Below, in pieces: positions 1-64,000 of a stretch of 64,000 nt of DNA (positions are counted from its first letter, which is position 1; each line of letters opens with the position of its first letter). Where the stretch lies: IMG/VR virus record IMGVR_UViG_3300016482_000025, positions 1 through 64,000 of that record; one strand, given 5' to 3'. This stretch comes from a virus. The notes under the pieces were generated by a model. The model was not told the origin of the DNA. It ran no database searches and saw only the letters and a list, made by a program, of their open reading frames with translations. A program made the translations under genes and the position numbers.

Positions 1-202
1 TTCCATCATCTTCATAATACTTTTCACGGGACGTTTCCCATGCAAAATCAACAGCCTGTTCACTTTCCAGAACGACAATACGCGCCGCAATCGTTTCCTT
101 GGTAACAGGACCACCAAAACGCTCAACATCACTGGCAGTAGCCTTGCCACCATTGCACAGATGATGATACATACGACGCAGAGCAGGAAGACTATCGCGC
201 AT
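1..202 (-). CDS. hypothetical protein, N-terminal part (ORF runs off the window)
   Basis: ATG at 202-200 with GGAG upstream; frame open to nt 1; sigma70-like promoter 229-257 directly upstream. Confidence 0.4.
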   Translation of the reverse strand, partial: MRDSLPALRRMYHHLCNGGKATASDVERFGGPVTKETIAARIVVLESEQAVDFAWETSREKYYEDDG

Positions 203-228
203 TGTCATTCTCCATCGTTGATAAAGCA

Positions 229-257
229 TTTATACACTTATCGGGCAGGATTGTCAA
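229..257 (-). promoter_or_regulatory. sigma70-type early promoter
   Basis: Minus strand TTGACA, 17 nt, TATAAA. Confidence 0.6.
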
Positions 258-591
258 CAGTCTTCTTGCGCTTTTGTCCAACAATACGCGCTGCATCAGA
301 AGGATGCACGGGCATAAAAGTAAAATACATGGAATTCTTACCAAGCCAACCGGTTCCAATTAAAACAGAGCCATCATCACACATACCAACTTCATCAGCC
401 AAAGCTTGTGCAGCTTCACGATGGTTGTTAAATAGACTCTTCTTGGGATTATAAACAATCTTCTTGATCGCTCCATTCGTATTTGCTACAATACAAGCGG
501 GATTTTTGAATGTCGCGCGCGACAATTTCGTTCTAATTAATGAAGGGAAATGCTTCTGGTTGAACATTGTAGCCATTGCTTTAATCCTCAA
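238..591 (-). CDS. hypothetical protein
   Basis: 117-aa ORF in a packed co-oriented minus-strand array; no motif recognised. Confidence 0.45.
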   Translation of the reverse strand: MRIKAMATMFNQKHFPSLIRTKLSRATFKNPACIVANTNGAIKKIVYNPKKSLFNNHREAAQALADEVGMCDDGSVLIGTGWLGKNSMYFTFMPVHPSDAARIVGQKRKKTVDNPAR

Positions 592-841
592 TCACATCTT
601 CTTGCATATTACCAAGACCATATTTTTCTGTCAACATCTTATGGCCTTCGATAGCCTCAGACAAAGAAAAATAAGTCCCTACAACTTCATTATCGGTAGG
701 AGTGAAGATGCACGATTCATAAAGCCAGGGAGTAAGACGAATGCCACGAATGGAAGGCATTTCCGTTGTGCAAAGCTTGATAGTCTCACGAAAGAACAGA
801 CCACCATTATCAGAAGTCATCTGGAAACGCAGCATGTTCAA
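581..841 (-). CDS. hypothetical protein
   Basis: 86-aa ORF, packed co-oriented array. Confidence 0.45.
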   Translation of the reverse strand: MNMLRFQMTSDNGGLFFRETIKLCTTEMPSIRGIRLTPWLYESCIFTPTDNEVVGTYFSLSEAIEGHKMLTEKYGLGNMQEDVIED

Positions 842-865
842 TCTCCCTCTTACACAACCTTTATA

Positions 866-1114
866 TCACCAGAAGCAAACCGAGTCAAGGTATTTTTCTA
901 GCTCAGATTTTGCTTGATAGTAATATTCCCATTTGATATACTTGGTGCGATCAATCATAATTTCAATTAGAGATTCTTTAAATGCTTCATGATCTTGCGT
1001 TCTACAATATGTTCCCCAATCGTAAGAAGATTGCTTGTCTTCACCTTGTTTAATACCATCCTTAAACAATTCAAATAATTGTTCTAAGGTTAAATTACAT
1101 TCCATACTTTTCAT
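866..1114 (-). CDS. hypothetical protein
   Basis: 82-aa ORF, packed co-oriented array. Confidence 0.45.
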   Translation of the reverse strand: MKSMECNLTLEQLFELFKDGIKQGEDKQSSYDWGTYCRTQDHEAFKESLIEIMIDRTKYIKWEYYYQAKSELEKYLDSVCFW

Positions 1115-1391
1115 CCATCATACGTAGAAACTCTTTCATTTTATTATGCAATTCATCACTCGGCATCTGATAAGTCAAACGCAGAATCGCACGATGAATA
1201 ACATCAATTGGATCAATACCGTTATCAATACCTGTCCAAATAGAATCCATAATTGAATTGATAATAACAGAGCTACCGTCACCACCCTTTTCAATTACAA
1301 CGGAATACAAATCATTATCAGTAGCACGATAATTCGCGTTGTCCACAATTTCATTTGCAATTTCCTTTGCCTTCTTCAAATTATCAGACAT
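1095..1391 (-). CDS. hypothetical protein
   Basis: Start moved to ATG 1391 (MSDNLKK), which overlaps the stop of the upstream HD gene (ATGTCTGA). Confidence 0.5.
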   Translation of the reverse strand: MSDNLKKAKEIANEIVDNANYRATDNDLYSVVIEKGGDGSSVIINSIMDSIWTGIDNGIDPIDVIHRAILRLTYQMPSDELHNKMKEFLRMMDEKYGM

Positions 1392-1833
1392 TTTTAAGCC
1401 TCGCTTCAATTTCCAAATAAAATTGATGATACTTCACCATGCGGGCAATATCCTTGTCAGACACACCCTTAAGGCGCCTTACATCGGTATTGTGGCGTAG
1501 ATCAGCCATCTTGACCAGCATAGCATCCCGGTTAGCGAAAACGCCTTCCTTGTATTCCTCTAGCGTTTGGCCGGGAAGCTTGGTGAGCGCACGAATACCA
1601 GCAATCACCCTCTCAGAAATACCAGCCTCGCGAAGATCAACATAGGTAGTCTTGGTATCTTCAATTACATCATGACCAACGGCAATGCATTGAATTTCTT
1701 CATCATCACTCTTAGTATAATGCATCACCTTAAGAGCATGGAGAATATAAGGCATTCCACCCTTATCAAATTGCCCGGCATGGGCATTGGTGGCGATAAG
1801 GATCATCTTGGAGAGCATTTCACCCTTTTTCAT
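1384..1833 (-). CDS. HD-domain phosphohydrolase, SpoT/Mesh1-type (p)ppGpp hydrolase-like
   Basis: HAGQFDKGG..PYILH..VGHDVIEDT..ADLRHN motif series typical of the RelA/SpoT HD hydrolase domain; 149 aa, no synthetase domain. Confidence 0.65.
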   Translation of the reverse strand: MKKGEMLSKMILIATNAHAGQFDKGGMPYILHALKVMHYTKSDDEEIQCIAVGHDVIEDTKTTYVDLREAGISERVIAGIRALTKLPGQTLEEYKEGVFANRDAMLVKMADLRHNTDVRRLKGVSDKDIARMVKYHQFYLEIEARLKNV

Positions 1834-1897
1834 AACAAATTCCTTTCGCTCTAGAAGAATACCTTACCACCACCAAATTATTATGTCAATAGAAAAA

Positions 1898-2128
1898 TTA
1901 GTCTCTTGTGACAGACCACTCAGGAATTACATAATCAATTCCATTCCTTTCCGCAAAAAGAGTAATGTCACGATAAAGAGGATACGTGTTTCCCAATCCA
2001 CAATCCTTCTCAAAGTCTTCCGTGATAAGACCAATAGCAGCAATGATTGCTTGAAAATCAGCCACGGAAACTTCAAGAGTAACAGTCTGACCAATCTCGC
2101 TTTCACGATTAATCGTTACGTTGCTCAT
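1898..2128 (-). CDS. hypothetical protein
   Basis: 76-aa ORF, packed array. Confidence 0.45.
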   Translation of the reverse strand: MSNVTINRESEIGQTVTLEVSVADFQAIIAAIGLITEDFEKDCGLGNTYPLYRDITLFAERNGIDYVIPEWSVTRD

Positions 2129-2129
2129 T

Positions 2130-2387
2130 TTACATTCCTCTCAGGGTTTCAATTGCGTCAGAAGTCTTGTCAATTTCTACATCATTTTCGCGTGCTTCAA
2201 CAGCAACCCTTTCGGCTTCCATGTTATATGCATCACGAACAGAACTATACTCAGCCTTCCTAGCCTTGTCAAGCAAAACATCATATTGACGCCAAAGAAT
2301 TTCTTCCCTAGACTTATGATGTGCAAGCTTCTCATTTAAAAGCTTGATAGCCATATAAAACGCTTCAACCTTATCCATTACGATCAC
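2130..2387 (-). CDS. hypothetical protein
   Basis: 85-aa ORF, coiled-coil-like, packed array. Confidence 0.45.
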   Translation of the reverse strand: MIVMDKVEAFYMAIKLLNEKLAHHKSREEILWRQYDVLLDKARKAEYSSVRDAYNMEAERVAVEARENDVEIDKTSDAIETLRGM

Positions 2388-2553
2388 TCATATCATTCAG
2401 AGAAAGATGCTCAACAACAGCATCCCTCATATTGTGAAAGGAAAGACGATCACGAATAGAATAAAAAGCCTGTTCAAAATTCTTCGCTTCAACGTCCATA
2501 TACATTCGAATATCATTGAAGATAATAATGGCAGAATACTTACGATTCATCAT
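2371..2553 (-). CDS. hypothetical protein
   Basis: 60-aa ORF, packed array. Confidence 0.4.
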   Translation of the reverse strand: MMNRKYSAIIIFNDIRMYMDVEAKNFEQAFYSIRDRLSFHNMRDAVVEHLSLNDMSDRNG

Positions 2554-2821
2554 CCATATCCTTCATCTGTTCCTTGGTAACACGCTTATTATAGCGCCGA
2601 ATATCCTTATTGGCAAGCCTTTTTCCGTAAGACGCCGGAAAATCATCCCACTTATTAAACTTACCCTCAATTGCACTTCCACTCACGCTATTCTCAAAGA
2701 CGCCATCGGCACCCTTGCGAATACGTTCAGCCCGGCGCGGGCGGCTCTTGGAATTACGTTCTTCAATCCAATCAGCCCAATCATCCGCGCCGGGCGGCTT
2801 ATTCCTATACGTTTTCCCCAT
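2540..2821 (-). CDS. hypothetical basic protein (MGKTYR family)
   Basis: Starts MGKTYRNK; shares the MGKTYR N-terminus and basic character with the ORF at 10787-10951. Confidence 0.5.
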   Translation of the reverse strand: MGKTYRNKPPGADDWADWIEERNSKSRPRRAERIRKGADGVFENSVSGSAIEGKFNKWDDFPASYGKRLANKDIRRYNKRVTKEQMKDMDDES

Positions 2822-2970
2822 TACTTCCTCTTATAAACGGACATATCCTTGTAATCAACAGAAAAACCTTTATCCTGCCACTCTTCCAGAAAGATAAAAG
2901 CGGCATTTTGATCGTTGAAAGTTTCACGACGAATAAGCTTGCGACCATTGAACACGGAAACTTGGTGCAT
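2821..2970 (-). CDS. hypothetical protein
   Basis: Start moved to ATG 2970 (MHQVSVF) with GGAGA upstream, because promoter 2996-3024 lies inside the longer ORF. Confidence 0.4.
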   Translation of the reverse strand: MHQVSVFNGRKLIRRETFNDQNAAFIFLEEWQDKGFSVDYKDMSVYKRK

Positions 2971-2995
2971 TGTCTTTCTCCGCTCTATGAGAATG

Positions 2996-3024
2996 TTTAT
3001 ACCAGACCAAACAAGTCTTGTCAA
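2996..3024 (-). promoter_or_regulatory. sigma70-type early promoter
   Basis: Minus strand TTGACA, 17 nt, TATAAA. Confidence 0.6.
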
Positions 3025-3026
3025 CA

Positions 3027-3287
3027 CTAATAGTAATACTTATCCTTGAAAACCGCATTCGGGAAAATAGATTGAAGCGCAGTCTTGATATGGGCATCGG
3101 TAATATTCCGGTCCATATCATAAGCCTCTTTCGCAATTCCCGTTTGATGTGCTACAAGCCAAGCATCACTACCAGTCTTCACATCACCCAAAGAAAGCTT
3201 CTGAATAGGCCGCGCAGCAAGCCACGCAGCACACTTGATACGCCAACGGCTAACGGTATCCTTATCAATCTTCGCCATTGTCTTCAT
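3027..3287 (-). CDS. hypothetical protein
   Basis: 86-aa ORF downstream of promoter 3304-3331. Confidence 0.5.
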   Translation of the reverse strand: MKTMAKIDKDTVSRWRIKCAAWLAARPIQKLSLGDVKTGSDAWLVAHQTGIAKEAYDMDRNITDAHIKTALQSIFPNAVFKDKYYY

Positions 3288-3303
3288 CCCTCTTGATATG
3301 GCT

Positions 3304-3331
3304 ATTATACAGCATTAACCTAGAGTGTCAA
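3304..3331 (-). promoter_or_regulatory. sigma70-type early promoter
   Basis: Minus strand TTGACA, 16 nt, TATAAT. Confidence 0.6.
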
Positions 3332-3334
3332 CAA

Positions 3335-3583
3335 TTATTCCTTTGGCTTAGTAAGATTTTCAACACGTTCATGAAGGAAAGCGTTTTCAGACAGAAGACG
3401 CGCATTATTATCTTCAAGCTCGCCAATGCGCTTATAAAGATAATCAATTCGCTCTTGACAGGCAGTAAACATACCGGCAACAGCATGATGCGCCGGGTCA
3501 GGGGAATTAAAATAAGAACCCTTGACAGCCTCAATTAGAGAATCAAGATGCTGGCGCGGAGTGAAAACAGGCTTTTCAGACAT
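3335..3583 (-). CDS. hypothetical protein
   Basis: 82-aa ORF, packed array. Confidence 0.5.
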   Translation of the reverse strand: MSEKPVFTPRQHLDSLIEAVKGSYFNSPDPAHHAVAGMFTACQERIDYLYKRIGELEDNNARLLSENAFLHERVENLTKPKE

Positions 3584-3724
3584 TATTTTATTCCTCTAAG
3601 AACGAATTTTATGCAAAGTTTTTAATTCAAGAACCCTGCTAGAAAACTCTAGACGCACCCTTTTACTGGTTAGGCAATGATATCCCGTAAGCACCACTTA
3701 CGGGCCGGGGTTACACGTCAAAAC

Positions 3725-4000
3725 TCAATAATAAGAAACGCGAGACTTATCAGTATTAGCAAAGCGTTCCTCATAGGAAAGAAACTCGCCATCCTCACCA
3801 TAACGCACGCCAGGAAGATGCCCGGCAGGCACTTCATCAATCCCAAGATACCGAAAACCATTATAATTCCCGGTATCATGAAGAACATCGGAAAGAACCA
3901 TAGCCATCACTTCACGTTCCGCAGCGGAACAAGTAGAACGGGCAATCATGCCATTGATCTTGTTCTTAAGCGCATTCACTTCAAATGTCTTGCGAGCCAT
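3725..4000 (-). CDS. hypothetical protein
   Basis: 91-aa ORF downstream of promoter 4025-4053. Confidence 0.5.
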   Translation of the reverse strand: MARKTFEVNALKNKINGMIARSTCSAAEREVMAMVLSDVLHDTGNYNGFRYLGIDEVPAGHLPGVRYGEDGEFLSYEERFANTDKSRVSYY

Positions 4001-4024
4001 GGCTTTTCTCCTTGCTACAAGACC

Positions 4025-4053
4025 TTTATACGCTCAGTGACAGGATATGTCAA
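4025..4053 (-). promoter_or_regulatory. sigma70-type early promoter
   Basis: Minus strand TTGACA, 17 nt, TATAAA. Confidence 0.6.
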
Positions 4054-4062
4054 CAGATTTTT

Positions 4063-4323
4063 TTAGTCCTGTTCCAGAATGATTTGATATCCAGCATCTT
4101 CCTTAATCAAAGGATAAACGTCAGGATGATCATTATCAATAACAAGATTATCCTCTAGATTATAAAGGACATACCCAACAGCATTTGGAGTATTCATTTG
4201 ACAAACAATATAGTGTTGGCGATCAGCACCAATAGTGATATCACCAAGACGTGTCTTGTCAACCAATTCCTTCATATTTGAAATAACAATTCGCTTGTCT
4301 GCACCAGTAACCTTAATCTTCAT
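4063..4323 (-). CDS. hypothetical protein
   Basis: Start moved to ATG 4323 (MKIKVTG) with GAGGA upstream. Confidence 0.5.
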   Translation of the reverse strand: MKIKVTGADKRIVISNMKELVDKTRLGDITIGADRQHYIVCQMNTPNAVGYVLYNLEDNLVIDNDHPDVYPLIKEDAGYQIILEQD

Positions 4324-4334
4324 TTTATTATTCC

Positions 4335-4634
4335 TCAACAAACGTCAAAACGCTTCTTCAATTCTTCATACAATTGGCGATCACGTTGCAAACGCAAATC
4401 AGCATAATACTTTTCTTCATTCAACCTCTTAGTCATTTCTTCATCAGTTTCTTCACGATTAACAAAAAGCTTAAGAGTCTGTCCTTCATCGTAACGGTTG
4501 CTTACGAATTCAAAGAAAGCTTCCTCACCATATCGTGAAAGCCAATCGTTAATTTGAGACTTGACAGCAGCAAGATTCATGTATTCAAAATCAACGTAAT
4601 CAACTTCAACCTTGATCTTTTTACGTTCACTCAT
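4335..4634 (-). CDS. hypothetical protein
   Basis: 99-aa ORF; its ATG overlaps the stop of the upstream small ORF (TCATGA). Confidence 0.5.
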   Translation of the reverse strand: MSERKKIKVEVDYVDFEYMNLAAVKSQINDWLSRYGEEAFFEFVSNRYDEGQTLKLFVNREETDEEMTKRLNEEKYYADLRLQRDRQLYEELKKRFDVC

Positions 4635-4801
4635 GATACAGCCCTTCCGACAAACAACGCAATAAAATAAAACACAAGAATAAAAAGCATCACGATTGAA
4701 AGAGAATTAATCCCTTCATCACGCGAGCCATGGCTTATAATTAGAAGAGTAATCCAAATGAAAAACCAGAATACACCCCAACCAACCAGAAAACCGAACA
4801 T
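4631..4801 (-). CDS. small membrane protein (56 aa, two hydrophobic segments)
   Basis: MFGFLVGWGVFWFFIWITLLII...VMLFILVFYFIALFVG; below the ORF-track cutoff; ATGA overlap with the next gene. Confidence 0.4.
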   Translation of the reverse strand: MFGFLVGWGVFWFFIWITLLIISHGSRDEGINSLSIVMLFILVFYFIALFVGRAVS

Positions 4802-4813
4802 TGTTTTTTCCTT

Positions 4814-5308
4814 TCACATTCCAAGAGCAGCACGGGCAAGCGCATCCTGCCGTCCAAAAGCTTCCTGTTCCCAAGGAAGCGCGCGATAATCCTGATACGT
4901 CCTAGCAGGACCATAGATGCCGGGACGGGCATAATCCGTGCCATTCCAAAGACGCTGGCCCGTGGACATTCCAGGCTTCCATGTCATGCGACCTTGCTTA
5001 AACTGTTCCGCATGAACAAGCTCATGGGCAAGATACGTCACAACATTCAGCGTAGTGCTGCGCGGATCAACGAAAATCCTATTGGAATTGAGAAAGAAAA
5101 GACCATCGGTTTTACCACGAATAGGCTTGAAGATCATGATTTGATCTTGCGACACATCAAGCATAGACAGAAGACGATCAAACGCCTTCACGATAACAGG
5201 AAAATGCTTGAAAGTATGTTCCTTATAAAGCTTGTTATACACGGCGGCAGTAGTGCCGTGAATGTTACCAACAATCTGCACAGTCTGTTGATTGGACTTC
5301 TTATGCAT
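4814..5308 (-). CDS. putative zinc metallopeptidase (HExxH)
   Basis: YLAHELVHAEQF contains an HExxH motif; promoter 5334-5362 upstream. Confidence 0.45.
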   Translation of the reverse strand: MHKKSNQQTVQIVGNIHGTTAAVYNKLYKEHTFKHFPVIVKAFDRLLSMLDVSQDQIMIFKPIRGKTDGLFFLNSNRIFVDPRSTTLNVVTYLAHELVHAEQFKQGRMTWKPGMSTGQRLWNGTDYARPGIYGPARTYQDYRALPWEQEAFGRQDALARAALGM

Positions 5309-5333
5309 CTGTCAATCTCCGTTCTATGGGTAA

Positions 5334-5362
5334 ACTATACAGATTAACGGCTATTACGTCAA
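5334..5362 (-). promoter_or_regulatory. sigma70-type early promoter
   Basis: Minus strand TTGACG, 17 nt, TATAGT. Confidence 0.55.
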
Positions 5363-5367
5363 GTGTT

Positions 5368-5610
5368 TTAGCGCACGATTTCCAGGGAAATTACCGAATT
5401 CCGCAGGAAAGAACGCCATTCAGCCTTTTCCAAATCAAAAACCCGGACCTGTTCATTCGTATATGGCGTGCCGGTTCCAATCGGGAGATTGGAATTAGCC
5501 AGATATGCCATATCCTGCGTGCAACGCATCACACGTTCCGTGCCGTCCTTCTTAGTGAAGGTGACGATACAAACGCCATTCTTAAGCGCATCAAAATTAA
5601 AATCGGTCAT
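5368..5610 (-). CDS. hypothetical protein
   Basis: Start moved to ATG 5610 (MTDFNFD) with GGAGG upstream. Confidence 0.5.
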   Translation of the reverse strand: MTDFNFDALKNGVCIVTFTKKDGTERVMRCTQDMAYLANSNLPIGTGTPYTNEQVRVFDLEKAEWRSFLRNSVISLEIVR

Positions 5611-5611
5611 T

Positions 5612-5863
5612 TCACTTTCCTCCAAGGATTTCCATAATACGGCGGCGTTCACGAATCAAAAAGGTAACAAGTGACTTTTTATCGTAAGAATCAAAAGCCG
5701 ATACAACACTATCGCAGTCAACAAGATAAGTCAAGGCGTTTTCTACCTTGATCTTATTTTCATGGGCGATAGCCTGTTCCTCGGTTTGAAACAAAGAGCC
5801 ATCAACGGTTTGATACATTTCAACCTTAAGCATATGTTCTCTCCAAGGAACAGGATTGTTCAA
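5612..5863 (-). CDS. hypothetical protein
   Basis: 83-aa ORF, packed array. Confidence 0.45.
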   Translation of the reverse strand: MNNPVPWREHMLKVEMYQTVDGSLFQTEEQAIAHENKIKVENALTYLVDCDSVVSAFDSYDKKSLVTFLIRERRRIMEILGGK

Positions 5864-6097
5864 TTAAACATTGACAGTGAAAGACTCACCCGGCTTAAGA
5901 ACGCGAACGTTAAGCGGGCAATCCTTACCAAAACCGTCAATCTTACCCTCTGCCGTGATACAAACAATATCACCCTCATAAGAGCGAAAAACGATAGAAC
6001 CCTCATAACAATCCATCACTTCCGCAAACACACCCGGAGGCATGTCACGCATCTTCACAAATTCAACCGGAGCGCGGTTCACGGTAATAGTAGCCAT
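5864..6097 (-). CDS. hypothetical protein
   Basis: 77-aa ORF, packed array. Confidence 0.5.
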   Translation of the reverse strand: MATITVNRAPVEFVKMRDMPPGVFAEVMDCYEGSIVFRSYEGDIVCITAEGKIDGFGKDCPLNVRVLKPGESFTVNV

Positions 6098-6240
6098 GTC
6101 TTTTATCCTTTCTAGGTTATTAATAAAAAATATAAGCCGATCAAATCTCTATATGTTGCAAGGTCTAGTCGAGATTTACCTAGGGTCTAACCTTGCGCTG
6201 ACTATTAATAGCAACAGGCTTAACCACCGGCTTATTCGTA

Positions 6241-6462
6241 TTACTCATTAGTCTTATACAGCAGATTGATAGCCTCCGCAAGCAAAATCGCTTCCTCTTG
6301 CGTCATTACAATTCGATTAATACACTTGTTATCTTCATCGAATTGCTTGATTTCAACAAGACCAAGACCATCGGAATCAGGCCCAACATCAATATGTGTG
6401 CCATGATCATCATCCCAAATCTTGATCACCTTTTCAAGTGAAAAATTACGCTTCATCTTCAT
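6241..6462 (-). CDS. hypothetical protein
   Basis: Start moved to ATG 6462 (MKMKRNF), overlapping the end of the upstream ORF. Confidence 0.45.
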   Translation of the reverse strand: MKMKRNFSLEKVIKIWDDDHGTHIDVGPDSDGLGLVEIKQFDEDNKCINRIVMTQEEAILLAEAINLLYKTNE

Positions 6463-6799
6463 CACCCCATCCGTCTTCGGGAAGCCAGTCTTCATCACGA
6501 AGACCATCAGCATAAACTTCATTCTCATATTCGTCAAGCATTTTTTCTGCATCCTCTAGAGTTTCAATTGAAACATTCCAGAAACCATCATCAGACCAAG
6601 ACGCAACAAGCGCAAAGTCATCTTCATTTACAGAAACCATACCGGCGCTTTCATGGGGATGATAAACAGAACGATCAGCCCAATCGGCAATGATTGAACC
6701 AATATCACGTTCATGATAGGTTTCAATTAGATATTCCCAATCCGCGCGAGTCTTTGCTTCGGAACAAAGCTTTTCCATAGTCTCATATGAAACGTCCAT
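6446..6799 (-). CDS. hypothetical acidic protein
   Basis: 117-aa ORF with a D/E-rich C-terminus. Confidence 0.5.
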   Translation of the reverse strand: MDVSYETMEKLCSEAKTRADWEYLIETYHERDIGSIIADWADRSVYHPHESAGMVSVNEDDFALVASWSDDGFWNVSIETLEDAEKMLDEYENEVYADGLRDEDWLPEDGWGDEDEA

Positions 6800-6957
6800 T
6801 ATTCATCCTCACCAGCAAGTTTACGAAGAATTTTGTTTGAAAATGTGGCAGGATCGTTATCCCATCCACAATTCATATCGTTAAGAATATAGAAAAGCCA
6901 TGTAGCTTCCTCTACAGAAAGCTCTAGATTGATTACAGGCGGCTTAAGCTTCATCAT
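6799..6957 (-). CDS. hypothetical protein
   Basis: Start moved to ATG 6957 (MMKLKPP), overlapping the upstream stop. Confidence 0.35.
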   Translation of the reverse strand: MMKLKPPVINLELSVEEATWLFYILNDMNCGWDNDPATFSNKILRKLAGEDE

Positions 6958-7369
6958 CAAATCCTTCATCAAATTCATCTTCATCATAACCATCATCGTT
7001 GAGAGTGTCAATGACAATTACACCAAAATTCATCACACCATTGACATTGGTGCAAAGAGTTTCACTTGAAAATTCAACGATGCGGGAATCATCATAGACG
7101 CCAAACTTGGCAATCTCTACAGGAACCAGCCCAATAAGACCGGCATCAACGCCATAAGAGAAGCCGTTGTTATCCCTATACTCACCATCACCATAAGCCG
7201 TGTCAAACGCCATTACAGGCTTGCCACAAGCCATCCCAACAGGCTGAGAGAAGTAGTTACAGGAATGGAGAAGATCACTCCATTCATCGTCAGGAACAGC
7301 ATAGCAAGGATCACCAAGAACATACATTCCAGGCGGAACCAGCACGGTATTTTCATCAATGATCTTCAT
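6944..7369 (-). CDS. hypothetical protein
   Basis: 141-aa ORF with an acidic tail. Confidence 0.5.
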   Translation of the reverse strand: MKIIDENTVLVPPGMYVLGDPCYAVPDDEWSDLLHSCNYFSQPVGMACGKPVMAFDTAYGDGEYRDNNGFSYGVDAGLIGLVPVEIAKFGVYDDSRIVEFSSETLCTNVNGVMNFGVIVIDTLNDDGYDEDEFDEGFDDEA

Positions 7370-7381
7370 TTGCCTATTCCT

Positions 7382-7645
7382 TCAATTCGCACGAACGACA
7401 ATAAACGGATCAATACCAAACTTCAAGTAGATTTTTCCAAAATCATCGGGCTTGGAAAAGAAAATCAAAAAACCCATGGTCCCAACATAGGTAGGAGCAG
7501 AATGAGCATGATCTTCCGCAACCGAAAGGATAAACTTCTTCAATTCTTCCACGGTATATTTCAGATTATCTCGCGCAAAGGAATTGAACATATAGACAGC
7601 GCGAGCAGTATCATCTAGATTTTCATCTTCATATTCAAAGCGCAT
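7382..7645 (-). CDS. hypothetical protein
   Basis: 87-aa ORF downstream of promoter 7669-7697. Confidence 0.5.
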   Translation of the reverse strand: MRFEYEDENLDDTARAVYMFNSFARDNLKYTVEELKKFILSVAEDHAHSAPTYVGTMGFLIFFSKPDDFGKIYLKFGIDPFIVVRAN

Positions 7646-7668
7646 TGTCTTTCCCTTTCGATAGGCTC

Positions 7669-7697
7669 TTTATACAGCCTCACCATCCCATTGTCAA
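7669..7697 (-). promoter_or_regulatory. sigma70-type early promoter
   Basis: Minus strand TTGACA, 17 nt, TATAAA. Confidence 0.6.
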
Positions 7698-7775
7698 CCA
7701 GAAAATTAGGTCAATAATTTGAGACAGCGCGAAAATACCGAAAATAAGCCATAAAATTTTTGTATCCTCATTCAT
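7680..7775 (-). CDS. possible small membrane protein (31 aa)
   Basis: MNEDTKILWLIFGIFALSQIIDLIFWLTMGW; AGAGA upstream of the ATG; overlaps promoter 7669-7697. Confidence 0.3.
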   Translation of the reverse strand: MNEDTKILWLIFGIFALSQIIDLIFWLTMGW

Positions 7776-7782
7776 TTTTCTC

Positions 7783-7811
7783 TTGACACCTGTTTTTGGG
7801 GTTGTTATAAT
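7783..7811 (+). promoter_or_regulatory. consensus sigma70 promoter reading antisense into gene 7865-8095
   Basis: TTGACA, 17 nt, TATAAT; 35 of 40 nt identical to the uvsY-upstream promoter (61931-61970, minus strand). Confidence 0.55.
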
Positions 7812-7825
7812 AAGCTGTGCTTAAA

Positions 7826-7866
7826 AGAGAGATATTAGATTAATTCAAATTCTATGATATCTCTCT
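7826..7866 (-). terminator. 10-bp hairpin after gene 7865-8095
   Basis: AGAGAGATAT-21 nt-ATATCTCTCT; weak T tract on the minus strand. Confidence 0.35.
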
Positions 7867-8095
7867 AAAGCATTTGAACACTATCAATAGTAGCATTACC
7901 GTAATATGTTCCAATCCAAGCCACCACCTTTTTACTATCAAAATTGGTAATAGCATATGCAAGAGAGGAATCCGGCGCCGTGCGACATGTCCAGCCATCA
8001 ACCTTTACCAGATACCTAGGATTACCGTTCTTGGAAGACGGAAGGCGCTTAATGACTTCAAGCTTTCCTCTATGAATGGTGACGTTCTTCATCAT
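7865..8095 (-). CDS. hypothetical protein
   Basis: Start moved to ATG 8095 (MMKNVTIH), because promoter 8117-8145 lies inside the longer ORF. Confidence 0.5.
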   Translation of the reverse strand: MMKNVTIHRGKLEVIKRLPSSKNGNPRYLVKVDGWTCRTAPDSSLAYAITNFDSKKVVAWIGTYYGNATIDSVQML

Positions 8096-8116
8096 AATCC
8101 CCTTGGTTACAGCAAC

Positions 8117-8145
8117 AACATACACCAAACCTTTTTGAATGTCAA
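8117..8145 (-). promoter_or_regulatory. sigma70-type early promoter
   Basis: Minus strand TTGACA, 17 nt, TATGTT. Confidence 0.55.
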
Positions 8146-8158
8146 CGAAAAATAGTGC

Positions 8159-8186
8159 TTGACGGGAAGTTTTTTTCTGGTATAAA
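8159..8186 (+). promoter_or_regulatory. sigma70-type early promoter
   Basis: TTGACG, 16 nt, TATAAA; divergent from 8117-8145. Confidence 0.55.
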
Positions 8187-8208
8187 TGCGCTTCAACGAT
8201 GTGGAGAT

Positions 8209-8484
8209 ATGAAAATGTCTGATCTTCGGAAGTATATCAACATTCGCAAGTATCATTTTGGCAACATGATGCATGGCTATGGTGAGAAGAATGTTCCTTT
8301 GAAGATTGCCCGCATCTATTACAGCATTGCAACCAAGCGTGCCGATGATACGGTCAAGGTTTCGGCTATGGATAAGGAATGGGCTTGCATGGTTGCTGGT
8401 CGGGAATGTTCTATTCGCGAAATCCTTGAAATTAAGGATGATCTGAATAATTGGATTGACGGTAAGGAAAAGGAAGCGGCATAA
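8209..8484 (+). CDS. hypothetical protein
   Basis: ATG 8209 after GGAGA, downstream of promoter 8159-8186. Confidence 0.5.
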   Translation: MKMSDLRKYINIRKYHFGNMMHGYGEKNVPLKIARIYYSIATKRADDTVKVSAMDKEWACMVAGRECSIREILEIKDDLNNWIDGKEKEAA

Positions 8485-8849
8485 TGTCTGGTGATGATGA
8501 TATTCCAAATGTGTATATTCAGCACGGTTCTCATTCCGTAGATAATACTACGGTGCATATTGTTGTTGAATATCCAGAGCCGTCTTTTCTAATTGGAAGC
8601 ACCAAGGCTCTTCGTAATTTTGATACTCTTAACAATATCTTTTATGAAGAGAATGATTATCGTCTTGGTAGTGCAATTATTCGTCTAACTGAAAAGAATG
8701 ATCGTCTTTATATTGCAACAAGCACTAATGACTATGGTTATGATGTTTATGTGAATGGTGTTGAAAACGCCAAGATTGTTGCTGAGACTATTCGCAACAT
8801 TCGTGTTGCGATGAATAACAATAAGCGTATGTCTGCTAAGATCGTGTAA
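8484..8849 (+). CDS. hypothetical protein with N-terminal PNVYIQHGSH motif
   Basis: MSGDDDIPNVYIQHGSHSVD; the same decapeptide as in the ADP-ribosyltransferase island at 48.4-53.4 kb. Confidence 0.6.
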   Translation: MSGDDDIPNVYIQHGSHSVDNTTVHIVVEYPEPSFLIGSTKALRNFDTLNNIFYEENDYRLGSAIIRLTEKNDRLYIATSTNDYGYDVYVNGVENAKIVAETIRNIRVAMNNNKRMSAKIV

Positions 8850-8851
8850 CT

Positions 8852-9361
8852 TTGGACCCTAGGTTCTTAACTGAGCCTAGGGTATCCTCATTTAAAAGGA
8901 TTGTAACTTTGATCACACTTCAAAGGAATTATGAAGGACTTTACGTTTCAGAATTGATTGAAGATAGATACCAAATACTTCAATCTTCTGTAAACAAGGA
9001 ATTCTTCATTTATGACCATTCGAAAGAATCCAATATTGTTTCTAATACTGATTCTATTCTTTATTTTGATTCTATAGAAGCAGCAGAACGTTTTATTAAA
9101 AAGACACCGCCACCAAAAAAGGTGAAAACTTATATTAATAAAACTGTAACTAAGAAGCAATCGGTTCGTAAGGAAACCGCTCTATCTTTGATGCGTGATC
9201 TAATTTTGAATTCAGAATTGGATGATGAACAGATTGCACAGAAAATCCTTGAAACCTATCCGGCTTCCACGTATAATAAGAGCATGGTAAAATTTCAGCG
9301 CAAGAAACTTGTGCAGGAGAATGGTGATGGTGAGTGGTTTGAAGATAACGGAACAGTTTGA
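8852..9361 (+). CDS. hypothetical protein (start unresolved)
   Basis: 169-codon frame with no in-frame ATG in the first ~100 codons; canonical AAAGGAATTATG at 8931 is in another frame. Confidence 0.35.
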   Translation: MDPRFLTEPRVSSFKRIVTLITLQRNYEGLYVSELIEDRYQILQSSVNKEFFIYDHSKESNIVSNTDSILYFDSIEAAERFIKKTPPPKKVKTYINKTVTKKQSVRKETALSLMRDLILNSELDDEQIAQKILETYPASTYNKSMVKFQRKKLVQENGDGEWFEDNGTV

Positions 9362-9536
9362 ATTGAACGGAAACACTTGGATTTATCGCCTTTATCATGA
9401 TGGTGATATGATCGCATATGGTGATCGCAATCATACACAAAGGGATTGCCTACGTAATGCCATGCGTGCTAAGATCAATTATATTGCAATGATAGAGGAA
9501 CAGAAGAGTTATGTCGGATCGGGAACAGTTAATTGA
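9321..9536 (+). CDS. hypothetical protein
   Basis: ATG 9321 or 9327 after AGGAG. Confidence 0.4.
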   Translation: MVMVSGLKITEQFELNGNTWIYRLYHDGDMIAYGDRNHTQRDCLRNAMRAKINYIAMIEEQKSYVGSGTVN

Positions 9537-9717
9537 AATTCTTAAACGAAATGCGCCTGTTTTGTATGATGATTTGATCCGGGGTAATTCTTATGATCGA
9601 ATCTATGCAAAGCACATTAATGAAATGGTCGCTGAGATTGAGGATACTTATCGTCTTGACAGTTGTTATAGTTATGAAATGGTTATTCTGATCAACCATA
9701 TTTTGAAAGGAAAGTAA
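9511..9717 (+). CDS. hypothetical protein
   Basis: 68-aa ORF, packed array. Confidence 0.45.
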   Translation: MSDREQLIEILKRNAPVLYDDLIRGNSYDRIYAKHINEMVAEIEDTYRLDSCYSYEMVILINHILKGK

Positions 9718-9718
9718 A

Positions 9719-9931
9719 ATGCCACAGATTGATATTCCATTTGAAGCTCTTGACGCAATTGTGATTGGTGCACTCAAGGATCATATTGAGTGTCTTGAAA
9801 TTAATCAAAAGACCCTTCAAGATATTATTGATGCTGGTGGTGATCTTGAAGATTATCAGAAGGTTGATTATTATGACAACGCTGATATGATGCGAGCCAT
9901 GAACAAGATTATTGATTATTTTGGTGGTTAG
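9719..9931 (+). CDS. hypothetical protein
   Basis: 70-aa ORF, packed array. Confidence 0.45.
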   Translation: MPQIDIPFEALDAIVIGALKDHIECLEINQKTLQDIIDAGGDLEDYQKVDYYDNADMMRAMNKIIDYFGG

Positions 9932-9932
9932 T

Positions 9933-10292
9933 ATGAAACATAAAGATGAATTCTATTATGTAATGACTGGAATGCATAATGGAATGGTAGCAAAATTTGA
10001 ACCACAAAAAGATGGCTCATATCGCCCACAACATTATATCAAAATCCGTTCTGGTATTTTTTTGAATTGCGAGGGTGGATATGGTATTGATGAAGGTTTT
10101 GTTAAATGGGCGCGTGACAATTTTTATTTGAAGATTGTTCGTGTTCATTATGGATGGAGCAAGGCACGTGTTACCAAGGCCGAATTAACTGATCATGGAC
10201 GTGATTTTATTTTAAAAGAAATGAAGCGACGCAAAGAGACAGAAGGTGAATTGCGCTATTATCCTGCTGGATATCCCCTAGAAAGGCGTTGA
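9933..10292 (+). CDS. hypothetical protein
   Basis: Start moved to ATG 9933 (MKHKDEF). Confidence 0.5.
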   Translation: MKHKDEFYYVMTGMHNGMVAKFEPQKDGSYRPQHYIKIRSGIFLNCEGGYGIDEGFVKWARDNFYLKIVRVHYGWSKARVTKAELTDHGRDFILKEMKRRKETEGELRYYPAGYPLERR

Positions 10293-10317
10293 CAAGCTTT
10301 CGAAATAGCTATATATT
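10289..10317 (+). promoter_or_regulatory. sigma70-type early promoter
   Basis: TTGACA, 17 nt, TATATT. Confidence 0.6.
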
Positions 10318-10340
10318 GGCTTCAAGAAAGGGATAGAGCA

Positions 10341-10490
10341 ATGGAAAAGGTTAGTTTCACTGTTCAGCTTAAGAAGCCTCGCAATCCTCTCTACAAAGAG
10401 CTTGCAATGCTTGGTAAGCGTGTGGTAAAGTCTAAGAAGGGTCGCGGTTCTTATTCCCGTAAGGGCCGTGATCGCAACAATTCTTTTTAA
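10341..10490 (+). CDS. small basic protein (49 aa)
   Basis: MEKVSFTVQLKKPRNPLYKEL...; first ORF after promoter 10289-10317; below the ORF-track cutoff. Confidence 0.4.
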   Translation: MEKVSFTVQLKKPRNPLYKELAMLGKRVVKSKKGRGSYSRKGRDRNNSF

Positions 10491-10505
10491 AATAGAGGAA
10501 AGATC

Positions 10506-10781
10506 ATGCCTGTTAGTAATGATATCCGTCGCGATAATTCTTATTGGGTGAAGCGGCGTAATGAGTGGCGTAGCCGTTATAAGGCTCTTGCAAATGAGAT
10601 TGCGTATTACAAGCATGAGATTAGGCTTGCTGATATGCGTCAGCACTATGATCTTGTGCGTCAGATGCGCGTTGCTCTTTCTGCATTGCAGGATCGTGCG
10701 CGTTCTATGATGTTTGATCGTGAGTATATCATTTCTGGTATGCTTCGCGCTACTGCCTACCGTTATGAGGATATGGAGTAA
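10506..10781 (+). CDS. hypothetical protein (IRRxNS family, paralog A)
   Basis: Alignable along its whole length with the ORF at 11809-12066 (IRRDNSYWVKRRNEWRSRYKALANEI vs IRRENSKAIQRRDIWRLKYKKIANLI). Confidence 0.55.
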   Translation: MPVSNDIRRDNSYWVKRRNEWRSRYKALANEIAYYKHEIRLADMRQHYDLVRQMRVALSALQDRARSMMFDREYIISGMLRATAYRYEDME

Positions 10782-10786
10782 TCCAA

Positions 10787-10951
10787 ATGGGTAAGACTTA
10801 TCGTGCTGACAAGCGCAATTATTGGGATCGTGATGAATATTATGATCGCGATAAGAAGCGTGACAAGAAGATTACTAAACACGAAAAGCGTGTTTTTCTT
10901 TCGAAGAACATGAAGCGTCGAATTGAAGATGATCGTAGTGAGGATGATTGA
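10787..10951 (+). CDS. small basic protein (MGKTYR family, 54 aa)
   Basis: MGKTYRADKRNYWDRDEYYDRDKKRDKK; shares its N-terminus with the ORF at 2540-2821. Confidence 0.4.
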   Translation: MGKTYRADKRNYWDRDEYYDRDKKRDKKITKHEKRVFLSKNMKRRIEDDRSEDD

Positions 10952-10952
10952 A

Positions 10953-11297
10953 ATGGATGCAGAAGAAATGGGTAAGGTTTTTGCCCGCGTAATGATGTTT
11001 CTAATTTTGTTTCCTCTTGGTATCTACGTTCATGCTCTAACTATTTCCAAGCTTTGGGAGTGGTATGTTGTTTTCCAGTTTGGAGTTGCAACGCTTCCTC
11101 TTGTTGTGGCTTGGGGTCTTAGTATCTTTGTAAAGTTTATCTCCATGAATATCTCTGATTTTGAGATTCTTTACACTGATAATAAGAAGAGTGAAACCGG
11201 CATTGTTAAGTATGATTATCTTAACAAGATGGGTTTGGGTTTGTTCTTTTCCCTATTCACTCTTTTTCTTGGATGGGTTGGCACTTTCTTTCTGTAA
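10953..11297 (+). CDS. membrane protein
   Basis: Start moved to ATG 10953; three or four hydrophobic segments. Confidence 0.5.
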   Translation: MDAEEMGKVFARVMMFLILFPLGIYVHALTISKLWEWYVVFQFGVATLPLVVAWGLSIFVKFISMNISDFEILYTDNKKSETGIVKYDYLNKMGLGLFFSLFTLFLGWVGTFFL

Positions 11298-11312
11298 ATT
11301 TGGAGACAAACC

Positions 11313-11567
11313 ATGATGGTTCGTTATACACTTCGGGAAGGTGAGGATGGGAAATTCCTCACCAATCTTGTAACTAGACATTTTTCATATGATAAGCCAT
11401 ATGTAACTTTGCCTTCATTTGATGAAGCATATAATATGCGTCGTGAGATTGTCACTTATCGTAAGCAACAACAGGCTAATTATAGTGGTAATCTTCATTT
11501 TTATAATACAGATATTCGTATTGTCCGTGTTGAAACTACATGGGAAAATATGAGTATTGATGGTTGA
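11313..11567 (+). CDS. hypothetical protein
   Basis: 84-aa ORF with GGAGA upstream. Confidence 0.5.
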   Translation: MMVRYTLREGEDGKFLTNLVTRHFSYDKPYVTLPSFDEAYNMRREIVTYRKQQQANYSGNLHFYNTDIRIVRVETTWENMSIDG

Positions 11568-11592
11568 CAGCATCACATAACTTTGGTATCAT
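11564..11592 (+). promoter_or_regulatory. sigma70-type early promoter
   Basis: TTGACA, 17 nt, TATCAT. Confidence 0.55.
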
Positions 11593-11616
11593 ACACCCCT
11601 AACTTGGAGAATGAAC

Positions 11617-11784
11617 ATGTTTATCGTTATGATGACTGATAAGAACGGTTCCGTTGTTACCGAGAAGTTTAATAATCTTGATTGTGCACTGGCGTTTGCC
11701 GAGTCCCGTAAGAATGATTTTTCTTTTAGGATTCAGCCGCTTTCTGCCCATGCTTCGTGGTCGTTTAAGTCGGCGGCAAACTAA
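11617..11784 (+). CDS. small hypothetical protein (55 aa)
   Basis: First ORF after promoter 11564-11592; GGAGA upstream. Confidence 0.4.
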   Translation: MFIVMMTDKNGSVVTEKFNNLDCALAFAESRKNDFSFRIQPLSAHASWSFKSAAN

Positions 11785-11808
11785 ATAAAACCAATAGGAG
11801 ATTATAAA

Positions 11809-12066
11809 ATGCGTGCAAGTGAAGAGATTCGGCGGGAAAATTCTAAGGCCATTCAGCGGCGTGACATTTGGCGCCTCAAGTATAAGAAGATTGCTAATCT
11901 TATTAAGCTTTATAAGCAAGAGGTAAAGTATATTGAAAGCCGTGGTTGGTCGGCTGTTTCTCAGCGTGCTATTCTTCGCTCTCTCCAAGGTGATGCTTTT
12001 AGCCTTATGATTGAGCGTGAGTGGATTGCCGAGGATTTGAAGGCTACTGCATATCAATACGAATAA
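11809..12066 (+). CDS. hypothetical protein (IRRxNS family, paralog B)
   Basis: Paralog of the ORF at 10506-10781. Confidence 0.55.
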   Translation: MRASEEIRRENSKAIQRRDIWRLKYKKIANLIKLYKQEVKYIESRGWSAVSQRAILRSLQGDAFSLMIEREWIAEDLKATAYQYE

Positions 12067-12082
12067 TAAGAAAGAATAATAA

Positions 12083-13147
12083 ATGAGTAGATTAACTAAA
12101 GAAGATTGCATTGATGAATTACAGCGTGTCATGCTGGAATATCCAGATAAAACCATGACACGCAATCTTTTCAGAGAACATGCTGAAATTAGAGAATCAG
12201 ATTGGCTTAAGTTATTCGGGACATTTGAAGAATTTAAACGTCAGGCTGGTATTAATCCTTCGCGTCTAACAAAACAAATTGATAATCATGTAGCAAAACA
12301 TTCGTCAATTGATAATCTACGTTTGTTCAATAAACAAAAAATTGGTTATGAAGATAAGTATTTAAAACCAAGTGGTAGTAGATATCAAACAATCATTCAT
12401 GCAACAGATATTCATGATAGAAATTGTGATCCGTTTTGGGTTGAAGTGTTTCTTGATACATTGAATAGAGTTAAACCGGAGAAAATTATTCTTGGTGGTG
12501 ATCTATTTGACCTTCCAGAGTTTGGTAAATATTCAATTGATCCTAGAGAATGGGACGTTGTAGGAAGAATTAAATGGGTTCATGATTTTCTTCAAGATAT
12601 CAGAGCAGAAAGCCCAAATTCTGAATTAATCCTTGTTGAAGGTAATCACGAATATCGTCTTCTACGTCATTTATCAGAATCCTCTCAATCAATGAGAGTT
12701 ATTCTTTCAGATTTACATGGCTTTGATGTAGCAAAACTACTCGGCTTGGATGACTATGAAGTGAATTATATTTCAAGAACCAATCTGGCAACATTCACGC
12801 AACGTGATATTAAAGAAGAATTAAATAGAAATTATTACATTGCATATGATTGTTACCTAGCACATCACTTCCCTGCCGGTGAGAAGATGGGCCTTCCAGG
12901 CGCCCATGGACACCATCACAGGCACAAGGTATCACAGCACTACAGCCCGGTATTTGGCGCCTATGAGTGGCACCAGCTAGGAGCAGGACATAGGCGTATG
13001 GCGTCCTATTGTGCCGGTGAGCAATGGGGTATGGGCTTTTTGATAGCACATATTGATACAGTTAAGAAACATGTTGCCCATGAGTATGTTCAAATTAGAG
13101 ACGATTTTGCAATCGTAGGAGGAAAATTCTATGAGCGTAAAAGCTAG
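12083..13147 (+). CDS. calcineurin-like metallophosphoesterase
   Basis: ATDIHD, GGDLFD, EGNHEY and His-rich GHHHRH motifs in the order expected for the metallophosphatase fold. Confidence 0.6.
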   Translation: MSRLTKEDCIDELQRVMLEYPDKTMTRNLFREHAEIRESDWLKLFGTFEEFKRQAGINPSRLTKQIDNHVAKHSSIDNLRLFNKQKIGYEDKYLKPSGSRYQTIIHATDIHDRNCDPFWVEVFLDTLNRVKPEKIILGGDLFDLPEFGKYSIDPREWDVVGRIKWVHDFLQDIRAESPNSELILVEGNHEYRLLRHLSESSQSMRVILSDLHGFDVAKLLGLDDYEVNYISRTNLATFTQRDIKEELNRNYYIAYDCYLAHHFPAGEKMGLPGAHGHHHRHKVSQHYSPVFGAYEWHQLGAGHRRMASYCAGEQWGMGFLIAHIDTVKKHVAHEYVQIRDDFAIVGGKFYERKS

Positions 13148-13478
13148 AAACCCAAAACAAAAACCATGTCCAGAAGATTTTGATACATTTGATCATTTTA
13201 TTTTGTGTGCATATGATGCTCAAGAATGGTATGATGGATTGAGAAAATATACCAAGGCTGTTTTTAATCAAGACCGTCCACCAGAACAACATGAATTGAA
13301 CATCATTGCAGAGCAGCAAGCGCATTGGGATTTTTATAAGAAAATGCGTGAGGATTATTGGGAAAAAAGAAGAAAATATGAAGCAAGCATTCCTGTTTCT
13401 ATTGATACAACCAAATCATTTAGAGAAGTAGAATTGGGGTGTCGTTGTCAATGTCGTTGTCCTTGTCAGTGTGATTAA
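13131..13478 (+). CDS. hypothetical protein with Cys-rich tail
   Basis: 115 aa ending GCRCQCRCPCQCD. Confidence 0.45.
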   Translation: MSVKARNPKQKPCPEDFDTFDHFILCAYDAQEWYDGLRKYTKAVFNQDRPPEQHELNIIAEQQAHWDFYKKMREDYWEKRRKYEASIPVSIDTTKSFREVELGCRCQCRCPCQCD

Positions 13479-13577
13479 ATGAAATCATTTTTAAGATTGT
13501 GGGGGTTTCCTATTTTATATTGTATAGGACTTATTTACTATAGATGTAAAAAATTTATATCGGGTAAATAAATCTTA

Positions 13578-13605
13578 TTGACAAACAGTTTTGAATGTGT
13601 ATAAT
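13578..13605 (+). promoter_or_regulatory. sigma70-type early promoter followed by a 5' stem-loop
   Basis: TTGACA, 16 nt, TATAAT, then GGCCGC-ATATC-GCGGCC. Confidence 0.6.
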
Positions 13606-13643
13606 AGGCCGCATATCGCGGCCTTTATGTTATGAGGTTTATA

Positions 13644-14045
13644 ATGAACAGTCTTTCTTGGAGCATCTATGTTATTCAAATTTTGGGCAGCCTGGATATC
13701 TTTCTTTCTTGGCTTGCTGGATTTTTGTTTTTTACTGGTGGTGTAGCATTTGTAATTCGAATTGTTACAGCCGACGCAAAAGACGCCGATGCACAACAAA
13801 TTCATGCTAAGATGATGCGCTATGTTAAATGGGCAATTTCTTGTGGTTTTGTTGTAGCATTTATAAACGTTGTTGTTCCTGATAGGAATACCATGTTACT
13901 AATTGCCGCTTCCCAAATCGGTGAGCGCGTGGTATCATCAGAAGCAGTCCAGAATGTTGTTGATCCTTCTGTTGATCTTCTAAAGACTTGGATTGAAGAA
14001 CAGACTCGTTCTCTGCGTCGTGGTAGTGAAGGGAATATGCGATGA
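13644..14045 (+). CDS. membrane protein
   Basis: ATG 13644 after GAGG; hydrophobic segments; downstream of promoter 13578-13605. Confidence 0.5.
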   Translation: MNSLSWSIYVIQILGSLDIFLSWLAGFLFFTGGVAFVIRIVTADAKDADAQQIHAKMMRYVKWAISCGFVVAFINVVVPDRNTMLLIAASQIGERVVSSEAVQNVVDPSVDLLKTWIEEQTRSLRRGSEGNMR

Positions 14046-14923
14046 TTATTCATGATCTAGTAAAAGAAAAACTAATCTCCACCCCAAAGTGGTTGCCTGA
14101 TAATACCCATTACCTTACAGTGATGGGTTCCGAGGCTTATGGTGTGTCCAATCGTGGTAGTGATATTGACGTTTATGGTTTCTGTATTCCTCCCAAGAAT
14201 GTTGTGTTTCCTCATACCGCTGGTGTAATTAAGGGTTTTGGTGATCAGGGAGAAATCTTTGATCAATGGCAGCAACATCATATCAAGCGCAATGACAAGG
14301 AATTTGACTTTCAAATTTTCTCAATTGTAAAGTATTTTCAGCTTTGCATGGATAATAATCCTAATGCACTGGATTCTATTTTTACTTATAGAACGTGTGT
14401 AATTCATTCTACTCCAATTGCAGAGCATATGAGGGAAAACCGCCGTCTGTTTCTACATAAGGGAGCTTACCACAAGTTTAGGGGATATGCTTATTCTCAA
14501 TTGAGCAAGATCAAGAATAAGACGAATAGCTCTAATCCTAAGCGTGCTGCTGATATTGTTGAAAATGGGTATGATACCAAATTCGCTTATCATGTCGTGC
14601 GTTTGGCTTTACAGGCACAGCAAATCCTGCTAGCATGTGACATGGATATTATGGCTAACAGGGAAGTCTTGAAGTCTATTCGTGCTGGTGAGTGGACTCT
14701 TGAACGTCTTACATCTTGGTTTGATGAACAGGAAAAGGTTCTAGAAAGTCTATATGCATCTTCTACGTTGCGTCATGTTCCTGATGAAGCCGCTATCAAG
14801 CGTGTTCTGATGGAATGCCTTGAAATGCACTATGGTTCTCTTGATAGTATTATTTCCAAGAATTCAGAAGAAAATAATCTTCTTATGGATTTGCAACATC
14901 TTGTTATGAAATATAGGAGTTAA
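14042..14923 (+). CDS. Pol-beta-superfamily nucleotidyltransferase (RNA-repair-associated RlaP-like type)
   Basis: GSEAYGVSNRGSDIDVYGF matches the GS-x-YG...SD-x-D nucleotidyltransferase signature. Confidence 0.5.
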   Translation: MIIHDLVKEKLISTPKWLPDNTHYLTVMGSEAYGVSNRGSDIDVYGFCIPPKNVVFPHTAGVIKGFGDQGEIFDQWQQHHIKRNDKEFDFQIFSIVKYFQLCMDNNPNALDSIFTYRTCVIHSTPIAEHMRENRRLFLHKGAYHKFRGYAYSQLSKIKNKTNSSNPKRAADIVENGYDTKFAYHVVRLALQAQQILLACDMDIMANREVLKSIRAGEWTLERLTSWFDEQEKVLESLYASSTLRHVPDEAAIKRVLMECLEMHYGSLDSIISKNSEENNLLMDLQHLVMKYRS

Positions 14924-14925
14924 AA

Positions 14926-15021
14926 ATGGAATGTAATAGTGTTAATTGGCCCGGAGCCGTAGGATTGATTGCTTGTCTTTTATTCATTTTTTTCTTTGTA
15001 AAGATGCTTTTGAAGGATTGA
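14926..15021 (+). CDS. small membrane protein (31 aa)
   Basis: AGGAG, 5-nt spacer, then ATG; MECNSVNWPGAVGLIACLLFIFFFVKMLLKD. Confidence 0.35.
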   Translation: MECNSVNWPGAVGLIACLLFIFFFVKMLLKD

Positions 15022-15025
15022 GATA

Positions 15026-15400
15026 ATGGGCACTAAAATCATTGTTCCGTTCAATTATGTTTGTGTTGATGGTTATCAACATATTATTAATTTGACACAT
15101 ATTGCTAGCGTTTCTCTTAGAAATGAGAAGTATTGGGATAATAAGAATAAGTGTTATCTTACTGAATTCCGAGAAGAAAATAATTCATGGTGGCGTAAGC
15201 TTATTTCTGGTATGGATACTAGGACAATTTCAATTTCACATGAATATGTTGCTGTTCCTCCCGCTGTTATCATCGGTTTAAAAGATGGTAAGGAATTGAA
15301 GTTTACTTACGATTGTCGTCAAGATGCTATTGACGCAATGGCTTCTATTATGCTACAAATTCATGACCCTAAAGTTGGAGAGACAATTTTCTATGACTAA
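15026..15400 (+). CDS. hypothetical protein
   Basis: 124-aa ORF. Confidence 0.5.
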   Translation: MGTKIIVPFNYVCVDGYQHIINLTHIASVSLRNEKYWDNKNKCYLTEFREENNSWWRKLISGMDTRTISISHEYVAVPPAVIIGLKDGKELKFTYDCRQDAIDAMASIMLQIHDPKVGETIFYD

Positions 15401-15926
15401 TACTTGGTTTACATCGGATACCCATTTTGGGCACGCGAATATCATTCGTCTTTGTAAGCGTCCTCACAAGGACGTTACGGAAATGGATGAAGATTTGATT
15501 GAGAAGTGGAATTCTGTTGTCAAGAGTGGTGACACTGTTTATCATCTTGGTGATTTTGCTTTCCGTGGTAATGATGATAAGACTACTGAAATTTTCAATC
15601 GTCTTAACGGCAATAAGATTCTTATCAAGGGAAACCATGATGATAATCATACTACTCGTAATCTAAAGTGGCAGGCTGTTCATCAATATCTTGAAATCAA
15701 GGGATTTTCTGGTCTTGACAGGCTGGTGCTTTTTCATTATCCTATGCGTGAATGGAACGGGTGGTATCGTGGCGCCGTGCATCTTTATGGTCACTGTCAT
15801 GACACCCTTCCTCTCAAGAATAATTCTTGTGACGTTGGCGTTGACGCATGGGGGTTTCGTCCTGTAAACTACGATGAAATCGTTGCTGTTCTTGAACAAA
15901 ATCCTACAACCGAAAGGCCATTTTAA
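15393..15926 (+). CDS. metallophosphoesterase
   Basis: Start moved to MTNTWFTSDTHFGH; DxH, GDF, GNHD and GHCH motifs present. Confidence 0.65.
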   Translation: MTNTWFTSDTHFGHANIIRLCKRPHKDVTEMDEDLIEKWNSVVKSGDTVYHLGDFAFRGNDDKTTEIFNRLNGNKILIKGNHDDNHTTRNLKWQAVHQYLEIKGFSGLDRLVLFHYPMREWNGWYRGAVHLYGHCHDTLPLKNNSCDVGVDAWGFRPVNYDEIVAVLEQNPTTERPF

Positions 15927-15927
15927 A

Positions 15928-16200
15928 ATGAAGATCGTTATGAATAAGCCTGTTGAAGTTAATGTGTCTGTAATTTCAATTCATGCCAAGTGTTCTGATC
16001 GTTGTTTCACTTCTATTAAGAATGAAGATGGAGTGGTGATTCATGAGCAGGATGGGTATGTTCCGGGTTTCATGCCCGGAAACCATTACGGTGATTATAT
16101 CATTCTTGATATTGATGCTGAAACTGGTAGGATTCTGAATTGGAAGCGTCCTGATGAAGTGGTTGAAGGTATTCAAAATATGATTGAGCATGGTGATTAA
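15928..16200 (+). CDS. hypothetical protein
   Basis: Start moved to ATG 15928. Confidence 0.45.
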   Translation: MKIVMNKPVEVNVSVISIHAKCSDRCFTSIKNEDGVVIHEQDGYVPGFMPGNHYGDYIILDIDAETGRILNWKRPDEVVEGIQNMIEHGD

Positions 16201-16201
16201 T

Positions 16202-16423
16202 ATGAAGTGTTTTCTTAAGTGTGCTGGTGTTTGGTTAGCTGTTGTATTTGGATTTATGGTTTTTGCCATAATTCTTATTGCAATTCCTTATGCAATTGAA
16301 TCGTTTTGGGAAATGTTTTTTGATAAACAGTCATTTGCCTTTGCTCTTGCTGAGAATTCATCTGAAATTAATATTAGTGCCGATGATTTTTCTATTATTA
16401 AGAGGCATTATCCCGGTGTCTGA
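16202..16423 (+). CDS. membrane protein
   Basis: Start moved to ATG 16202; hydrophobic N-terminal half. Confidence 0.45.
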   Translation: MKCFLKCAGVWLAVVFGFMVFAIILIAIPYAIESFWEMFFDKQSFAFALAENSSEINISADDFSIIKRHYPGV

Positions 16424-16640
16424 GTTTCAACACTTCTTAAACAAAGACAAGTATGTTTCTTCTGTAGATTCAAATTGGAAGCGTTTTAGAATGTGTTCAA
16501 GAAAGAAAGTTTATACATTAAAAGCTGATGCGATTAATACATTACATAAACTTTATGGTATGCATCCAAAGCATATGCATGTTTATGAATGTTCTTTCTG
16601 TCACTTTTATCATCTAGGTCATAAGAAAAATGCAAGATAG
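16416..16640 (+). CDS. hypothetical protein, possible zinc ribbon (start uncertain)
   Basis: Candidate GTG 16416 overlaps the upstream stop; ECSFCHFYHLGH near the C-terminus. Confidence 0.3.
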   Translation: MSEFQHFLNKDKYVSSVDSNWKRFRMCSRKKVYTLKADAINTLHKLYGMHPKHMHVYECSFCHFYHLGHKKNAR

Positions 16641-16887
16641 TATAGCACAATTATATCTTCATACTAAAAATTCTCTAAGAATTCAAATAGAAACCTATCG
16701 TCGCTATGCAGATGAATGGCGTAAAGTTGAAGTATCTGAGAAAGCGCCGCATAATACACAAGAATATCGTGATAAGCACATTCAGTATTGGCTTTACAAG
16801 GCGGCAGAATTGGAGTATCTTATTGCCAAGGCTCCGGTAAAGATTATTGCTGTATATGAAGATGGAAAGGAACAGGTTTATGAATAA
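16630..16887 (+). CDS. hypothetical protein
   Basis: 85-aa ORF. Confidence 0.45.
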   Translation: MQDSIAQLYLHTKNSLRIQIETYRRYADEWRKVEVSEKAPHNTQEYRDKHIQYWLYKAAELEYLIAKAPVKIIAVYEDGKEQVYE

Positions 16888-17236
16888 GGGACATGTTATT
16901 AACGCAAAGATCGGTTACACTACTCTTGGTGTGGAAGATCATGGTATCATGACTTTCATGATTGGTATGGAATGGGATGGTTCTGGTCAAGGTATGGGTG
17001 GTTATGCTCTTGATTCTTGGAGTAAGGAACAAGACAAACGTGTTGGACATGCTGACTCTATCATGATGATTCGTGATATCATTGAGACTGTCGGTGTTGA
17101 TTCTTGGGAAAAGCTTAAGGGACAATATGTAAGGATTGTTCGTGAGTCTGATTCTTGGAGTGCACGAATCATTGGCATTGGACACATTGTTGAAGATAAG
17201 TGGTGCTTCCTTTCTGATTATTTTAAGAAGGATTAA
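16880..17236 (+). CDS. hypothetical protein
   Basis: Start moved to ATG 16880 (MNKGHVI). Confidence 0.45.
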   Translation: MNKGHVINAKIGYTTLGVEDHGIMTFMIGMEWDGSGQGMGGYALDSWSKEQDKRVGHADSIMMIRDIIETVGVDSWEKLKGQYVRIVRESDSWSARIIGIGHIVEDKWCFLSDYFKKD

Positions 17237-17240
17237 TAAA

Positions 17241-17480
17241 ATGAAGGTTTCTGAGCTTATTGAAATTCTTAAGTCTTGCAATCCTGATGATGTTGTGGTA
17301 ATGTCTAAGGATGGTGAGGGAAACCATTATTCTCGTCTTCACAGCGCAGAAATGTATTATCGTTTCAATGACGGTGAAATTGGTTTACGTGAGCTATCTG
17401 AGCTAGATCGTAGTCATGGTTATTCTGATGAAGATATTATGGAAGATGGAGTTGATTGCGTGGTTCTTTGGCCTCGCTAA
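17241..17480 (+). CDS. hypothetical protein
   Basis: Start moved to ATG 17241 (MKVSELI). Confidence 0.45.
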   Translation: MKVSELIEILKSCNPDDVVVMSKDGEGNHYSRLHSAEMYYRFNDGEIGLRELSELDRSHGYSDEDIMEDGVDCVVLWPR

Positions 17481-17495
17481 TTAAAGGAAAATAAA

Positions 17496-17891
17496 ATGTT
17501 CTATTGTTACGATTATGTGAATATTTCAGAATTGGTTGGTAAGACACTTACCGCCATTGAAACCGATGATTATGAATTCATTCTGTTCAAGTGTGAAGAT
17601 GGTTCAGAATATAAGATGTTTCATTCTCAAGATTGTTGTGAGTCAGTAACAATTGAAGATATTATTGGTGAATTTGATGATCTAATTGGCAATCCAATTC
17701 TGATTGCCGAGGAACGTTATGGTGAGCCACCAGAGCGGGTTCCAGATGAAAATGGATATGTTTACACTCCCGAAAGTGAAACATGGACGTTTTATGAGTT
17801 GGCAACCGTGAAAGGTTCTGTTACTATTCGCTGGTATGGCACTTCTAATGGATATTATTCCGAAGAAGTTAATTTCGCAAAGGTGGCATAA
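17496..17891 (+). CDS. hypothetical protein
   Basis: 131-aa ORF. Confidence 0.5.
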   Translation: MFYCYDYVNISELVGKTLTAIETDDYEFILFKCEDGSEYKMFHSQDCCESVTIEDIIGEFDDLIGNPILIAEERYGEPPERVPDENGYVYTPESETWTFYELATVKGSVTIRWYGTSNGYYSEEVNFAKVA

Positions 17892-18086
17892 GTGGATGAA
17901 ATTAATTTATCCTTACGATTGAAGGGTGATAGCTTAATTTTAAAACTTGGTGAAACAAGTAAAGAATTAATTGTTAAAAATGATTTTACAGATGAAGTAA
18001 CACAATTGGCAAAACTTCTTCTAGAACGCCGCAATGAAATTCTTGACAGGCGCCGTAGGGAAATGCTAAAAGAGTTTAAGAAGTGA
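17892..18086 (+). CDS. hypothetical protein
   Basis: 64-aa ORF with a GTG start. Confidence 0.35.
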   Translation: MDEINLSLRLKGDSLILKLGETSKELIVKNDFTDEVTQLAKLLLERRNEILDRRRREMLKEFKK

Positions 18087-18090
18087 GGAT

Positions 18091-18492
18091 ATGAATATGG
18101 ACCGAAAGCTTGCATCTATTCGTGTGATTGACGCCATTGATCCTATTCCGGGTGCCGATGCAATTGATGTTGCTACTATCGGTGGTTGGAAGGTTGTGGT
18201 CAAGAAGGGTGAATTCAATCCAGGCGACATGTGTGTATATTTTGAGATTGATTCTTGGATTCCCAAGGACGTTGCACCTTTTCTTTTCAAGGGTCGTGCT
18301 TATAATGGTGTCGAAGGTGAGCGTCTTCGCACGGTGAAGCTTAAGGGTGTTACATCACAAGGATTACTTTTACCATTATCAGTTTTAGGTGAAATTGTTG
18401 AAATCAAAGGAAAGAAATATATAAATATTCCTGATAGTAAATCTACGGGAATAGAAGATGATAATTTACAAAATACAGAACAAAATAACTAA
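18091..18492 (+). CDS. RNA ligase (DRB0094-like family), N-terminal fragment of a split gene
   Basis: KLASIRVIDAIDPIPGADAIDVATIGGWKVVVKKGEFNPGDMCVYFEIDSWIP...LKGVTSQGLLLPLS is the N-terminal module of this ligase family; the frame then runs into low-GC homing-endonuclease DNA and stops. Confidence 0.65.
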   Translation: MNMDRKLASIRVIDAIDPIPGADAIDVATIGGWKVVVKKGEFNPGDMCVYFEIDSWIPKDVAPFLFKGRAYNGVEGERLRTVKLKGVTSQGLLLPLSVLGEIVEIKGKKYINIPDSKSTGIEDDNLQNTEQNN

Positions 18493-19165
18493 TAAAATTT
18501 ATATAGGAAAGACTTCTAAATCATTAGAAATTAGATGGAAAAATCATTTAAAATGCGTAAATAAAAAAATCAATAGATGTTTATATGATTCAATAAACAA
18601 ATATGGTATTAATAATTTTATTATAGAAGAATTGTGTAAAGCAACAAAAGAAAATATTAATGATTTAGAAAAATTTTATATTAATGAATATAATAGTTTA
18701 TATCCTAATGGTTATAATATGACAAATGGTGGTGATGGTGGATATACACTAGAAAAATGGTCTAAAGAAGATAGAGAAAAATTATATAAAAAACAAGGCG
18801 AAAAAAGAAAAGGTAAAAGATCATCAGAATGGAGACAAGCAATTTCTTTAGGTTCTATAGAAAGAGAAAAAAATAAAACTATAGAACAAAAGAAAATAAT
18901 TGCTAATAAAATAAGTAAAACTTTAAAAGAAAAAAATATTAAACCACCGTTAAAAATTATGCTTGGTGAAGATAACCCAAATTATAATGATATACCTTTA
19001 GATTCTATTTTAAATATGATAAAAAATAATAAAAATTTAAAAGAAATAGCAAATTATTATTCAGTATCTAGAATAACTATTTCTAATAAACTCAAACCTA
19101 GTGAAAAAACATTTACACAATGGAGAAAATACTATGGCCTTATTGGAAATTATAGAAGGTCTTGA
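18458..19165 (+). CDS. GIY-YIG homing endonuclease inserted in the RNA ligase gene
   Basis: IYKIQNKITNKIYIGKT...YNMTNGGDGG (GIY-YIG core); Lys-rich NUMOD-like C-terminus; markedly lower GC than flanks; TATAAATA at 18420-18427. Confidence 0.8.
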   Translation: MIIYKIQNKITNKIYIGKTSKSLEIRWKNHLKCVNKKINRCLYDSINKYGINNFIIEELCKATKENINDLEKFYINEYNSLYPNGYNMTNGGDGGYTLEKWSKEDREKLYKKQGEKRKGKRSSEWRQAISLGSIEREKNKTIEQKKIIANKISKTLKEKNIKPPLKIMLGEDNPNYNDIPLDSILNMIKNNKNLKEIANYYSVSRITISNKLKPSEKTFTQWRKYYGLIGNYRRS

Positions 19166-19886
19166 TCTTACTGAAATGCTTGGTATTCAGAAGTATGAGA
19201 AGCCTCTACCGGGTTCTCTTGCTGGTAAGGTTCGCGGTAATTTTCCGTCTTTCATTCGCAAGACGGATCAGGAGCGCATTCAGAATCTAAAGAAGGAGCT
19301 TGGTTTTTGGGTATTTGGTGGCATTCGTTGGGAAGTCACTGAGAAGCTTGACGGGTCTTCCATGACTGTGTATCATCGTTCTTATACACAAGAAAGCGGT
19401 GTTGTTATTGATGTTGGGGTTTGTTCTCGCAATTTCGATCTTGCTCCACCGGAGTCAGAATTCTATCGTGAGAATGCTTTCTGGCAAGTAGAACGTAAGC
19501 TTGATATTGTCACTAATCTAATCAAGTATGGCATGAACATTGCTCTACAGGGTGAGCTTGTTGGTCCTGGCGTGCAGGGTAACAAGTATGGTCTAACCGA
19601 ACTTGATTTTTATGTCTTTGACATTTGGGATATTGACAAACAGTGTTATGTGTCACGTTCTGACCGTTACCATATCGTTGATCTTTTGGGCTTGAAGATG
19701 GTTCCAGTTATCAACACTGGTCTTGTTATTGATGAAGATTTTGCACACGGAATTATTAATTATGCAGATGGACAATCTATGATTGGCAATAAGTCTGCGC
19801 GTGAGGGATTGGTGTTCAAGTCTTCTTGTGGTCAATATTCTTTCAAGGCTATTTCCAACAAGTGGCTTCTTAAGAATGAGGATTAA
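19134..19886 (+). CDS. RNA ligase (DRB0094-like family), C-terminal catalytic fragment
   Basis: Own GGAG plus ATG 19134 lie inside the 3' end of the endonuclease ORF; LGIQKYEKPLP...FPSFIRKTDQERIQN...TEKLDGSS (KxDG nucleotidyl-transfer motif). Confidence 0.7.
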   Translation: MALLEIIEGLDLTEMLGIQKYEKPLPGSLAGKVRGNFPSFIRKTDQERIQNLKKELGFWVFGGIRWEVTEKLDGSSMTVYHRSYTQESGVVIDVGVCSRNFDLAPPESEFYRENAFWQVERKLDIVTNLIKYGMNIALQGELVGPGVQGNKYGLTELDFYVFDIWDIDKQCYVSRSDRYHIVDLLGLKMVPVINTGLVIDEDFAHGIINYADGQSMIGNKSAREGLVFKSSCGQYSFKAISNKWLLKNED

Positions 19887-19890
19887 TTAA

Positions 19891-20064
19891 ATGATTTGTG
19901 TTTTTTGTCACAAAGGTTTAAAGGACGGTTACACCCTTCATCGTATTAATGAGAAGGGTGTGCCTGGAATTTGGGCTTGTTGGGAACATAGATCACTTTC
20001 TGATAAACATTTTGATCCTGATTTAGATATGATTGTAAAGGTAATCGAAAATGCAACCAATTAG
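19891..20064 (+). CDS. small Cys-containing protein (57 aa)
   Basis: MICVFCHKGL...WACWEH; below the ORF-track cutoff. Confidence 0.35.
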   Translation: MICVFCHKGLKDGYTLHRINEKGVPGIWACWEHRSLSDKHFDPDLDMIVKVIENATN

Positions 20065-20065
20065 A

Positions 20066-20389
20066 ATGGATTCAATTGATAATGCAGTTAGGTTTCTTCG
20101 CGAAGCCTCAAAATATTTTAATGGTCGTCCTACCAATGGTGAGGATAGAGCATATTGGGCAAACGTTTATAATGCTGAAAACTGTGAAGAGATTGCCAAG
20201 CTTCTAGAGAAAGATGTAAATGAATTGATTGAATGTCTCAAGTGGTATATTCAGGAAGATGAAACTAATGAGGGGGATACTCCGCTTCCTGATCATGGTG
20301 GTTACACTTGGAATGAAATTAACGATTACTGGATTGATGGTAAGAAGCGTGCTATTGCTGCACTTGCAAAGTTTGGGGAGGAAGTGTAA
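20066..20389 (+). CDS. hypothetical protein
   Basis: Start moved to ATG 20066 (MDSIDNAV). Confidence 0.45.
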   Translation: MDSIDNAVRFLREASKYFNGRPTNGEDRAYWANVYNAENCEEIAKLLEKDVNELIECLKWYIQEDETNEGDTPLPDHGGYTWNEINDYWIDGKKRAIAALAKFGEEV

Positions 20390-20562
20390 TGGGTGTTTTT
20401 ATTGGAATGATCACTTTTATTCTAGGTGTTCTTGTTATTATTTCTCCCGCTTTTCCACCAGAATCAATTTGTGATATCATGACTACAAATGAAGCTATTG
20501 GTGTTGGTATTGTTGGTGCTATCATGTGTATTTCGGGAATCTTCAACATTGTCAGAACGTAG
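20389..20562 (+). CDS. small membrane protein (57 aa)
   Basis: TAATG overlap with the upstream gene; two hydrophobic segments. Confidence 0.4.
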   Translation: MGVFIGMITFILGVLVIISPAFPPESICDIMTTNEAIGVGIVGAIMCISGIFNIVRT

Positions 20563-20565
20563 ATA

Positions 20566-21222
20566 TCATAAAGATGGAACATTACCGGTTACATTTTTAC
20601 ATTTATCAAAATGATAACGTCGCATGTTTGTTCCACTACCAATTTTATTACAATGAGGACATTGTAAATTTTTAAATTTGTTTTTTAAACCTAAACTAAT
20701 ATTTTTACAATGTTCATCTGTTTTTTTATGAATTTTTATTGATTGACTTATTTTCATTTTTGTTTGCTCGGTGTGTTTTTTTCCAAACATAAAATGTTTC
20801 TCACCATAGTATTTTTTTATACTCTCAGAAATCTTTTGCTTTACTTCCTCTCTTTTTGATGGGTTTAATTCACCATATAAATCTTTTCTTTTTTTAGCTG
20901 ATTCGCTCATTTTTATTTTTGTTTCTTCTGTAATGTTATAAACTCTACCACCCAAACCACCACCGGTTTCAGGAATTAAATTCAAATATTCTTCTGATTC
21001 TACAATATTATTGATTTTAGAAAAATTTCTAGCAAAAATACATAAATCTTTTTTATTTTCTGATTCAAAAATTATATGAGTTGTAATATCATTACCATAT
21101 TTTTGTAAATGTTCTTTCCATATTTTTCCAGAACCTTTGTAATTAAATGGATTATTTTTAGTTATTCCAACATATTTTTTGTTTGTTAAGTTGTGAATTT
21201 TTAAATATAAGTAATAAACCAT
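20566..21222 (-). CDS. GIY-YIG homing endonuclease (Seg-like)
   Basis: VYYLYLKIHNLTNKKYVGIT...YKGSG, NUMOD3-like GKKHTEQTKMKIS, C-terminal CPHCNKIGSGTNMRRYHFDKC zinc finger; low GC; opposite strand to its neighbours. Confidence 0.8.
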   Translation of the reverse strand: MVYYLYLKIHNLTNKKYVGITKNNPFNYKGSGKIWKEHLQKYGNDITTHIIFESENKKDLCIFARNFSKINNIVESEEYLNLIPETGGGLGGRVYNITEETKIKMSESAKKRKDLYGELNPSKREEVKQKISESIKKYYGEKHFMFGKKHTEQTKMKISQSIKIHKKTDEHCKNISLGLKNKFKNLQCPHCNKIGSGTNMRRYHFDKCKNVTGNVPSL

Positions 21223-21275
21223 TTTTACCTCTAATTTAGCTGGATATATAATTTATATATAAAAAGGATTTTTTT

Positions 21276-21683
21276 ATGATAGAAAGACGTTACCATGTGG
21301 ACGGTAGCATTCCAAACAACGCTGTATGGGTCTTCGGGTCTAACCTTGCTGGTCGTCATGGAGCGGGAGCCGCCAAGGTCGCTGCAAACCGCTTTGGCGC
21401 CCGCTATGGTAAGGGTTATGGGTTCGCTGGTCAAAGCTTCGCTATTCCTACCAAGGATGAAAACTTGAAGGTTCTTCCTCTATATGCTATCATTGATCAT
21501 ATTGAAGGATTTGTAAGAGCCACACATCATCCTTTCAATTCAGAAGTAAACTGGTTTGTTACTCGCGTTGGGTGTGGTCTTGCTGGTTATAAAGATGAAC
21601 AAATAGCACCATATTTTAGAGACGCTATTAATTGTTCATTTGCAGAAGAATGGCGTCCTTATTTGGAGAATGAAAATGAATAA
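21276..21683 (+). CDS. conserved phage protein, possibly macro-like (unverified)
   Basis: VWVFGSNLAGRHGAGAAKVAANRFGARYGKGYGFAGQSFAIPTKD; I associate this pattern with a macro-like family, from memory only. Confidence 0.3.
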   Translation: MIERRYHVDGSIPNNAVWVFGSNLAGRHGAGAAKVAANRFGARYGKGYGFAGQSFAIPTKDENLKVLPLYAIIDHIEGFVRATHHPFNSEVNWFVTRVGCGLAGYKDEQIAPYFRDAINCSFAEEWRPYLENENE

Positions 21684-21870
21684 AGAATTAATTATTGCCA
21701 TACAAGAAGCACTTGACAATTCTATCAAGAACGGTTATGGTGATGAAGATGTAGCCATGACCGATGAAGAATTGGCTTATGATCTATTAAATAAAGATTC
21801 GTATGTAGAGCTTGTTCTAATGCGTATTTTAATTGAACATGTAAAGCATGTAAGAGAAATAAGGAATTAA
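21676..21870 (+). CDS. hypothetical protein
   Basis: Start moved to ATG 21676. Confidence 0.4.
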   Translation: MNKELIIAIQEALDNSIKNGYGDEDVAMTDEELAYDLLNKDSYVELVLMRILIEHVKHVREIRN

Positions 21871-21874
21871 AACC

Positions 21875-22237
21875 ATGCGTAATCGTCTCTGGAATGTAGG
21901 AAATCCGTATCAGGGTAATTTTAAGAGGGTGCTTTGCGTTTGCTCTGCTGGCCTTCTGCGTTCCCCTACTATCGCTTGGGTTCTGTCACAGGAGCCGTAT
22001 AATCGTAACACTCGCTCTGTTGGGGTTCATGATTATGCTTTGATTCCTCTTGACGTGGTTCATGTTGCTTGGTCACAGGAAATTGTGTGCGCCGAAAAGA
22101 GTCATGAAGATATTGTGCTTGCCTTTCTGGAAAAGGAAGGTTATGATCGTCCTGTTATCAACCTCGGCATTCCCGATGAATATGAATATCGTAATCCTAC
22201 TCTTGTTAATTTGATTAAGGAACGCTATACAGCATGA
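21875..22237 (+). CDS. low-molecular-weight phosphotyrosine phosphatase / ArsC-like phosphatase
   Basis: VLCVCSAGLLRSPT matches the C-x5-R-(S/T) P-loop signature. Confidence 0.6.
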   Translation: MRNRLWNVGNPYQGNFKRVLCVCSAGLLRSPTIAWVLSQEPYNRNTRSVGVHDYALIPLDVVHVAWSQEIVCAEKSHEDIVLAFLEKEGYDRPVINLGIPDEYEYRNPTLVNLIKERYTA

Positions 22238-22470
22238 TTAAATTGAAGTGGCACAACACTCTACCAGAAGTAATGTCTGCACTTGATCTTGCGGTTAAGG
22301 CAGATATTCAATGGAATCTTAGTGAAGTTAAGCATCCTTCCATGGTTATTTTTCATCATGTTTTTCTGAACAAGAATTACAACGGTCCTTGTGTTTTTGT
22401 TTGGGGTGATGAAAAGGATGATTATTTTCATTGTGAGTATGTAGAAACCCCGGAGTGGAAACATGCTTAA
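22234..22470 (+). CDS. hypothetical protein
   Basis: 78-aa ORF. Confidence 0.45.
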   Translation: MIKLKWHNTLPEVMSALDLAVKADIQWNLSEVKHPSMVIFHHVFLNKNYNGPCVFVWGDEKDDYFHCEYVETPEWKHA

Positions 22471-22612
22471 TGATCTTGTTGATGCTCTTTGTAATTACAT
22501 TTACAATACAGAACGGCGTGTTGGATGGATGCCAACACAAGAACAACGCCAAGAAATGCTAATTCAATTGGAAGAATGGAAAAGAAATGTCAGACACAAC
22601 GACAACGACTAA
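22463..22612 (+). CDS. small hypothetical protein (49 aa)
   Basis: Its ATG overlaps the upstream stop. Confidence 0.35.
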   Translation: MLNDLVDALCNYIYNTERRVGWMPTQEQRQEMLIQLEEWKRNVRHNDND

Positions 22613-22832
22613 ATTTTGTAAAGATTGTGTTTTTGCCAAGAGACATATTTCAGATTTTATCTTGTTTTGGGGTTCCTATCAATTTGCAAAATGCACACAC
22701 CCTAGCTCTCTAAAAGAAACTAGTGATTTTCATATTACAGGTAAAACTAGCCTAAGTGATTATTATTTTTGCTCTACTCAAAGAGCATATGAGTGTGGTA
22801 AACAAGCAAGACATTTTCAGTCAAAGGAATAA
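22587..22832 (+). CDS. hypothetical Cys-rich protein
   Basis: 81-aa ORF. Confidence 0.45.
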   Translation: MSDTTTTTKFCKDCVFAKRHISDFILFWGSYQFAKCTHPSSLKETSDFHITGKTSLSDYYFCSTQRAYECGKQARHFQSKE

Positions 22833-22837
22833 TTGAA

Positions 22838-23101
22838 ATGACTTATTATGATCAAGATGGTAATGAAATTTCTATTGACGAAATTCTTAATGAATGTCAT
22901 GATTGGGATATTGAAAAGGAATATGAGTCTCGCGGCTTAGGCAGTCCTGATAATAGTGTAGAGCTTGATCAAATTCTTTTTGATGTGCACGAATCCTATA
23001 TCGAATTGATGAAGGAGCTACATAATTCTGACAAGACGCATTTCAACGTCTTGGTTGGAAGAATGGAGAAACTTTTTGATGAGTATAGGTCAATTTATTA
23101 A
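22838..23101 (+). CDS. hypothetical protein
   Basis: 87-aa ORF. Confidence 0.45.
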   Translation: MTYYDQDGNEISIDEILNECHDWDIEKEYESRGLGSPDNSVELDQILFDVHESYIELMKELHNSDKTHFNVLVGRMEKLFDEYRSIY

Positions 23102-23399
23102 AAGTCCGTCATTAGGACATATCGGTTTATCATTGGTAATCATGTTACTAATTGGTATTCCAACCGCATTAATTACAGGTAGTGGTGTTTGGGCATCATT
23201 TGCTGGTGCCCAAGCCGCTTCTTGGTTTTATATCGCAAGAGAATTGGAACAGGCTCACCCTCATTGGGGTCTTAAAACATTTAAACCAGATTTTACAAAG
23301 AAAGAATTTGGCAGAGCAATAAGACAAGCCGGATATCCAATTATTGTTACACATTTAATTGTGTTGTCTTTTTGGTTTACATACGTCTATAATTACTAA
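23079..23399 (+). CDS. membrane protein
   Basis: Start moved to ATG 23079; hydrophobic segments. Confidence 0.45.
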   Translation: MSIGQFIKSPSLGHIGLSLVIMLLIGIPTALITGSGVWASFAGAQAASWFYIARELEQAHPHWGLKTFKPDFTKKEFGRAIRQAGYPIIVTHLIVLSFWFTYVYNY

Positions 23400-23424
23400 A
23401 CCAAAATATATTATGGAGTGAGTG

Positions 23425-23856
23425 ATGAAAATTACAATGTGTGATCCCCCGTCAGGGTGGAAATACGGATTTCCTAGAGCCATGCCGCATAATTCAAAGG
23501 ATGAAGACTTTGATGTTGTTGCATGGCTTATTTCTTGTGGATATCCAAAATCTCTTATTGACTCTTTCGGTAAAAGCTTCTATGTTAGGTATTGGGATGA
23601 AACCATTAAACTCACTGATCATATAGATTGTGGGGATGGTGCTGTTATGTCCATTCCATATTACAATCAAGAATCTGACAATGAAACTATTGGTTGGGTA
23701 TCCCGTTATGGTGATATTGAAGCAGCACGCTACGATGTTGCGATGATCCTTGATTCATATCGTTATTTAATTTCAGATGAAATTACAATGAAGGAAGCTA
23801 CTCGTAGATTGAGGCTTCTTCGCAAACGTTACAAGGACAATAAAAATGGTAAATAA
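23425..23856 (+). CDS. hypothetical protein
   Basis: ATG 23425 after GGAG. Confidence 0.5.
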   Translation: MKITMCDPPSGWKYGFPRAMPHNSKDEDFDVVAWLISCGYPKSLIDSFGKSFYVRYWDETIKLTDHIDCGDGAVMSIPYYNQESDNETIGWVSRYGDIEAARYDVAMILDSYRYLISDEITMKEATRRLRLLRKRYKDNKNGK

Positions 23857-24595
23857 TGATTGGCGCCGTGCATGGGATAATCCATATGAAAACACTTATG
23901 TTTATAAAGCACCAGAAATTTACACTGATACTGTAGGAAAATTCTATTTTAAAGAAGTATCAGGTAAGTGGCATGTATTAAATGAAAATACATGGGAAGA
24001 TACTCTTCCTCCAATGGCAGCATATGAGCCTCTTGCTTCAAGACCAAAACCAGAAAAAATTGAAAAACCATTGGTAGTTAATTTTTATGGTGGTCCCGGT
24101 TCTGGTAAATCAACAACCGCTGCTGGATTGTTTCATTATTTGAAAATGGCAGAAGTAAATGTAGAATTGGTTACTGAGTTTGCCAAGGATGAAACATGGA
24201 ATGGCTCGCTTCAAACCTTGTCCTACCAGCCTTACGTGTTCGGCCAGCAAGCATGGCGTATTGAACGCCTGAGAGGCAAGGTGGACGTTGTAGTGACGGA
24301 CTCCCCTATCATCCTGTCTAGCATATACGCCTCCAAAGACCTCCCTACAAGCTTTCATGACTATGTTCTTTGGGAACATCAACGCACGAATTCTCTTGAC
24401 TTTTTTCTGCGTCGTGTTAAAAAGTATAATTCTATTGGACGAAACCAAACGGAAGAAGAAGCAAAAGAAATTGATGAAAAGATTGTCAGAACATTAAATG
24501 GAATGGGTGTTGAATTTCATGAGTTTCTTACAGGCGACGGAACAGCTTCAATTAAAGCGTTTGGTCTTGTAATGAAATCCTTGGGGAAAGAATAA
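23846..24595 (+). CDS. P-loop NTPase (kinase-like)
   Basis: Walker A FYGGPGSGKST; Walker-B-like VVVTDSP. Confidence 0.55.
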   Translation: MVNNDWRRAWDNPYENTYVYKAPEIYTDTVGKFYFKEVSGKWHVLNENTWEDTLPPMAAYEPLASRPKPEKIEKPLVVNFYGGPGSGKSTTAAGLFHYLKMAEVNVELVTEFAKDETWNGSLQTLSYQPYVFGQQAWRIERLRGKVDVVVTDSPIILSSIYASKDLPTSFHDYVLWEHQRTNSLDFFLRRVKKYNSIGRNQTEEEAKEIDEKIVRTLNGMGVEFHEFLTGDGTASIKAFGLVMKSLGKE

Positions 24596-24596
24596 A

Positions 24597-24848
24597 ATGA
24601 ACGATGATGATAAAACTATTGTAATTGAATTACCAGATATTGTTTTAAATATTGAAGATTTTGAAAAGATTGATGAACGTGCATATAAAAAGTTTGTTAA
24701 AGCAAATTCTGGTGTTCGCGGTCAAACCATCACACATTTAAATGATCTTTCGTGGTATATTATGCAAGAGACAGTAGCATATATTAATGCCGCTGAATAT
24801 CTTGATAATGGTGAAAACGAAAAAGAATTGAAATTTACAATTCCATAA
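24597..24848 (+). CDS. hypothetical protein
   Basis: 83-aa ORF. Confidence 0.45.
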   Translation: MNDDDKTIVIELPDIVLNIEDFEKIDERAYKKFVKANSGVRGQTITHLNDLSWYIMQETVAYINAAEYLDNGENEKELKFTIP

Positions 24849-24857
24849 GGATTAATT

Positions 24858-25037
24858 ATGCCAAACTATTCTTTTTATAAGAAAAGAGAACATCTTTCTC
24901 TAAAACAGAGATTATCTTTTAGAAACTGTCTTAAAGGACAATTGGCAATGAGACATTGGGAAAGAATTAATTGGAACACTTGGGGTGGAGCGAATTCCTG
25001 GCATAGAAGGCCCCATCAATTTCATAATTTTTTTTGA
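24858..25037 (+). CDS. small basic protein (59 aa)
   Basis: AGGATTAATTATG translation-initiation region. Confidence 0.35.
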   Translation: MPNYSFYKKREHLSLKQRLSFRNCLKGQLAMRHWERINWNTWGGANSWHRRPHQFHNFF

Positions 25038-25058
25038 ACGCTCTTACGCTTTTAGCTG

Positions 25059-25086
25059 TTGACTTGTTAGCTAAAACCGCTATAAT
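25059..25086 (+). promoter_or_regulatory. sigma70-type early promoter
   Basis: TTGACT, 16 nt, TATAAT. Confidence 0.6.
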
Positions 25087-25118
25087 GCACCTATCAACAA
25101 CGAAGGAGTGACTACATC

Positions 25119-25964
25119 ATGCCGAAGGGTATTCCGAAGGCCGGTTTTCGTATGACTAAGAACCGCAAGCCGGTTCCGTTTGGTTCTCTTGCAGATGTTA
25201 TTGAGAATTTTGAGACTGATGAAGAGATTGATGCGCGTCTTCGCGAGCGTTTCGATATTCTGCGCGATCTTACTGTTGCCACTGTGCATGGTGAAAGTCG
25301 TTCTCTGATTGTGTCTGGTCCTCCGGGTCTTGGTAAGTCTTATACGGTGGAACAGGTGCTTTCTGAGCTTCCTGATGGACAGTATTCGATTGAACGTGGT
25401 TTTGTTCGCGCCACGGGTCTTTATCGTCTTCTGTATCAGCATCGTCTTCCGGGTCAAGTTGTTGTTATGGATGACGCTGATAGCGTGTTCTTTGATGATG
25501 CGGCGCTTTCTCTTATGAAGGCGGCGTGTGATACTACGGAAAACCGCACCATTTCTTGGCGTGCGGAGACTAAGATGCAGGATGAAGATGGTATTAACCT
25601 TCCTACTACCTTTGAGTTTGAAGGTTCTATGATCTTCATTACTAACTATGACATGGATCGCATGATTGATAGTCAGGCAAAGAACCATGAGCATATGGCC
25701 GCGATGATTTCGCGTTCGCACTATGTTGATCTAACTTTGAAGTCCAAGCGTGATTACTTCATTCGTATCAATCAGGTTATCTATGATGGTATGCTGAGTG
25801 ATGTTCTTACGCAGGACCAGATTATTCAGGTTCTTGACTTTATTGAGGATAATATTGATACTCTGCGCGAGCTTTCGCTTCGCATGGCTATCAAGGTTGC
25901 CAATGTGATGCGCGCCCATCCTGATAAGTGGGAACGTATTTGCCGGGTTACGTGCTGCCGCTAA
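25119..25964 (+). CDS. AAA+ ATPase
   Basis: Walker A SGPPGLGKS; Walker B VVVMDDAD; promoter 25059-25086 upstream. Confidence 0.65.
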   Translation: MPKGIPKAGFRMTKNRKPVPFGSLADVIENFETDEEIDARLRERFDILRDLTVATVHGESRSLIVSGPPGLGKSYTVEQVLSELPDGQYSIERGFVRATGLYRLLYQHRLPGQVVVMDDADSVFFDDAALSLMKAACDTTENRTISWRAETKMQDEDGINLPTTFEFEGSMIFITNYDMDRMIDSQAKNHEHMAAMISRSHYVDLTLKSKRDYFIRINQVIYDGMLSDVLTQDQIIQVLDFIEDNIDTLRELSLRMAIKVANVMRAHPDKWERICRVTCCR

Positions 25965-25998
25965 TGGCAGCACTTTCCTCTAACTTTGGATTGGAAAA

Positions 25999-26529
25999 AT
26001 GGACGAAAAGCTTCTAAAGGTTCTTAACTTGGCGTTTGATAAGAGCGCCAATGAAAATGAGGCTGTTGTTGCTTTTAAGGCTGCTAAGAGACTAATGGGT
26101 GACAAGCCCATTAGTTCTTTTTTCGGTAATGAGCGCATTGTTTATCGTGATCGTGGAAATAGAGATAGCAGTCAATCTTGGCAATTGAAGTTTCCCAAGC
26201 GGTTTCATCTATCTTTGATGAAGCATATTATGAACGATGTTTCCAAACTTGATCTTCAAATGAATGTAACTAATTTTGATTCAAATGATAATGGCACTTA
26301 CTTTTTTGATTTTGAAATCAAGGGGTCGCATTCAAGTGTAAAGACTTTTTCTGACTATCTTGATCATTATTATGATCAGATGAAGGATAGGGTTGACACC
26401 AAGCCAAAACAGACATATACTAAGCCTAAGAAGTCAGAACCACCACCGGCACCTAAGCCGGAAGACCGCCCAAAGACTACGGAAACAAAGAGTGGTTGGA
26501 AAGGATTTTTTAAGGGAATGTTCTCATGA
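25999..26529 (+). CDS. hypothetical protein
   Basis: 176-aa ORF with a Pro/Lys-rich C-terminus. Confidence 0.5.
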   Translation: MDEKLLKVLNLAFDKSANENEAVVAFKAAKRLMGDKPISSFFGNERIVYRDRGNRDSSQSWQLKFPKRFHLSLMKHIMNDVSKLDLQMNVTNFDSNDNGTYFFDFEIKGSHSSVKTFSDYLDHYYDQMKDRVDTKPKQTYTKPKKSEPPPAPKPEDRPKTTETKSGWKGFFKGMFS

Positions 26530-26723
26530 CAGAAGAATTTGAAAACTATCTTTCTCTCGCCAGTGAATATCAGGTTGTGGATTCTCGCGCTCTAACAGAG
26601 CTTTCCAGGGAAGAGCTTCTTGTTGAATTGGTCAAGGCAATGATTGCTATTGAAAAGCTTGATGATATTCAAACTTCTATTTCGGAAGTTATTAAGAATT
26701 GGCGGGATGATAAGCCGGTATGA
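26526..26723 (+). CDS. hypothetical protein
   Basis: 65-aa ORF, ATGA overlap. Confidence 0.45.
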   Translation: MTEEFENYLSLASEYQVVDSRALTELSREELLVELVKAMIAIEKLDDIQTSISEVIKNWRDDKPV

Positions 26724-26905
26724 AAGTTTATGTAGTGTATAAACATTATTATAATGGTCTTGAAGAGTGGTCGCATGTGGTTTCAATTCATATGTCAGAA
26801 GAAGGTGCTTATTTAAAAACTGAGTATCTTGAAGAGAAAGAGGGTTCTTCTGATCAATACCATGATTTAACTTTTTACTATGAAATGTGGGAAACAGAGG
26901 AATGA
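26720..26905 (+). CDS. hypothetical protein
   Basis: 61-aa ORF. Confidence 0.4.
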   Translation: MKVYVVYKHYYNGLEEWSHVVSIHMSEEGAYLKTEYLEEKEGSSDQYHDLTFYYEMWETEE

Positions 26906-27180
26906 ATAAAGAAATTGCAGAATGTCTTTTAAATTGGGATGAACACGAAGAAGAACAATTCTTTGAAGAAATTACCAATCCTGAGATTATTGGAAAAAGC
27001 CGTTGGTATCTTCAATACTCTCAAATTTTCCGTGATACACGCGATAGCTCTTATTGGGAAATTGTGTGGAGTCGTGGAGCAACAGAAAATCAGGATGAAG
27101 GACCGGAATCAATTAATGTGTTTCGTGTAGAACCTCAACAGGTTACAATAACCTCATTTGTTCGCGTAAAGGATAATTGA
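26902..27180 (+). CDS. hypothetical protein
   Basis: Start moved to ATG 26902 (ATGA overlap). Confidence 0.45.
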   Translation: MNKEIAECLLNWDEHEEEQFFEEITNPEIIGKSRWYLQYSQIFRDTRDSSYWEIVWSRGATENQDEGPESINVFRVEPQQVTITSFVRVKDN

Positions 27181-27181
27181 T

Positions 27182-27463
27182 ATGGAAACCGAACATTATA
27201 TTCCTTACACACGCTATGTCCTTCCTAATGGTCGTAAGGTCCATGAGACACTTCTTGTGTCTGCTGATACTTTTGATAAGGCCGCAGAGATTCTTAATAG
27301 TGGTCTTGTTTTTGAGGCTGAGATTCTTACTACTGGTGAGGTTTCTTTTACAATTGTTGATCCGGTTGAAGAGATTGATTTGGATATTCTTGTTGCAGCA
27401 AATGATGAAAATCTTCTTCCAAAGGTAGAAGAAATGATTCGTAATTTTAAGGTAGAACAATAA
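27182..27463 (+). CDS. hypothetical protein
   Basis: 93-aa ORF. Confidence 0.45.
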   Translation: METEHYIPYTRYVLPNGRKVHETLLVSADTFDKAAEILNSGLVFEAEILTTGEVSFTIVDPVEEIDLDILVAANDENLLPKVEEMIRNFKVEQ

Positions 27464-27912
27464 TGAAAAAGGTTATTTCTGCTGGTTATCAGCTTACAGT
27501 CACGTCATGGGAAAATGACGCCGATTGTTATATGACTAAGAGTATTGATGGTCTTAACCAAGACATGGTTCAATTTTATGTTGACATGTGTAAGCTTCTG
27601 GAAAGCCGTAATTCAGCTAATCGTGGTTTCGGAAACATGTATGATCCTTCCGAGACAGAGATTGACAAGTATTATGAAGCGTTGTATAATGTGTATATGA
27701 AGCATAAGAGCAATGTTATTTGGCCCGCATCTTGGGAAATTGAAAGCGTGGATGAAACCAATGTAAATGAAATTGGTGATATGTGCCACGAAATGCTTCT
27801 AGAATTGTTTGGATATGGAGCAGAAGGTTTTTATACTCGCGTTCTTGAAAAGTATGAAGTCCTTTATTTTCCAATTGACATTTATGCAGATGATGTAACG
27901 GAGAAGTTTTAA
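27463..27912 (+). CDS. hypothetical protein
   Basis: 149-aa ORF. Confidence 0.5.
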   Translation: MKKVISAGYQLTVTSWENDADCYMTKSIDGLNQDMVQFYVDMCKLLESRNSANRGFGNMYDPSETEIDKYYEALYNVYMKHKSNVIWPASWEIESVDETNVNEIGDMCHEMLLELFGYGAEGFYTRVLEKYEVLYFPIDIYADDVTEKF

Positions 27913-28073
27913 TGAAAAAGATTGATTGGGAAAGTCGAGCCAACCACCTTGCATATGCAATTTATCAATTAATTGAGGGTGATGATCCTGAATATGCTGC
28001 AAAGCTTCTTGAGGATTATGGCTATACAGACAAGGAAACCGGTGAGTGGATTTACGCCGAGGATGATGAATGA
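27912..28073 (+). CDS. small hypothetical protein (53 aa)
   Basis: TAATG overlap with the upstream gene. Confidence 0.35.
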   Translation: MKKIDWESRANHLAYAIYQLIEGDDPEYAAKLLEDYGYTDKETGEWIYAEDDE

Positions 28074-28261
28074 AGATTTATATTTTATATAAGTCTTATG
28101 CTTGCGCCGATGAAAATGAAAGATATCAATACATCTATTCTATTTTTGATTCGCTTGAAAAAGCTCAAGAAGTTTTAAATGAATTGAATAGAGAAAATAA
28201 ATCAAGTGTTGTTATCTATTACATAAAAGAAGAATTTGTGGTTATCACAAAAAACGCTTGA
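28070..28261 (+). CDS. hypothetical protein
   Basis: 63-aa ORF, ATGA overlap. Confidence 0.4.
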   Translation: MKIYILYKSYACADENERYQYIYSIFDSLEKAQEVLNELNRENKSSVVIYYIKEEFVVITKNA

Positions 28262-28286
28262 CAGATAGCACGAATACCAGTATATT
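28258..28286 (+). promoter_or_regulatory. sigma70-type early promoter
   Basis: TTGACA, 17 nt, TATATT. Confidence 0.6.
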
Positions 28287-28313
28287 GCCTTCATAGAGCA
28301 AAGGAAAGGTAAC

Positions 28314-28484
28314 ATGATTAGGATTCAGATCGAAGATGGTAGCCACAATTGGGTTACGGTTTCTCAGTGTAACGATGGTGATACCGATCTTGTTCCGTTT
28401 TATATGAAGGACGTTAAGGATCGGTATCCTGACAAGCGTGTTCGTGCTATTAACAACAAGGGTTCTCTTGTTGACATGATGTGA
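28314..28484 (+). CDS. small hypothetical protein (56 aa)
   Basis: First ORF after promoter 28258-28286. Confidence 0.4.
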   Translation: MIRIQIEDGSHNWVTVSQCNDGDTDLVPFYMKDVKDRYPDKRVRAINNKGSLVDMM

Positions 28485-28499
28485 GTATTGAGATATATA
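28471..28499 (+). promoter_or_regulatory. sigma70-type promoter for tRNA-Leu(CAA)
   Basis: TTGACA, 17 nt, TATATA; the tRNA starts 10 nt downstream. Confidence 0.6.
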
Positions 28500-28509
28500 C
28501 TCACTACAA

Positions 28510-28596
28510 GCCCGAATGGCGGAATGGCAGACGCGGCGCGCTCAAAACGCGCTCCCTTCGTGGGTGGGGGTGGGGGTTCAAGTCCCTCTTCGGGCA
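28510..28596 (+). tRNA. tRNA-Leu (anticodon CAA), class II
   Basis: Acceptor GCCCGAA/TTCGGGC; anticodon arm GCGCG-CTCAAAA-CGCGC; long variable arm; T loop TTCAAGT; CCA encoded at 28597-28599; own promoter 28471-28499. Confidence 0.85.
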
Positions 28597-29093
28597 CCAT
28601 TTCTTGAACAATAAGTATCTGTTTGTGAGTGACAATTAGGACACAAATAACGGAGATTTGTTATTCTATTATCCGTATTGATACCATTGATATGATCAAT
28701 ATGTAAAGTTAATTTTTTATTATTCCAATATTCTGTAAGCCCACATTCTTTACATTGTTTTTTTAAACCATATTCATCTAATAATCTATTTAAAGCAGTA
28801 GATGTTAAATGAACATCTTCTTTTAAAGATGAATGAATTGTATGTTTTGTGTTTTTTATTGATTGATTTTTTATAATTTTTGATGTTTGTTTGGTCAACC
28901 CTTTAGACCAACCTTGACCTGAAAAATGTGAAACATCTAATTCATATTCAATTATTTTATTTTTAATTGTTTTAAAATTACCACCTTTTAAAACTAAGTT
29001 TAAATGTCGTAAAACATCTGATATACTTTTTGATTGTTGTATTAAAGGCTGTAATAATTCTTTTGTATAATTATTTTTCTTTGGCATACACAT
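28578..29093 (-). CDS. HNH homing endonuclease
   Basis: HIDHINGINTDNRITNLRYLCPNCHSQTD; low GC; start taken at ATG 29093 (MCMPKK) after AAGGA; the 3' end overlaps tRNA-Leu(CAA) on the other strand. Confidence 0.8.
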   Translation of the reverse strand: MCMPKKNNYTKELLQPLIQQSKSISDVLRHLNLVLKGGNFKTIKNKIIEYELDVSHFSGQGWSKGLTKQTSKIIKNQSIKNTKHTIHSSLKEDVHLTSTALNRLLDEYGLKKQCKECGLTEYWNNKKLTLHIDHINGINTDNRITNLRYLCPNCHSQTDTYCSRNGARRGT

Positions 29094-29098
29094 ATTCC

Positions 29099-29127
29099 TT
29101 GACAATAAATGTGTTTACCTATATAGT
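29099..29127 (+). promoter_or_regulatory. sigma70-type promoter for the tRNA operon
   Basis: TTGACA, 17 nt, TATAGT; the tRNA starts 8 nt downstream. Confidence 0.6.
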
Positions 29128-29135
29128 TATAGTAT

Positions 29136-29210
29136 GGCCGTTTAGTCCAATCGGTAGGAGACAAGGCACTTAAAATGCTAACAGTATCAGTTCGAATCTG
29201 ATAACGGCTA
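29136..29210 (+). tRNA. tRNA with anticodon UAA (Leu codon family) but class I architecture
   Basis: Acceptor GGCCGTT/AACGGCT (G1-U72); anticodon loop CTTAAAA; 5-nt variable loop; T arm ATCAG-TTCGAAT-CTGAT; CCA encoded; promoter 29099-29127. Confidence 0.65.
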
Positions 29211-29221
29211 CCATTTTTTTT

Positions 29222-29304
29222 GTGGGTATGGCGTAATTGGCAGCCGCGCTAGACTTAGAATCTAGTGGTTAACAGCCGTGGGGGTTCAAGTCCCTCTACC
29301 CACA
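29222..29304 (+). tRNA. tRNA-Leu (anticodon UAG), class II
   Basis: Acceptor GTGGGTA/TACCCAC; anticodon arm CTAGA-CTTAGAA-TCTAG; long variable arm; T loop TTCAAGT; CCA encoded. Confidence 0.85.
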
Positions 29305-29370
29305 CCATTAAAAATCTACTACCATCGCATGGTTCTTACAGCGTCTTAAGAGAGACGAATAAAGTAGAGA

Positions 29371-29404
29371 GAAGCACTTAAAGGGGTGACGTGCTTCATT
29401 TTAT
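29371..29404 (+). terminator. hairpin followed by a T-rich tract
   Basis: GAAGCAC-13 nt-GTGCTTC followed by ATTTTAT. Confidence 0.35.
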
Positions 29405-29454
29405 AAAGGGATAGAAATGTCTTTTAATATTAATCTGGATAAATTTAAGTAAGT

Positions 29455-29832
29455 ATGAGCAAAGCTGATGTGAATTGGAATGTAGATATGCGTATTAAGG
29501 CAGAACGCGAGGAAGCGGAACGCAAGCGTAAGCTTGCAGAACAAAATGCAGAAGCCGACCGTCGCCGTCAGCAAGACAATACTGATAATATGATGGGTCT
29601 AGCGGTAGGTATTGCAACTGGTATTCCAATTAACATTACTCCGGGTGCAATTGTTGGTGCTGCTATTCATCATAGCAATCACACACCTTCCCCGACGCCT
29701 GCAACAGAGACTTATGAAAGCCCAAAGCCTTCATATGATTCAGGTTCTTCTTCATATGATTCAGGTTCTTCTTCATATGATTCAGGAAGTAGCAGCGGTG
29801 GTGGAAGTTTTGACACTGGTGGTAGCTTCTAA
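29455..29832 (+). CDS. membrane protein with glycine-zipper segment and SYDSGSS repeats
   Basis: GLAVGIATGIPINITPGAIVGAAI; C-terminal SYDSGSS x3 then SGGGSFDTGGSF. Confidence 0.5.
   Translation: MSKADVNWNVDMRIKAEREEAERKRKLAEQNAEADRRRQQDNTDNMMGLAVGIATGIPINITPGAIVGAAIHHSNHTPSPTPATETYESPKPSYDSGSSSYDSGSSSYDSGSSSGGGSFDTGGSF
29731..29793 (+). repeat. 3 x 21-bp in-frame tandem repeat
   Basis: TCATATGATTCAGGTTCTTCT appears twice exactly, and the third copy diverges at its end. Confidence 0.9.
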
Positions 29833-30010
29833 GAGACGTGCCGTTATCCAACGGCTAGTGTTCCTCGCATGACGAGAAGCGGCTTGGATAGCCGTAGAGG
29901 GGTTTCCGGTTAGGTGAACCGGCGCTGGCAGCGCGAGAGTCTTGTAGCGGGCAGCGGAGAGGGTTTCCCCGAGAGGGGTAGCCTTAAAAGCGGGTTATGG
30001 GAAGCACTTA
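29833..30010 (+). ncRNA. GC-rich multi-hairpin spacer, candidate structured RNA
   Basis: No ORF; consecutive hairpins GCCGTT-ATCC-AACGGC, CGGCT-TGGAT-AGCCG, CCGGTT-AGGTG-AACCGG, CCCC-GAGA-GGGG; abuts tRNA-Gln. Confidence 0.3.
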
Positions 30011-30083
30011 TGGAGGGTCGTCTAACTGGCAGGACACGAGACTTTGAATCTCGGTAATATAGGTTCGAATCCTATCCCTCCAA
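30011..30083 (+). tRNA. tRNA-Gln (anticodon UUG)
   Basis: Acceptor TGGAGGG/CCCTCCA; anticodon arm CGAGA-CTTTGAA-TCTCG; T arm ATAGG-TTCGAAT-CCTAT; CCA encoded. Confidence 0.85.
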
Positions 30084-30097
30084 CCAGTTTTAATTGT

Positions 30098-30190
30098 GTC
30101 GGGTGAGTCTAGGGGTCTAGAGAGAATCCATAGGAATTGCGATGGGGGATTCCATAAGCAATCATTGCCGTTCAAATCGGCAACCCGGCT
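30098..30190 (+). ncRNA. 93-nt tRNA-like RNA with no identifiable anticodon arm
   Basis: Acceptor GTCGGGT/ACCCGGC; T arm TGCCG-TTCAAAT-CGGCA; CCA encoded; the interior folds as TCTA-GGGGTC-TAGA and GAATCC-17 nt-GGATTC instead of D and anticodon arms. Confidence 0.45.
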
Positions 30191-30208
30191 CCATTTTAGG
30201 ATTATATT

Positions 30209-30484
30209 ATGAGATATAATAATGGGCATGTTGATACAGGTAAAAGAATACAAACTAATTTAAAATGTTGGAATTGTGGTTCTTCTGAATATTATCAAAC
30301 TGTTTCAATTGAACATTGTCCATCATGTGGTATTCGTTGTGACTATTGTGGTTCTGGTGTTAATGAAAAATATGAATCTGCTTCAAATGCAAAACATCAG
30401 AGAGAAGAATACGAAAGAGAAGAGCGTTTAAGAAAAGAGCTTGAACAAGAAAGAGAATGGTTTTATTATGATGAATGTGATTGA
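30209..30484 (+). CDS. zinc-ribbon protein
   Basis: CWNCGS...CPSCG...CDYCGS. Confidence 0.5.
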   Translation: MRYNNGHVDTGKRIQTNLKCWNCGSSEYYQTVSIEHCPSCGIRCDYCGSGVNEKYESASNAKHQREEYEREERLRKELEQEREWFYYDECD

Positions 30485-30683
30485 GATTATCAATAATTCA
30501 GAGAAAGAAAAGCTTGACTTCCTCTTTGATCTTTGGTATAAGATAGAAGACAAACAAGAGAAAGATAAGCTTCAAGCTGTAATAGTTATAGTGAAAGAGT
30601 TTTATCAAAATAAACGTTTGATATTCCAAGCCATGGAATGTAATAAAAAGTTACAGCATAAACCAAATTATGATGAAATGTGA
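30468..30683 (+). CDS. hypothetical protein
   Basis: Start moved to ATG 30468. Confidence 0.4.
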   Translation: MMNVIEIINNSEKEKLDFLFDLWYKIEDKQEKDKLQAVIVIVKEFYQNKRLIFQAMECNKKLQHKPNYDEM

Positions 30684-30696
30684 AAGGATTTATATT

Positions 30697-31119
30697 ATGA
30701 AGATGTCAGTTCTTACTCGCCGTTGGATTGATGCGCTGCGTTCTGGAAATTATAAGCAAACTTCCGGTTGTCTTAAGAATGATGACGGTTTTTGTTGCCT
30801 TGGTGTTGCAGCCGATGTAATGGCACCTTCTGAGTGGCGTAAGACTGTTGATTCTGATGGATATTATTCTTTCCGTAAGATGGGCGATGTTGGTTTGCTT
30901 AAACACGATGATTTTCTTCGCCTTGTTCCTAATTACGTTCAAGATCGTCTTGATTTTTCTATTTCTGCTGATGATCTTGCTGAATTGAATGATAGTTACG
31001 ATTTTACTTTCCCTATGATTGCAGATGTGGTAGAGTCTTGGTGGAGTAAGAATCCTCTTGATCCTAATGACGCTCATGACCGCAAGACTATTCAGCGCAA
31101 GCATGGTGTAATTAAGTAA
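30697..31119 (+). CDS. hypothetical protein
   Basis: AAAGGATTTATATTATG initiation region; WIDALRSGNYKQ...CCLGV. Confidence 0.5.
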   Translation: MKMSVLTRRWIDALRSGNYKQTSGCLKNDDGFCCLGVAADVMAPSEWRKTVDSDGYYSFRKMGDVGLLKHDDFLRLVPNYVQDRLDFSISADDLAELNDSYDFTFPMIADVVESWWSKNPLDPNDAHDRKTIQRKHGVIK

Positions 31120-31132
31120 TATATACAGTCAA

Positions 31133-31222
31133 GGAAGGTTGGCAGAGTCCGGCTTATTGCGCTCGCCTTGAAAGCGAGAGAAGGTTAATAGCCTTCCGTG
31201 GGTTCAAATCCTACACCTTCCG
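31133..31222 (+). tRNA. tRNA-Ser (anticodon UGA), class II
   Basis: Acceptor GGAAGGT/ACCTTCC; anticodon arm CTCGC-CTTGAAA-GCGAG; long variable arm; T loop TTCAAAT; CCA encoded. Confidence 0.85.
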
Positions 31223-31228
31223 CCAGTT

Positions 31229-31341
31229 TGTGGTAAGGAAAGTCTTATAATTCTAGACGTATAAGAGCAGACTGATCATCTGTAAACGGAGAATGGGCAA
31301 CCGATGCGCTTGAACGCTAGGTGGATACCTCACCGGCCACA
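31229..31341 (+). ncRNA. 113-nt RNA candidate with acceptor-like terminal helix and adjacent 3' hairpin
   Basis: TGTGGT (31229-31234) pairs with GCCACA (31336-31341); GGTG-GATACCT-CACC hairpin just before the 3' strand; TTTT follows. Confidence 0.3.
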
Positions 31342-31533
31342 TTTTGATCTTTAAATTTAAGAGTTTAGTGTTCCCGAAAGGGGTTTAGTAAATAACAATA
31401 GTGGTAGATATCGGTCGTAAGGCTATCTGAGTTATTGAAAGGCGTGTGAAGCGACAGGGGGTGGCTCGGGTAGCAAGCCTGGAAGGTGGTTCGATTCCAA
31501 CACATAACACTAAAATTTTGAAAGGATTATGTT

Positions 31534-31734
31534 ATGGAACAAGTGACATATATTACATATAATGTGATAGTTAGAAAGAATGATTCTTTTCTTGGTGAAA
31601 ATAAATTCACTGATTTAGAAGATGTAAAAATATTTGTAAATTATCTAAAGTGTAATAAACAAATTGTATGTAAAGTTTTTCGTGTAACAAATTGGCGTCC
31701 TGTTCATGAAGAAATTAATTTGGATGATTTTTAA
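31534..31734 (+). CDS. hypothetical protein
   Basis: GAAAGGATTATGTTATG initiation region. Confidence 0.45.
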   Translation: MEQVTYITYNVIVRKNDSFLGENKFTDLEDVKIFVNYLKCNKQIVCKVFRVTNWRPVHEEINLDDF

Positions 31735-31740
31735 GATTGA

Positions 31741-31833
31741 TGGCGTGTAGCTCAATTGGCAGAGCGGTGGCCTTATACTCCACGTATGCACTAGATTGGT
31801 GCGCGGTTGCAGGTTCAAGTCCTGCCACGCCAA
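31741..31833 (+). tRNA. tRNA with anticodon UAU (Ile AUA) and a 25-nt variable region
   Basis: Acceptor TGGCGTG/CACGCCA; D arm GCTC-AATTGGCA-GAGC; anticodon loop CTTATAC on a 4-bp stem plus a C-U mismatch; T arm GCAGG-TTCAAGT-CCTGC; CCA encoded; 93 nt. Confidence 0.6.
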
Positions 31834-31838
31834 CCATT

Positions 31839-32027
31839 ATGGAAAAGAAAATGACTATCATTTATTTCATATTAGCATTCACAATTATAAATGTTACTGA
31901 TAGTCGTAATTGGGAAGAAGGAACAGTTATTGCTCGCTCTTGTGCAGAAGCAATTTCTTATGTTCAAAATGGTTTAAGAGAAAACCAGAGATTAATTGTT
32001 GATGGGTGTATAGAATTGGCTCGATAA
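31839..32027 (+). CDS. small secreted or membrane protein (62 aa)
   Basis: Start moved to ATG 31839 because the longer ORF overlaps the tRNA; hydrophobic N-terminus. Confidence 0.4.
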   Translation: MEKKMTIIYFILAFTIINVTDSRNWEEGTVIARSCAEAISYVQNGLRENQRLIVDGCIELAR

Positions 32028-32032
32028 ATAGC

Positions 32033-32061
32033 TTGACAGAATACCCTCTTTAGTGTAGGGT
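32033..32061 (+). promoter_or_regulatory. sigma70-type promoter for sRNA candidate 32066-32188
   Basis: TTGACA, 17 nt, TAGGGT. Confidence 0.45.
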
Positions 32062-32065
32062 AACA

Positions 32066-32188
32066 TAGTAGGGACTAAGAAAGAGTAACCGAGACAACTT
32101 TCTGAATGGATAGACAAGTGTTGATGCTGGCAGCCGTTAAATGACCTTCTCAGGTCTTGCATCATCGTCCAAGTCCCTGCCTTTTTTT
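32066..32188 (+). ncRNA. about 120-nt small RNA candidate with its own promoter and a T7 run
   Basis: Promoter 32033-32061; TAGGGAC (32069-32075) pairs with GTCCCTG (32173-32179), followed by CC and TTTTTTT; no ORF. Confidence 0.4.
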
Positions 32189-32199
32189 AGGATTTAATA

Positions 32200-32325
32200 A
32201 TGTTTGATATGTTAATGGAGCAAATTCTAATTGATATTGGTGGTATTATTCTTGTTCTTATTTTAATTGGTGTTGGTATTGGTTATTTTGTAAGATCAAG
32301 GGTGAATATCAAAAAGGATTCCTGA
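32200..32325 (+). CDS. small membrane protein (41 aa)
   Basis: AGGATTTAATAATG; IGGIILVLILIGVGIGYFV. Confidence 0.4.
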   Translation: MFDMLMEQILIDIGGIILVLILIGVGIGYFVRSRVNIKKDS

Positions 32326-32460
32326 AACAGATTGAGTAGCTAACAATCATGTCAGGCAGGGGATAATTTATAAACTATAACAGGTTGCCACCCATGGAAG
32401 AGTGGTTGTAAAACGAATAATTCCTGATGTTTTTAAAAATCCCCGTAAGAATACCGCGCT

Positions 32461-32548
32461 TGGCCCGTCGCGGGATATAAGTCTTCGGGGTGAGGGTTGA
32501 CACCACAGGTCCAATCTGTTATATGTCAGCAGTAAGCTAACGGGCCAG
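32461..32548 (+). ncRNA. 88-nt tRNA-like candidate inside a 229-nt GC-rich spacer
   Basis: TGGCCCG pairs with CGGGCCA, followed by G, CCA and GTTTT exactly as after bona fide tRNAs here; an ACAG-GTCCAAT-CTGT hairpin looks like an anticodon arm but D and T arms are aberrant. Confidence 0.3.
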
Positions 32549-32566
32549 CCAGTTTTGGAGTTTGTC

Positions 32567-32935
32567 ATGGAAAATATTAGTGAATTGAATACTTCTGAGC
32601 TTAAACGTAAGTATCGTGAAGCACAAGAGCTTTCCAAGAAAATTGAACAAGAAGTAAACAAGCGTCATGAAGAAGAGCTTGTTGAAAGTAACCGTGTAAT
32701 TACAGAACAACCTATTGCTCAATTTGCAATTAAGCTTCATAATAAGTTTTGTAAGTGGAATCATACTGATGGTTGCTCTTGGCATTATGAAATGGTAAAT
32801 CGTGAGCATGATTGGTCGCGTGATGAACATCGTAGATGGATGAATAAAGCTATTAATTTGGATATGCGTCTAAAAAATGGTGTAACGATTAATAGCGAAA
32901 ACTACTTCGATATTGTTGACAAGCTGATGCCATAG
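32567..32935 (+). CDS. hypothetical protein
   Basis: Start moved to ATG 32567 after GGAG. Confidence 0.5.
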   Translation: MENISELNTSELKRKYREAQELSKKIEQEVNKRHEEELVESNRVITEQPIAQFAIKLHNKFCKWNHTDGCSWHYEMVNREHDWSRDEHRRWMNKAINLDMRLKNGVTINSENYFDIVDKLMP

Positions 32936-32944
32936 TGCTATAAG
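32916..32944 (+). promoter_or_regulatory. sigma70-type promoter for the 118-nt tRNA-like RNAs
   Basis: TTGACA, 17 nt, TATAAG; the RNA 5' end (32954) lies 9 nt downstream. Confidence 0.55.
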
Positions 32945-32953
32945 GATATACAT

Positions 32954-33071
32954 GGGGAGGGCGAGGTTAGCGGCGACGGCTGCTTTCGAGGAAGACGTTT
33001 CTCTTGCTGGTTTGGTGAAGCCTCTGGCCCTGTATGGAGCCAGGACGGGGGTTCAAGTCCCACCCTCCCCA
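32954..33071 (+). ncRNA. 118-nt tRNA-like RNA (acceptor stem plus T arm only), copy 1
   Basis: GGGGAGG/CCTCCCC 7-bp terminal helix; GGACGGGGGTTCAAGTCCCAC T arm; starts about 10 nt after the -10 box of promoter 32916-32944; no cloverleaf interior; no encoded CCA. Confidence 0.5.
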
Positions 33072-33080
33072 ACAATTTTT

Positions 33081-33198
33081 GGGTATGATGCTAGAGTGTT
33101 CGATTCACTCAAAATTCCCTTGTGGAATTTCCTGGGCGGTATAAAAGCTACGGTAACAAGGCTCGCGACCTTACTTGGTTCAATTCCAAGCATACCCA
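33081..33198 (+). ncRNA. 118-nt tRNA-like RNA (acceptor stem plus T arm only), copy 2
   Basis: GGGTATG/CATACCC 7-bp helix; T arm CTTGG-TTCAATT-CCAAG; CCA encoded; interior has a second T-arm-like hairpin GAGTG-TTCGATT-CACTC and a 7-bp hairpin AAATTCC-CTTGT-GGAATTT. Confidence 0.5.
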
Positions 33199-33220
33199 CC
33201 ATTTTTGAAGGAATTATATT

Positions 33221-33688
33221 ATGGAAAACGCGACCAAAATTTATATTGATTATTCTTCTTATACTACCGTAACAAATTCTGCCGATCCTGATGACGAATG
33301 GGATCGTGATGATACTTCAACGGATTATTACGTTAATGGTTTAACTTTAGAACCTAACGGTTCTTTTGAGTATTGTTATTATCCAGGCGAAGTGAAGGAA
33401 GGTGATAAGATTTATCTAGTTTATGCAGTCTATTCTACTGGTGATAGTTTTCATCGTGACGAAAGAGGTTGTATTGACTTTGTTGGAGTTTACAAGGATA
33501 AGGCTACTGCCGATTTAGTGGCTCATGTTCTTGAAAAGCATTCTACAGAAGATAACATGTATGGTGAAGCCAAGTGGACAGCTAAGATTGTTCTTGACAA
33601 TGGCACCGAATATGACTATCATGTTGGATGGGTTGGTTATTTTGAACACCTTGATTACATTAGTGTTGAGGAATTTATTGTTCGATGA
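33221..33688 (+). CDS. hypothetical protein
   Basis: GAAGGAATTATATTATG initiation region; 155 aa. Confidence 0.5.
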   Translation: MENATKIYIDYSSYTTVTNSADPDDEWDRDDTSTDYYVNGLTLEPNGSFEYCYYPGEVKEGDKIYLVYAVYSTGDSFHRDERGCIDFVGVYKDKATADLVAHVLEKHSTEDNMYGEAKWTAKIVLDNGTEYDYHVGWVGYFEHLDYISVEEFIVR

Positions 33689-33876
33689 ATATCATTTGGA
33701 CCGAAGAACAAGTAAAGATGTTAAATGAACGTCAGGCACGTAATGATTTACACCCATATACGTGTCCTGGTGATCATAAAGAGTGTGAAAATAATAGAGA
33801 ATTAATTGCCACAATTTATGGATGGCGTTGTGTTTGTGGTAAATACACACAAAATTGGTCACATGAAACCAGATAA
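33685..33876 (+). CDS. small Cys-containing protein
   Basis: 63-aa ORF, ATGA overlap. Confidence 0.45.
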   Translation: MNIIWTEEQVKMLNERQARNDLHPYTCPGDHKECENNRELIATIYGWRCVCGKYTQNWSHETR

Positions 33877-34109
33877 TGATGAATATATACCATTTTGCTA
33901 TTGACATTGGACAATGGGATTGTGATAATTGGGTTGCTGTTGCTGATGATATAGAAATTGCAAAAGAAAAGGTCATTCATACTTGGAAACAAAGATATGG
34001 TGGACCAATTCAAGAAAATGTTGATAGGTTTGTCAATCAGTTAAATAATGCGTCAGTAGAGATTATTGATATTGACGGTGCCGCAAATGTGTGGCAATCT
34101 TTTGATTAA
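33876..34109 (+). CDS. hypothetical protein
   Basis: 77-aa ORF. Confidence 0.45.
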   Translation: MMNIYHFAIDIGQWDCDNWVAVADDIEIAKEKVIHTWKQRYGGPIQENVDRFVNQLNNASVEIIDIDGAANVWQSFD

Positions 34110-34110
34110 C

Positions 34111-34156
34111 GGGGAAGCCGCTAAGATGGTGGATTAGCACCGGATTTCAAAACCGC
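34111..34156 (+). pseudogene. tRNA 5' half remnant with a UCA anticodon loop
   Basis: GGGGAAG-CC-GCTA-AGATGGTGGAT-TAGC-A-CCGGA-TTTCAAA-ACCGC; no T arm or 3' acceptor strand follows; the HNH gene starts 33 nt downstream. Confidence 0.4.
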
Positions 34157-34162
34157 TTTTGT

Positions 34163-34188
34163 CTAAATACTTTAAAAAAGGTGTTTAG
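34163..34188 (+). promoter_or_regulatory. hairpin abutting the HNH start codon, with late-promoter-like CTAAATAC in its 5' arm
   Basis: CTAAATAC (34163-34170) pairs with GTGTTTAG (34181-34188); ATG at 34189. Confidence 0.4.
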
Positions 34189-34614
34189 ATGAAACAAAGA
34201 CATAACAATTTTACAGATGAAGAATTAATAGAAGCATATAATGAATTAAAACATTTGGGGAAAATAGCACATAAATTTAAGGTTCCTCATATACAAATTT
34301 GGCGTAAATGTCAAAAATTAAATTTACATTTTAAAAATGGTGGTAATAACGAAAAAATTAATCTAAATGAAATTTTAGAAGGTTTTCATGGTTATTATCC
34401 AACAAATAAATTAAGAAAACGAATAATAAAAGAAAAAATATTACCTTACGAATGTGCGAAATGTGGTATTCACAAATGGAATGGTTGTGATATAGTGCTT
34501 CAATTAGATCATATAAATGGTGAATCAACAGACCATAGGTTAGAAAATTTGAGATTGTTGTGTCCTAATTGTCATTCTCAAACTGATACATGGTGTGGAA
34601 AAAATAAGGGCTAG
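34189..34614 (+). CDS. HNH homing endonuclease
   Basis: QLDHINGESTDHRLENLRLLCPNCHSQTD; low GC; paralog of the gene at 28578-29093; last 7 nt overlap tRNA-Tyr. Confidence 0.8.
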   Translation: MKQRHNNFTDEELIEAYNELKHLGKIAHKFKVPHIQIWRKCQKLNLHFKNGGNNEKINLNEILEGFHGYYPTNKLRKRIIKEKILPYECAKCGIHKWNGCDIVLQLDHINGESTDHRLENLRLLCPNCHSQTDTWCGKNKG

Positions 34615-34690
34615 TAGTCCGTTAAAGACGCGGGAGTGACTGTAAATCACTTGCTTAATTGCTGGCGTGGCGCGATACCACGATAGCCCA
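34608..34690 (+). tRNA. tRNA-Tyr (anticodon GUA), class II, non-canonical T loop
   Basis: Acceptor GGGCTAG/ATAGCCC (6 bp plus a mismatch); anticodon arm AGTGA-CTGTAAA-TCACT; T arm CGTGG-CGCGATA-CCACG lacks TTC; CCA encoded. Confidence 0.55.
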
Positions 34691-34702
34691 CCAGTTTTTA
34701 TT

Positions 34703-34948
34703 ATGGAGATAAGAATGTCTAAGACAGAAAAGCCTGTTGTCGAGAAGCAAGCCGTAGAAGTTGATTTGAAGGTTGTGGTTGTTGAAATTTTTGATAGTAG
34801 TGGAGATAATGTAATTACATTGCGTTATCCTGTTGGAAAGAATCAAGCACCAATGGTTCCGGCGTGTGTTTCTTCTATGTTACTCTCAGATAATCCGCCT
34901 GTCATCAATATTTCTGTTGACTATGTTAAGGGAATTGAGTATATATAA
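34703..34948 (+). CDS. hypothetical protein
   Basis: ATG 34703 or 34715 directly after the tRNA-Tyr trailer. Confidence 0.45.
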   Translation: MEIRMSKTEKPVVEKQAVEVDLKVVVVEIFDSSGDNVITLRYPVGKNQAPMVPACVSSMLLSDNPPVINISVDYVKGIEYI

Positions 34949-34955
34949 GGAATGC

Positions 34956-35039
34956 GCGGGTGTAGCTCAGTGGTTTAGAGCGTCGGTCTTCCAAACCGAA
35001 GGCGAATAGGTTCCGTGGGTTCGAATCCCACCATCCGCT
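34956..35039 (+). tRNA. tRNA-Gly (anticodon UCC) with a 15-nt variable region
   Basis: Acceptor GCGGGTG/CATCCGC; D arm GCTC-AGTGGTTTA-GAGC; anticodon arm TCGGT-CTTCCAA-ACCGA; T arm GTGGG-TTCGAAT-CCCAC; CCA encoded; 84 nt. Confidence 0.7.
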
Positions 35040-35048
35040 CCATTGTTT

Positions 35049-35122
35049 GTCTCTGTAGCTCAATTGTAAAGAGCGTTGGCCTACGAAGCCGAAGGTTACA
35101 GGTTAGAGTCCTGTCAGGGACT
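35049..35122 (+). tRNA. tRNA-Arg (anticodon ACG)
   Basis: Acceptor GTCTCTG/CAGGGAC; anticodon loop CTACGAA; T arm ACAGG-TTAGAGT-CCTGT; CCA encoded. Confidence 0.8.
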
Positions 35123-35134
35123 CCATTTTATTAT

Positions 35135-35207
35135 GGCGCGTTAGATTACTGGCTAGATCGTCGGGCTTTCATCCCGAAGGAAGGGGTTCGATCTCCCCTA
35201 CGCGCTA
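35135..35207 (+). tRNA. tRNA-Glu (anticodon UUC)
   Basis: Acceptor GGCGCGT/ACGCGCT (G1-U72); anticodon arm TCGGG-CTTTCAT-CCCGA; GGTTCGATC T region; CCA encoded. Confidence 0.8.
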
Positions 35208-35226
35208 CCAGTTTTGAGGATTTATA

Positions 35227-35445
35227 ATGAGAGACATTAATCAAATGAATCATCTTGAAACGCTTTTTCATATTAATGGATTTAAAATTCATGATCGTAT
35301 GAAAAGCCCGGTCGAAGAATATGATGGTGTTATTGTTACTGCTAGATATCATAAAGCTTCACGTTCAGATTATTCGTTGATTATGCAATATTTTGGTAAA
35401 GAAAATTTTGCATTCTATGAAGGTAAAAGATTTGCTGTATGGTGA
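35227..35445 (+). CDS. hypothetical protein
   Basis: GAGGATTTATAATG initiation region; the stop overlaps the tRNA-His 5' end. Confidence 0.45.
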   Translation: MRDINQMNHLETLFHINGFKIHDRMKSPVEEYDGVIVTARYHKASRSDYSLIMQYFGKENFAFYEGKRFAVW

Positions 35446-35515
35446 GTGTAGTTTAGTTGGTTAAAACGTCGGCCTGTGACTCCGAAGACCACGGGTTCAA
35501 ATCCCGTCACCCACC
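35441..35515 (+). tRNA. tRNA-His (anticodon GUG) with encoded G-1
   Basis: G-1 opposite C73; acceptor GTGAGTG/CACCCAC (one A-C mismatch); anticodon loop CTGTGAC; T arm ACGGG-TTCAAAT-CCCGT; CCA encoded. Confidence 0.8.
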
Positions 35516-35535
35516 CCATTTGAAGGAATTATATT

Positions 35536-35838
35536 ATGTTTAAGACAATTACATCAGAACAATTAGATTTGTTTTTTGAGCAACATTGTCATAATTTTCA
35601 TGGGTATGATGGGCGCGTAATTAAGAATGCCATTACTCGTGAATTTCTTATTCCTATGACAGCCAATACCGCTGTTTATACACATAATATCCTCCATGAT
35701 TATATGTCACTTTCTCTTGTTCCTGATACTTTCTTGGAACAGATGGTTGAATACCATTGTAAGATTAAACATCTTGGTTATGATATGAAAGATAATATTT
35801 CAAATAAAAATGAAACATTGAAAGCAATTTTCACATGA
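35536..35838 (+). CDS. hypothetical protein
   Basis: GAAGGAATTATATTATG initiation region. Confidence 0.5.
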   Translation: MFKTITSEQLDLFFEQHCHNFHGYDGRVIKNAITREFLIPMTANTAVYTHNILHDYMSLSLVPDTFLEQMVEYHCKIKHLGYDMKDNISNKNETLKAIFT

Positions 35839-36086
35839 CAGAAGATTCTAGACTTGCAGAGTTATACAATAACACTATAGATGAATCGCGTATTACAGAG
35901 CTATACAAAAAGTTAAAAAGTAAAAACACAACACATTTTAGCGTGACATGGGGACCGGAAGGTGTTAAGCTTACTGAGGAAGAAAAGGCTGATTATCTTC
36001 TTAAATTGATGAATGGGATTGAGGATGGAACAATTGAACATACTATCCACGCAGACTTTCCAGAGTTACCTAGAAAGCAATCTTGA
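35835..36086 (+). CDS. hypothetical protein
   Basis: 83-aa ORF, ATGA overlap. Confidence 0.45.
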   Translation: MTEDSRLAELYNNTIDESRITELYKKLKSKNTTHFSVTWGPEGVKLTEEEKADYLLKLMNGIEDGTIEHTIHADFPELPRKQS

Positions 36087-36252
36087 TAAAGAGCTTTTTG
36101 AATTACAAGAAAATATTAAGTATGTAAGAGATTTTGGTAGTGGTCCAAAAGATAGATTTTCACCAGAATATTATGATTTTGAATTACACTACCAAGATAC
36201 AATTGTTGATATTATAACCAAATATGAAAAAATGTTTATGAGGTCGTTATGA
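36013..36252 (+). CDS. hypothetical protein (start uncertain)
   Basis: Overlaps the previous ORF by 74 nt; alternative ATG at 36025. Confidence 0.3.
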   Translation: MGLRMEQLNILSTQTFQSYLESNLDKELFELQENIKYVRDFGSGPKDRFSPEYYDFELHYQDTIVDIITKYEKMFMRSL

Positions 36253-36677
36253 TTGATAAGTTTTCTGGTGAATATCGTTGGCTATCCAATTTTGTGCCTT
36301 GTCCTGTTCTCCTAGATGGTGTAGAGTATCCTTCTGTTGAACATGCTTATCAGGCAGCCAAGACAGTTATCAAGGAAGAACGTGAAATCATTCTTCAAGC
36401 AAAGACTGCCGGTATTGCCAAGAAGCTAGGTAAGCTTGTTACAATGCGCCACAATTGGGATATGTGGAAGTGGAATATTATGTTTAATCTCTGTATGCAG
36501 AAGTTTCTAAAGGAACCATTTCGTTCTCAGCTTCTAGCTACAGGTGATCAAGAAATTATTGAAGGAAATACTTGGGGTGATACTTATTGGGGTATTTGCA
36601 ATAATATTGGGCAAAATAATCTAGGTAAGATCATCATGCATATTCGTCAAACTATTCGTGATGGTGAATATCACTGA
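36249..36677 (+). CDS. NADAR (YbiA/DUF1768) domain protein
   Basis: FSGEYRWLSNFVPCPVLLDGVEYPSVEHAYQAAKT...GNTWGDTYWG is the NADAR signature. Confidence 0.75.
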   Translation: MIDKFSGEYRWLSNFVPCPVLLDGVEYPSVEHAYQAAKTVIKEEREIILQAKTAGIAKKLGKLVTMRHNWDMWKWNIMFNLCMQKFLKEPFRSQLLATGDQEIIEGNTWGDTYWGICNNIGQNNLGKIIMHIRQTIRDGEYH

Positions 36678-36690
36678 TATATAATAAAAT

Positions 36691-36764
36691 GGGCCGGTAG
36701 CTCAGTTGGCTAGAGCGGGAGACTCTTAATCTCTAGGTCGTGGGTTCGAATCCCACCCGGCCCT
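36691..36764 (+). tRNA. tRNA-Lys (anticodon CUU)
   Basis: Acceptor GGGCCGG/CCGGCCC; anticodon loop CTCTTAA; T arm GTGGG-TTCGAAT-CCCAC; no encoded CCA. Confidence 0.85.
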
Positions 36765-36771
36765 CATAGAG

Positions 36772-36822
36772 CCTAGAAGTTATAAATAGCAATGGCAATA
36801 AGACTAATTTATAACTTCTAGG
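36772..36822 (+). promoter_or_regulatory. 16-bp perfect hairpin sequestering the endonuclease RBS, with TATAAATA in its 5' arm
   Basis: CCTAGAAGTTATAAAT (36772-36787) pairs with ATTTATAACTTCTAGG (36807-36822); TATAAATA at 36781-36788; AGGA at 36820-36823; TTG start at 36830. Confidence 0.6.
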
Positions 36823-36829
36823 ATTAATT

Positions 36830-37444
36830 TTGTATTACACAATCTATAAAATAACAAATAAAATTAACAATAAATTCTATATTGGAATGCATAAAACCAA
36901 AAATTTAAATGATGGTTATATGGGTTCTGGTAAACTCTTGAAACGTGCTATTAAAAAACACGGAATTGAAAACTTTATTAAAGAAATTCTATTCATTTTT
37001 GATAATGAACAGGATATGATTAATAAAGAAAAAGAATTAGTAGAAGTATCAGAGCAATCTTATAACCTTTGTGAAGGTGGTAAAGGTGGTTTTGGTTTTA
37101 TAAATGCTAATGGTCTTGGTGGAACACTTGGTTATAAATGGAGTGATTATTATAAAAATCATTTTAGAAAAAAAGCACAAGAACAATATGAAAAATGGAC
37201 TGATGAAGATTGGAATAATCATTCTTCACAAATAAAAAATGGAATAATAAACCGTAAACCATCATTTCTTGGTAAAAAACACACAGAAGAAACCAAACAA
37301 AAAATGAGAAAATCTAAAAATATTGGTATAAAAAATCCAAGTTTTGGTTCTATGTGGATTACTAATGGAATAGATAACAGGAAGATAAAAAAACTTGAAA
37401 CCATTCCTGATGGGTGGTATAAAGGAAGAAATAAGGGGTCTTAG
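36830..37444 (+). CDS. GIY-YIG homing endonuclease
   Basis: YYTIYKITNKINNKFYIGMHKT...GYMGSG; NUMOD3-like GKKHTEETKQKM; low GC; the last 10 nt overlap tRNA-Ala. Confidence 0.8.
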   Translation: MYYTIYKITNKINNKFYIGMHKTKNLNDGYMGSGKLLKRAIKKHGIENFIKEILFIFDNEQDMINKEKELVEVSEQSYNLCEGGKGGFGFINANGLGGTLGYKWSDYYKNHFRKKAQEQYEKWTDEDWNNHSSQIKNGIINRKPSFLGKKHTEETKQKMRKSKNIGIKNPSFGSMWITNGIDNRKIKKLETIPDGWYKGRNKGS

Positions 37445-37507
37445 CTCAGATGGGAGAGCGGTAGCTTTGCAAGCTATAGGTCATCGGTTCGATCCCGATA
37501 GGCTCCA
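37435..37507 (+). tRNA. tRNA-Ala (anticodon UGC)
   Basis: Acceptor GGGGTCT/AGGCTCC with G3-U70; anticodon loop TTTGCAA; T arm ATCGG-TTCGATC-CCGAT; CCA encoded. Confidence 0.85.
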
Positions 37508-37525
37508 CCAGTTTAGGATTATATT

Positions 37526-37753
37526 ATGAAATTTTTAATGAATGCTTATGGTAAAAAAGATTTACATGTTTTTGTTTTTCTAGAAGGTAAAAGGTATAAA
37601 AAAACTATAGGTAAATCTACTGTATATGATTATCGTGGTTTAGAAAGAATTCGCTTTACAAGAAATAGTGATAAGTCATGGAGATTGGATTTTTTTGGGC
37701 ATTGTTTAATTTGGAGTGATAAATTAAAGTATTTCAATTTAAACAAAATATAA
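37526..37753 (+). CDS. hypothetical protein
   Basis: TAGGATTATATTATG initiation region. Confidence 0.45.
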   Translation: MKFLMNAYGKKDLHVFVFLEGKRYKKTIGKSTVYDYRGLERIRFTRNSDKSWRLDFFGHCLIWSDKLKYFNLNKI

Positions 37754-37764
37754 AGGAAAAACAT

Positions 37765-37935
37765 ATGTGGTTAATCATTGTTTATATTTTAGTTAACGGT
37801 CAACCACAAATGTTTAATTATATTGAAGCGTTAGATGAAGATGAATGTCGTGAAGTAGCAGCACTTTCAAATAAAATGTTCCCTTCACGGGTTACAGTTT
37901 GTCAATTTGTTGAAGATGAAGGAACACCAATTTGA
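37765..37935 (+). CDS. small hypothetical protein (56 aa)
   Basis: AAGGAAAAACATATG. Confidence 0.35.
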   Translation: MWLIIVYILVNGQPQMFNYIEALDEDECREVAALSNKMFPSRVTVCQFVEDEGTPI

Positions 37936-38126
37936 AAAGTAAGGAAGAAATTTTAGACTTGCTTTTATCTATATGTTCTGATAATATACCTGTGAATTGG
38001 AATGATAAGACTTCAATAAAAAGTTTTAAAGAGAAATCTGATTCATACGCCAAATTCTTTAATAAACTAAATTATGAAGAGCAAGGTTGGATAACAGAAC
38101 AATTCAACAAGTTTTTAAAAGGGTAA
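37932..38126 (+). CDS. hypothetical protein
   Basis: 64-aa ORF with a TTG start overlapping the upstream stop. Confidence 0.35.
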   Translation: MKSKEEILDLLLSICSDNIPVNWNDKTSIKSFKEKSDSYAKFFNKLNYEEQGWITEQFNKFLKG

Positions 38127-38130
38127 TAAA

Positions 38131-38454
38131 ATGAATAATCCTTACGTTAAGCTTGATGATATGGAAGTGCGTGATGAAAATTGTAAGATTGCAATTACAG
38201 AGATTTACAAGGAAATTTTAAAGCTTGAATCTTCAATTGCTGCTGATGAAGAACAGCTAGAGCAATTGATTAGTGAAGTGGGTAAGGAAAAGGTTGTTTT
38301 CCTATATGGAAATTACATGGCTCAGAATTACTCTTATCTTTCTGCCATGAAGCATACATTTTACTTTTTGACTGGAATTCCTTCTTCGCGCATTCTTATT
38401 GACTTGACAGAAGAGGATAAGAAGAGTATATTCAGCTACGAGAAAGAGGAATAA
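38131..38454 (+). CDS. hypothetical protein
   Basis: 107-aa ORF. Confidence 0.45.
   Translation: MNNPYVKLDDMEVRDENCKIAITEIYKEILKLESSIAADEEQLEQLISEVGKEKVVFLYGNYMAQNYSYLSAMKHTFYFLTGIPSSRILIDLTEEDKKSIFSYEKEE
38404..38432 (+). promoter_or_regulatory. sigma70-type early promoter
   Basis: TTGACA, 17 nt, TATATT. Confidence 0.5.
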
Positions 38455-38484
38455 ATATTGACAACCAACTAAATAGGTGTCAAT

Positions 38485-38670
38485 ATGCAACCCAAGAAAC
38501 ATTTCTTTATTTCTCATTTTGGAGATAAGAGCGTCGTTCATCATACTGATGATGGTGGGCAATCGTTTAAACAACAACATTTCTATTCTAATAGAGTTTT
38601 GGATTTGAATAATTTTGCCAAGAGTCTTGAAAAGAATGGATATGAAGAAGTAAATCCTTGGTCTAGATAA
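38485..38670 (+). CDS. hypothetical protein
   Basis: 61-aa ORF downstream of promoter 38404-38432. Confidence 0.4.
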   Translation: MQPKKHFFISHFGDKSVVHHTDDGGQSFKQQHFYSNRVLDLNNFAKSLEKNGYEEVNPWSR

Positions 38671-38678
38671 AATATTAT

Positions 38679-38751
38679 CTGTGTGTAGCTCAGTTAGGAG
38701 AGTGCTGGTTTTGGAAACCAGAGGTCGTTGGGGCAGGACCAACCACGCAGA
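38679..38751 (+). tRNA. tRNA-Pro (anticodon UGG), non-canonical T loop
   Basis: Acceptor CTGTGTG/CACGCAG; anticodon arm CTGGT-TTTGGAA-ACCAG; T arm GTTGG-GGCAGGA-CCAAC lacks TTC; CCA encoded. Confidence 0.65.
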
Positions 38752-38759
38752 CCAGTTTA

Positions 38760-38870
38760 TTATACAGAGAGCAAATAGCCTGTTATACTCAAGACACTTC
38801 CGTAGGGTATAACTCACGTAAATAGAATGGGATTTGTCCGTTCGGGTTAGGGAAGTGCTGGCTGTATGAT
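38760..38870 (+). ncRNA. candidate structured RNA downstream of tRNA-Pro
   Basis: Nested long-range helices ATACAG (38762-38767)/CTGTAT (38862-38867) and CACTTCC (38795-38801)/GGAAGTG (38851-38857); no ORF. Confidence 0.3.
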
Positions 38871-38965
38871 ACCTATAATGTAAAACGTCCAATAAGTAAA
38901 TTCGTGAAAAACCTTTTTGATGGCGGCGCCGCTGGCTCTAAGGTCACATTATAGGATTCTTTCTT

Positions 38966-38989
38966 GGGGGCTTTTTAGCCCCCTTTTTT
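38966..38989 (+). terminator. rho-independent terminator closing the tRNA island
   Basis: GGGGGCT-TTTT-AGCCCCC followed by TTTTTT. Confidence 0.8.
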
Positions 38990-39023
38990 AATATATAGTG
39001 TTATATTCCGAAGGAGTAATAAC

Positions 39024-39449
39024 ATGGATAATAAATTAACAGACCGTGACGTGCAAAGATTAGCAAATGTGCATCCAGACCTTGTTTCTGTAGTAGTGCG
39101 CGCCAGAGAGCTATATGACTTCGCTGTGGTAGAGGGTCGTAGGACGGTTGAAAGACAGGCTCAGTTGGTCGCTAAAGGCGCCTCCAAGACCATGAATAGC
39201 CGACACATCACCGGCCATGCCGTTGACCTAGCACCGCTTGTGGAAGGTTCTATTCGTTGGGATTGGCCTTTGTTCTTCCCTCTTGCAGAAGCCGTAAAAC
39301 AGGCTGCATATGAAATGAATGTTCCTATCGTATGGGGTGGAACATGGAAAGATTTGTCTGAAACACCATTGCCAATTACAAGTAAAAATCTCAGTAAGAC
39401 TTTCCCCGATGGTCCTCATTTTGAATTAGACCGCAAAAAATACCCATAA
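39024..39449 (+). CDS. peptidase M15 (VanY / L-alanyl-D-glutamate endopeptidase-type) endolysin
   Basis: SRHITGHAVDLAP and FPDGPHFE match the H-x6-D...H zinc-site pattern. Confidence 0.7.
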   Translation: MDNKLTDRDVQRLANVHPDLVSVVVRARELYDFAVVEGRRTVERQAQLVAKGASKTMNSRHITGHAVDLAPLVEGSIRWDWPLFFPLAEAVKQAAYEMNVPIVWGGTWKDLSETPLPITSKNLSKTFPDGPHFELDRKKYP

Positions 39450-39455
39450 TAGTTG

Positions 39456-39483
39456 TTGACATATCCTCTTTTCGCTGTATAAT
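39456..39483 (+). promoter_or_regulatory. sigma70-type early promoter
   Basis: TTGACA, 16 nt, TATAAT. Confidence 0.6.
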
Positions 39484-39508
39484 ACGCACATCAAAGAGAG
39501 TTAAGACG

Positions 39509-39730
39509 ATGTATGATAGAAACGTGAATGAGGATATAAAGATGTTTAGCAAGGAAGAGATTGAAGCTTTAATCAGGGATTATATCGCTGAAAATCTATC
39601 CATTTCTGTTGAAGTATCAAGGGGTGGTTATTGGGATGATAGTCCTTCAATTAAGGTTAGTGTTTTTCTTGATGGTGAATTGGTAAGTGATTCTTCTGAT
39701 TCGCTTCCTAATCCAAAGATTTCTTATTGA
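39509..39730 (+). CDS. hypothetical protein
   Basis: Downstream of promoter 39456-39483. Confidence 0.4.
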   Translation: MYDRNVNEDIKMFSKEEIEALIRDYIAENLSISVEVSRGGYWDDSPSIKVSVFLDGELVSDSSDSLPNPKISY

Positions 39731-39747
39731 AAGGTGAATTTTATATT

Positions 39748-40818
39748 ATGACTTATTATGTGAAACACGGTAATATCTTTTCCGTAACAGATTCTCGCGC
39801 CGTTGATATTCGCGATTCTCTCCCTGCTGGTAATTACACTGTAAAGCAAAATCCAATGACCAAGGAATTCTTTCTTGAGCAGATTATGGATTTTGCTTAC
39901 AAGGGTAAGGTTTATGGTGATCTGGAAAAGAATGCCATTCGTATGTTGAATACGTATGAGGATCGTCCTAATTCTACCGGCATTCTTCTTGCTGGTGAAA
40001 AGGGTTCTGGTAAGACTATGCTTGCCCGTCTCATTGCCACCAAGGCAAATGATCGTGGTTATCCTTGCATTGTAATCAATACTGCCTTCACTGGTGATGA
40101 CTTCAACAAGTTTATTCAGACAATTGAGCAACCTACTGTAATTTTGTTTGATGAATTTGAAAAGGTCTATAAGGATGAAGATCAGGAAAAGATGCTAACT
40201 TTGCTTGATGGCGTCTATCCTGGCAAGAAGCTTTTCGTTCTAACTTGTAATGACAAGTGGCGAATTGATAAGCACATGCGTAATCGTCCTGGCCGTATTT
40301 ACTACATGCTTAACTTCAAGGGTCTAGAGGAAGATTTCATTCGCGAGTATTGCAATGATGTTCTTGTAAATAAGAATTACATTAACCAGATTTGCAATGT
40401 TTCTGCGCTGTTCTCTGAGTTTAACTTTGACATGCTTAAGGCTCTTTGTGAGGAAATGAACCGTTATGGTGAAAGTCCTGAGCAGGCTCTTAAGATGTTG
40501 AATGCAAAGCCTGAGAATGGTGAGAAGTCTCGCTATGCCATTACTCTGATTATTGAAGATCAGATGATGGAGCTTCCACACTCTGATACTTGGGAAGGCA
40601 ATCCGCTTTCTACTGGTAGCATCCGCGTAAACTATCGTAAGAAGTTTAAGGATGAAAATGGTGAGGATGATTGGGAATGGGGTGATTACAACGCTGTAAT
40701 TGGTGATCTAATCAGCATCAATCCTGAAAATCAGTCCTTTACATATGTGAATAAGGATGGTAAGCTTATCCTTACTCGCGTGAAGGAAAAGACGTGGGAT
40801 TATTCGAAGGTTCTATAA
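39748..40818 (+). CDS. AAA ATPase
   Basis: Start moved to ATG 39748 (AAAGGTGAATTTTATATTATG); Walker A AGEKGSGKT; Walker B ILFDEFE. Confidence 0.6.
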   Translation: MTYYVKHGNIFSVTDSRAVDIRDSLPAGNYTVKQNPMTKEFFLEQIMDFAYKGKVYGDLEKNAIRMLNTYEDRPNSTGILLAGEKGSGKTMLARLIATKANDRGYPCIVINTAFTGDDFNKFIQTIEQPTVILFDEFEKVYKDEDQEKMLTLLDGVYPGKKLFVLTCNDKWRIDKHMRNRPGRIYYMLNFKGLEEDFIREYCNDVLVNKNYINQICNVSALFSEFNFDMLKALCEEMNRYGESPEQALKMLNAKPENGEKSRYAITLIIEDQMMELPHSDTWEGNPLSTGSIRVNYRKKFKDENGEDDWEWGDYNAVIGDLISINPENQSFTYVNKDGKLILTRVKEKTWDYSKVL

Positions 40819-40833
40819 TATGGACATTCGAAA

Positions 40834-41571
40834 TTAGTTAGAAAGTAAAGGGATGGAAATTGCATCTTCATGTTTCCATCCCTTTCGTATTCTTGATTGA
40901 TACGTATCTTTTTTTAACCATTCGGGTAATATAATTATTTCACCATTTTTTCTTTTATAAATGTTTGGTGGTTGTTTTATATTACCAGAATTGATACGTC
41001 CTTTTTTCCAAATATTAAAATCATAATTTTGGATGTGTGATTTTAATATTTGTTTATCTATTTGACCATCGTTTATCCACATTTTAGGTAATTTATTGCG
41101 TTCTGATAAATCATTACGTTTCAACCCTAAAGTTGTTGAAACGTAACCATTTTTGAATTTATTTTTTCTGGTAATGGAAAGATTCTTTTTTTGTTCATCT
41201 GTCCACTTATTACCATAATTTGGATTTTTTTCACCAGATATATGACACGAATATGTTTTTCTAAAATAATCATATAACTTAGAATTATATCTCTGATGGT
41301 GTTTGTTCTTCATTTTAAACGAATGTAATGCAAAACACATATTTTTTATATTTTTTGAATCACTACACATTTTTGGTAGTAGAAGATGACAAATATAATG
41401 TTCTCTTGCTGTTAATAATACAAGATTTTGTTTTGAATTATTCCCACCAAGAGATTTAGGGATTATGTGGTGAGATTCATAATATTGACCATCTTTCTTA
41501 GAACGCACTTGACTCTTAGCTTTAGATATGATAGAGTAATACCACGATGAATATTTGTTTTGAAGAAACAT
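40834..41571 (-). CDS. HNH homing endonuclease (Mob-like)
   Basis: ESHHIIPKSLGGNNSKQNLVLLTAREHYICH; NUMOD-like GEKNPNYGNKWTDEQKKNLS; low GC; opposite strand to its neighbours. Confidence 0.75.
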   Translation of the reverse strand: MFLQNKYSSWYYSIISKAKSQVRSKKDGQYYESHHIIPKSLGGNNSKQNLVLLTAREHYICHLLLPKMCSDSKNIKNMCFALHSFKMKNKHHQRYNSKLYDYFRKTYSCHISGEKNPNYGNKWTDEQKKNLSITRKNKFKNGYVSTTLGLKRNDLSERNKLPKMWINDGQIDKQILKSHIQNYDFNIWKKGRINSGNIKQPPNIYKRKNGEIIILPEWLKKDTYQSRIRKGWKHEDAISIPLLSN

Positions 41572-41584
41572 AAAAGGGATTCCT

Positions 41585-42058
41585 ATGACTAGTAAAAGTA
41601 TTTATGAAAATGCTGTTTTATGTGACATTGATGGAACGGTGGCTGATTGCAGCCACCGACTCCATTGGATTAAAAACAAGCCGAAGAATTGGATGGCATT
41701 CTATGCAGGAATACCAAACGATCAACCTATTCAGCCTACAATTGATGTTGTGTGGTTGATTATGAAGAAGAATTTCTATCAACCTAGAGTGGTGTTCTGT
41801 TCTGGTCGTCCTGCTGAATATCATGATGTTACTCGTCAATGGTTTGAAAAGTATATGCCTTGGGCTAACAAGTGTCCTTTGTATATGCGTCCTACTAAGG
41901 ATAGCCGTCAGGATTACATTGTGAAGGAAGAATTGCTTGCCAAGATCAGAGAAGATGGTTATAATCCTGTTCTAGCTTTCGATGATAGGCAGCAAGTGGT
42001 TGATATGTGGCGCCGTAATGGTCTTACGTGCTTCCAAGTAGCGGAGGGCAACTTTTAG
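41585..42058 (+). CDS. polynucleotide 3'-phosphatase (stand-alone homolog of the T4 Pnk C-terminal HAD domain)
   Basis: DIDGTVAD (DxDxT) and AFDDRQQVVDMWRRNGLTCFQVAEGNF, compared with T4 Pnk [27 protein letters not shown] as I recall it. Confidence 0.8.
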   Translation: MTSKSIYENAVLCDIDGTVADCSHRLHWIKNKPKNWMAFYAGIPNDQPIQPTIDVVWLIMKKNFYQPRVVFCSGRPAEYHDVTRQWFEKYMPWANKCPLYMRPTKDSRQDYIVKEELLAKIREDGYNPVLAFDDRQQVVDMWRRNGLTCFQVAEGNF

Positions 42059-42061
42059 TTA

Positions 42062-42111
42062 AAAATCTCCTAAAGCTAAATACTATGTAAAATAATGCTT
42101 TAGGAGATTTT
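42062..42111 (+). promoter_or_regulatory. 15-bp hairpin sequestering the endonuclease RBS, with CTAAATAC at the arm/loop junction
   Basis: AAAATCTCCTAAAGC (42062-42076) pairs with GCTTTAGGAGATTTT (42097-42111); AGGAG at 42102-42106; ATG at 42114; CTAAATAC at 42076-42083. Confidence 0.55.
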
Positions 42112-42113
42112 TA

Positions 42114-42764
42114 ATGTTTTACATAGTATATAAAACTACAAATTTAATAAACCATAAAATTTATATTGGAACACATAAAACTAAAGATTTAAATGATGAT
42201 TATCTAGGATCGGGTGTTTTTTTAAAAAAAGCTATTAAAAAATATGGTAAAAACAACTTTAAAAAAGAAATAATAGCAGTATTTGACAACGCAGAAGACA
42301 TGATGAAAGAAGAAAGAAAAATAGTTAATAAAAATTTTATTCTTCGTAAAGACACATACAATTATGAATTAGGTGGTAAAGGTGGTAAGATATGGACTGA
42401 TGATTTGAGACAAAAAATGTCTGAATCAAAGAAAGGACATATACCGTGGAATAAAGGTTTAAAAACTGGAAATTTTATGACAGAAGAAGAAAAACAAAAA
42501 AGAAGTCAAAAAATGTCTGGTAAAAATAATCATATGTTTGGTATAAACGTTTCTTCTATTATCGATGAAGAAAAAGATAAAGAGCGAAGACGCAAAATTA
42601 GCGAATCGAATAAAAAACCCAAAACAAAAACAGACGGTTATAAAAAATATGCATCTAATCGTTTTTGGATAGTTGACATAGAAGGAAATTTATGTCATGC
42701 TTGTTCAGAAAATGATGAACGTCTTGTTTCAGGAAAATTTAAAAGAGGAAGAAAATGGAAGTAA
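42114..42764 (+). CDS. GIY-YIG homing endonuclease
   Basis: FYIVYKTTNLINHKIYIGTHKT...DYLGSG; NUMOD3-like repeats; low GC. Confidence 0.8.
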   Translation: MFYIVYKTTNLINHKIYIGTHKTKDLNDDYLGSGVFLKKAIKKYGKNNFKKEIIAVFDNAEDMMKEERKIVNKNFILRKDTYNYELGGKGGKIWTDDLRQKMSESKKGHIPWNKGLKTGNFMTEEEKQKRSQKMSGKNNHMFGINVSSIIDEEKDKERRRKISESNKKPKTKTDGYKKYASNRFWIVDIEGNLCHACSENDERLVSGKFKRGRKWK

Positions 42765-42789
42765 TATTAGTAGCGGAAGGGAATTTCTA

Positions 42790-43182
42790 ATGCAGAATGT
42801 TTCTATTCCCGTTCCTTATTACGTTGGATATAAGTTTTACGCTCCAAGAGTGTATGCTTCACATTCAAAGGAATATATTACAAACAACGGTTATGTTTAT
42901 TCCCGTGAGGTTGTAGAGTATATTCCTTTGATTAAATCTAAGATTATCACTGGAATTGAGATTTCTGTTAGTATGTTTGAGGAAGTATCTTATACCTTTC
43001 TTGTAAAGGATTATGATACTCTAAAGACAAGGTTGCAATTGCCTACTCATTATAAGAGTGGTTGTGTTAATTGTTTTCATGATTTTCAGTTTACAGAAAA
43101 AGAAATGGCGGAAGAATTCATCACCGAATGGATGAAGAACAACCCAAACAAGGAATATTTTGGAGGAAAACACGATGGATAA
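42790..43182 (+). CDS. hypothetical protein
   Basis: Start moved to ATG 42790 (MQNVSIPV). Confidence 0.45.
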   Translation: MQNVSIPVPYYVGYKFYAPRVYASHSKEYITNNGYVYSREVVEYIPLIKSKIITGIEISVSMFEEVSYTFLVKDYDTLKTRLQLPTHYKSGCVNCFHDFQFTEKEMAEEFITEWMKNNPNKEYFGGKHDG

Positions 43183-43597
43183 GAAGTCTGCTAAAAAGGT
43201 AAACCCCTCTGTTGAAAAGACAGTTTGGGTTATTATGCAACGTTCATATGAATATAATGATGAAACTTATGATATGCAGGAAGGTGGTAACGTTGTTGTC
43301 GCCTTTGATGATTACAATAAGGCTGTGGACGCACTAGAAGAAAAGATGATCAAGTCTGTGCGTAATGGTGAGTGCTATATGTATTATGGTTGGGAACCAT
43401 CTGCATATTTTAGTGATTCCGATGCATTCTCTGAAATGCTTGAAGGATATGGTTTTTCATTCAGTGAATTGGGGAATTATTCTTCATTCAATGAATTTGT
43501 TGAAAAGATGGAAAACGCAACAGATGATGAAATTAAGTTGTTCATTGAACATTTAAATGAACCTCTATATTATATCGAAAGCGTGAAGCTTGCATAA
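43175..43597 (+). CDS. hypothetical protein
   Basis: Start moved to ATG 43175 after GGAGG. Confidence 0.45.
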   Translation: MDKKSAKKVNPSVEKTVWVIMQRSYEYNDETYDMQEGGNVVVAFDDYNKAVDALEEKMIKSVRNGECYMYYGWEPSAYFSDSDAFSEMLEGYGFSFSELGNYSSFNEFVEKMENATDDEIKLFIEHLNEPLYYIESVKLA

Positions 43598-43607
43598 AAA
43601 AGGATAA

Positions 43608-44183
43608 CTATTTTTTATTATGAGGCTTCCATGCTTTTCTTCCTCTGATCCATCCTTCTAAAATTTTATTATGAAATTCTTCTGTTTCTGAATTATATTG
43701 TTTAGATATAGAAAAATCAGGGGAAGTAAGCCATACTAAATTTTTCTTTTTATCTCTAAGTTTTTGTCTATATTCTTCCGTTACATTAATAATACGTTTT
43801 TTATATCTTTCTTTATAAATTTCTGTATTATTAATGTAATGTTCTTTAATTGATTTTGATATTTTTTGTTTTGTTTCAGAAGATAACACAATTCCTTTTC
43901 TTAAGGAACCACCTTTACCACCTTGACATATGTTATATGTTGTTGATAAATTACAGAAGTCTTCATTGACTAATTCTTTTTCTTTATTAATCATATCTTG
44001 TTCATTATCAAATATAAACAATATTTCTTTAGTGAAATTATGAATACCATATTTTTTTATAGCACGCTTTAACATATTACCAGAACCAAGATATTCATCT
44101 TGGAGATTATTAGTCTTATGCATACCCACATAAATTTTTGAGTTGACTAAACATGTGGTTTGGTATATGGTATAATAAGTCAT
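43608..44183 (-). CDS. GIY-YIG homing endonuclease
   Basis: YYTIYQTTCLVNSKIYVGMHKT...EYLGSG; shares a near-identical block KEILFIFDNEQDMINKEKELV with the gene at 36830-37444; low GC; CTAAATAC at 44212-44219 on the minus strand. Confidence 0.8.
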   Translation of the reverse strand: MTYYTIYQTTCLVNSKIYVGMHKTNNLQDEYLGSGNMLKRAIKKYGIHNFTKEILFIFDNEQDMINKEKELVNEDFCNLSTTYNICQGGKGGSLRKGIVLSSETKQKISKSIKEHYINNTEIYKERYKKRIINVTEEYRQKLRDKKKNLVWLTSPDFSISKQYNSETEEFHNKILEGWIRGRKAWKPHNKK

Positions 44184-44239
44184 TGTTTAAACTCTGAAAA
44201 TGATTTCAGATGTATTTAGGAGTAAGTGTCATTAAGCCT

Positions 44240-44737
44240 ATGGTCCATGCGCGTATTAGCGCGAAGAAGTTTGGTGGTAAGGCAGAAGATTATCTTGCAA
44301 TCCATGATTTTATGGATTGCACAAAGATGGCTCTTCCTGATGTTCGCCATCGTATGGTTCTTCACAATTCTGTTGGTTGTTTTATTGCAGAACGTGTGTT
44401 TGGTCATACTATTGTCAATTCAGAAAACAAGACTGTTCATGTTCGTGATGTTGCCGAGGCTCATGTAATTGAAGACCTTGGTTTCATTCCTACACTTGAA
44501 AAGTGTTTTGCTGGAATGCCTATCGAAACTTGGATGGGTGGTAAGGTTTCCGCCTATAAGGAAGAGTCCAAGCCACAACCTGTTCTTCTACAGGAAGACA
44601 CTACAGCCGCTCCTACGCCTGTTCTACCACCAGTGACTACAGGAACACCGCTTGGTCCTCTTCCTACCACAATCTCTGGTGCAGATATTTTTATTGATGG
44701 TATGGCTAGCCGACTACGTAACGAAACAATTGGATAA
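44240..44737 (+). CDS. hypothetical protein
   Basis: MVHARISAKKFGGKAEDYLAIHDFMD...; Pro/Thr-rich C-terminal part; start uncertain (44210 or 44240). Confidence 0.45.
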   Translation: MVHARISAKKFGGKAEDYLAIHDFMDCTKMALPDVRHRMVLHNSVGCFIAERVFGHTIVNSENKTVHVRDVAEAHVIEDLGFIPTLEKCFAGMPIETWMGGKVSAYKEESKPQPVLLQEDTTAAPTPVLPPVTTGTPLGPLPTTISGADIFIDGMASRLRNETIG

Positions 44738-44748
44738 GGAAATATAAA

Positions 44749-45234
44749 ATGAATGAATTTACCAAGGCTTCTGAGTCTGTTGATGCTGTTATCAACGAAT
44801 ATGAAGAACTGATGAATAAGACACGTGAAATCCTCAAGGAAAAGATGAATGTTCTTTTCAAGGCTTTCTTTGATACGTATCCACAAGTGAAGACCATTTA
44901 TTGGTCACAATACACACCTTATTTTAATGATGGTGATGAATGCGTTTTCTCGGTAAATGATATTTACTTCACTACTTTTGATTGGGAAGACGTTGATTCG
45001 CCTTGGGGTGAAGATGATGGTGTAATTTCCCCGCATGGTGAGTGGAATTCAAAAAAGCGTTGTTTTGAACCTAACACCAAGGTTTCTCAATCTCTTATTA
45101 ATGACATGAAGAAGTTTTCTTCTATTCTCATGTCAGAAGCAAATGAGGCTGTGATGCTTGCCATGTTTGATAATCATGTGTGGGTTCGCGCGCATCGTGG
45201 TGGGTTTGAGGTTGATGAATATTCCCACGACTAA
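44749..45234 (+). CDS. hypothetical protein
   Basis: 161-aa ORF. Confidence 0.5.
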   Translation: MNEFTKASESVDAVINEYEELMNKTREILKEKMNVLFKAFFDTYPQVKTIYWSQYTPYFNDGDECVFSVNDIYFTTFDWEDVDSPWGEDDGVISPHGEWNSKKRCFEPNTKVSQSLINDMKKFSSILMSEANEAVMLAMFDNHVWVRAHRGGFEVDEYSHD

Positions 45235-45313
45235 TAAAACAATTTTGGTTTTCGGTAATGAGGATGCGTTTTCTACGCTCCTTGTTACCGATTTTCGAAT
45301 TAATAAAAAAAGT

Positions 45314-45655
45314 ATGCAAGGTTGGGTAATAAATGGTGCATACTGGTTCAAATGGTTTGATAATAATACAGCTATTTGTTGTGATGTAACACAAACAGAA
45401 ATTAAAGATAAAAATTCTTGGTCTGGATATAAAACAGTATTTAAACCAGATTGGAAAAATCCTGTTGGTGGTATTATTGAAAATGTTCCAAAACCAACAA
45501 TAGTTAAGATTTATTATCCCGGTTCTAGTGATTTTCATTATCAAGAAATAATAAATGAAGCTAGAAAAAAATTTCTTGACCCCATGAATTATATTCCTAT
45601 TATGAACAAGAAAGACTTGACGCCAACAGAGAGGGATGATAATATCCCTTTCTAA
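45314..45655 (+). CDS. hypothetical protein (start unresolved)
   Basis: The frame is open from 45158 but the first in-frame ATG after the upstream stop is 45314; low-GC segment. Confidence 0.3.
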   Translation: MQGWVINGAYWFKWFDNNTAICCDVTQTEIKDKNSWSGYKTVFKPDWKNPVGGIIENVPKPTIVKIYYPGSSDFHYQEIINEARKKFLDPMNYIPIMNKKDLTPTERDDNIPF

Positions 45656-45669
45656 GACGGAGTATTATC

Positions 45670-46854
45670 ATGAACTACGAATTTCCTCACATCACGCATA
45701 TTGATCAGGTTCGTGCGGCCATTGCTGGCCGTAAGGAATTCATTGAGGCAGAGCGCGATGACTACATTGTTTTCAATTACATTGTGAACATGGGTGATAC
45801 CTTTCCAGAAATTGAGACTGTTGACCATGCTATTCTACGTGAGTGTCGCGGTCTTATTTTCGATAAGGATGGTAATGTTCTGTCGCGTCGTCTTCACAAG
45901 TTTTTCAATGTAAACGAAACTTCCGAAACTCGCCTGGAAAATGTTGATCTTTCCAAGCCTCATGTTATTCTTGAAAAGCTTGACGGTTCCATGATTACTC
46001 CAATTAAGATTGGGGATCATTACCGTTGGGGAACCAAGATGGGTATTACGGAAGTTGCAATGAATGCGGAAGCGTTTGTTGCAAAGCATCCTCAATATGA
46101 GAAGTTTGCTCGCGCCTGTTACTACTGTGGTCTTACTCCTATCTTTGAGTGGTGTTCTCGTAAGAACCAAATCGTAATTGATTATCCAGAGGATCGCCTT
46201 GTTCTAATTGCAATGCGAGTGATGGAATCTGGTGAATATGTCAATTATGAGCGTCTTTGTGAAAATGGAAAGTATTATGGAATTGAGGTTGTAAAGCAAT
46301 ATCCTGGCACTGTTTCTTCAATGGAACATCTTGTGCAGGAAACTCGTGACCTTAAGGATGCAGAGGGGTGGATCATTCGTTTTGATGACGGGCATATGCT
46401 TAAGATCAAGGCTGATGATTATGTCATGATGCATCGTGCCAAGGATATGATTCGTATTGAAAAGAACGTTCTTCTGGTTGTAGCAGAGGATAAAGCGGAT
46501 GATCTTCTGCCTATTCTGAATGAGGTTGACCGGAATGACTTAATTCAATACCGCAAGGCTGTTGATCAAAGCATTGCTGAAAAGGCTGATGTTGTTGCTC
46601 ATGGTCTTATACAGGGACGGGATATGGACCGTAAGACTTTTGCGGTAACTCTTGTTCCTAACTTTGATCAGTCTATTCATTCTATTATGTTCGCTCTTTA
46701 CGATCAGCGTCACTCTAACTTTGATGATCTTGTTCTAAAGGCACGTGAATTGATTGTAGAGAAGATTCGCAAGTCTTGTGGCACTATAGTTGGTGTTAAC
46801 AAGGTTCGTTGGATCATTGGTAATGTTCGTTGGAAGGATCAGAACGATGAATGA
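45670..46854 (+). CDS. rnlA: RNA ligase 1 (T4 RnlA-like tRNA ligase)
   Basis: ECRGLIFDKDGNVLSRRLHKFFNVNE, EKLDGSM (KxDGS) and EGWIIRFDDGHMLKIKADDY parallel the T4 RnlA blocks ECRGIMF, KEDGSL and EGYV..DGSHFKIKSDWY. Confidence 0.85.
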   Translation: MNYEFPHITHIDQVRAAIAGRKEFIEAERDDYIVFNYIVNMGDTFPEIETVDHAILRECRGLIFDKDGNVLSRRLHKFFNVNETSETRLENVDLSKPHVILEKLDGSMITPIKIGDHYRWGTKMGITEVAMNAEAFVAKHPQYEKFARACYYCGLTPIFEWCSRKNQIVIDYPEDRLVLIAMRVMESGEYVNYERLCENGKYYGIEVVKQYPGTVSSMEHLVQETRDLKDAEGWIIRFDDGHMLKIKADDYVMMHRAKDMIRIEKNVLLVVAEDKADDLLPILNEVDRNDLIQYRKAVDQSIAEKADVVAHGLIQGRDMDRKTFAVTLVPNFDQSIHSIMFALYDQRHSNFDDLVLKARELIVEKIRKSCGTIVGVNKVRWIIGNVRWKDQNDE

Positions 46855-47176
46855 AGAAGATAGAAAGTGGCCTTTTGAGAGATTGGATAAAATGACAATC
46901 TCTCAAATTTACGATTTGGTTGCCACACTTGATACTGTTATTGCTGAAACCGCAAATGAATTGGGGTGTGAGGCTGATAACGAAGCAATTCTTGAAGCAA
47001 TCTATAAGCTAAAAAATAAAAAAGTAAAAGCGGAAGCTGTTGTTAAGGCTTTTGATAATGGTTATAATGCTGGATATGCAGCAGGAAAGAATGCTGGTGA
47101 GCTTTCAACCTTGACAGACATTCGTGATAAGGTTAATATGGCTATAGAAAACGCAATTCTTGATAGGGGTGGTTAA
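46847..47176 (+). CDS. hypothetical protein
   Basis: Start moved to ATG 46847 (MNEEDRK). Confidence 0.45.
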   Translation: MNEEDRKWPFERLDKMTISQIYDLVATLDTVIAETANELGCEADNEAILEAIYKLKNKKVKAEAVVKAFDNGYNAGYAAGKNAGELSTLTDIRDKVNMAIENAILDRGG

Positions 47177-47670
47177 TGAGTAATCCTGTTGTTTTTATGC
47201 TTATTGGGGTTCCTGGCTCTGGTAAGTCCACGTATGCAAAGCAATTTCTTGAATTGTATCCTAACTTTGTTTACATTTCCACGGATCATTATGTTCAGAA
47301 GTATGCATACGAGAATGCTACTACGTATGATGCTGTCTGGTCTAACATGATCGGTGAAGCTGAAACTTTCATGAATACTCTTCTGGAAGAGTCCATTCGT
47401 GATGGTAAGAATATCATTTGGGATCAAACTAATCTTTCCGTGAAGAACCGTGCCAAGAAGCTTTCCAAGTTTCCTGACAATTACAGGAAGGTTGCTGTTT
47501 TCTTTGAGGTTCCTTCTAAGGAAAACCACAAGTTTTTTCTTTATTCTTCGGAACGTGCTGGTAAGAATATTCCTGAGAATGTGGTTGAAAATATGATCAA
47601 TTCCATTCAGCGTCCTACACGCGAAGAAGGTTTTGATGATATCTTCACCTATTCAATTGAAAATAAATAA
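47176..47670 (+). CDS. polynucleotide 5'-kinase (stand-alone homolog of the T4 Pnk N-terminal domain)
   Basis: P-loop LIGVPGSGKSTYAKQF; later IWDQTNLSVKNR, compared with T4 IISDTNLNPERR as I recall it; 164 aa with no phosphatase domain. Confidence 0.65.
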   Translation: MSNPVVFMLIGVPGSGKSTYAKQFLELYPNFVYISTDHYVQKYAYENATTYDAVWSNMIGEAETFMNTLLEESIRDGKNIIWDQTNLSVKNRAKKLSKFPDNYRKVAVFFEVPSKENHKFFLYSSERAGKNIPENVVENMINSIQRPTREEGFDDIFTYSIENK

Positions 47671-47678
47671 GTCGGTGT

Positions 47679-47719
47679 TGCCCGAACGCCATTAGTTAGC
47701 CTTGTGCATCGGGCATTTT
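47679..47719 (+). terminator. hairpin plus T-run
   Basis: TGCCCGA-23 nt-TCGGGCA followed by TTTT. Confidence 0.4.
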
Positions 47720-47733
47720 GAAAGGATTATATC

Positions 47734-48012
47734 ATGTCTTTCGTTCTGTTTATTCTTTTTGTTATTGGTGGTTTTATCATGGGTGGTATTGCCATCGGTA
47801 GATGTATTTCTGAGACACAACCATTTTCAAATAACAGAACGACAATGCTTCTAAAAGACGTGCAGTTTGATATTTACATTGCTGCATTCTTTTGTATTGT
47901 ATTTTATGGTTCTCATGAATATTTAATTGCTTATCTCACTTCCAAGTTTGTAACAATTCTTTGGAATTATGATGAAGACATTGAAGATTATGAATTGTTT
48001 GATAGAAACTAA
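47734..48012 (+). CDS. membrane protein
   Basis: GAAAGGATTATATCATG initiation region; hydrophobic segments. Confidence 0.5.
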   Translation: MSFVLFILFVIGGFIMGGIAIGRCISETQPFSNNRTTMLLKDVQFDIYIAAFFCIVFYGSHEYLIAYLTSKFVTILWNYDEDIEDYELFDRN

Positions 48013-48335
48013 GTCTTAACTTTGAGTCCTCGTAACTTTGGTGAGACATACAACCAAGTTGTTTCTCTTCTCTCTTTTTCAACCGGACAGTTTTCGTTAT
48101 GGTATTTGTCTATCTTTAGTTTTTGAGACGTAAATCCACAATAGATACAGGTTGCTTTTACACCAAAATTATTGAGTCCTTCGGCTACGCGGCGTTGTTG
48201 CGTGGCCTTTCTTTTTTCATTCTCTTCTGGTTTACGCACGTATAATCCACGCCAATTAGGACGATTCTTTATTTCCTCTTGACGTTTCCTGTCTTCGGCT
48301 ACCGCTTGTTTAAGTTGTTCTATTGATTTGACCAT
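48009..48335 (-). pseudogene. probable remnant of a Seg-like homing endonuclease (C-terminal zinc-finger part only)
   Basis: TCIYCGFTSQKLKIDKYHNENCP resembles CPHCNKIGSGTNMRRYHFDKC of the gene at 20566-21222; no GIY-YIG core; only minus-strand ORF in this stretch. Confidence 0.35.
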
Positions 48336-48433
48336 ATAAATATATAGATAACCATTCGGGATAGGGAACGGTGGCTGAATTGGATTTTTGGCTGCATCCA
48401 ATCTATAAATAATACAATTATAGAGGTTTATAG

Positions 48434-49273
48434 ATGAAGACTTTTGCTGATTTTGCCATGCGGAAATTAAACGCAGTCAAATATAAAATACCGGCTGTTG
48501 TTATTACTCATGGCGCACATGCCAATAGACAAGAAATACCTAATTTATACATTCAACATGGCTCCCATTCAGAAGGAAGTCTTAGAGAAGAATATGAAAC
48601 ATTTAGAAGTTTTGAAAGAGGTAAGCACCCTAACCAACATTTAGGTGCAGCTATTTCAGAAGCCGGTATGCATTTGGAAGACCTTCATGCTGACGTGAAA
48701 ATGTCAAACAATGAAATTAGAGCCATTCGTCAATACACAAATACTTCATATGGTTTGAATAGCTCTTTACATCAACACAATGGCGATCTTTCAAGAATTG
48801 CTATTGAACACCAAGACCAAGTAAAATATCTGGATAGTGCAATTAAGAAACATACACTCCCAAAGATGATTTTATTGTCTGGTATTAAAAAAGACCCTAG
48901 AGAACTTACAGAAAATACAAACGGTGTTTTAAAGTCACCAGCTTATGTTTCTACAACAATTCATCCTAGCATCGCTTATTTCTTTGCAAATGATGTGCAC
49001 AGCAAGTATAATGCCGATCCTAAACAACCAGAACAACATATTCTTAAAATCCATGTAAATGAAGGTGAACATGGATTGTATGTTGGGAACAGAAACGTAG
49101 GTTTTAGAAAACTAACCAATTCAACAGAACATGAGGTTCTTCTTCCAAGGGATCATCATTTTAAAATCACAGGAAAAACTACCTATGATGACGCTGGATC
49201 ATTGGTGCATGTCTGGAATACTCATATAATTCCAAGAAAAGAAAATCCTTATACATGGAAGCCAGGAAGATAA
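48434..49273 (+). CDS. Alt-like ADP-ribosyltransferase paralog 1
   Basis: IRQYTNTSYGLNSSL, PAYVSTTI and EHEVLLPR parallel T4 Alt IASYTGSGYRDINDYL, FVSTSL and EAEVILPR; N-terminus MKTFADFAM; IPNLYIQHGSH at aa 35-45. Confidence 0.75.
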   Translation: MKTFADFAMRKLNAVKYKIPAVVITHGAHANRQEIPNLYIQHGSHSEGSLREEYETFRSFERGKHPNQHLGAAISEAGMHLEDLHADVKMSNNEIRAIRQYTNTSYGLNSSLHQHNGDLSRIAIEHQDQVKYLDSAIKKHTLPKMILLSGIKKDPRELTENTNGVLKSPAYVSTTIHPSIAYFFANDVHSKYNADPKQPEQHILKIHVNEGEHGLYVGNRNVGFRKLTNSTEHEVLLPRDHHFKITGKTTYDDAGSLVHVWNTHIIPRKENPYTWKPGR

Positions 49274-49274
49274 A

Positions 49275-50006
49275 ATGTCATTCCTTGATAGATTTAAATC
49301 AACACCAACACCCATTCAATATACAGCAAAGAAACATTATACCAATTTTCTTTATCATAATGCCAATGATCATATTGGTAAAGAAATTTGGGACGTAGAT
49401 AAGAAGCTAAGGGAACATCATCCTTTCGGTCAACTACACGCCAATGAACGTGGTGCGCTTCAATCATACTCAATTGGTTCTTCTGCCTTATCCGATGAAT
49501 TGTTACAAAGCCATAAAGCAAATAGAGAACCAAAACAGAAAGTTGGATATGTGCATCTACCATCCTTGGATAATGCTACAACAAAATTTACTGTTCCTAA
49601 GATGACTGTTTTTTCTGGTGTAAAATTTGATCCGGGTGCCACAACAAAACACTCAAACGGAATCATGTATTCACCATCGTTTATTTCTTCTTCAATTGAT
49701 CCTTCTGTAGCAGATGAATTTGCTGCAACCACAGGTAATGCACACATCATGAGAATACATCTTCATGAAGGACACCCAGGATTATATCTTGGAAATGATC
49801 TAAATAGATCAGCAATGCCTTCCGAGCATGAATTGTTGCTGCCTAGAGGAATTCATTTTAAGATTAATCCAACACCTACTGTGTTTTCACATAATAGTCC
49901 TACAGCTACTAAGCATGTTTGGGATGCTCATGTTATACCAAAGGGTGTAGATATTCACACTTGGCAACCACCAAAAACACCATCCAGAGATTTTACTAAG
50001 GGATAA
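49275..50006 (+). CDS. Alt-like ADP-ribosyltransferase paralog 2
   Basis: LQSYSIGSSALSDEL, PSFISSSI and EHELLLPR; N-terminus MSFLDRFKS; HGSH motif degenerate. Confidence 0.7.
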   Translation: MSFLDRFKSTPTPIQYTAKKHYTNFLYHNANDHIGKEIWDVDKKLREHHPFGQLHANERGALQSYSIGSSALSDELLQSHKANREPKQKVGYVHLPSLDNATTKFTVPKMTVFSGVKFDPGATTKHSNGIMYSPSFISSSIDPSVADEFAATTGNAHIMRIHLHEGHPGLYLGNDLNRSAMPSEHELLLPRGIHFKINPTPTVFSHNSPTATKHVWDAHVIPKGVDIHTWQPPKTPSRDFTKG

Positions 50007-50009
50007 AAA

Positions 50010-52529
50010 ATGAAAAAGTTTAGAGATTTTGTTAGTAAGGTTATTCCAAATCTTTACATTCAACATGGAAGTCATGCATTCCCTAAGAATGACAAAGACC
50101 TTCCAAACGTCTATATTCCCCATGGAAGTCATTCTATACCTCCAAATGACAAAGACCTTCCAAACGTCTATATTCAACATGGAAGTCATGCATTCCCTAA
50201 GAATGACAAAGACCTTCCAAACGTCTATATTCCCCATGGAAGTCATTCTATACCTCCAAAAAAGGTTTCAGAATCAACAGCGGTTGGTGGTATTCACGTA
50301 ACTTTGAAAGAAGAAAAGTTATTTGAATCAATTGCAAACTCTGATGAAATTCATAAAATTCTGGATGGTCATGATAGTTACCAAAAAGAAATTGCATTTT
50401 CAAGCCCACATGTAACACCAGAACATATTCATAAAGCTTTGGATGATGAAAATGAATATGTGCGTGCGTCAGCTATTTCTCACCCAAAAGCAAGTCATGA
50501 AAATATTTCTAAAGCTTTGGATGATGAATCATTCTATATTCGTCGCAGAGCTATTCGTCACGAAAATGTAACACCAGAGCATCTTGATAAAGCAATTCAA
50601 AGGGATAATCCAGAAGACCTTAGAGAAGTAGCTATGAGTCCAAAGGTGCAATCTCACCATCTTGATAAATTATTAGATCATCCAGAAACTTATGTGTCTT
50701 CAAGAGCAGCATCAAGCCCAAACATTCAACCACATCACATTGACAAAATTCTAGATGGAAACAACCATTCCGCTAAAAATTCTGTTCTTCTAAGTGATAA
50801 GCTAACAACAAATCATATTCATAAAATTCTTGATGGTGATGATACAGACGCCAAATCTAGAGTATTGATGAATCCAAATGTCAAAACAGAACATATTGAC
50901 AAAGCCATTAATGATCCTTCTTCTCATGTAAGAAAAAGAGCTATTGTTTCTCCTGCCGCACAATCACACCACATTGACAAAGCATTAAAAGATGAAGATT
51001 GGGGTGTAAGAACAGCAGCATTACAAAGTGATCATCTTCAATCACATCACATTGATGAAATTTTAAGTAATAAATTAAATAGTGTATCTAACTCATCAAA
51101 TGCAATGAGCGTTCTACACCATCCGAATGTTCAACCACATCATTTGGATATGGCATTAAACCATGATGATTGGAGAGTAAGAAGAGAAGTATTTTCTTAT
51201 TACAAAACACCAGTTACACCAGACCATATTACAAAGGGATTGGATGATACACGTCCAGAAGTTAGAGCAGCGGCAGCAGGACACTCAGCGGCAACAGACG
51301 CCCATCTTGACAAAGCTCTAGATGATGGTAATGAACATGTTGTTCATGCAGCAACATCAAATCCAAATCTAAAACCACATCATCTTGATAAAGCAGTTAT
51401 GTCAAGTTATGGTTCTGGTTTAGATCATCTTTCAAATAATAATAATCTTCAACCACATCATATTGATCATATTCTACAACATGGTTCATATGATGCAAAG
51501 TATAATGCTCTACAACATAAAAACTTTACATCAGAACATATCACAAAAGCTTTCAATAATCCAGAAACAGGTAGTGGAACACTTGGAGATATTTTGTCTT
51601 GGCATAAAGACAAAATTACACCAGAACACGTTACAACATTATTGAATCATCCTAATGCTGATAGTTGGGCAAAAGAAAAGGCTCTTTCTTCAAGAGGCGC
51701 AACAAGTGATCATATTCATCAAATATTAGATGATCCAAACGCACACGATTTACACGCCCACGTTGTAAATTACAGTGATAAGTTTGGGAAAGAACATCTT
51801 GACAAAGTTATGAATGGTAACTATAAAGATTGGGTTAAAGAATCTGCAAATAAGAAAGTATTCTTTATGCATGATAACACCCATTTAGGTGATTCTGTTG
51901 GTGATGTTGGAAAACATCTTCAAGAAAGACAAGAAACACATGGGAAAATTCCAATCAGTAAAATTCCAGATGAACACAAATATGCAATTAAAAATTACAC
52001 AGATGGTTCATATGGAATCAATAGTCATTTGATTCATGACGGTCATGATGAAGAAGCTGTAAAGAATGGTCCATATGCAAACCAAGTTAAAAACATGGAT
52101 GCTGCCATTGATTCACACCCTCTACCAAAAATGACTGTGTATTCAGGTATTAAGTTTCATCCACATCAAAAAACAACACCAGATGGTTTATTAAAAACAA
52201 CAGCATATATTTCAACATCAATCAATCCTCAAACATCACATGGATTTACAAGTGATGTATCTCATGGTGGTGAACGTGCAAAACACATTCTTAGAATTCA
52301 CGTTCCAGAAGGACACCCAGGATTCTTTACCGGTAATGACAATGAATTTACAAACCATAATGAACATGAAGTAATTCTTCCAAGAAACACTCGATATAAA
52401 ATTTCTGATGCACCATCAAAATCTTATGCAGATGGATATGGAGATAAAATTCATATGTGGGATACACACATTGTTCCACAACATGTAGAAAATTCTCATG
52501 AATGGGAACCACCAAAGGTTGAGAAATAA
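50010..52529 (+). CDS. Alt-like ADP-ribosyltransferase paralog 3 with four HGSH motifs and a helical-repeat central domain
   Basis: 839 aa; MKKFRDFVSKV then 4 x PN(L/V)YI(Q/P)HGSH; about 19 repeats of about 26 aa; C-terminal IKNYTDGSYGINSHL, AYISTSI and EHEVILPR (52362-52385). Confidence 0.75.
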   Translation: MKKFRDFVSKVIPNLYIQHGSHAFPKNDKDLPNVYIPHGSHSIPPNDKDLPNVYIQHGSHAFPKNDKDLPNVYIPHGSHSIPPKKVSESTAVGGIHVTLKEEKLFESIANSDEIHKILDGHDSYQKEIAFSSPHVTPEHIHKALDDENEYVRASAISHPKASHENISKALDDESFYIRRRAIRHENVTPEHLDKAIQRDNPEDLREVAMSPKVQSHHLDKLLDHPETYVSSRAASSPNIQPHHIDKILDGNNHSAKNSVLLSDKLTTNHIHKILDGDDTDAKSRVLMNPNVKTEHIDKAINDPSSHVRKRAIVSPAAQSHHIDKALKDEDWGVRTAALQSDHLQSHHIDEILSNKLNSVSNSSNAMSVLHHPNVQPHHLDMALNHDDWRVRREVFSYYKTPVTPDHITKGLDDTRPEVRAAAAGHSAATDAHLDKALDDGNEHVVHAATSNPNLKPHHLDKAVMSSYGSGLDHLSNNNNLQPHHIDHILQHGSYDAKYNALQHKNFTSEHITKAFNNPETGSGTLGDILSWHKDKITPEHVTTLLNHPNADSWAKEKALSSRGATSDHIHQILDDPNAHDLHAHVVNYSDKFGKEHLDKVMNGNYKDWVKESANKKVFFMHDNTHLGDSVGDVGKHLQERQETHGKIPISKIPDEHKYAIKNYTDGSYGINSHLIHDGHDEEAVKNGPYANQVKNMDAAIDSHPLPKMTVYSGIKFHPHQKTTPDGLLKTTAYISTSINPQTSHGFTSDVSHGGERAKHILRIHVPEGHPGFFTGNDNEFTNHNEHEVILPRNTRYKISDAPSKSYADGYGDKIHMWDTHIVPQHVENSHEWEPPKVEK
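50061..50262 (+). repeat. 114-bp in-frame tandem direct repeat (about 1.8 copies, exact)
   Basis: Sequence from 50061 recurs identically from 50175; each unit encodes two 19-aa sub-repeats. Confidence 0.9.
50341..51830 (+). repeat. about 19 degenerate coding repeats (about 26-33 aa) of LRV/HEAT-like helical type
   Basis: Recurring xPxVxxEH(I/L)(D/H)KALDDxxxxVRxxAxxxP; counted from 19 H(I/L)xK(A/I)L cores. Confidence 0.7.
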
Positions 52530-53386
52530 TGAAAAGTTTTAAATCATATCTTAAAGCCATGCCTTGGGTTATACCAAATTTGTATATCCAGCATGGCTCA
52601 CACGCCTTCACAGAGGAAGATAAGCAAGAGACGCAAGCGGTTCAAGGGGTATCACAAGTTACCACAGAAGCCTTAAAACCAAAAGTATATAACTTAAATC
52701 ATGATTATTACATGATTAATCATAATTCACATCTTGGTCCTACCATTGATGATGTTGGTAATCATCTTCATGCTTTGCAAGATCAAAAAGAATCAATTCA
52801 TGATATGCCAGAACATGAAAAAAAGGCTGTATTGTCATACGCAGAAAGCTCAAAGGATATTAACAAAGCTTTAATTCATCATGAAGATTTTAATAAAGCA
52901 CATGAAGAAGTAAAACAACATATAAACCTTGAACATTTTGATAGTGCTGTAAATAAACATACTCTACCAAAGATGGTTCTTCATTCTGGTGTTGGTTGGA
53001 ATCCAAGAAAAGAATCAGCAATGTCCAATGGTGTTTTTAGAACATCAGCATATACTTCATCTTCAATTGATTCAGGAACAGCAGACTTTTTTGCTAAAGC
53101 CCATTGGGATCATAAGCTTGGTGATTTTGAAAGACATGTTCTGAGAATTCATGTGCCGGAAGGTCATAAAGGATTGTTTGTTGGAAATGAATATAACGGC
53201 AGCCCATTAACTCATATGGCAGAACATGAGGTTATTCTTCCTCGTAATACAACCTATAAACTAGCTCGTAGCACACCTTCTGCGACTTACTATAAGAGTG
53301 GTGATAGCGTTGCTACACATGTTTGGGATGCTCATATTGTTCCACATGAGGAAGACCCCCATACATGGACACCCCCTAAAAAGTAA
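52529..53386 (+). CDS. Alt-like ADP-ribosyltransferase paralog 4
   Basis: VLSYAESSKDINKAL, SAYTSSSI and EHEVILPR; N-terminus MKSFKSYLKAM; IPNLYIQHGSH at aa 15-25. Confidence 0.75.
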   Translation: MKSFKSYLKAMPWVIPNLYIQHGSHAFTEEDKQETQAVQGVSQVTTEALKPKVYNLNHDYYMINHNSHLGPTIDDVGNHLHALQDQKESIHDMPEHEKKAVLSYAESSKDINKALIHHEDFNKAHEEVKQHINLEHFDSAVNKHTLPKMVLHSGVGWNPRKESAMSNGVFRTSAYTSSSIDSGTADFFAKAHWDHKLGDFERHVLRIHVPEGHKGLFVGNEYNGSPLTHMAEHEVILPRNTTYKLARSTPSATYYKSGDSVATHVWDAHIVPHEEDPHTWTPPKK

Positions 53387-53405
53387 AAGGCCCATTCGGG
53401 CCTTT
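53386..53405. terminator. bidirectional terminator hairpin between convergent genes
   Basis: AAAGGCCC-ATTC-GGGCCTTT. Confidence 0.6.
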
Positions 53406-53721
53406 ACCTTGGTTGATAATTCTGATAATAGAAATGTAAAGCCCAGAATCTACAATATAATTCATGTAAATCCTTATCTTTTACAGTTTCCTTGAAATTT
53501 GAATAATCAATATTATCAATTGATTCAGACATTATATTCTTAAATTCTTCCTTGGAGCAGTATGTTCTATACATGTAATCCGCATTCCAAAGCTCTGTAA
53601 TTTCTCGGTCTGGAAACAACCGTTGAAGAATTTCTTTGCGACGTGCCCGAACAACAAGCTCATTAAAATTCAACTTATCCTTAACTACAGAAATAAAACC
53701 ATCACTCAAACACACCCACAT
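53404..53721 (-). CDS. hypothetical protein
   Basis: 105-aa ORF. Confidence 0.5.
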   Translation of the reverse strand: MWVCLSDGFISVVKDKLNFNELVVRARRKEILQRLFPDREITELWNADYMYRTYCSKEEFKNIMSESIDNIDYSNFKETVKDKDLHELYCRFWALHFYYQNYQPR

Positions 53722-53722
53722 A

Positions 53723-54424
53723 TTATTCTCCTAATAATTTATTCCTTCTCTCTGAGAAATTCTTAAATAATTCTTCATGATTAGAAAGGCCACTGTTTTT
53801 AAATAATCCTTGAACATGATTCATATCCATGTTCCTTACTGCTTCAAGACCATGTTTTTCAGCACCGGGATTTTGTTGAAACACAGTTTTAAATACATGA
53901 GTAGAAGCATTTTCTGGTCTAGAAATTAACGAATGTTTTTCATCAATATCAGGACCATAATCCTTATGTCCACCTTGGGCACGAAAATGGAAAGCACCAC
54001 CAGAGTCAACAGAGTGTAATTCACCTGTCTCTTTATGGCGCTCAATGTTATCATGTTCCAAACCAACAATATCCCAATTCTTGGTTAGAATAGCTGCATG
54101 ATACATTTTACCAATCGTATGTTGTTGATCAGTATTCAAATGAGCAAAATCAGAAGGATGCATTCTTTCTAATTTGTCATTCCAAGGTGTAACAACAGAA
54201 TGCTTACCATTTACCACAGAATAAGACGGTTGTAAAGTCTTAATTCCCATGTGTTCGTGAATTTTTCCTGTTAAATCTTCAACCTTGGCTTGATCAGCAT
54301 TTTGGTAATGTTTAACATAAAACTTTTTACCTGATTCACTGTCAACATGAACGCCGCCCGGATTAGAACCTAGACGGTCGCCCATTTTTTGTAATTCTTC
54401 TTGTAATTGTTTAAATGATTTCAT
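53723..54424 (-). CDS. atypical kinase-like protein with capsid-targeting-like N-terminus
   Basis: MKSFKQLQEEL; LGSNPGGVHVDSESGKKFYVKHY (Gly-rich loop plus Lys); TKNWDIVGLEHDNI (catalytic-loop-like D..N); SVDSGGAF (DFG-like). Confidence 0.45.
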   Translation of the reverse strand: MKSFKQLQEELQKMGDRLGSNPGGVHVDSESGKKFYVKHYQNADQAKVEDLTGKIHEHMGIKTLQPSYSVVNGKHSVVTPWNDKLERMHPSDFAHLNTDQQHTIGKMYHAAILTKNWDIVGLEHDNIERHKETGELHSVDSGGAFHFRAQGGHKDYGPDIDEKHSLISRPENASTHVFKTVFQQNPGAEKHGLEAVRNMDMNHVQGLFKNSGLSNHEELFKNFSERRNKLLGE

Positions 54425-54445
54425 GAGACACCTTTTTTATTGTAT

Positions 54446-55018
54446 TTATGGCGCCTCTGCTACTTCAACCATATCGCTTGGGTTTCTATAGAAACGATGA
54501 TTTCCAATTACAACCGTTCTTGTAAAATTCCTAAAATCCCTAGGAACGGTTCTACCTGAATGGAAGTAGCGACTTCTATCAGTCACGTCCAACAGGATTT
54601 CACGGTCATACAAGGCGATCCAAGCAAGGACTAGGCTTCTATCCCAAACCTCACCAGAAGGCATCCTATGGCGCCTGGAAGTCCACGAAAACTGTCCTGG
54701 CCTGAATACCTCACGGCAGATGTTTTGCCTGTCTTGTGCGCGATTCATTGTTACATTAACAACGGCGATTTGTCCTAACATACGTTCGCCTCGCGCTTCA
54801 TGGTAGATGTTTTGTGCCAAACACACAAGGTTCCTTTCGTTAAAGGCGTTTCTAGGTAGAATGGCAATATGAGCATTAACTAGATGCTCCATAAATCTTT
54901 CGTAGTTAGATTCTGTCTCCCATGGATGAAAAGTATTCGCTACCGCTTGAGACGTAGGCACTACCAATGTTAGAAACGCCATCGTCAGTAGCAGAGCTAC
55001 CTTCTTTAGCTTCTTCAT
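54446..55018 (-). CDS. SleB-like cell wall hydrolase with signal peptide
   Basis: MKKLKKVALLLTMAFLTLVVPTSQA; LAQNIYHEARGE...GQIAVVNVTMNR...PGQFSW. Confidence 0.7.
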   Translation of the reverse strand: MKKLKKVALLLTMAFLTLVVPTSQAVANTFHPWETESNYERFMEHLVNAHIAILPRNAFNERNLVCLAQNIYHEARGERMLGQIAVVNVTMNRAQDRQNICREVFRPGQFSWTSRRHRMPSGEVWDRSLVLAWIALYDREILLDVTDRSRYFHSGRTVPRDFRNFTRTVVIGNHRFYRNPSDMVEVAEAP

Positions 55019-55241
55019 TTTTGTTTTCCAATACGTTGTTTAAATATCGTTGAAGATACCAAATAGCCTTCTCGATATCTTCCTTGGGTGTATCATGCTT
55101 CTTATCAGCACGCAAGATATATTTCAGAACATTTCCTAGATGGAACCCAAGTTGATAATGTTCAATGATATTTATAACCTCATAAACACCTGGGTTATAG
55201 TGTTCCGGGTGGTTTACTTTTTCTTCTTTTCCTGTAGCCAT
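54906..55241 (-). CDS. DUF3310-family protein
   Basis: VNHPEHYNPG..YEVINIIEHY...GNVLKYILRA...AIWYLQRYL. Confidence 0.65.
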   Translation of the reverse strand: MATGKEEKVNHPEHYNPGVYEVINIIEHYQLGFHLGNVLKYILRADKKHDTPKEDIEKAIWYLQRYLNNVLENKNEEAKEGSSATDDGVSNIGSAYVSSGSEYFSSMGDRI

Positions 55242-55594
55242 TGTTCTAATCCTGTAAAGTCAATATTTTTAATCACATCTGCAATATGGTTGTCAATTAA
55301 TTGTCTTGTTAGTGCAATCTTTTCTGGCACTTCCATATGGTCATAATTATGAAACTTTATAAATGTTCGTGGGTCTTTCATTTCCACTACGATAGCAGAT
55401 TCAAATGTTGAAGGACTATCATAGAAAGAAACTCTTCTTTTTCCTTCAAACACTGGTCCGAAGATTTTCCAAGTCTTGGCTTTTTCTTCCTCATACTTTG
55501 TTTTTAATTCATCACACTTAAAACGCAATGCGCGAATTTCATCTTGCATTGCTTCATAGGAATCTAATGATAAAGATACTGTTCCGTCAGCCAT
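55214..55594 (-). CDS. hypothetical protein
   Basis: 126-aa ORF. Confidence 0.5.
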   Translation of the reverse strand: MADGTVSLSLDSYEAMQDEIRALRFKCDELKTKYEEEKAKTWKIFGPVFEGKRRVSFYDSPSTFESAIVVEMKDPRTFIKFHNYDHMEVPEKIALTRQLIDNHIADVIKNIDFTGLEQWLQEKKKK

Positions 55595-56093
55595 TTGTAA
55601 CTCTCTTCAATTTGCGTTCAATATTCTTCCAATCTTTAAGAGCCTTGTTTCTATTAAAGAAATTAGCATCGTCCCAAAAATAGGTTCCGTTGATGTGTGT
55701 CATTTCGTGTTGAAATAAGCGAGCGGTTCCACCTTCAAGATTTGCAGTTTGGACAGCGCCGGTTATATCATTATATCGCACACGAATCTTGAATGGGCGC
55801 GTAATCTTAACAGAAAGACCGGGAAATGAGATATCTGTTTCTGTGCCCAAAGCCATTTCTGATGACTCATAAACAATCTTCGGATTGAGATATACTGAAT
55901 AAGATTCCCAATTTCGAATAATAAACATAGCAGCATCATAACCAAGCTGGTTAGATGAGAGGCTAACCGCATCATAACGCTTTGCTACTTCAACCATTTC
56001 TGTAGCAACAGCGGCAGCAAGAGCCAAGTCTGTTACCTTTTCTAAGGGTGTTTCTAGATAAGGGGATTTACCCACAATAACTTTTGGTTCCAT
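55587..56093 (-). CDS. peptide deformylase-like protein (divergent)
   Basis: QHEMTHINGTYF retains HExxH; VSLSSNQ aligns to the GIGLAAxQ motif; ETDIS aligns to EGCLS with Cys replaced by Asp. Confidence 0.55.
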   Translation of the reverse strand: MEPKVIVGKSPYLETPLEKVTDLALAAAVATEMVEVAKRYDAVSLSSNQLGYDAAMFIIRNWESYSVYLNPKIVYESSEMALGTETDISFPGLSVKITRPFKIRVRYNDITGAVQTANLEGGTARLFQHEMTHINGTYFWDDANFFNRNKALKDWKNIERKLKRVTNG

Positions 56094-56094
56094 A

Positions 56095-57804
56095 TTATGT
56101 TTCTCTCACACTGAAATTTTTCTCTTTTTTGAAACGGATTACGTTGCTGAATTTATCAATGGTATCCGTATTGTGACTGATAATAAACGTATTTGTTCCC
56201 TTTGTCAAGTCATTAATGATCTTTAGAAAATCATTTATTCCTTGTTCATCCAATGAACCATCTAAAGTTTCATCAAAGAAAAGAAGATTTGTTACATTAC
56301 CACTTCTCATTTTCGCTACGCTACGCCATGTGAATAAGAGAGCAAGATCAATACGTTGTTTCTCACCTTCACTGAATGAGGAATAGCTAAATGCATCCCT
56401 ATGTCTAGACTTGATTGTTTCTTCAAAATTTTCATTAATCTCAAAGTTTACAAACAAATCCATGATACCAAGATATTTGTTAATCTCAGAATTGATCTTT
56501 GGAATATATTTCTTGATCATTCTTGATTTGATACCAGTATCCTTCAACAGAATGGCAACAATATCAAACACATTCTTTTCATCAATCAATTCTTGCTTCT
56601 GTGTTTCTAACTTTGAAAGGTCTTCTTGTAATTTTAAAACAACATTGTCATCTGTTTCCTGTTCTTTCTCAGCAAGTTGTTTTTCAATCTCTTGGTTATA
56701 ACGAGTTATCATTTTATTTTGTAATGTAATATCGTTATTGACGCTGGAAAGCTTTCTCTCCAATTGATTAATTTCAGCAAGCAATGCCGTTACTTCTGTG
56801 TATTTTTTATTGAATTTTTCTCTTTTCTTTTTCAATTCATCAATTGTGCCTGTAACTTCAACCAATGTCTTGTTTTTTTCTTCAACAGTTTCACATTTGA
56901 AATGAGTATCAATTGGCTGTTTGCATGTAGGACAATTATCGTTTTCCTCAAAGAAAGAGATATCTTTTTCTAACTTTGAAACGCGATCACGTAACTTTGA
57001 TTCGATATTAGTTACCTCATTAATCAATTCTTTTAGTTTCTTTTCGTCAGGAAGGTCTTTTCTCTTCTCTGCTATTTTTGTTTCAATTTCCTGTAGATCA
57101 CATTGTAAATCAGCCAACACACCTTGACATACTTCAATATTTTCTTTCAAATCCTTGATGATATCACCACGGTTCTTTTTTAACTTCTCAATGTGTTCTT
57201 GTTCAAGACGAATTTTTTCCTTGAGGATAGTAATATCTCTTTCAACATTAGACATTGTATTCTTGTTAGCTGAAATATCAGTCTTCAAAATATTATTCAT
57301 TACAGAAAACACTTCAATGTCAAGAAGGTTTTCGATAAACTCTCTACGTTTCGGTGCAGTAAGTTTCATAAATGGTGTGTAGTCTGTCTTACCAATAACA
57401 ACAATCTGCCTAAAGGTTTTTTTGTTCATCTTTAGGATTTGTGTTTCCAAAGCATTTTGATGATCCAATGCTTTACCATCTTGATCTAGTAATGAATCAT
57501 TCTTATAAATTTCAAAGATATCTGGTTTTATACCGCGACGAATTTTATATTCGTCAGAGCCAACAAAAAATTCCAATTCAACAACCATCTGTTTCTTATT
57601 AATCGAATTGATGATTTGTGCCTTATTGATATCTCTATAACATTCACCATATAATGAATAAAAGATAGCATCAATTACTGTTGACTTACCAGCACCATTT
57701 GTGCCTATGATAAGTGTTTGTGGATTGGTATCCAATTCTATTTCAGTAAATGTGTTACCACTTGATAGGAAATTCTTGTATCTGATTGTTTTAAAGACTA
57801 TCAT
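56095..57804 (-). CDS. gp46: recombination endonuclease subunit gp46 (Rad50/SbcC-like)
   Basis: Walker A GTNGAGKST; long coiled coil with CPTC zinc hook; C-terminal SFSEGEKQR signature and LLFFDE Walker B. Confidence 0.9.
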   Translation of the reverse strand: MIVFKTIRYKNFLSSGNTFTEIELDTNPQTLIIGTNGAGKSTVIDAIFYSLYGECYRDINKAQIINSINKKQMVVELEFFVGSDEYKIRRGIKPDIFEIYKNDSLLDQDGKALDHQNALETQILKMNKKTFRQIVVIGKTDYTPFMKLTAPKRREFIENLLDIEVFSVMNNILKTDISANKNTMSNVERDITILKEKIRLEQEHIEKLKKNRGDIIKDLKENIEVCQGVLADLQCDLQEIETKIAEKRKDLPDEKKLKELINEVTNIESKLRDRVSKLEKDISFFEENDNCPTCKQPIDTHFKCETVEEKNKTLVEVTGTIDELKKKREKFNKKYTEVTALLAEINQLERKLSSVNNDITLQNKMITRYNQEIEKQLAEKEQETDDNVVLKLQEDLSKLETQKQELIDEKNVFDIVAILLKDTGIKSRMIKKYIPKINSEINKYLGIMDLFVNFEINENFEETIKSRHRDAFSYSSFSEGEKQRIDLALLFTWRSVAKMRSGNVTNLLFFDETLDGSLDEQGINDFLKIINDLTKGTNTFIISHNTDTIDKFSNVIRFKKEKNFSVRET

Positions 57805-58871
57805 ATTTCTACTTTACTCGCAATATTATACAATTCAATGAGTTTGTTTTTGATTTTTTCTTTGTCAATTTTAGTGTCAATAGAATCAACGCAAGCTGAA
57901 ATCACAGTCTTTGTATCATCCTGTTCTTCTTCTGTCAATTCAACATTTTTATCAACAACAAAATCAATGGATTCATCAATGATTTGTAGATCAATAGGAT
58001 TTACTTCCTGAATTTTTTGAATTAAAGAGTCAAGAATGATTGCATTCTCGGTATTATTCACGATCAACCTAACGTATTTTTCTTGAAGATAGGAGTAATC
58101 AGTATCAAGAAGAAGGCTAGCATCTGCATTGGTGCCATCAAAATAAAGCTTATGAAAAATGCTGTTCTTGTTCTGTATGAATTCTAACTTACCACTATCC
58201 AAATCCAGAATATGAAAACCGCGTGGATCATTATAATCCGACCAAATCATTTCATATGGTGCACCAAGATATTCAATATTACCTACAGATGATTTGTGGT
58301 GAAAATGTCCTGTGAATACAGTATCAAATTTCTTGAATAAATTACTTTCCATACCATGAGTGCAGACGTTACCTTTGTGCATCTGAAACCCAACCAATTC
58401 AAGGTGTCCGAAAACATATCTTGCTGGTGATTGGTTTAGAATAGTTAGCGTGTCTGTAATGTTTTCTTTATTGATCCAAGGTAGAAATACACACGGATTA
58501 CCACCAACAACCATTTCTACTGGATTTTTATAAATTTTAATATACTGGTAATTACCATACAATTCTTCAATGGCATTTACATCATTCGTATTCTTAAATG
58601 GAATATCATGATTGCCAACAAGAATATCCAAATGAATACCACGATTCATACATGGATTGATAAAATTTTTTCTTAGCTCATTTGCAGTCTTGAATGAAAT
58701 TTGTTTGCGTTTATCAACCAAATCTCCAAGATGAATGACATGACGGATTTTATGCTTATCAAGAATAGGAAAAAAATCATTCTTCATAAAGTCATTAAAA
58801 TGATTGTAGAGCGCGGGATTGTCGCCTCGCGCTCCATAGTGTGTATCAGTAATTAAAGCAACCTTAGTCAT
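57801..58871 (-). CDS. gp47: recombination endonuclease subunit gp47 (Mre11/SbcD-like)
   Basis: Start moved to MTKVALITDTHYG; GDLVD, GNHD and GHFH phosphoesterase motifs; ATGA overlap with gp46. Confidence 0.9.
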   Translation of the reverse strand: MTKVALITDTHYGARGDNPALYNHFNDFMKNDFFPILDKHKIRHVIHLGDLVDKRKQISFKTANELRKNFINPCMNRGIHLDILVGNHDIPFKNTNDVNAIEELYGNYQYIKIYKNPVEMVVGGNPCVFLPWINKENITDTLTILNQSPARYVFGHLELVGFQMHKGNVCTHGMESNLFKKFDTVFTGHFHHKSSVGNIEYLGAPYEMIWSDYNDPRGFHILDLDSGKLEFIQNKNSIFHKLYFDGTNADASLLLDTDYSYLQEKYVRLIVNNTENAIILDSLIQKIQEVNPIDLQIIDESIDFVVDKNVELTEEEQDDTKTVISACVDSIDTKIDKEKIKNKLIELYNIASKVEI

Positions 58872-59127
58872 CGTATGAATATGCTGCTCTAATCTTTGAC
58901 TTACGGTTTGTGTCTCGCATAGCCGTTTCCACAGAATTACGATCAAACTTACGAATAGCTTCATTACATACAGAAATGATAGCTTCTAGATTGTCACGAT
59001 AATTCTTGCGAATATTCACATTCACGGTATCATCAAACATACCACGGATTTGATTTTCAATCACTGGCGGAATATTTGCCTTCACAAAAGATGTAGCCTT
59101 TGTAATCTTATCCTCATTCGTCAACAT
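58864..59127 (-). CDS. hypothetical protein
   Basis: 87-aa ORF between gp55 and gp47. Confidence 0.45.
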   Translation of the reverse strand: MLTNEDKITKATSFVKANIPPVIENQIRGMFDDTVNVNIRKNYRDNLEAIISVCNEAIRKFDRNSVETAMRDTNRKSKIRAAYSYDD

Positions 59128-59689
59128 AATCTAACTCCTGTTTCTTACGTCTCTTTATCTTACTATTCTCTTTCTTGACTGTCAACTTGGATTCGAAGTC
59201 ATCAACAAAGTTTGTTATAAAATCATTATCAATTTTCATGTTGCTGATAACAGATTCATCTTCATCCTTGAAGTCAGCAACACCCATATGAAGAATCTCA
59301 CGTTCTAGGACTTTATGCTTAATATAAAGTTGCTTTTTCTCTTTCTGAATACGACGCAGAAAGGCATACCAAATAATTTGTGTAAAGTAAGCAAACGGAT
59401 TACTATACTTTTCTTTATCAAAATTGTTTAAATACACAAGACAATTTTCAATACCGTCACCAACCATTTCTTCACGGAAAGGATAATTTGCAAAGTTATG
59501 TTTATATGATAATCGTGTGGCGATATTATAAAGACATTCACCTATGTAATCAGGAACACGCGGCTGTTGTTTACCAGCAGATTCATATTCTTTACATTTC
59601 TCTTGATAGTCACTAAGAGCCTTCAAGAAGTCTGCATTGTTTACATAGTGTTGTGTTTTTTTAGTGGATTTGTCCGGTGTATTCTTCAT
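59114..59689 (-). CDS. gp55: late-transcription sigma factor gp55
   Basis: RVPDYIGECLYNIATRLSYKHNFANY...NPFAYFTQIIWYAFLRRI matches my recollection of T4 gp55; size about 190 aa; position next to gp47. Confidence 0.8.
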   Translation of the reverse strand: MKNTPDKSTKKTQHYVNNADFLKALSDYQEKCKEYESAGKQQPRVPDYIGECLYNIATRLSYKHNFANYPFREEMVGDGIENCLVYLNNFDKEKYSNPFAYFTQIIWYAFLRRIQKEKKQLYIKHKVLEREILHMGVADFKDEDESVISNMKIDNDFITNFVDDFESKLTVKKENSKIKRRKKQELDYVDE

Positions 59690-59990
59690 CTTGTAGCAAT
59701 TCTTCCTCACTATCCATTTTAATTATAGACTGATAATAATCAAAAAAATCTTCTGTAGGTGGATTATACGATATAATGTGGTTTTTGTCAATAGGAATTT
59801 CAACCCCTTCTGTATAAGGCATCCACCTATCAAGCTGAAAAGATAGTTTGTTTTCCCTTAAAATCTTCACAACATAATAGGGATTATGAAGTATAACAAC
59901 ACCGTTCTTTTCAGTGATCTTTTCAGCAAGAATTTCTTCCCCCGTGCTAATTTTTATCAGCAATGGCTTCTCTTGAAAGCTGGATATCAT
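59661..59990 (-). CDS. hypothetical protein (UvsW.1 position)
   Basis: Small ORF immediately after uvsW; overlaps both neighbours. Confidence 0.4.
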   Translation of the reverse strand: MISSFQEKPLLIKISTGEEILAEKITEKNGVVILHNPYYVVKILRENKLSFQLDRWMPYTEGVEIPIDKNHIISYNPPTEDFFDYYQSIIKMDSEEELLQDEEYTGQIH

Positions 59991-61428
59991 AGATTTTATA
60001 AACAAACTTTTCGTCATTATAATTTTTCACTCTCTCAAAAAGATGGTTTAACGTATGATTTTTCTTTTTCTTGAAGGTAAGATCATCTGCAATGTCAAAA
60101 ACAGTAACAGAAGTCTTTTCTTCGGAACGTCTCAAACCTCTACCGATTGTTTGTAGAATTCTGATTTTTGATTTTGTTGGGCTAGCACAAATTACATTGT
60201 TTAACTTTACAATGTTAGTGCCGGTTGACATGGTTCCATAAGATGCGATGATAATAGAATTTTCGTTTTGCTCTACGATCTTTCTTATTTCATCCCTTTC
60301 TTCACCATCAACCCCACCGTGAACAAAGAAACAAGGTATTCCCGCATTCTTGATGGAATCATACAACTCTTTACCATGCTTGTCAACATACTGGTATAGA
60401 ACAAGAGTGTTACCTTTTAGTGACAGAATTAAATTCTTAATAAATTTGTTTCTATTTTCATTCCTAACAAGAAAATCCATTTCATCGTGGTAACTTTGAT
60501 TGAACATTTTCTGTCTTGAATCATCATCGTGTTTAAGAACAAGGATTTTGATATTAAGATCAGCCAATTGTTTTCTGTTTATCAATTCAGCGGTTGAAAT
60601 AATCTTTTTTGTCGGTCCTGTCAATCCTTCAATAATAAGCTTATGACACTCTATGTTATCTAGTGTTCCAGTAAAACCAAATCTGTATTTACAATCCACT
60701 AACTTTGTCATGATTTTCTTAAATGAATTGGCTTTGGCTTGGTGAGCTTCATCCACAACAACAGCCTTGAATTGCTTGAACCAAGGACGCTCTAGATTGA
60801 CAATGGACTGCCATGTAGTAATAACGATTTGCTTATCTGTAACCTTTGTCTCACCCGCAGTAATACGATGAATGGTATCTGGATCAGCACCATAATCAAT
60901 AAAGTCTTTTGCCATCTGATGGACAAGAGAAACAGTAGGAACAATAACCAAGAATTTTCTATTTGATTGACTGTTGATTGTATAAAGACGTGAAAGAAGA
61001 TAGATCGTAAATGACTTACCAGAACCGGTAGGCATCAACGTTAATGCTCTATGGTTTCTTACGCAGTTAACAAACGCTTCAATTTGATAATCACGTGGTA
61101 TTTTATTTGGCTTGATATAGTTAATAAATTTCTCTGCATCAACCACCGAAAATTCAATGGATGAAAAATCAGAAAGATATTCTATCTTAATATCACGTTC
61201 TTTACAAAACAACTTAACATAGTTTAAAAGACCAGCATATAGAAGCTTTGTATTCATGGAATAAAGAAAGATGTTTCCATTCCATCTTCTTCCACCCGGA
61301 CCTTTAGGCATAAATTTAGCCGTTGCAACTTCAAATTTAAAGAAGTCTGATAGCTCTTGCTCTACATGTGGTTCACTTGTAATACGAACATACACATCGT
61401 TTATTTTTTTAATTCTTAGAATATCCAT
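59947..61428 (-). CDS. uvsW: UvsW RNA-DNA/DNA-DNA helicase (SF2)
   Basis: PTGSGKS, VVDEAH, TGT and QTIGRGLR helicase motifs; position after uvsY. Confidence 0.85.
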   Translation of the reverse strand: MDILRIKKINDVYVRITSEPHVEQELSDFFKFEVATAKFMPKGPGGRRWNGNIFLYSMNTKLLYAGLLNYVKLFCKERDIKIEYLSDFSSIEFSVVDAEKFINYIKPNKIPRDYQIEAFVNCVRNHRALTLMPTGSGKSFTIYLLSRLYTINSQSNRKFLVIVPTVSLVHQMAKDFIDYGADPDTIHRITAGETKVTDKQIVITTWQSIVNLERPWFKQFKAVVVDEAHQAKANSFKKIMTKLVDCKYRFGFTGTLDNIECHKLIIEGLTGPTKKIISTAELINRKQLADLNIKILVLKHDDDSRQKMFNQSYHDEMDFLVRNENRNKFIKNLILSLKGNTLVLYQYVDKHGKELYDSIKNAGIPCFFVHGGVDGEERDEIRKIVEQNENSIIIASYGTMSTGTNIVKLNNVICASPTKSKIRILQTIGRGLRRSEEKTSVTVFDIADDLTFKKKKNHTLNHLFERVKNYNDEKFVYKIYDIQLSREAIADKN

Positions 61429-61880
61429 TAGATAGCACCCACTTGAAACTTTTCAAAATCAATATAGTTTTTAAGGGTGTAACTACGCATGGAAATACTT
61501 CTTAGAATTGATTCAAGCGCAGTAGTCTTTTCTTTTTGAACAGCAATCTTAGCATCCAATGTTTGTAGATCAACATCGCTATCCATGTAAACATCAATAT
61601 CATTCTTGAGAATCTTAAGGCGCATTGGCTGCCAGCCTTTTTCATCAAGAGTTTCTTTATCCAGATTTCCTAGATAATATTCCCACTTCAATTTGAATAA
61701 TGTGCGTCTATCATTCTCTAACTTTTTCAGTAACAGAGATTCATGAGACATAATTTTTAAGTATTTGTGGTGTAATTCGGGAACCTTCAAGCATTCACTT
61801 GAGATATCTGTTCTATCAATTTTAGAATCTTTTTCCCATATATTCAGTATTTCATCCAATGTCATTATCATATCACCCAT
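61428..61880 (-). CDS. uvsY: UvsY recombination mediator
   Basis: About 140-150 aa; LHHKYLKIMSHESLLLKKLENDRRTLFKLKWEYYLG parallels the T4 UvsY central helix; lies between gp3 and uvsW. Confidence 0.7.
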   Translation of the reverse strand: MGDMIMTLDEILNIWEKDSKIDRTDISSECLKVPELHHKYLKIMSHESLLLKKLENDRRTLFKLKWEYYLGNLDKETLDEKGWQPMRLKILKNDIDVYMDSDVDLQTLDAKIAVQKEKTTALESILRSISMRSYTLKNYIDFEKFQVGAI

Positions 61881-61941
61881 ATATTCTATATCACTATATG
61901 AGTTATTTAGGTATCAAATTTCACCTTTCAAAGCACAGCTT

Positions 61942-61970
61942 ATTATAACAACCCTTTAAACACCTGTCAA
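61942..61970 (-). promoter_or_regulatory. consensus sigma70 promoter upstream of uvsY
   Basis: Minus strand TTGACA, 17 nt, TATAAT, inside the 3' end of gp3. Confidence 0.6.
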
Positions 61971-62486
61971 GCGTTTAATTTGCATTTTCGCGTATTTAAA
62001 TACAACTGTGGCTTCAACGAATTCAATTTTTGAATCACGCGAATCAAACACCAAATCAGAGATAGCGTGTGGAAACATATCTGTGAATACGATTTCCATT
62101 GACGGATTACGTGAGCTACTGTATATGAGTAATGTGCCATCAGAATAAACACCCTCACCAGACATTGCAGGAGCCGCTACAAGGCGTCTGTGTTGCTCAT
62201 ATGAGTCAGGGAAGCCAATGCCATTCATCCAGTTATAAATCTCGATATAGTTTTGAAAATCTTCATCCACCTTGAATGTGATGGTGAAGTCATTATATTC
62301 TAGATGATCACCAGCGATGGGTAGTTTTTTAAATGGATTAGGTAATGGAGCGAACCCTAGTTTTCTTCCAGGCACATTCACCGATTGGACGAAAAAATTT
62401 GTGTTTGGTAACTTTTTAATACCAAATTTAAACCCCACGCGGGAAAGAAAATTCTTATTAATGGGTTGACTTAGCTTACTACTCAT
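61956..62486 (-). CDS. gp3: gp3 tail tube terminator / sheath stabiliser
   Basis: 176 aa, the same length as T4 gp3 as I recall it; tail-tube-family-like NFFVQSVNVPG...DFTITFKVDEDF; sits directly after gp23, the position I recall for gp3 in marine T4-like phages. Confidence 0.6.
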   Translation of the reverse strand: MSSKLSQPINKNFLSRVGFKFGIKKLPNTNFFVQSVNVPGRKLGFAPLPNPFKKLPIAGDHLEYNDFTITFKVDEDFQNYIEIYNWMNGIGFPDSYEQHRRLVAAPAMSGEGVYSDGTLLIYSSSRNPSMEIVFTDMFPHAISDLVFDSRDSKIEFVEATVVFKYAKMQIKRLTGV

Positions 62487-62504
62487 GATACATTCTCCAT
62501 ATCA

Positions 62505-62512
62505 GTATTTAG
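62505..62512 (-). promoter_or_regulatory. late-promoter-like motif upstream of gp3
   Basis: Minus strand CTAAATAC, with 18 nt between the motif and the ATG. Confidence 0.45.
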
Positions 62513-62523
62513 GAGTTACAAAT

Positions 62524-62551
62524 AAAAAAAGGGAGGCACGAATGCCTCCCC
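62524..62551 (-). terminator. rho-independent terminator after gp23
   Basis: Minus strand GGGAGGCA-TTCG-TGCCTCCC followed by TTTTTTT. Confidence 0.8.
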
Positions 62552-62577
62552 TAGTATAGTCGCTTTACGCGATCTTA

Positions 62578-63909
62578 TTACATTAGGTTTGAAACCAATA
62601 CTCTACGATAGAACACGTTTGAGTTTTGTTCTAGTGTAGCGTTTGAGTCAGCTTCGGTTGCACCCTTGGCGAATGGATTTGGTGCCATGCCGTAACGTGT
62701 CTTGAAGCCGATACGTGGTTGGAAGTTATCTTCACCAACCGCACGAACCATTTGTAGTGGAACGTATGGGCAGTAGAATAGACCAGCATCGAATGCGCTT
62801 GCACCCTTATATCCAACAGTCATGTAGTTACCTGATGTTGCATATGGATCAATGTAAACACGCATACGACCGTTTAGAACACCGGCAAAGGTATTGCCTG
62901 TATCGTCAACTTGTAGGTTGTTTGAATTTAGAGCGGGAGCGTAGTCTAGAACACCAGCCATTTGAAGAGCAGAAGCTACGTCAGATGAACAGATTAGAAT
63001 GTTACCCTTACCTCTACGTGTATCACGTGCGATTTGGTTAGATTCACGTTCGATCTGGAACATTAGACCCTTAAACTTTTCAACCATCCAACGTCCGTTT
63101 GAATCAACGTCAAGGTCGAATGTGCCTTGTGTTGTAACGTTTGTGTTAGCACCACGGACAGCAGTTAGGTTAACAGTTCTTACGATTTCACGGTTGATTT
63201 CAGCCATGATTTCAGTTGAAAGAATGTTGGCTAGCTCTGTTTCAGCATCTAGACCATGGATAGCCTTCAAGTCTTGTGCTAGTTCTAGAGTGTATTCAGC
63301 CTTTAGTGCACGTGCCTTAGCAGTTACAGTGACCTTTTCGATTGAGAAAGCCATTTCGTTGAAGGCAGTATTACCAGAGGCACCTAGTTGTTCTGACTTA
63401 GCAGTAGATGTTCCACCACCGAAGTTGAATGTTTCTGAGTTACCTGTTGGTGCACCAGCGTTACCAACGTTACCATTGGCTAGACCAAGGTTTGTGTTAG
63501 CAGCGCCAAAGTAAGCAGAACCAGAGAAACCAGTGTTGGCTTCGTTGTAGAAGGCTTCTGTTCCTGATTGGTTGCCATAACGTGAGCGCATTGCGAAGAT
63601 CAAGCCTGTTGGGCCTGTCATTGGCTGCACACCACAAATGTCATAAGCAATTAGGTTAGGTGCTGTTCTACGGACTAGGCTGATAAGAACGGGATCGTAG
63701 TTATCAATGTTTGAGCCGGTTTGGTTAGCAGGAACACCAGCTTCCAAAAGAGAAGTAGGAGCATAGCCGCGTGTTTCGCGAAGAGCTTTCTCTGTGTTCT
63801 CCAATAGAACGGCGGTTACACCGCGACGATGTGAGTCAGCAATCTTTGGTAGAGCTTCATGCTCTAGGATTGGCTTCCACTTGTTTAATACTTCTTCATT
63901 TAGATACAT
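62578..63909 (-). CDS. gp23: major capsid protein gp23
   Basis: LNKWKPILE, VRRTAPNLIAYDICGVQPM, LAQDLKAIHGLDAE, FQPRIGFKTRYG and FYRRVLV blocks are collinear with T4 gp23. Confidence 0.97.
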   Translation of the reverse strand: MYLNEEVLNKWKPILEHEALPKIADSHRRGVTAVLLENTEKALRETRGYAPTSLLEAGVPANQTGSNIDNYDPVLISLVRRTAPNLIAYDICGVQPMTGPTGLIFAMRSRYGNQSGTEAFYNEANTGFSGSAYFGAANTNLGLANGNVGNAGAPTGNSETFNFGGGTSTAKSEQLGASGNTAFNEMAFSIEKVTVTAKARALKAEYTLELAQDLKAIHGLDAETELANILSTEIMAEINREIVRTVNLTAVRGANTNVTTQGTFDLDVDSNGRWMVEKFKGLMFQIERESNQIARDTRRGKGNILICSSDVASALQMAGVLDYAPALNSNNLQVDDTGNTFAGVLNGRMRVYIDPYATSGNYMTVGYKGASAFDAGLFYCPYVPLQMVRAVGEDNFQPRIGFKTRYGMAPNPFAKGATEADSNATLEQNSNVFYRRVLVSNLM

Positions 63910-63937
63910 TTAACTAAATCTCCTTTAGATTTAAACT

Positions 63938-63945
63938 TATTTATA
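63938..63945 (-). promoter_or_regulatory. T4-type late promoter upstream of gp23
   Basis: Minus strand TATAAATA, with 28 nt between the motif and the ATG; AAGGAG RBS between them. Confidence 0.65.
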
Positions 63946-64000
63946 ACTTATAGTTTTTTGACTGTTCTGCTAATAGCAGTAGCGTAAACTGCCATAGGAC

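Follow-up and report, generated by a model that had tools for sequence, protein, structure and literature searches.

Genes and features at the two loci

Within the window, i.e. the whole 64,000-nt stretch of virus DNA analyzed here, ORF121 (translation beginning MSGDDDIPNVYIQHGSHSVD) is the second gene of a two-gene unit and carries at residues 7-18 a short motif that recurs in the leaders of a remote island of ADP-ribosyltransferase (ART) genes. The unit comprises the following features:

8159..8187, plus strand: σ70-type promoter (TTGACG, 16 nt, TATAAAT) of the two-gene unit (gene at 8215-8484, then ORF121)
8484..8849, plus strand: ORF121, ATG start, 121 aa; 23-aa N-terminal tag followed by a ~97-aa core
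8484..8552, plus strand: lineage-specific N-terminal extension of ORF121, MSGDDDIPNVYIQHGSHSVDNTT
8502..8537, plus strand: motif core of ORF121, IPNVYIQHGSHS, identical or nearly so to the copies in ART leaders

The ART island and the late-type promoter boxes are arranged as follows:

48404..48411, plus strand: T4-type late promoter TATAAATA; the first ART gene starts 22 nt downstream
48434..49273, plus strand: ART279; leader MKTFADFAMR, putative gp21-type cleavage site LRE52, Alt/VIP2-type ART domain (PF03496, E = 2e-17)
48488-48523 and 48536-48571, plus strand: degenerate motif and motif, respectively, of ART279
49275..50006, plus strand: ART243, an ART paralogue (PF03496) without leader and without motif
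50010..52529, plus strand: ART839; leader MKKFRDFVSK, putative gp21-type cleavage site VSE88, HEAT-type repeat array, C-terminal ART domain
50043-50078, 50100-50135, 50157-50192 and 50214-50249, plus strand: four motif copies of ART839, with a 19-residue period
52529..53386, plus strand: ART285; leader MKSFKSYLKA, one motif at 52571-52606, putative gp21-type cleavage site FTE29, ART domain
63945-63938, minus strand: late box TATAAATA of gp23, 28 nt upstream of that gene

As the original prediction had stated, ORF121 contains neither an ART domain nor an MKxF leader. PF03496 was detected in all four island proteins (E = 2e-17 to 5e-11) and was not found in ORF121 by Pfam profile search, and the N-terminus of the latter reads MSGDDDIPNV, which does not match the capsid-targeting sequence (CTS) decapeptide M-K-x-[YF]-x-x-[FLY] with its targeting residues 4 and 7 (sequence criteria from PMC9026906). 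ORF121 matched no Pfam or PHROG family; DUF2590, the sole Pfam match, was dismissed as sub-threshold (16.6 bits vs a cut-off of 27).

The island ARTs possess the STS and ExE motifs, while the position of the motif-I Arg is occupied by an invariant Ser (14/14 aligned members), their 'fSG' aligning with the 'YRG' of C3larvin. Motif copy number grows with protein size, from one or two in ARTs of 245-350 aa to three or four in those of 824-845 aa, the ART839 orthologues of two related loci having three copies each (L005, 824 aa; L007, 845 aa). The orthologues of ART243 (P0008, P0010 and P0012) are likewise leaderless, and paralogues of this type were found only beside ARTs with at least two motif copies.

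A rare motif confined to ART leaders and the ORF121 lineage

Translation and a six-frame scan confirmed the observation as a whole, i.e. that the motif of ORF121 recurs in the ART genes. There are seven copies in the window with the consensus [IL]PN[LVM]YIxHGSH[SA], and apart from ORF121 they reside solely in three ART genes at 48.4-53.4 kb. The decapeptide PNVYIQHGSH occurs exactly at 8505 and at 50160, ORF121 thus being identical to the third copy of ART839; copies with one substitution start at 48539, 50046, 50103, 50217 and 52574, and a degenerate one (IPAVVITHGAH) at 48491. Allowing up to four substitutions yielded one further match in the 64 kb (33612-33641, minus strand, four substitutions), which is broken by stop codons. 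With a motif HMM, true copies scored at least 19.7 bits (ORF121, 33.7 bits) vs 8.2 bits for the best noise match. At the nucleotide level, the ORF121 motif shares 22-24 of 30 positions with the ART copies, so that third codon positions are essentially randomized; the claim that codon choices are independent is therefore borne out.

We checked whether the motif might be a frequent chance decapeptide and found it not to be common. A degenerate DNA pattern had 0 matches in IMG/VR, 0 in JGI metagenomes and 1 in 596 Gb of GTDB genomes, and the latter (IPNIYIAHGSH in an Archaeoglobaceae MAG), located in a 22-codon stretch between stops, was attributed to chance. Over ~300,000 six-frame residues from the window and 30 related loci, matches were restricted to ART leaders and to ORF121 and its orthologue P0002. 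In distant phages, ART leaders carry one to four copies per protein of a divergent form, [VIL]P…[HQF]GxH[SA], which was not found in other protein families and is retained in IMG/VR phages despite ARTs less than 35% identical. In general terms, the motif may be written as [VIL]P-x-hydrophobic stretch-[HQF]G-x-H-[SA] (here, IPN[LV]YIQHGSH[SA]), with P, G and the second H invariant across divergent variants; ORF121 displays this pattern in a disordered N-terminal position. The original prediction that the motif extends beyond the ART family hence holds for the ORF121 lineage and for no other, all remaining instances lying in ART leaders.

A padded motif alignment searched against a 5.8-billion-protein database gave 168 word-sharing candidates, none at E <= 10, a search that was uninformative because a 12-residue signal keeps even known motif proteins short of the threshold. 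The motif is previously undescribed, and its strings were not found in the literature.

The tag as an addition to an existing protein

Three homologues of ORF121 were identified, namely P0002 (E = 9e-36), P0004 (E = 3.8e-21) and P0005 (E = 7.9e-13). The HMMER alignments of P0004 and P0005 span query residues 24/25-121/122; both proteins are syntenic, 97-98 aa long, begin at ORF121 residue ~24 and lack the tag. Members share core similarity, including the C-terminal IRNIRVAMNNxKRM, and keep the same upstream gene and a divergent promoter. Judged by sequence, the ORF121 core belongs to a small uncharacterized phage family, and the tag is an addition to a pre-existing protein.

P0002 is the only orthologue with the tag. 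Its 20 N-terminal residues are identical to those of ORF121 at 19 positions despite six synonymous changes, as compared to 50/101 residues (~50%) in the core at similar synonymous divergence (Fisher p = 1e-4). The tag thus experiences far stronger purifying selection than does the core, which is itself less conserved than the upstream neighbor of ORF121 (91% identical). The motif block of the ARTs behaves similarly: 21 residues around the motif are 100% identical between ART285 and P0009, whole proteins being 63% identical. The constraint on the tag and the syntenic relatives that begin at the core both support its original description as a portable N-terminal tag.

Relatives of the ORF121 family were not found in IMG/VR, and no ART match mapped to the contig (50 kb) that encodes P0005, an orthologue without the tag, the latter result being a weak negative. 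Among GenBank phages, neither megablast of the 7-11 kb region nor tblastn with ORF121 or ART285 produced a match; relatives were found solely for core genes such as gp23, the best being Stenotrophomonas phage DLP6 (73%).

Predicted propeptide context of the motif in ARTs

The ART leaders resemble the T4 capsid-targeting sequence MKTYQEFIAE, and downstream of the motif they carry a candidate site for prohead-protease cleavage. Specifically, in 15 of 16 leaders an [LIVMF]-x-E (φ-x-E) site starts 1-10 residues past the final copy of the motif, as compared to 16.5% of 20-residue windows in the background and a mean of 6.1 (maximum, 12) of 16 leaders upon composition-preserving shuffling, though many leaders are related and independence is therefore overstated. 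In T4, propeptides confer affinity for the core and are then removed to free the cargo (PMC9026906). In the ARTs, the motif would accordingly form part of a propeptide, with cleavage and packaging predicted from these leader features, and the site past the motif predicts its removal before injection. The phage has three further proteins (108, 289 and 233 aa) with bona fide CTS N-termini (MKSFKQFITE, MKTYKQLVSE and MKSFKQLQEE), and these carry no motif.

ORF121 lacks all three companions of the motif in ART leaders, i.e. the upstream CTS, the downstream φ-x-E site and the Alt/VIP2 ART domain. A VVE is present at residues 27-29, in β-strand 1 of the core; since P0002 lacks a site of this kind, it is not conserved.

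Promoters and predicted timing

A TTGACA-16/17-TA(t/g)AAA arrangement is also found upstream of the orthologous units in L001 (SRR26420192), L003 (SRR15116522) and L004 (ERZ28616714 scaffold_303), i.e. four loci altogether. A reading of TATAAATG at 8181 as a late promoter was rejected: the −35 element TTGACA is kept in the four loci and the −10 element of L003 is TAGAAA, indicating that a σ70 promoter, rather than a late TATAAATA box, is what is conserved; no such box was found near ORF121. Boxes of identical sequence precede the ART island and gp23 here and the ART islands of L006 and L007. Based on these elements, ORF121 looks early and the ARTs look late.

With a σ70-type promoter and no late box, ORF121 would be present when injected ARTs act. 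The motif that it shares with the leaders of these enzymes suggests a tie between them and this early protein. The proposal that it represents additional packaged cargo is disfavored, as ORF121 has no CTS, conserved φ-x-E site or late box and does have a conserved σ70-type promoter; the protein looks unpackaged as well as early.

Predicted structures

AlphaFold2 predicted a β-α-α-β-β-α-β core for ORF121 (pLDDT ~70) in a model of low overall confidence (pLDDT 61), with residues 1-18 below 50 (means of 32 and 39 for the two 10-residue blocks over residues 1-20). Foldseek searches with the core returned just generic ferredoxin-like matches (E > 0.01). The predicted fold of ART285 matches C3, VIP2 and CDTa. 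In this model, built from an alignment of 14 sequences of which ~6 have the motif, residues 11-20 (MPWVIPNLYI) stood out from low-confidence flanks with a pLDDT of 80, and residue 17 took part in a β-bridge; all β-strands fall within the ART domain (149-270). The models thus hint that the motif docks on the ART β-sheet in ART285 and is disordered in ORF121.

Candidate roles of the motif and of ORF121

We tentatively favor, at a probability of roughly 35%, an interpretation in which the motif serves as a propeptide that docks on ARTs, while ORF121 mimics it and acts in trans as a partner or regulator. The motif would be a short, disordered docking peptide in the cleavable propeptide of head-packaged Alt/VIP2-type ARTs of a distant T4-like clade, the propeptide consisting of a capsid-targeting sequence, one to four motif copies and a φ-x-E prohead-protease site ahead of the mature ART. 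By docking on the catalytic domain, either in cis or on leaderless paralogues, it would keep the enzyme latched or escorted within the cell that produces it, up to the point at which the leader is cut off in the prohead by the gp21-type protease. In one lineage, the small and unrelated early protein ORF121 would have captured a single motif copy as a non-cleavable N-terminal tag and, being made just after infection, would use it to bind injected mature ARTs whose own motif was removed. Acting in trans as a propeptide mimic, it might be an inhibitor or timer, or else an adaptor bringing its fast-evolving core to the ARTs. The peptide DDDIPNVYIQHGSHSVD, or full ORF121, would be expected to bind a mature ART domain.

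Motif-ART binding and an effect of ORF121 on ART activity are what we infer from sequence and models. The addition of the tag to an existing protein, seen from the untagged syntenic P0004 and P0005, and the strong selection on both the tag and the motif block of ART285 vs P0009 are in line with this scenario, as are the specificity of the motif for ARTs, with the other CTS proteins of the phage lacking it, and its setting among CTS-like leaders, late promoters and cleavage-type sites. The same applies to the difference in pLDDT of the motif (80 in ART285 vs 32-39 in ORF121), to the conservation of the σ70-type promoter across four loci and to the occurrence of leaderless ART243-type paralogues only next to ARTs with two or more copies. 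A partner or regulator of the island proteins, as originally envisaged, is therefore the role we favor for ORF121, on the indirect grounds of the motif's restriction to ARTs and the AlphaFold2 model. However, the four tandem copies of ART839 exceed the needs of a cis latch, copy number scaling with protein size fits avidity or anchoring equally well, and a near-identical motif across paralogues whose catalytic domains are only 35-40% identical would suit a shared third-party partner no less than a conserved patch on the ART surface. T4 Alt, moreover, is not known as a zymogen.

Possible, if doubtful, is a role of the motif as an accessory capsid-targeting or anchoring element that binds a conserved component of the prohead core or shell—the scaffold gp22, the protease gp21, the portal or the inner face of gp23 being candidate partners—and supplements the CTS, in which case ORF121 would either enter the head as extra cargo by means of the motif or compete for the site. 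Consistent with this, the motif sits between the CTS and the protease-type site within the presumed propeptide, the very part that in T4 provides core affinity and is removed to release cargo (PMC9026906). The increase of copy number with cargo size suggests avidity for a multivalent lattice, and the head machinery, more conserved in these phages than any other part (60-73% identity for gp23), would explain the deep conservation of the motif. Yet the three other CTS proteins manage without it, its occurrence over ~300,000 residues is limited to ARTs and ORF121, and AlphaFold2 puts it on the ART domain. Moreover, ORF121 has a conserved early promoter in place of a late one, and neither a CTS nor a conserved φ-x-E site.

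It is rather unlikely that the motif is a short linear motif docking on a host factor targeted in common by the injected ARTs and ORF121, for example the substrate of the ARTs, RNA polymerase or the ribosome. A disordered, short, repeated and highly conserved sequence would suit such a function; ARTs enter with the DNA and ORF121 has an early promoter, which would allow both to act within minutes of infection, and the fast evolution of the ORF121 core (~50% vs 91% for its upstream neighbor) is a pattern typical of host-interaction proteins. Against this, the φ-x-E site in 15/16 leaders predicts the motif to be lost before injection, the motif recurs in phages whose samples are very different and whose hosts presumably differ as well, and no bacterial protein containing it was found in GTDB genomes.

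We see only a small chance that the motif constitutes an acceptor or substrate-recognition site for self-modification of ARTs in cis, ORF121 then being a tagged substrate regulated by ADP-ribosylation. Its strict linkage to the ART domain, its modeled position against the catalytic domain and the invariance of P, G and the second H in divergent variants would be compatible with this; but the motif contains no Arg, its Asn and Ser are not invariant, and a regulatory acceptor would not be expected in tandem copies or in a propeptide that is presumably discarded. Hardly credible is a homotypic β-strand or amyloid-like co-assembly element (cf. RHIM or HET-s/NWD2) by which ORF121 would piggy-back on or cap ART assemblies: a short motif common to functionally different proteins, at the extreme N-terminus or in one to four tandem copies with a 19-residue period, and a hydrophobic/polar alternation (N-V-Y-I-Q-H-G) loosely recalling the RHIM core (I/V-Q-I/V-G) speak for it, but the RHIM tetrad is unmatched (IQHG), the Pro/His-rich composition and Pro/Lys/Asp linkers are atypical of amyloid motifs, the genes lie 40 kb apart and not adjacent, and AlphaFold2 predicts no β-arch.

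Within the favored scenario of an ART-docking propeptide mimicked by ORF121, a more specific proposal, which we regard as unlikely, is that HGxH[SA] represents a transferable latch, i.e. a zymogen-type pro-segment silencing or escorting the ARTs until its removal by the prohead protease, and ORF121 the first phage early protein to copy such a pro-segment in order to switch off or retarget the phage's own injected ARTs within minutes of infection. If true, the latch would provide a virion-delivered effector with its own timer and offer a peptide handle for controlling ARTs.

Significance and relation to known systems

Head-packaged ARTs such as T4 Alt are classic phage effectors delivered together with the DNA; little is known about what restrains them during production, how they are sorted into the head and what later shuts them off. 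The motif defines a second conserved, putative propeptide module beside the CTS in a wide clade of uncultured T4-like phages, and its transplantation onto an unrelated early protein is a natural experiment that points to a physical link with the injected enzymes. Should this link be real, it would provide a testable peptide-domain interaction, a candidate ART regulator and possibly a new cargo tag for T4-type capsids. Even if it turned out to serve just as an additional anchor for packaging, the motif would refine the rules by which proteins are targeted to T4-like heads.

[quoted passage not shown] In both cases the peptide, or here its ART-leader version, belongs to a (predicted) propeptide ending at a gp21-type φ-x-E site and encoded by late genes; the phage studied here has genuine CTS proteins in addition, and its ARTs have CTS-like leaders. 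By contrast, the motif follows the CTS as a second element, unrelated to it in sequence and repeated up to four times, and it is confined to ARTs save for ORF121, which has no CTS, cleavage site or late promoter.

T4 Alt is a head-packaged ART that is made late, undergoes trimming by the prohead protease and enters the host along with the DNA (PMC9026906; PMC9503650). By domain and fold, the island ARTs are placed in the same Alt/VIP2 clade, to which the C3, VIP2 and CDTa matches of the ART285 model conform, but each is either small (243-285 aa) or joined to HEAT repeats, with Ser/Thr at the position of the expected catalytic Arg. T4 Alt loses just 6 N-terminal residues (annotation of X15811). 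That the motif is a disguised Alt N-terminus was rejected as homology: T4 Alt reads IPQIFSVH, three other T-even-type Alts share only [IV]PQ[IV][FW], and the conserved HGxH[SA] was not found in these four N-termini.

With amyloid signaling motifs and RHIM (HET-s/NWD2, bacterial BASS), the motif has in common that it is short, terminal, variable in copy number and present on functionally different proteins, while its sequence misfits their cores and its genes are not adjacent. Closest in logic to the favored model are propeptide-like inhibitors acting in trans, such as those of MEROPS families I9 and I29, which resemble protease prodomains: there as here, a free-standing copy of an enzyme's pro-segment would bind the mature enzyme, the difference being that those systems concern proteases and whole folded prodomains, whereas in this phage a 12-residue linear motif is predicted to act on an ART.

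A peptide shared by ORF121 and the ART leaders

The source of the window is an uncultured, distant T4-like myovirus. The 64 kb (37% G+C, from a 162-kb contig) carry genes for gp23, UvsW, UvsY, the gp46/gp47 nuclease pair and an RnlA-type RNA ligase, together with many small genes. By gp23, Stenotrophomonas phage DLP6 comes nearest among sequenced phages (73% identity), followed by pelagiphages, cyanophages and Sinorhizobium phiM12-type phages; GenBank phages gave no match to the ORF121 region or to the ADP-ribosyltransferases (ARTs). A cluster of 13 tRNAs lies at 28510-37510 (Leu x3, Gln, Ser, Ile(tat), Tyr, Gly, Arg, Glu, His, Lys, Ala).

The N-terminus of ORF121 (121 aa; 8484-8849, plus strand) reads MSGDDDIPNVYIQHGSHSVD. 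In a six-frame scan its peptide, in the form [IL]PN[LV]YI[QP]HGSH, recurred once in ART279, four times in ART839 and once in ART285, with an additional degenerate copy (IPAVVITHGAH) in ART279; elsewhere in the window the scan found no motif except a stop-interrupted string with four substitutions (33612-33641, minus). With a motif HMM, real copies scored at least 19.7 bits and noise at most 8.2 bits. The sharing of one motif by ORF121 and the ARTs, noted originally, is real and far beyond chance. The ORF121 copy has 22-24 of 30 nucleotides in common with the ART copies and its synonymous positions are randomised, which upholds the independent codon choice and argues that the likeness was kept at the protein level rather than derived from recent DNA exchange. 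As originally noted, ORF121 lacks an ART domain: the Pfam family PF03496 was found in all four island genes and was absent from ORF121.

A degenerate DNA pattern of the motif had no match in IMG/VR or JGI metagenomes and a single, out-of-frame match in 596 Gb of prokaryotic genomes, which we attribute to chance; the concern that this might be a frequent chance peptide was thus not borne out. The motif string was absent from the literature searched. When all loci were translated in six frames (~300,000 residues), a loose regular expression matched only ART leaders and ORF121 with its homologue P0002. An extension of the motif beyond the ART family consequently holds for ORF121/P0002 and for nothing further, all remaining matches lying in ART leaders.

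Propeptide-like architecture of the ARTs

Three proteins of this phage, two of them encoded at locus L002, just outside the window between portal and prohead protease, begin with sequences closely matching MKTYQEFIAE, the capsid-targeting sequence of T4, including its φ-x-E end.

Targeting-sequence proteins and gp23
53723-54424, minus strand: 233-aa protein starting MKSFKQLQEE
62578-63909, minus strand: gp23 major head protein
L002 6832-8029: proteins starting MKSFKQFITE (108 aa) and MKTYKQLVSE (289 aa)

The 233-, 108- and 289-aa proteins matched no Pfam family and are likely internal or ejected proteins. In T4, the ten-residue sequence is enough for packaging, positions 4 and 7 weighing most, and a non-Glu residue at position 10 stops cleavage, not targeting (PMC9026906). 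The ART leaders MKTFADFAMR, MKKFRDFVSK and MKSFKSYLKA match the targeting part of this sequence, and motif copies follow, an order kept in ART homologues of related phages. The T4-type late promoter TATAAATA lies 22 nt 5′ of ART279 and 28 nt 5′ of gp23, and the ART islands of two related loci (L006, L007) are also preceded by late-type boxes.

In P0009, an ART homologue 63% identical overall, a 21-residue block around the motif is fully conserved. Two copies occur in P0011, three in each of two ART839 orthologues (824 and 845 aa), and two of divergent form (IPAVTKVVHGTHA) in P0014, while distant IMG/VR ARTs (26-37% identity) bear more divergent copies C-terminal to the targeting sequence (IPCVIIHQGEHS, TPVLIQHGMHS, IPVHGAHS, VPSADYYPSHGSHA, ETSFGSHS, LPSVFVGHGKHS, VPSLMNMHGGHA). 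Taken together, the copies follow the pattern [VIL]P-x-hydrophobic stretch-[HQF]G-x-H-[SA], with 1-4 of them per protein. The motif is found neither in the short-ART subfamily (MKKLRQIIE…, ~200 aa) nor in leaderless ART243-type paralogues. In some ARTs (L020/L021 5485-6522; P0017) other repeated leader peptides, LP[VA]V[FY]M[SN]AGGPP (two copies) and IAFSNAGGPP / NLYGRGGGPP, replace HGxH[SA].

[LIVMF]-x-E begins 1-10 residues past the last motif copy in 15 of 16 leaders, as against 16.5% of other 20-residue windows of these proteins and a mean of 6.1 (never above 12 of 16) in composition-preserving tail shuffles; since the leaders are partly related (~10 lineages are independent), the real significance is lower. 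This position yields an architecture of targeting sequence, motif copies, protease site and mature ART, and the sequence predicts that the motif is cut off in the prohead.

At L007 4647-4796, a 49-aa ORF (MLNFAAFAKKK…IPIANITHGHH…) has a late-type promoter, a leader and a motif-like copy without an ART domain; its overlap with the leaderless ART230 (4780-5472), which is read in a different frame, falls on an A6 run. Either the gene is split, or this is a site of slippage, or the assembly is wrong; one A less would join the two.

ORF121, a probable early protein with an added tag

ORF121 belongs to a two-gene unit with the following promoter.

8159-8187: σ70-type promoter (TTGACG, 16-nt spacer, TATAAAT)

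Its equivalent, TTGACA-16/17-TA(t/g)AAA, is kept in the orthologous units of L001, L003 and L004, which marks it as a predicted early promoter of σ70 type. A promoter/5′-leader cassette, TATAAATGC…TCAACGATGGAGA…ATG, stands ahead of two different early genes (8181-8208, plus; ~234, minus). A perfect σ70 consensus (TTGACA, 17 nt, TATAAT, TG extension) at 7783-7811 (plus) is directed into the antisense strand of an 87-aa ORF (7865-8128, minus). Right after the ORF121 stop, at 8856-8883, lies an 8-bp perfect palindrome, ACCCTAGG…CCTAGGGT, with a 12-nt loop and no T-run.

Among 5.8 billion proteins the sole close homologue was P0002, which is 57% identical and lies on a Logan contig of 1.3 kb. HMMER, run exhaustively against 1.84 billion representatives, added P0004 (98 aa) and P0005 (97 aa); a fourth match, a 1347-aa repeat protein, was dismissed as spurious. 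ORF121, P0004 and P0005 share an upstream MxxxRYINxRKYHFxNMMHGYG gene, a divergent promoter region and a downstream metallophosphoesterase. P0004 and P0005, which align from residue 2-3 onward with ORF121 residues 24/25-121, begin right at the core without the tag; residues 1-23 were therefore added, in one lineage, to an older early protein of 97 aa. When the window is compared with L001, codons 1-20 retain 19 identical residues with 6 synonymous changes, and codons 21-121 retain 50 of 101 with 20 (tag versus core identity, Fisher p = 1e-4). With the upstream gene (8215-8484) 91% identical to its L001 counterpart, versus ~50% for the core, this indicates a strongly constrained tag on an unusually fast-evolving core, and the idea of a portable N-terminal tag is supported.

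AlphaFold2 gave ORF121 a modest core (β-α-α-β-β-α-β), for which Foldseek, Pfam and PHROGs returned nothing specific, and a disordered tag (residues 1-18, pLDDT < 50) not docked on that core.

Fold of the ARTs and modelled docking of the motif

For ART285, AlphaFold2 (alignment of 14 sequences) gave a model with mean pLDDT 80 that resembles C3, VIP2 and CDTa. Residues 11-20 (MPWVIPNLYI) reach pLDDT 80, the N-terminal helix is weaker (55) and the linker (30-59) is disordered (<50). DSSP assigned a β-bridge at residue 17, and every β-strand of the model lies within the ART domain, so that the motif is modelled as docking on the ART sheet.

The catalytic Arg of C3/VIP2-type ARTs belongs to motif I ('YRG'). 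In its place the 14 phage ARTs of alignment A5, including the four encoded at 48434-53386, carry an invariant Ser ('fSG'), and two ARTs of locus L028 carry Thr ('YTG'); STS and ExE motifs are intact in these Ser/Thr-bearing proteins, which may be atypical or cofactor-requiring. The middle of ART839 (50300-51800) comprises ~500 residues of HEAT-type repeats (HxxxLDKALDDxxxxVRxxA…) between motif array and ART domain; similar repeats, annotated as Pfam HEAT and PF01816, lie C-terminal to the ART domain of the JGI relative P0015. In IMG/VR locus L028, an ADP-ribosylglycohydrolase gene (4071-4973; PF03747, E = 3e-32) directly precedes two tandem motif-bearing ARTs, so that a possible eraser stands beside the writers.

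Role of the motif

We tentatively favour, at a probability of roughly 0.35, the motif as an ART-binding pro-segment and ORF121 as an early trans-acting partner mimicking it, because the motif is strictly associated with ARTs, is missing from the other packaged proteins of this phage, docks on the ART in the AlphaFold2 model and sits in a predicted propeptide. Within the ART propeptide the motif would bind the ART itself, and ORF121, made early, would work in trans through its propeptide-like tag. A role of ORF121 as partner or regulator of the ARTs, proposed originally, is plausible; its other proposed role, extra packaged cargo, is disfavoured by the early σ70-type promoter and by the lack of a targeting sequence and of a conserved [LIVMF]-x-E site.

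The main rival, an additional anchor to the prohead core, suits the position of the motif in the propeptide and a copy number growing with cargo size, but leaves ART specificity and an early protein without targeting sequence unexplained, and we consider it doubtful. Docking to a shared host target is improbable, since the motif is predicted to be lost before injection. The probability is very low for an acceptor site and lower still for an amyloid-like co-assembly element, both having little support. We class the motif as an undescribed module within the propeptides of T4-type head-packaged proteins, themselves a known kind of element.

What the first reader, a model, noticed from the sequence alone, without database searches (positions are those of the whole stretch)
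18091..19886. RNA ligase gene split into two independently translatable halves by a GIY-YIG homing endonuclease
The N-terminal module (to ..VTSQGLLLPLS) and the catalytic part (LGIQKYEKPLP..KTDQERIQN..EKLDGSS) of a DRB0094-type RNA ligase are separated by about 770 bp. That gap is almost entirely a low-GC GIY-YIG ORF (18458-19165). The downstream half has its own GGAG plus ATG (19134) embedded in the end of the endonuclease gene. There is no room for a group I intron core. The arrangement therefore resembles the endonuclease-split nrdA and gene 43 cases known from other T4-like phages, but in an RNA-repair enzyme.
Basis: partly seen in the sequence, partly recalled or inferred. Interest (0 to 1): 0.7.

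Follow-up and report, generated by a model that had tools for sequence, protein, structure and literature searches.

The report
Homing-endonuclease-split phage RNA ligase gene
A T4-like phage carries an RNA-repair ligase gene cut into two separately translated halves by a mobile endonuclease cassette that brings its own stop, promoter and start signals; this is a new and widespread example of a known "genes-in-pieces" phenomenon.

Summary
Window 18097-18492 encodes the N-terminal OB module and 19134-19886 the nucleotidyltransferase part of an Rnl5 (DraRnl/NgrRnl-type) RNA ligase. A 235-aa GIY-YIG ORF (18458-19165) lies between them, and the three ORFs use three different frames. No intron or intein is detectable.

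New findings:
- The AT-rich cassette 18343-19159 is 98% identical to one in a second phage whose ligase exons are only 62-72% identical, so it has moved recently.
- The cassette carries the stop codon of the N half, a TATAAATA late-promoter motif with a hairpin that covers the endonuclease ribosome-binding site, and the GGAG+ATG of the C half.
- The cut falls in a surface loop of a small beta-meander in the linker.
- The same architecture, at the same site and with homologous endonucleases, occurs in at least 8 sequenced metagenomic loci. About 93 protein clusters are stand-alone N halves, and these keep the ATP-contacting Arg and Asp.
- None was found among deposited phage genomes or in the searched literature.

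Best reading: a mobile endonuclease cassette creates a genes-in-pieces ligase whose halves reassemble non-covalently, as in Aeh1 nrdA/mobE. Reassembly and activity are inferred, not shown. It is a new member of a known kind.

The parts
18097..18492 (+). N half of the Rnl5 RNA ligase (131 aa from the ATG at 18097; an alternative ATG is at 18091). It comprises the OB domain, linker strands 1-2 (EIVEI, KKYINI) and a 20-aa cassette-encoded tail (PDSKSTGIEDDNLQNTEQNN) ending in TAA.
   Evidence: PF21189 E 3.5e-30. Aligns to NgrRnl residues 5-~107. Arg3 and Asp52 (equivalent to NgrRnl Arg4 and Asp53) are conserved.
18343..19159 (+). Mobile cassette. It holds AT-rich replacement codons for ..KGVTSQGLLLPLSVLGEIVEIKGKKYIN, the N-half tail and stop, the endonuclease gene, and the SD, ATG and first 8-9 codons (MALLEIIEG) of the C half.
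   Evidence: 800/817 nt identical to L001, against 62-63% (5' exon) and 70-72% (3' exon) outside it. GC is 17-24% against about 45% in the exons. The intact relative L023 has a 114-nt native linker at this position.
18420..18427 (+). TATAAATA, a putative T4-type late promoter for the endonuclease (and the C half), lying inside the KYIN codons of the N-half tail.
   Evidence: It is one of only 6 copies in the 64-kb window. Another copy lies 28 nt upstream of the major capsid gene start. The same motif lies 30-33 nt upstream of the endonuclease ATG in L001, L024, L003, L059 and L061. Function is inferred.
18426..18453 (+). RNA hairpin (UAUUCCUG...CGGGAAUA) ending 4 nt before the endonuclease ATG and covering its purine-rich ribosome-binding region. 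A late transcript would start inside its 5' arm.
   Evidence: dG -10.5 kcal/mol, z -3.05. Hairpins at the same position with different stem sequences occur in L024, L003 and L059. The arrangement is known for I-TevI, segB and mobE (PMC2988022).
18458..19165 (+). Free-standing GIY-YIG homing endonuclease gene (235 aa). It overlaps the N-half end by 35 nt and the C-half start by 32 nt.
   Evidence: PF01541 E 8e-9. Homologues with 39-96% aa identity (alignments) lie at the same ligase site in 8 other loci. dN/dS is 0.1-0.5.
19121..19124 (+). GGAG Shine-Dalgarno sequence for the C half, formed by the Trp-Arg codons (TGG AGA) of the endonuclease.
   Evidence: It lies 8 nt upstream of the ATG at 19134. 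TGGAGA followed by an ATG is conserved in 7 of 9 split loci.
19134..19886 (+). C half of the Rnl5 RNA ligase (250 aa). It comprises linker strand 3 (ALLE), the Lys121-equivalent segment (LGIQKYE) and the nucleotidyltransferase domain with motifs I-V (EKLDGSS ... EGLVFK ... SFKAISNK).
   Evidence: PF09414 E 1.9e-28. Aligns to NgrRnl ~108-339. The motifs are conserved in all split lineages.

Best explanation
A free-standing GIY-YIG homing endonuclease cassette (window ~18343-19159) has inserted by homing, through gene conversion, into the inter-domain linker of an Rnl5 nick-sealing RNA ligase gene of a T4-like phage. It replaced about 114 nt of native linker. The cassette supplies everything needed to turn one gene into three cistrons. 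It supplies AT-rich codons for the first two linker beta-strands plus a short tail and stop codon for the N half. It supplies its own late-promoter motif and a hairpin that hides the endonuclease ribosome-binding site in read-through transcripts. At its 3' end, in another frame, it supplies a GGAG and ATG plus the third linker strand for the C half. There is no RNA or protein splicing. The OB-domain half and the nucleotidyltransferase half are made as separate polypeptides and most likely reassemble non-covalently through the domain interface and the three-stranded linker meander. That would rebuild the composite adenylylation site, with Arg and Asp from the N half and Lys plus the NTase residues from the C half. 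Shown here: the anatomy, the absence of an intron or intein, the mobility of the cassette, the recurrence of the arrangement, and the conservation of both halves. Inferred: the timing of expression, cleavage of intact alleles by the endonuclease, and assembly and activity of the two-piece ligase.
For: Anatomy and domain assignment.

No intron: Rfam gives no group I/II hit at E<=10 in 17500-21500 and nothing at gathering score in 8 other split loci. Only about 26 nt of the insert lies outside the endonuclease ORF.

No intein: Pfam finds only PF21189 and PF09414 on the halves. The tail is 20 aa and the head 7 aa.

Mobility:
- The cassette is 97.9% identical to L001 while the exons are 62-72% identical.
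- A syntenic relative, L023, has an intact gene.
- Endonuclease and ligase similarities disagree in both directions. For example, L024/L062 have C cores 71% identical but endonucleases 43% identical.

Recurrence at the same site:
- L001/2, L003, L004, L024, L026, L059/60, L061 and L062.
- 93 clusters (at 90% identity) of stand-alone N halves with cassette-type tails.

Selection:
- dN/dS is 0.12-0.13 for C halves and 0.2-0.3 for N halves. It is 0.11 for the endonuclease between L024 and L003, at dS ~1.
- Arg3, Asp52 and Glu50 are >=95% conserved across stand-alone N halves whose median pairwise identity is 57%. [quoted passage not shown]

Structure:
- AlphaFold2 of the intact homologue P0003 (pLDDT 90.6) shows a three-strand meander in the linker.
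- In a model of the joined window halves (pLDDT 90.6) the break lies in a low-confidence loop (pLDDT 54-63) between strands 106-111 and 133-136.

Translation signals: GGAG+ATG is conserved in 7 of 9 loci.

Late promoter plus hairpin.

Precedent for active HEG-split enzymes: PMC3045599, PMC2988022.
Against: - No experiment shows that either polypeptide is made or that the two associate.
- The joined-chain AlphaFold model cannot test association.
- The cassette in this window arrived recently (98% identity to L001), so the intact state of these particular halves says little about selection after the split.
- One related locus (L003) has a 26-nt deletion that frameshifts its N half, so decay does occur (or the assembly is faulty).
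- The phage also has an Rnl1/gp63-type ligase, which could make the Rnl5 enzyme dispensable.
- NgrRnl lacking residues 1-126 keeps only 4% nick-sealing activity (PMC4408790), so failure to assemble would cripple the enzyme.
- The count of TATAAATA in the window (6) is not above chance (6.8 expected). The motif overlaps conserved KYIN codons, so its conservation could be protein-driven.
- The hairpin is absent in L004, L026 and L061.
Confidence: 0.72

Rival explanations
1. The two ligase pieces are non-functional remnants. The endonuclease insertion killed a dispensable gene, and the fragments look intact only because the insertion is recent.
For: The cassette is 98% identical to the one in L001, so it is young. 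The L003 N half is frameshifted by a 26-nt deletion. The phage has a second RNA ligase of Rnl1 type. An N-less Rnl5 is only 4% active (PMC4408790).
Against: Ninety-three diverged clusters of stand-alone N halves (median 57% identity) keep the catalytic-site Arg and Asp at >=95%. All 8 other fully read split loci except L003 have open N and C halves with intact motifs. dN/dS is 0.12-0.3. The SD+ATG for the C half is conserved in 7 of 9 loci even though the endonuclease C-termini differ. Endonucleases at this site have diverged to 37-60% identity, which implies long residence in this gene family.
Confidence: 0.15
2. Only one piece matters. The C half works alone as a stand-alone nucleotidyltransferase, for example sealing pre-adenylylated nicks. 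It may be expressed late from the cassette promoter without the N half. The N half is then either a by-product or has a separate role.
For: NgrRnl and DraRnl lacking the N domain are 2-5 fold better at sealing pre-adenylylated nicks (PMC4408790). The TATAAATA at 18420 would give late transcripts that contain the endonuclease and the C half but not the N half.
Against: Stand-alone N halves are as well conserved as those of intact genes, including the ATP-contacting residues. N and C halves are always adjacent and co-oriented. The C half keeps the Lys121-equivalent segment, which belongs to the OB module and packs against it in the models.
Confidence: 0.08
3. The interruption is removed before the protein is finished, by a cryptic self-splicing intron, protein trans-splicing or ribosomal bypass. 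The result would be one contiguous ligase.
For: T4-like phages do use group I introns with GIY-YIG genes and a 50-nt translational bypass. The same ligase family is elsewhere broken by a split intein with an endonuclease between the parts (L063, P0121, P0371).
Against: There is no Rfam intron hit, even at E<=10. About 96% of the insert is endonuclease ORF. No Hint or intein domain is found, the tail is 20 aa and the head 7 aa, and there is no Cys/Ser/Thr nucleophile at the junction. The three reading frames differ and the gap is about 700 nt, far beyond known bypassing. The stop and start signals are conserved across lineages.
Confidence: 0.03

Closest known systems
Aeromonas phage Aeh1 nrdA-a / mobE / nrdA-b (Friedrich et al. 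2007; Crona et al. 2011, PMC3045599)
   Same: [quoted passage not shown] The host gene is split into two co-oriented cistrons with no intron or intein. The new C- and N-terminal tails derive from the insertion. A late promoter plus an RBS-sequestering hairpin controls the endonuclease (PMC2988022).
   Different: The host gene here is an RNA ligase, not ribonucleotide reductase. The endonuclease is GIY-YIG, not HNH. The cut lies in an inter-domain linker loop rather than a catalytic region. The Aeh1 case is a single, biochemically proven example. This one is unproven biochemically but is seen in many diverged lineages, with direct sequence evidence that the whole cassette moves.
Aeromonas phage 25 gene 43A / seg43(25) / 43B, and T4 gene 39 / mobA / gene 60 (PMC2988022)
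   Same: T4-family enzymes (DNA polymerase, topoisomerase) are split into two polypeptides at the site of a seg- or mob-type endonuclease gene. The fragments co-purify and are active.
   Different: For gene 43 it is unclear whether the endonuclease caused the split. T4 gene 60 additionally needs a 50-nt ribosomal bypass. Neither involves an RNA-repair enzyme.
Fractured genes with split inteins and a free-standing endonuclease (Dassa et al. 2009, PMC2677866)
   Same: The gene order is the same (N part, endonuclease, C part) in phage metagenomes. The downstream start codon overlaps the 3' end of the endonuclease. That paper's model has the invading element bringing the stop and start signals.
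   Different: In those loci the halves carry N- and C-intein parts and are rejoined by protein trans-splicing. No intein is present here. RNA ligase is not among their host genes. A true fractured-gene version of the Rnl5 ligase exists at another site (after KTDQER) in L063.
Rnl5 RNA ligases DraRnl (DRB0094) and NgrRnl (PDB 5COT; PMC4408790, PMC7261155)
   Same: The domain order is the same (N-terminal OB module, then NTase with motifs I-V and no C-terminal domain). The joined halves align over 335 residues at E 1e-72. Arg4, Asp53, Lys121 and Lys170 equivalents are conserved.
   Different: The characterised enzymes are single polypeptides. Here residues equivalent to about 1-107 and about 108-339 are on separate chains, and the linker carries an extra three-strand insert that NgrRnl lacks.

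Membership tests
Rnl5 RNA ligase (DraRnl/NgrRnl, TIGR02306) | Clade-specific N-terminal OB module | tested here: met
   PF21189 E 3.5e-30 on the N half. Aligns to NgrRnl from residue 5.
Rnl5 RNA ligase (DraRnl/NgrRnl, TIGR02306) | C-terminal nucleotidyltransferase domain with the motif I lysine (KxDG) and motifs Ia, III, IV, V, and no further C-terminal domain | tested here: met
   PF09414 E 1.9e-28. EKLDGSS, CSRN, QGEL, EGLVFK and SFKAISNK are present. The alignment runs to the last residue of NgrRnl.
Rnl5 RNA ligase (DraRnl/NgrRnl, TIGR02306) | Both modules on one polypeptide | tested here: not met
   Stop codon at 18490-18492. The C half is in another frame with its own SD+ATG.
Rnl5 RNA ligase (DraRnl/NgrRnl, TIGR02306) | ATP-dependent sealing of 3'-OH RNA / 5'-PO4 nicks through a lysyl-AMP intermediate | not testable with these tools
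   Needs purified N and C halves.
Free-standing GIY-YIG homing endonuclease (Seg / I-TevI type) | N-terminal GIY-YIG catalytic domain | tested here: met
   PF01541 E 8e-9. IYKI...KIYIGKT, Arg26, Glu71 and the NGYNMT motif are invariant among 5 homologues.
Free-standing GIY-YIG homing endonuclease (Seg / I-TevI type) | C-terminal DNA-binding module (NUMOD, HTH or zinc finger) | tested here: inconclusive
   No Pfam hit beyond residue 87. The C-terminal part is conserved among homologues but was not assigned.
Free-standing GIY-YIG homing endonuclease (Seg / I-TevI type) | Evidence of mobility: the same element with co-converted flanks in otherwise diverged alleles, and empty sites in relatives | tested here: met
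   98% against 62-72% identity. Intact allele in the syntenic locus L023. Endonuclease and ligase similarities are discordant.
Free-standing GIY-YIG homing endonuclease (Seg / I-TevI type) | Site-specific cleavage of the endonuclease-lacking allele | not testable with these tools
   Needs an in vitro cleavage or co-infection assay.
Endonuclease-generated genes-in-pieces (Aeh1 nrdA/mobE type) | The contiguous gene in relatives is interrupted here by a co-oriented endonuclease ORF, with a stop codon for the upstream part and SD+start for the downstream part | tested here: met
Endonuclease-generated genes-in-pieces (Aeh1 nrdA/mobE type) | No intron or intein that could restore continuity | tested here: met
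   Rfam negative. No intein domain found and the tails are too short.
Endonuclease-generated genes-in-pieces (Aeh1 nrdA/mobE type) | The two polypeptides assemble into an active enzyme | not testable with these tools
   Indirect support only: conservation of both halves and the loop position of the break.
Group I intron carrying a homing endonuclease gene (T4 td / I-TevI type) | Ribozyme core (P3-P9) flanking or enclosing the endonuclease ORF | tested here: not met
   No Intron_gpI match at E<=10 or in 8 related loci. About 26 nt of the insert is non-ORF, and that stretch codes for the N-half tail.
Fractured gene with split intein (Dassa et al. 2009) | N-intein fused to the upstream part and C-intein fused to the downstream part | tested here: not met
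   There is no PF14890 or Hint hit on either half. By contrast, P0328/L063 in the same ligase family does have such hits.

The most novel reading that the evidence does not exclude
The cassette is a self-contained, portable gene-splitting module. Besides the endonuclease it carries the stop codon, a late promoter, an SD/ATG and, crucially, its own versions of the linker beta-strands and tails (..EIVEIKGKKYIN.. / ..LLEIIEG..). These would act as a built-in protein-complementation device. The element could then invade any Rnl5 allele and leave a working two-piece enzyme, a protein-level substitute for splicing that travels with the mobile DNA. A further possibility is that the internal late promoter uncouples the C half from the N half late in infection, giving an N-less enzyme biased towards sealing pre-adenylylated ends.
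Probability: 0.3. Interest if true: 0.7.

Novelty: new member of a known kind. Interest (0 to 1): 0.55.

Why it matters
Only a few enzymes are known to survive being cut in two by a free-standing homing endonuclease: Aeh1 NrdA, T4 topoisomerase and phage 25 DNA polymerase. Each is essentially a single case. Here the same solution appears in an RNA-repair ligase, and in roughly a hundred diverged natural variants. A filled site, an empty site and a near-identical cassette in diverged alleles are all available for comparison. That makes several questions directly testable. How does a mobile element make its insertion harmless? Do the element-borne tails and strands drive reassembly? Where are the endonuclease's target and immunity determinants? 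It also offers a natural split point for engineering two-piece Rnl5 ligases. Finally, it warns annotators that ~130-aa 'RNA ligase (TIGR02306)' ORFs in phage metagenomes are halves of split genes, not truncations.

Tried and rejected
- **Group I/II intron:** the Rfam E-value scan of 17500-21500 gave only four chance-level hits to unrelated families. The gathering-score scan of 8 split loci gave nothing. Rejected.
- **Intein or split intein:** no domain hit, and the tails are too short. Rejected for this locus, though a real split-intein version of the same ligase exists elsewhere (L063).
- **Near-identical phages:** megablast of 17000-21500 against 50,697 phage records found only a 35-nt chance match.
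- **Endonuclease in deposited phages:** tblastn found nothing closer than about 36% identity.
- **Ligase in deposited phages:** 348 records matched, and all 60 listed were single-piece. The 8 records with <80% coverage were not inspected.
- **L059 middle ORF:** it looked like an endonuclease that had lost its GIY-YIG domain, which would have shown persistence of the split after endonuclease decay. It turned out to be a late-called start, and the full 249-aa GIY-YIG ORF is present.
- **Three-way global DNA alignment:** it mis-aligned the 5' exon with the endonuclease. It was replaced by per-exon alignments.
- **Sigma-70 promoter and terminator scan:** uninformative; the 25 promoter-like sites against 17 expected reflect AT-rich sequence, and there is no terminator between the halves.
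- **Split locus without an endonuclease:** none was found with DNA available. P0361 (a 162-aa N part followed directly by a 164-aa ligase ORF) has no DNA on record.
Full report
**1. What is in the sequence**

- ORF listing and the raw sequence show three overlapping, co-oriented ORFs in three different frames.
  - 18091/18097-18492: 133 or 131 aa.
  - 18458-19165: 235 aa.
  - 19134-19886: 250 aa from the ATG. A GTG at 19101 opens the frame, but it has no Shine-Dalgarno sequence.
- Pfam assigns them as follows.
  - The first is the PHA02142 OB-fold domain (PF21189, E 3.5e-30).
  - The second is the GIY-YIG catalytic domain (PF01541, E 8e-9).
  - The third is RNA_ligase (PF09414, E 1.9e-28).
- The two ligase parts joined in silico align end to end with Naegleria gruberi Rnl5 ligase (PDB 5COT, residues 5-339, E 1e-72). 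Metagenome homologues carry the name 'RNA ligase (TIGR02306 family)'. The DRB0094/Rnl5 assignment is therefore right.
- GC content falls from about 45% in the ligase parts to 17-24% in the insert.
- The host is a T4-superfamily phage.
  - It has a gp23-type major head protein (phrog_138, E 3e-169).
  - Its nearest deposited capsid is Stenotrophomonas phage DLP_6, at 73% identity.
  - It also has gp46/47-like nuclease subunits, an Alt-like ADP-ribosyltransferase and an Rnl1/gp63-like ligase.
- No closely related genome exists in the INPHARED collection.

**2. Not an intron, an intein or a bypass**

- An Rfam scan of 17500-21500 at E<=10 returned no intron family.
- Eight further loci with the same architecture returned nothing at gathering score.
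- Native ligase sequence runs to about ..GKKYIN (18431) and resumes at ..ALLEIIEG (19137).
  - The endonuclease ORF fills all but about 26 nt of what lies between.
  - Those 26 nt code for the tail of the N half.
- Neither half has a Hint or intein domain.
  - The non-native tail is 20 aa and the non-native head 7 aa.
  - No nucleophilic residue sits at the junction.
- As a contrast, the same ligase family is broken elsewhere (after KTDQER) by a real split intein with an ORF between the parts (P0121, P0328, P0371 and locus L063).

**3. The insert is a recently mobile cassette**

- The C half has a 70%-identical relative, P0041, which is also only 249 aa long.
- Its contig (L001/L002) has the same order: N half, GIY-YIG gene, C half.
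- DNA alignment gives the boundaries of the shared cassette.
  - Window 18343-19159 is 800/817 (97.9%) identical to L001.
  - The 5' exon is 62-63% identical.
  - The 3' exon is 70-72% identical.
- A syntenic relative, L023, carries an intact 364-aa ligase, P0003.
  - L001 tracks L023 up to ..GTGAAGTTGAAGGG and again from GAAGGCGATGA...
  - In between, L023 has 114 nt encoding QVSQGLLIPFSEISEIQKWNEDSWVYVGMSGTYMVNEG.
  - L001 has the 812-nt cassette at that position.
- The cassette therefore replaces the native linker. It brings AT-rich codons for ..SQGLLLPLSVLGEIVEIKGKKYIN, the tail and stop of the N half, the endonuclease gene, and the SD, ATG and first codons of the C half.

**4. The arrangement is widespread and always at the same site**

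- Scans with the endonuclease found more split ligases.
  - L003, L004/L025, L024 and L026 are split.
  - L005 has a related endonuclease sitting just upstream of an intact ligase.
- Look-ups of stand-alone N halves added L059/L060, L061 and L062.
- In all of them the N half ends shortly after a ..G(K/x)K(Y/F)IN.. strand.
- In all of them the C half begins with ..L(I/V)E(I/L)xEGxD(L/V)(T/S)E, with its start codon inside the 3' end of the endonuclease ORF.
- TGGAGA followed by an ATG is conserved in 7 of 9 loci.
- An exhaustive search of 1.84 billion representatives, and a profile search of the 5.8-billion-protein set, both returned many 115-140-aa PF21189-only proteins.
  - Of the best 120 clusters, 93 are stand-alone N halves with cassette-type tails.
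  - Those tails (..NLQNTEQNN, ..DIQDSKQE, ..SIQDNQ) are the out-of-frame reading of the conserved GIY-YIG N-terminus.
- Among 50,697 deposited phage genomes the ligase is common: 348 records matched, and all 60 listed were contiguous.
- This endonuclease family is absent from that collection, with a best match of about 36% identity.

**5. Horizontal movement and selection**

- Endonuclease and ligase similarities disagree in both directions.

| Pair | Endonuclease identity | Ligase core identity |
|---|---|---|
| window / L001 | 96% | 63% and 71% |
| L024 / L062 | 43% | 80% and 71% |
| L004 / L062 | 43% | 76% and 73% |

- This is what repeated homing and replacement at one site would produce.
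- The endonucleases are under purifying selection: dN/dS is 0.11 between L024 and L003 at dS ~1.
- C halves have dN/dS 0.12-0.13 within the L003/L004/L024 group. N halves have 0.2-0.3.
- The 93 stand-alone N halves have a median pairwise identity of 57%.
  - Across them Arg3, Glu50, Asp52, Trp31 and others are >=95% conserved.
  - Arg3 and Asp52 correspond to NgrRnl Arg4 and Asp53.
  - The Lys121 equivalent (LGIQKYE) sits on the C half.
- The step-1 active site is thus composite, and both contributions are kept.
- One exception was found. The N half of L003 carries a 26-nt deletion and is frameshifted.

**6. Where the cut falls in the protein**

- AlphaFold2 of the intact relative P0003 (53-sequence alignment, mean pLDDT 90.6) predicts a three-strand meander in the linker, at residues 102-106, 109-114 and 117-121. 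NgrRnl and L005 lack this insert.
- A model of the window's two halves joined head to tail (mean pLDDT 90.6) keeps strands 99-103 and 106-111 from the N half and 133-136 from the C half.
- In that model the cassette-specific tail (residues 112-132) forms a low-confidence loop, with pLDDT 54-63.
- The break is therefore in a surface turn, flanked by strands that could pair in trans.
- This model is a single chain and does not test association.
- Biochemistry of the family sets the stakes.
  - NgrRnl without residues 1-126 has 4% nick-sealing activity and crippled adenylylation.
  - The same truncation gives better sealing of pre-adenylylated nicks (PMC4408790).

**7. Regulation (inferred)**

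- TATAAATA, the T4 late-promoter motif, occurs only six times in the window.
  - One copy lies 28 nt upstream of the capsid gene start.
  - One copy, at 18420-18427, lies 30 nt upstream of the endonuclease ATG.
- The motif sits 30-33 nt upstream of the endonuclease start in L001, L024, L003, L059 and L061.
- Directly after it a hairpin (18426-18453, -10.5 kcal/mol, z -3.05) ends 4 nt before the ATG.
- L024, L003 and L059 have hairpins at the same place with different stem sequences.
- A late transcript would start inside the 5' arm and free the ribosome-binding site.
- This is the scheme documented for I-TevI, I-TevII, I-TevIII, segB and Aeh1 mobE (PMC2988022).
- Caveats:
  - The motif count is not above chance.
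  - The motif overlaps the conserved KYIN codons.
  - L004, L026 and L062 lack the motif.

**8. Comparison with what is known**

- The literature search found endonuclease-split genes only for three cases. These are Aeh1 nrdA (mobE), T4 topoisomerase 39/60 (mobA) and phage 25 gene 43 (seg43) (PMC2988022, PMC3045599).
- Split-intein 'fractured genes' are reported for gp41, IMPDH, DnaE, NrdA, NrdJ, DNA ligase and terminase (PMC2677866).
- No RNA ligase case turned up.
- Dassa et al. had already proposed that the invading element supplies the upstream stop and the downstream start. Crona et al. showed that insertion-derived tails are essential for the split NrdA.
- This locus therefore works like the Aeh1 case and is a new member of that kind. 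Its particular value is the large natural series and the clean filled-site, empty-site and cassette comparison.

**9. Verdict**

- The architecture and the mobility are shown.
- Non-covalent reassembly into an active ligase is the most likely outcome (about 0.7) but remains untested.
- Pseudogenisation of a dispensable gene is the main rival (about 0.15).
- Interest is moderate to good (0.55). It is a new host enzyme class and a rich comparative system for a known phenomenon, not a new mechanism.

Noticed in passing
L063 3001-5660 (ENA ERZ28614953, 297-kb contig); also proteins P0121, P0328, P0371: The same Rnl5 ligase family is broken at a different site (after KTDQER|C) in the 'fractured gene' manner. 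The order is OB+linker+N-intein ORF, a 338-aa ORF with no Pfam hit, then a C-intein+RNA_ligase ORF. RNA ligase is not among the host genes listed by Dassa et al. 2009.
   Followed up: partly
window 20566-21222 (- strand): A second free-standing GIY-YIG-like endonuclease gene with a NUMOD3 motif (218 aa, GC 18-33%), about 0.7 kb downstream of the ligase. A homologue lies at the same relative place in L001 (8105-8770). Seg-like ORFs on the opposite strand abut the ligase C half in L003 (3654-4376) and L024 (4402-5211). The neighbourhood is an endonuclease hot spot.
   Followed up: partly
L005 4001-5951 (IMGVR_UViG_3300033074_000216): A related GIY-YIG endonuclease (53% identical over the catalytic domain) sits immediately upstream of an intact Rnl5 ligase and overlaps its start by 32 nt. 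This ligase lacks the three-strand linker insert. It may be an alternative, or ancestral, intergenic position for the same endonuclease family.
   Followed up: partly
L003 1844-2225: The N half of this split ligase has a 26-nt deletion relative to L024 and L004 (..FLSKGQE|RLRT..). The deletion shifts the frame. It is either decay of the N half or an assembly error.
   Followed up: partly
protein P0361 (24+ contigs of 50-200 kb; no DNA available): A 162-aa ORF (OB domain through ..KTDSERVQNLWHKFLETISTR) is followed directly by a 164-aa RNA_ligase ORF, with no endonuclease between. It may be a frameshifted gene, a pseudogene or another kind of split in an abundant phage.
   Followed up: no
window 45670-46854, 14042-14923, 12083-13147: The phage also encodes a T4 Rnl1/gp63-like RNA ligase, a nucleotidyltransferase (phrog_388) and a metallophosphoesterase. 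It therefore has more than one RNA end-joining or healing activity.
   Followed up: no
window 18085-18099: The GAGGA Shine-Dalgarno sequence is 1 nt from the ATG at 18091 but 7 nt from the ATG at 18097. Homologues start M(S/D/E)RKLA.., so the N half probably starts at 18097.
   Followed up: yes
L001 10814-12532: A 572-aa gene in the related phage carries an intein with a LAGLIDADG-type endonuclease (Hom_end_hint, LAGLIDADG_3). This is further mobile-element load in this phage group.
   Followed up: no
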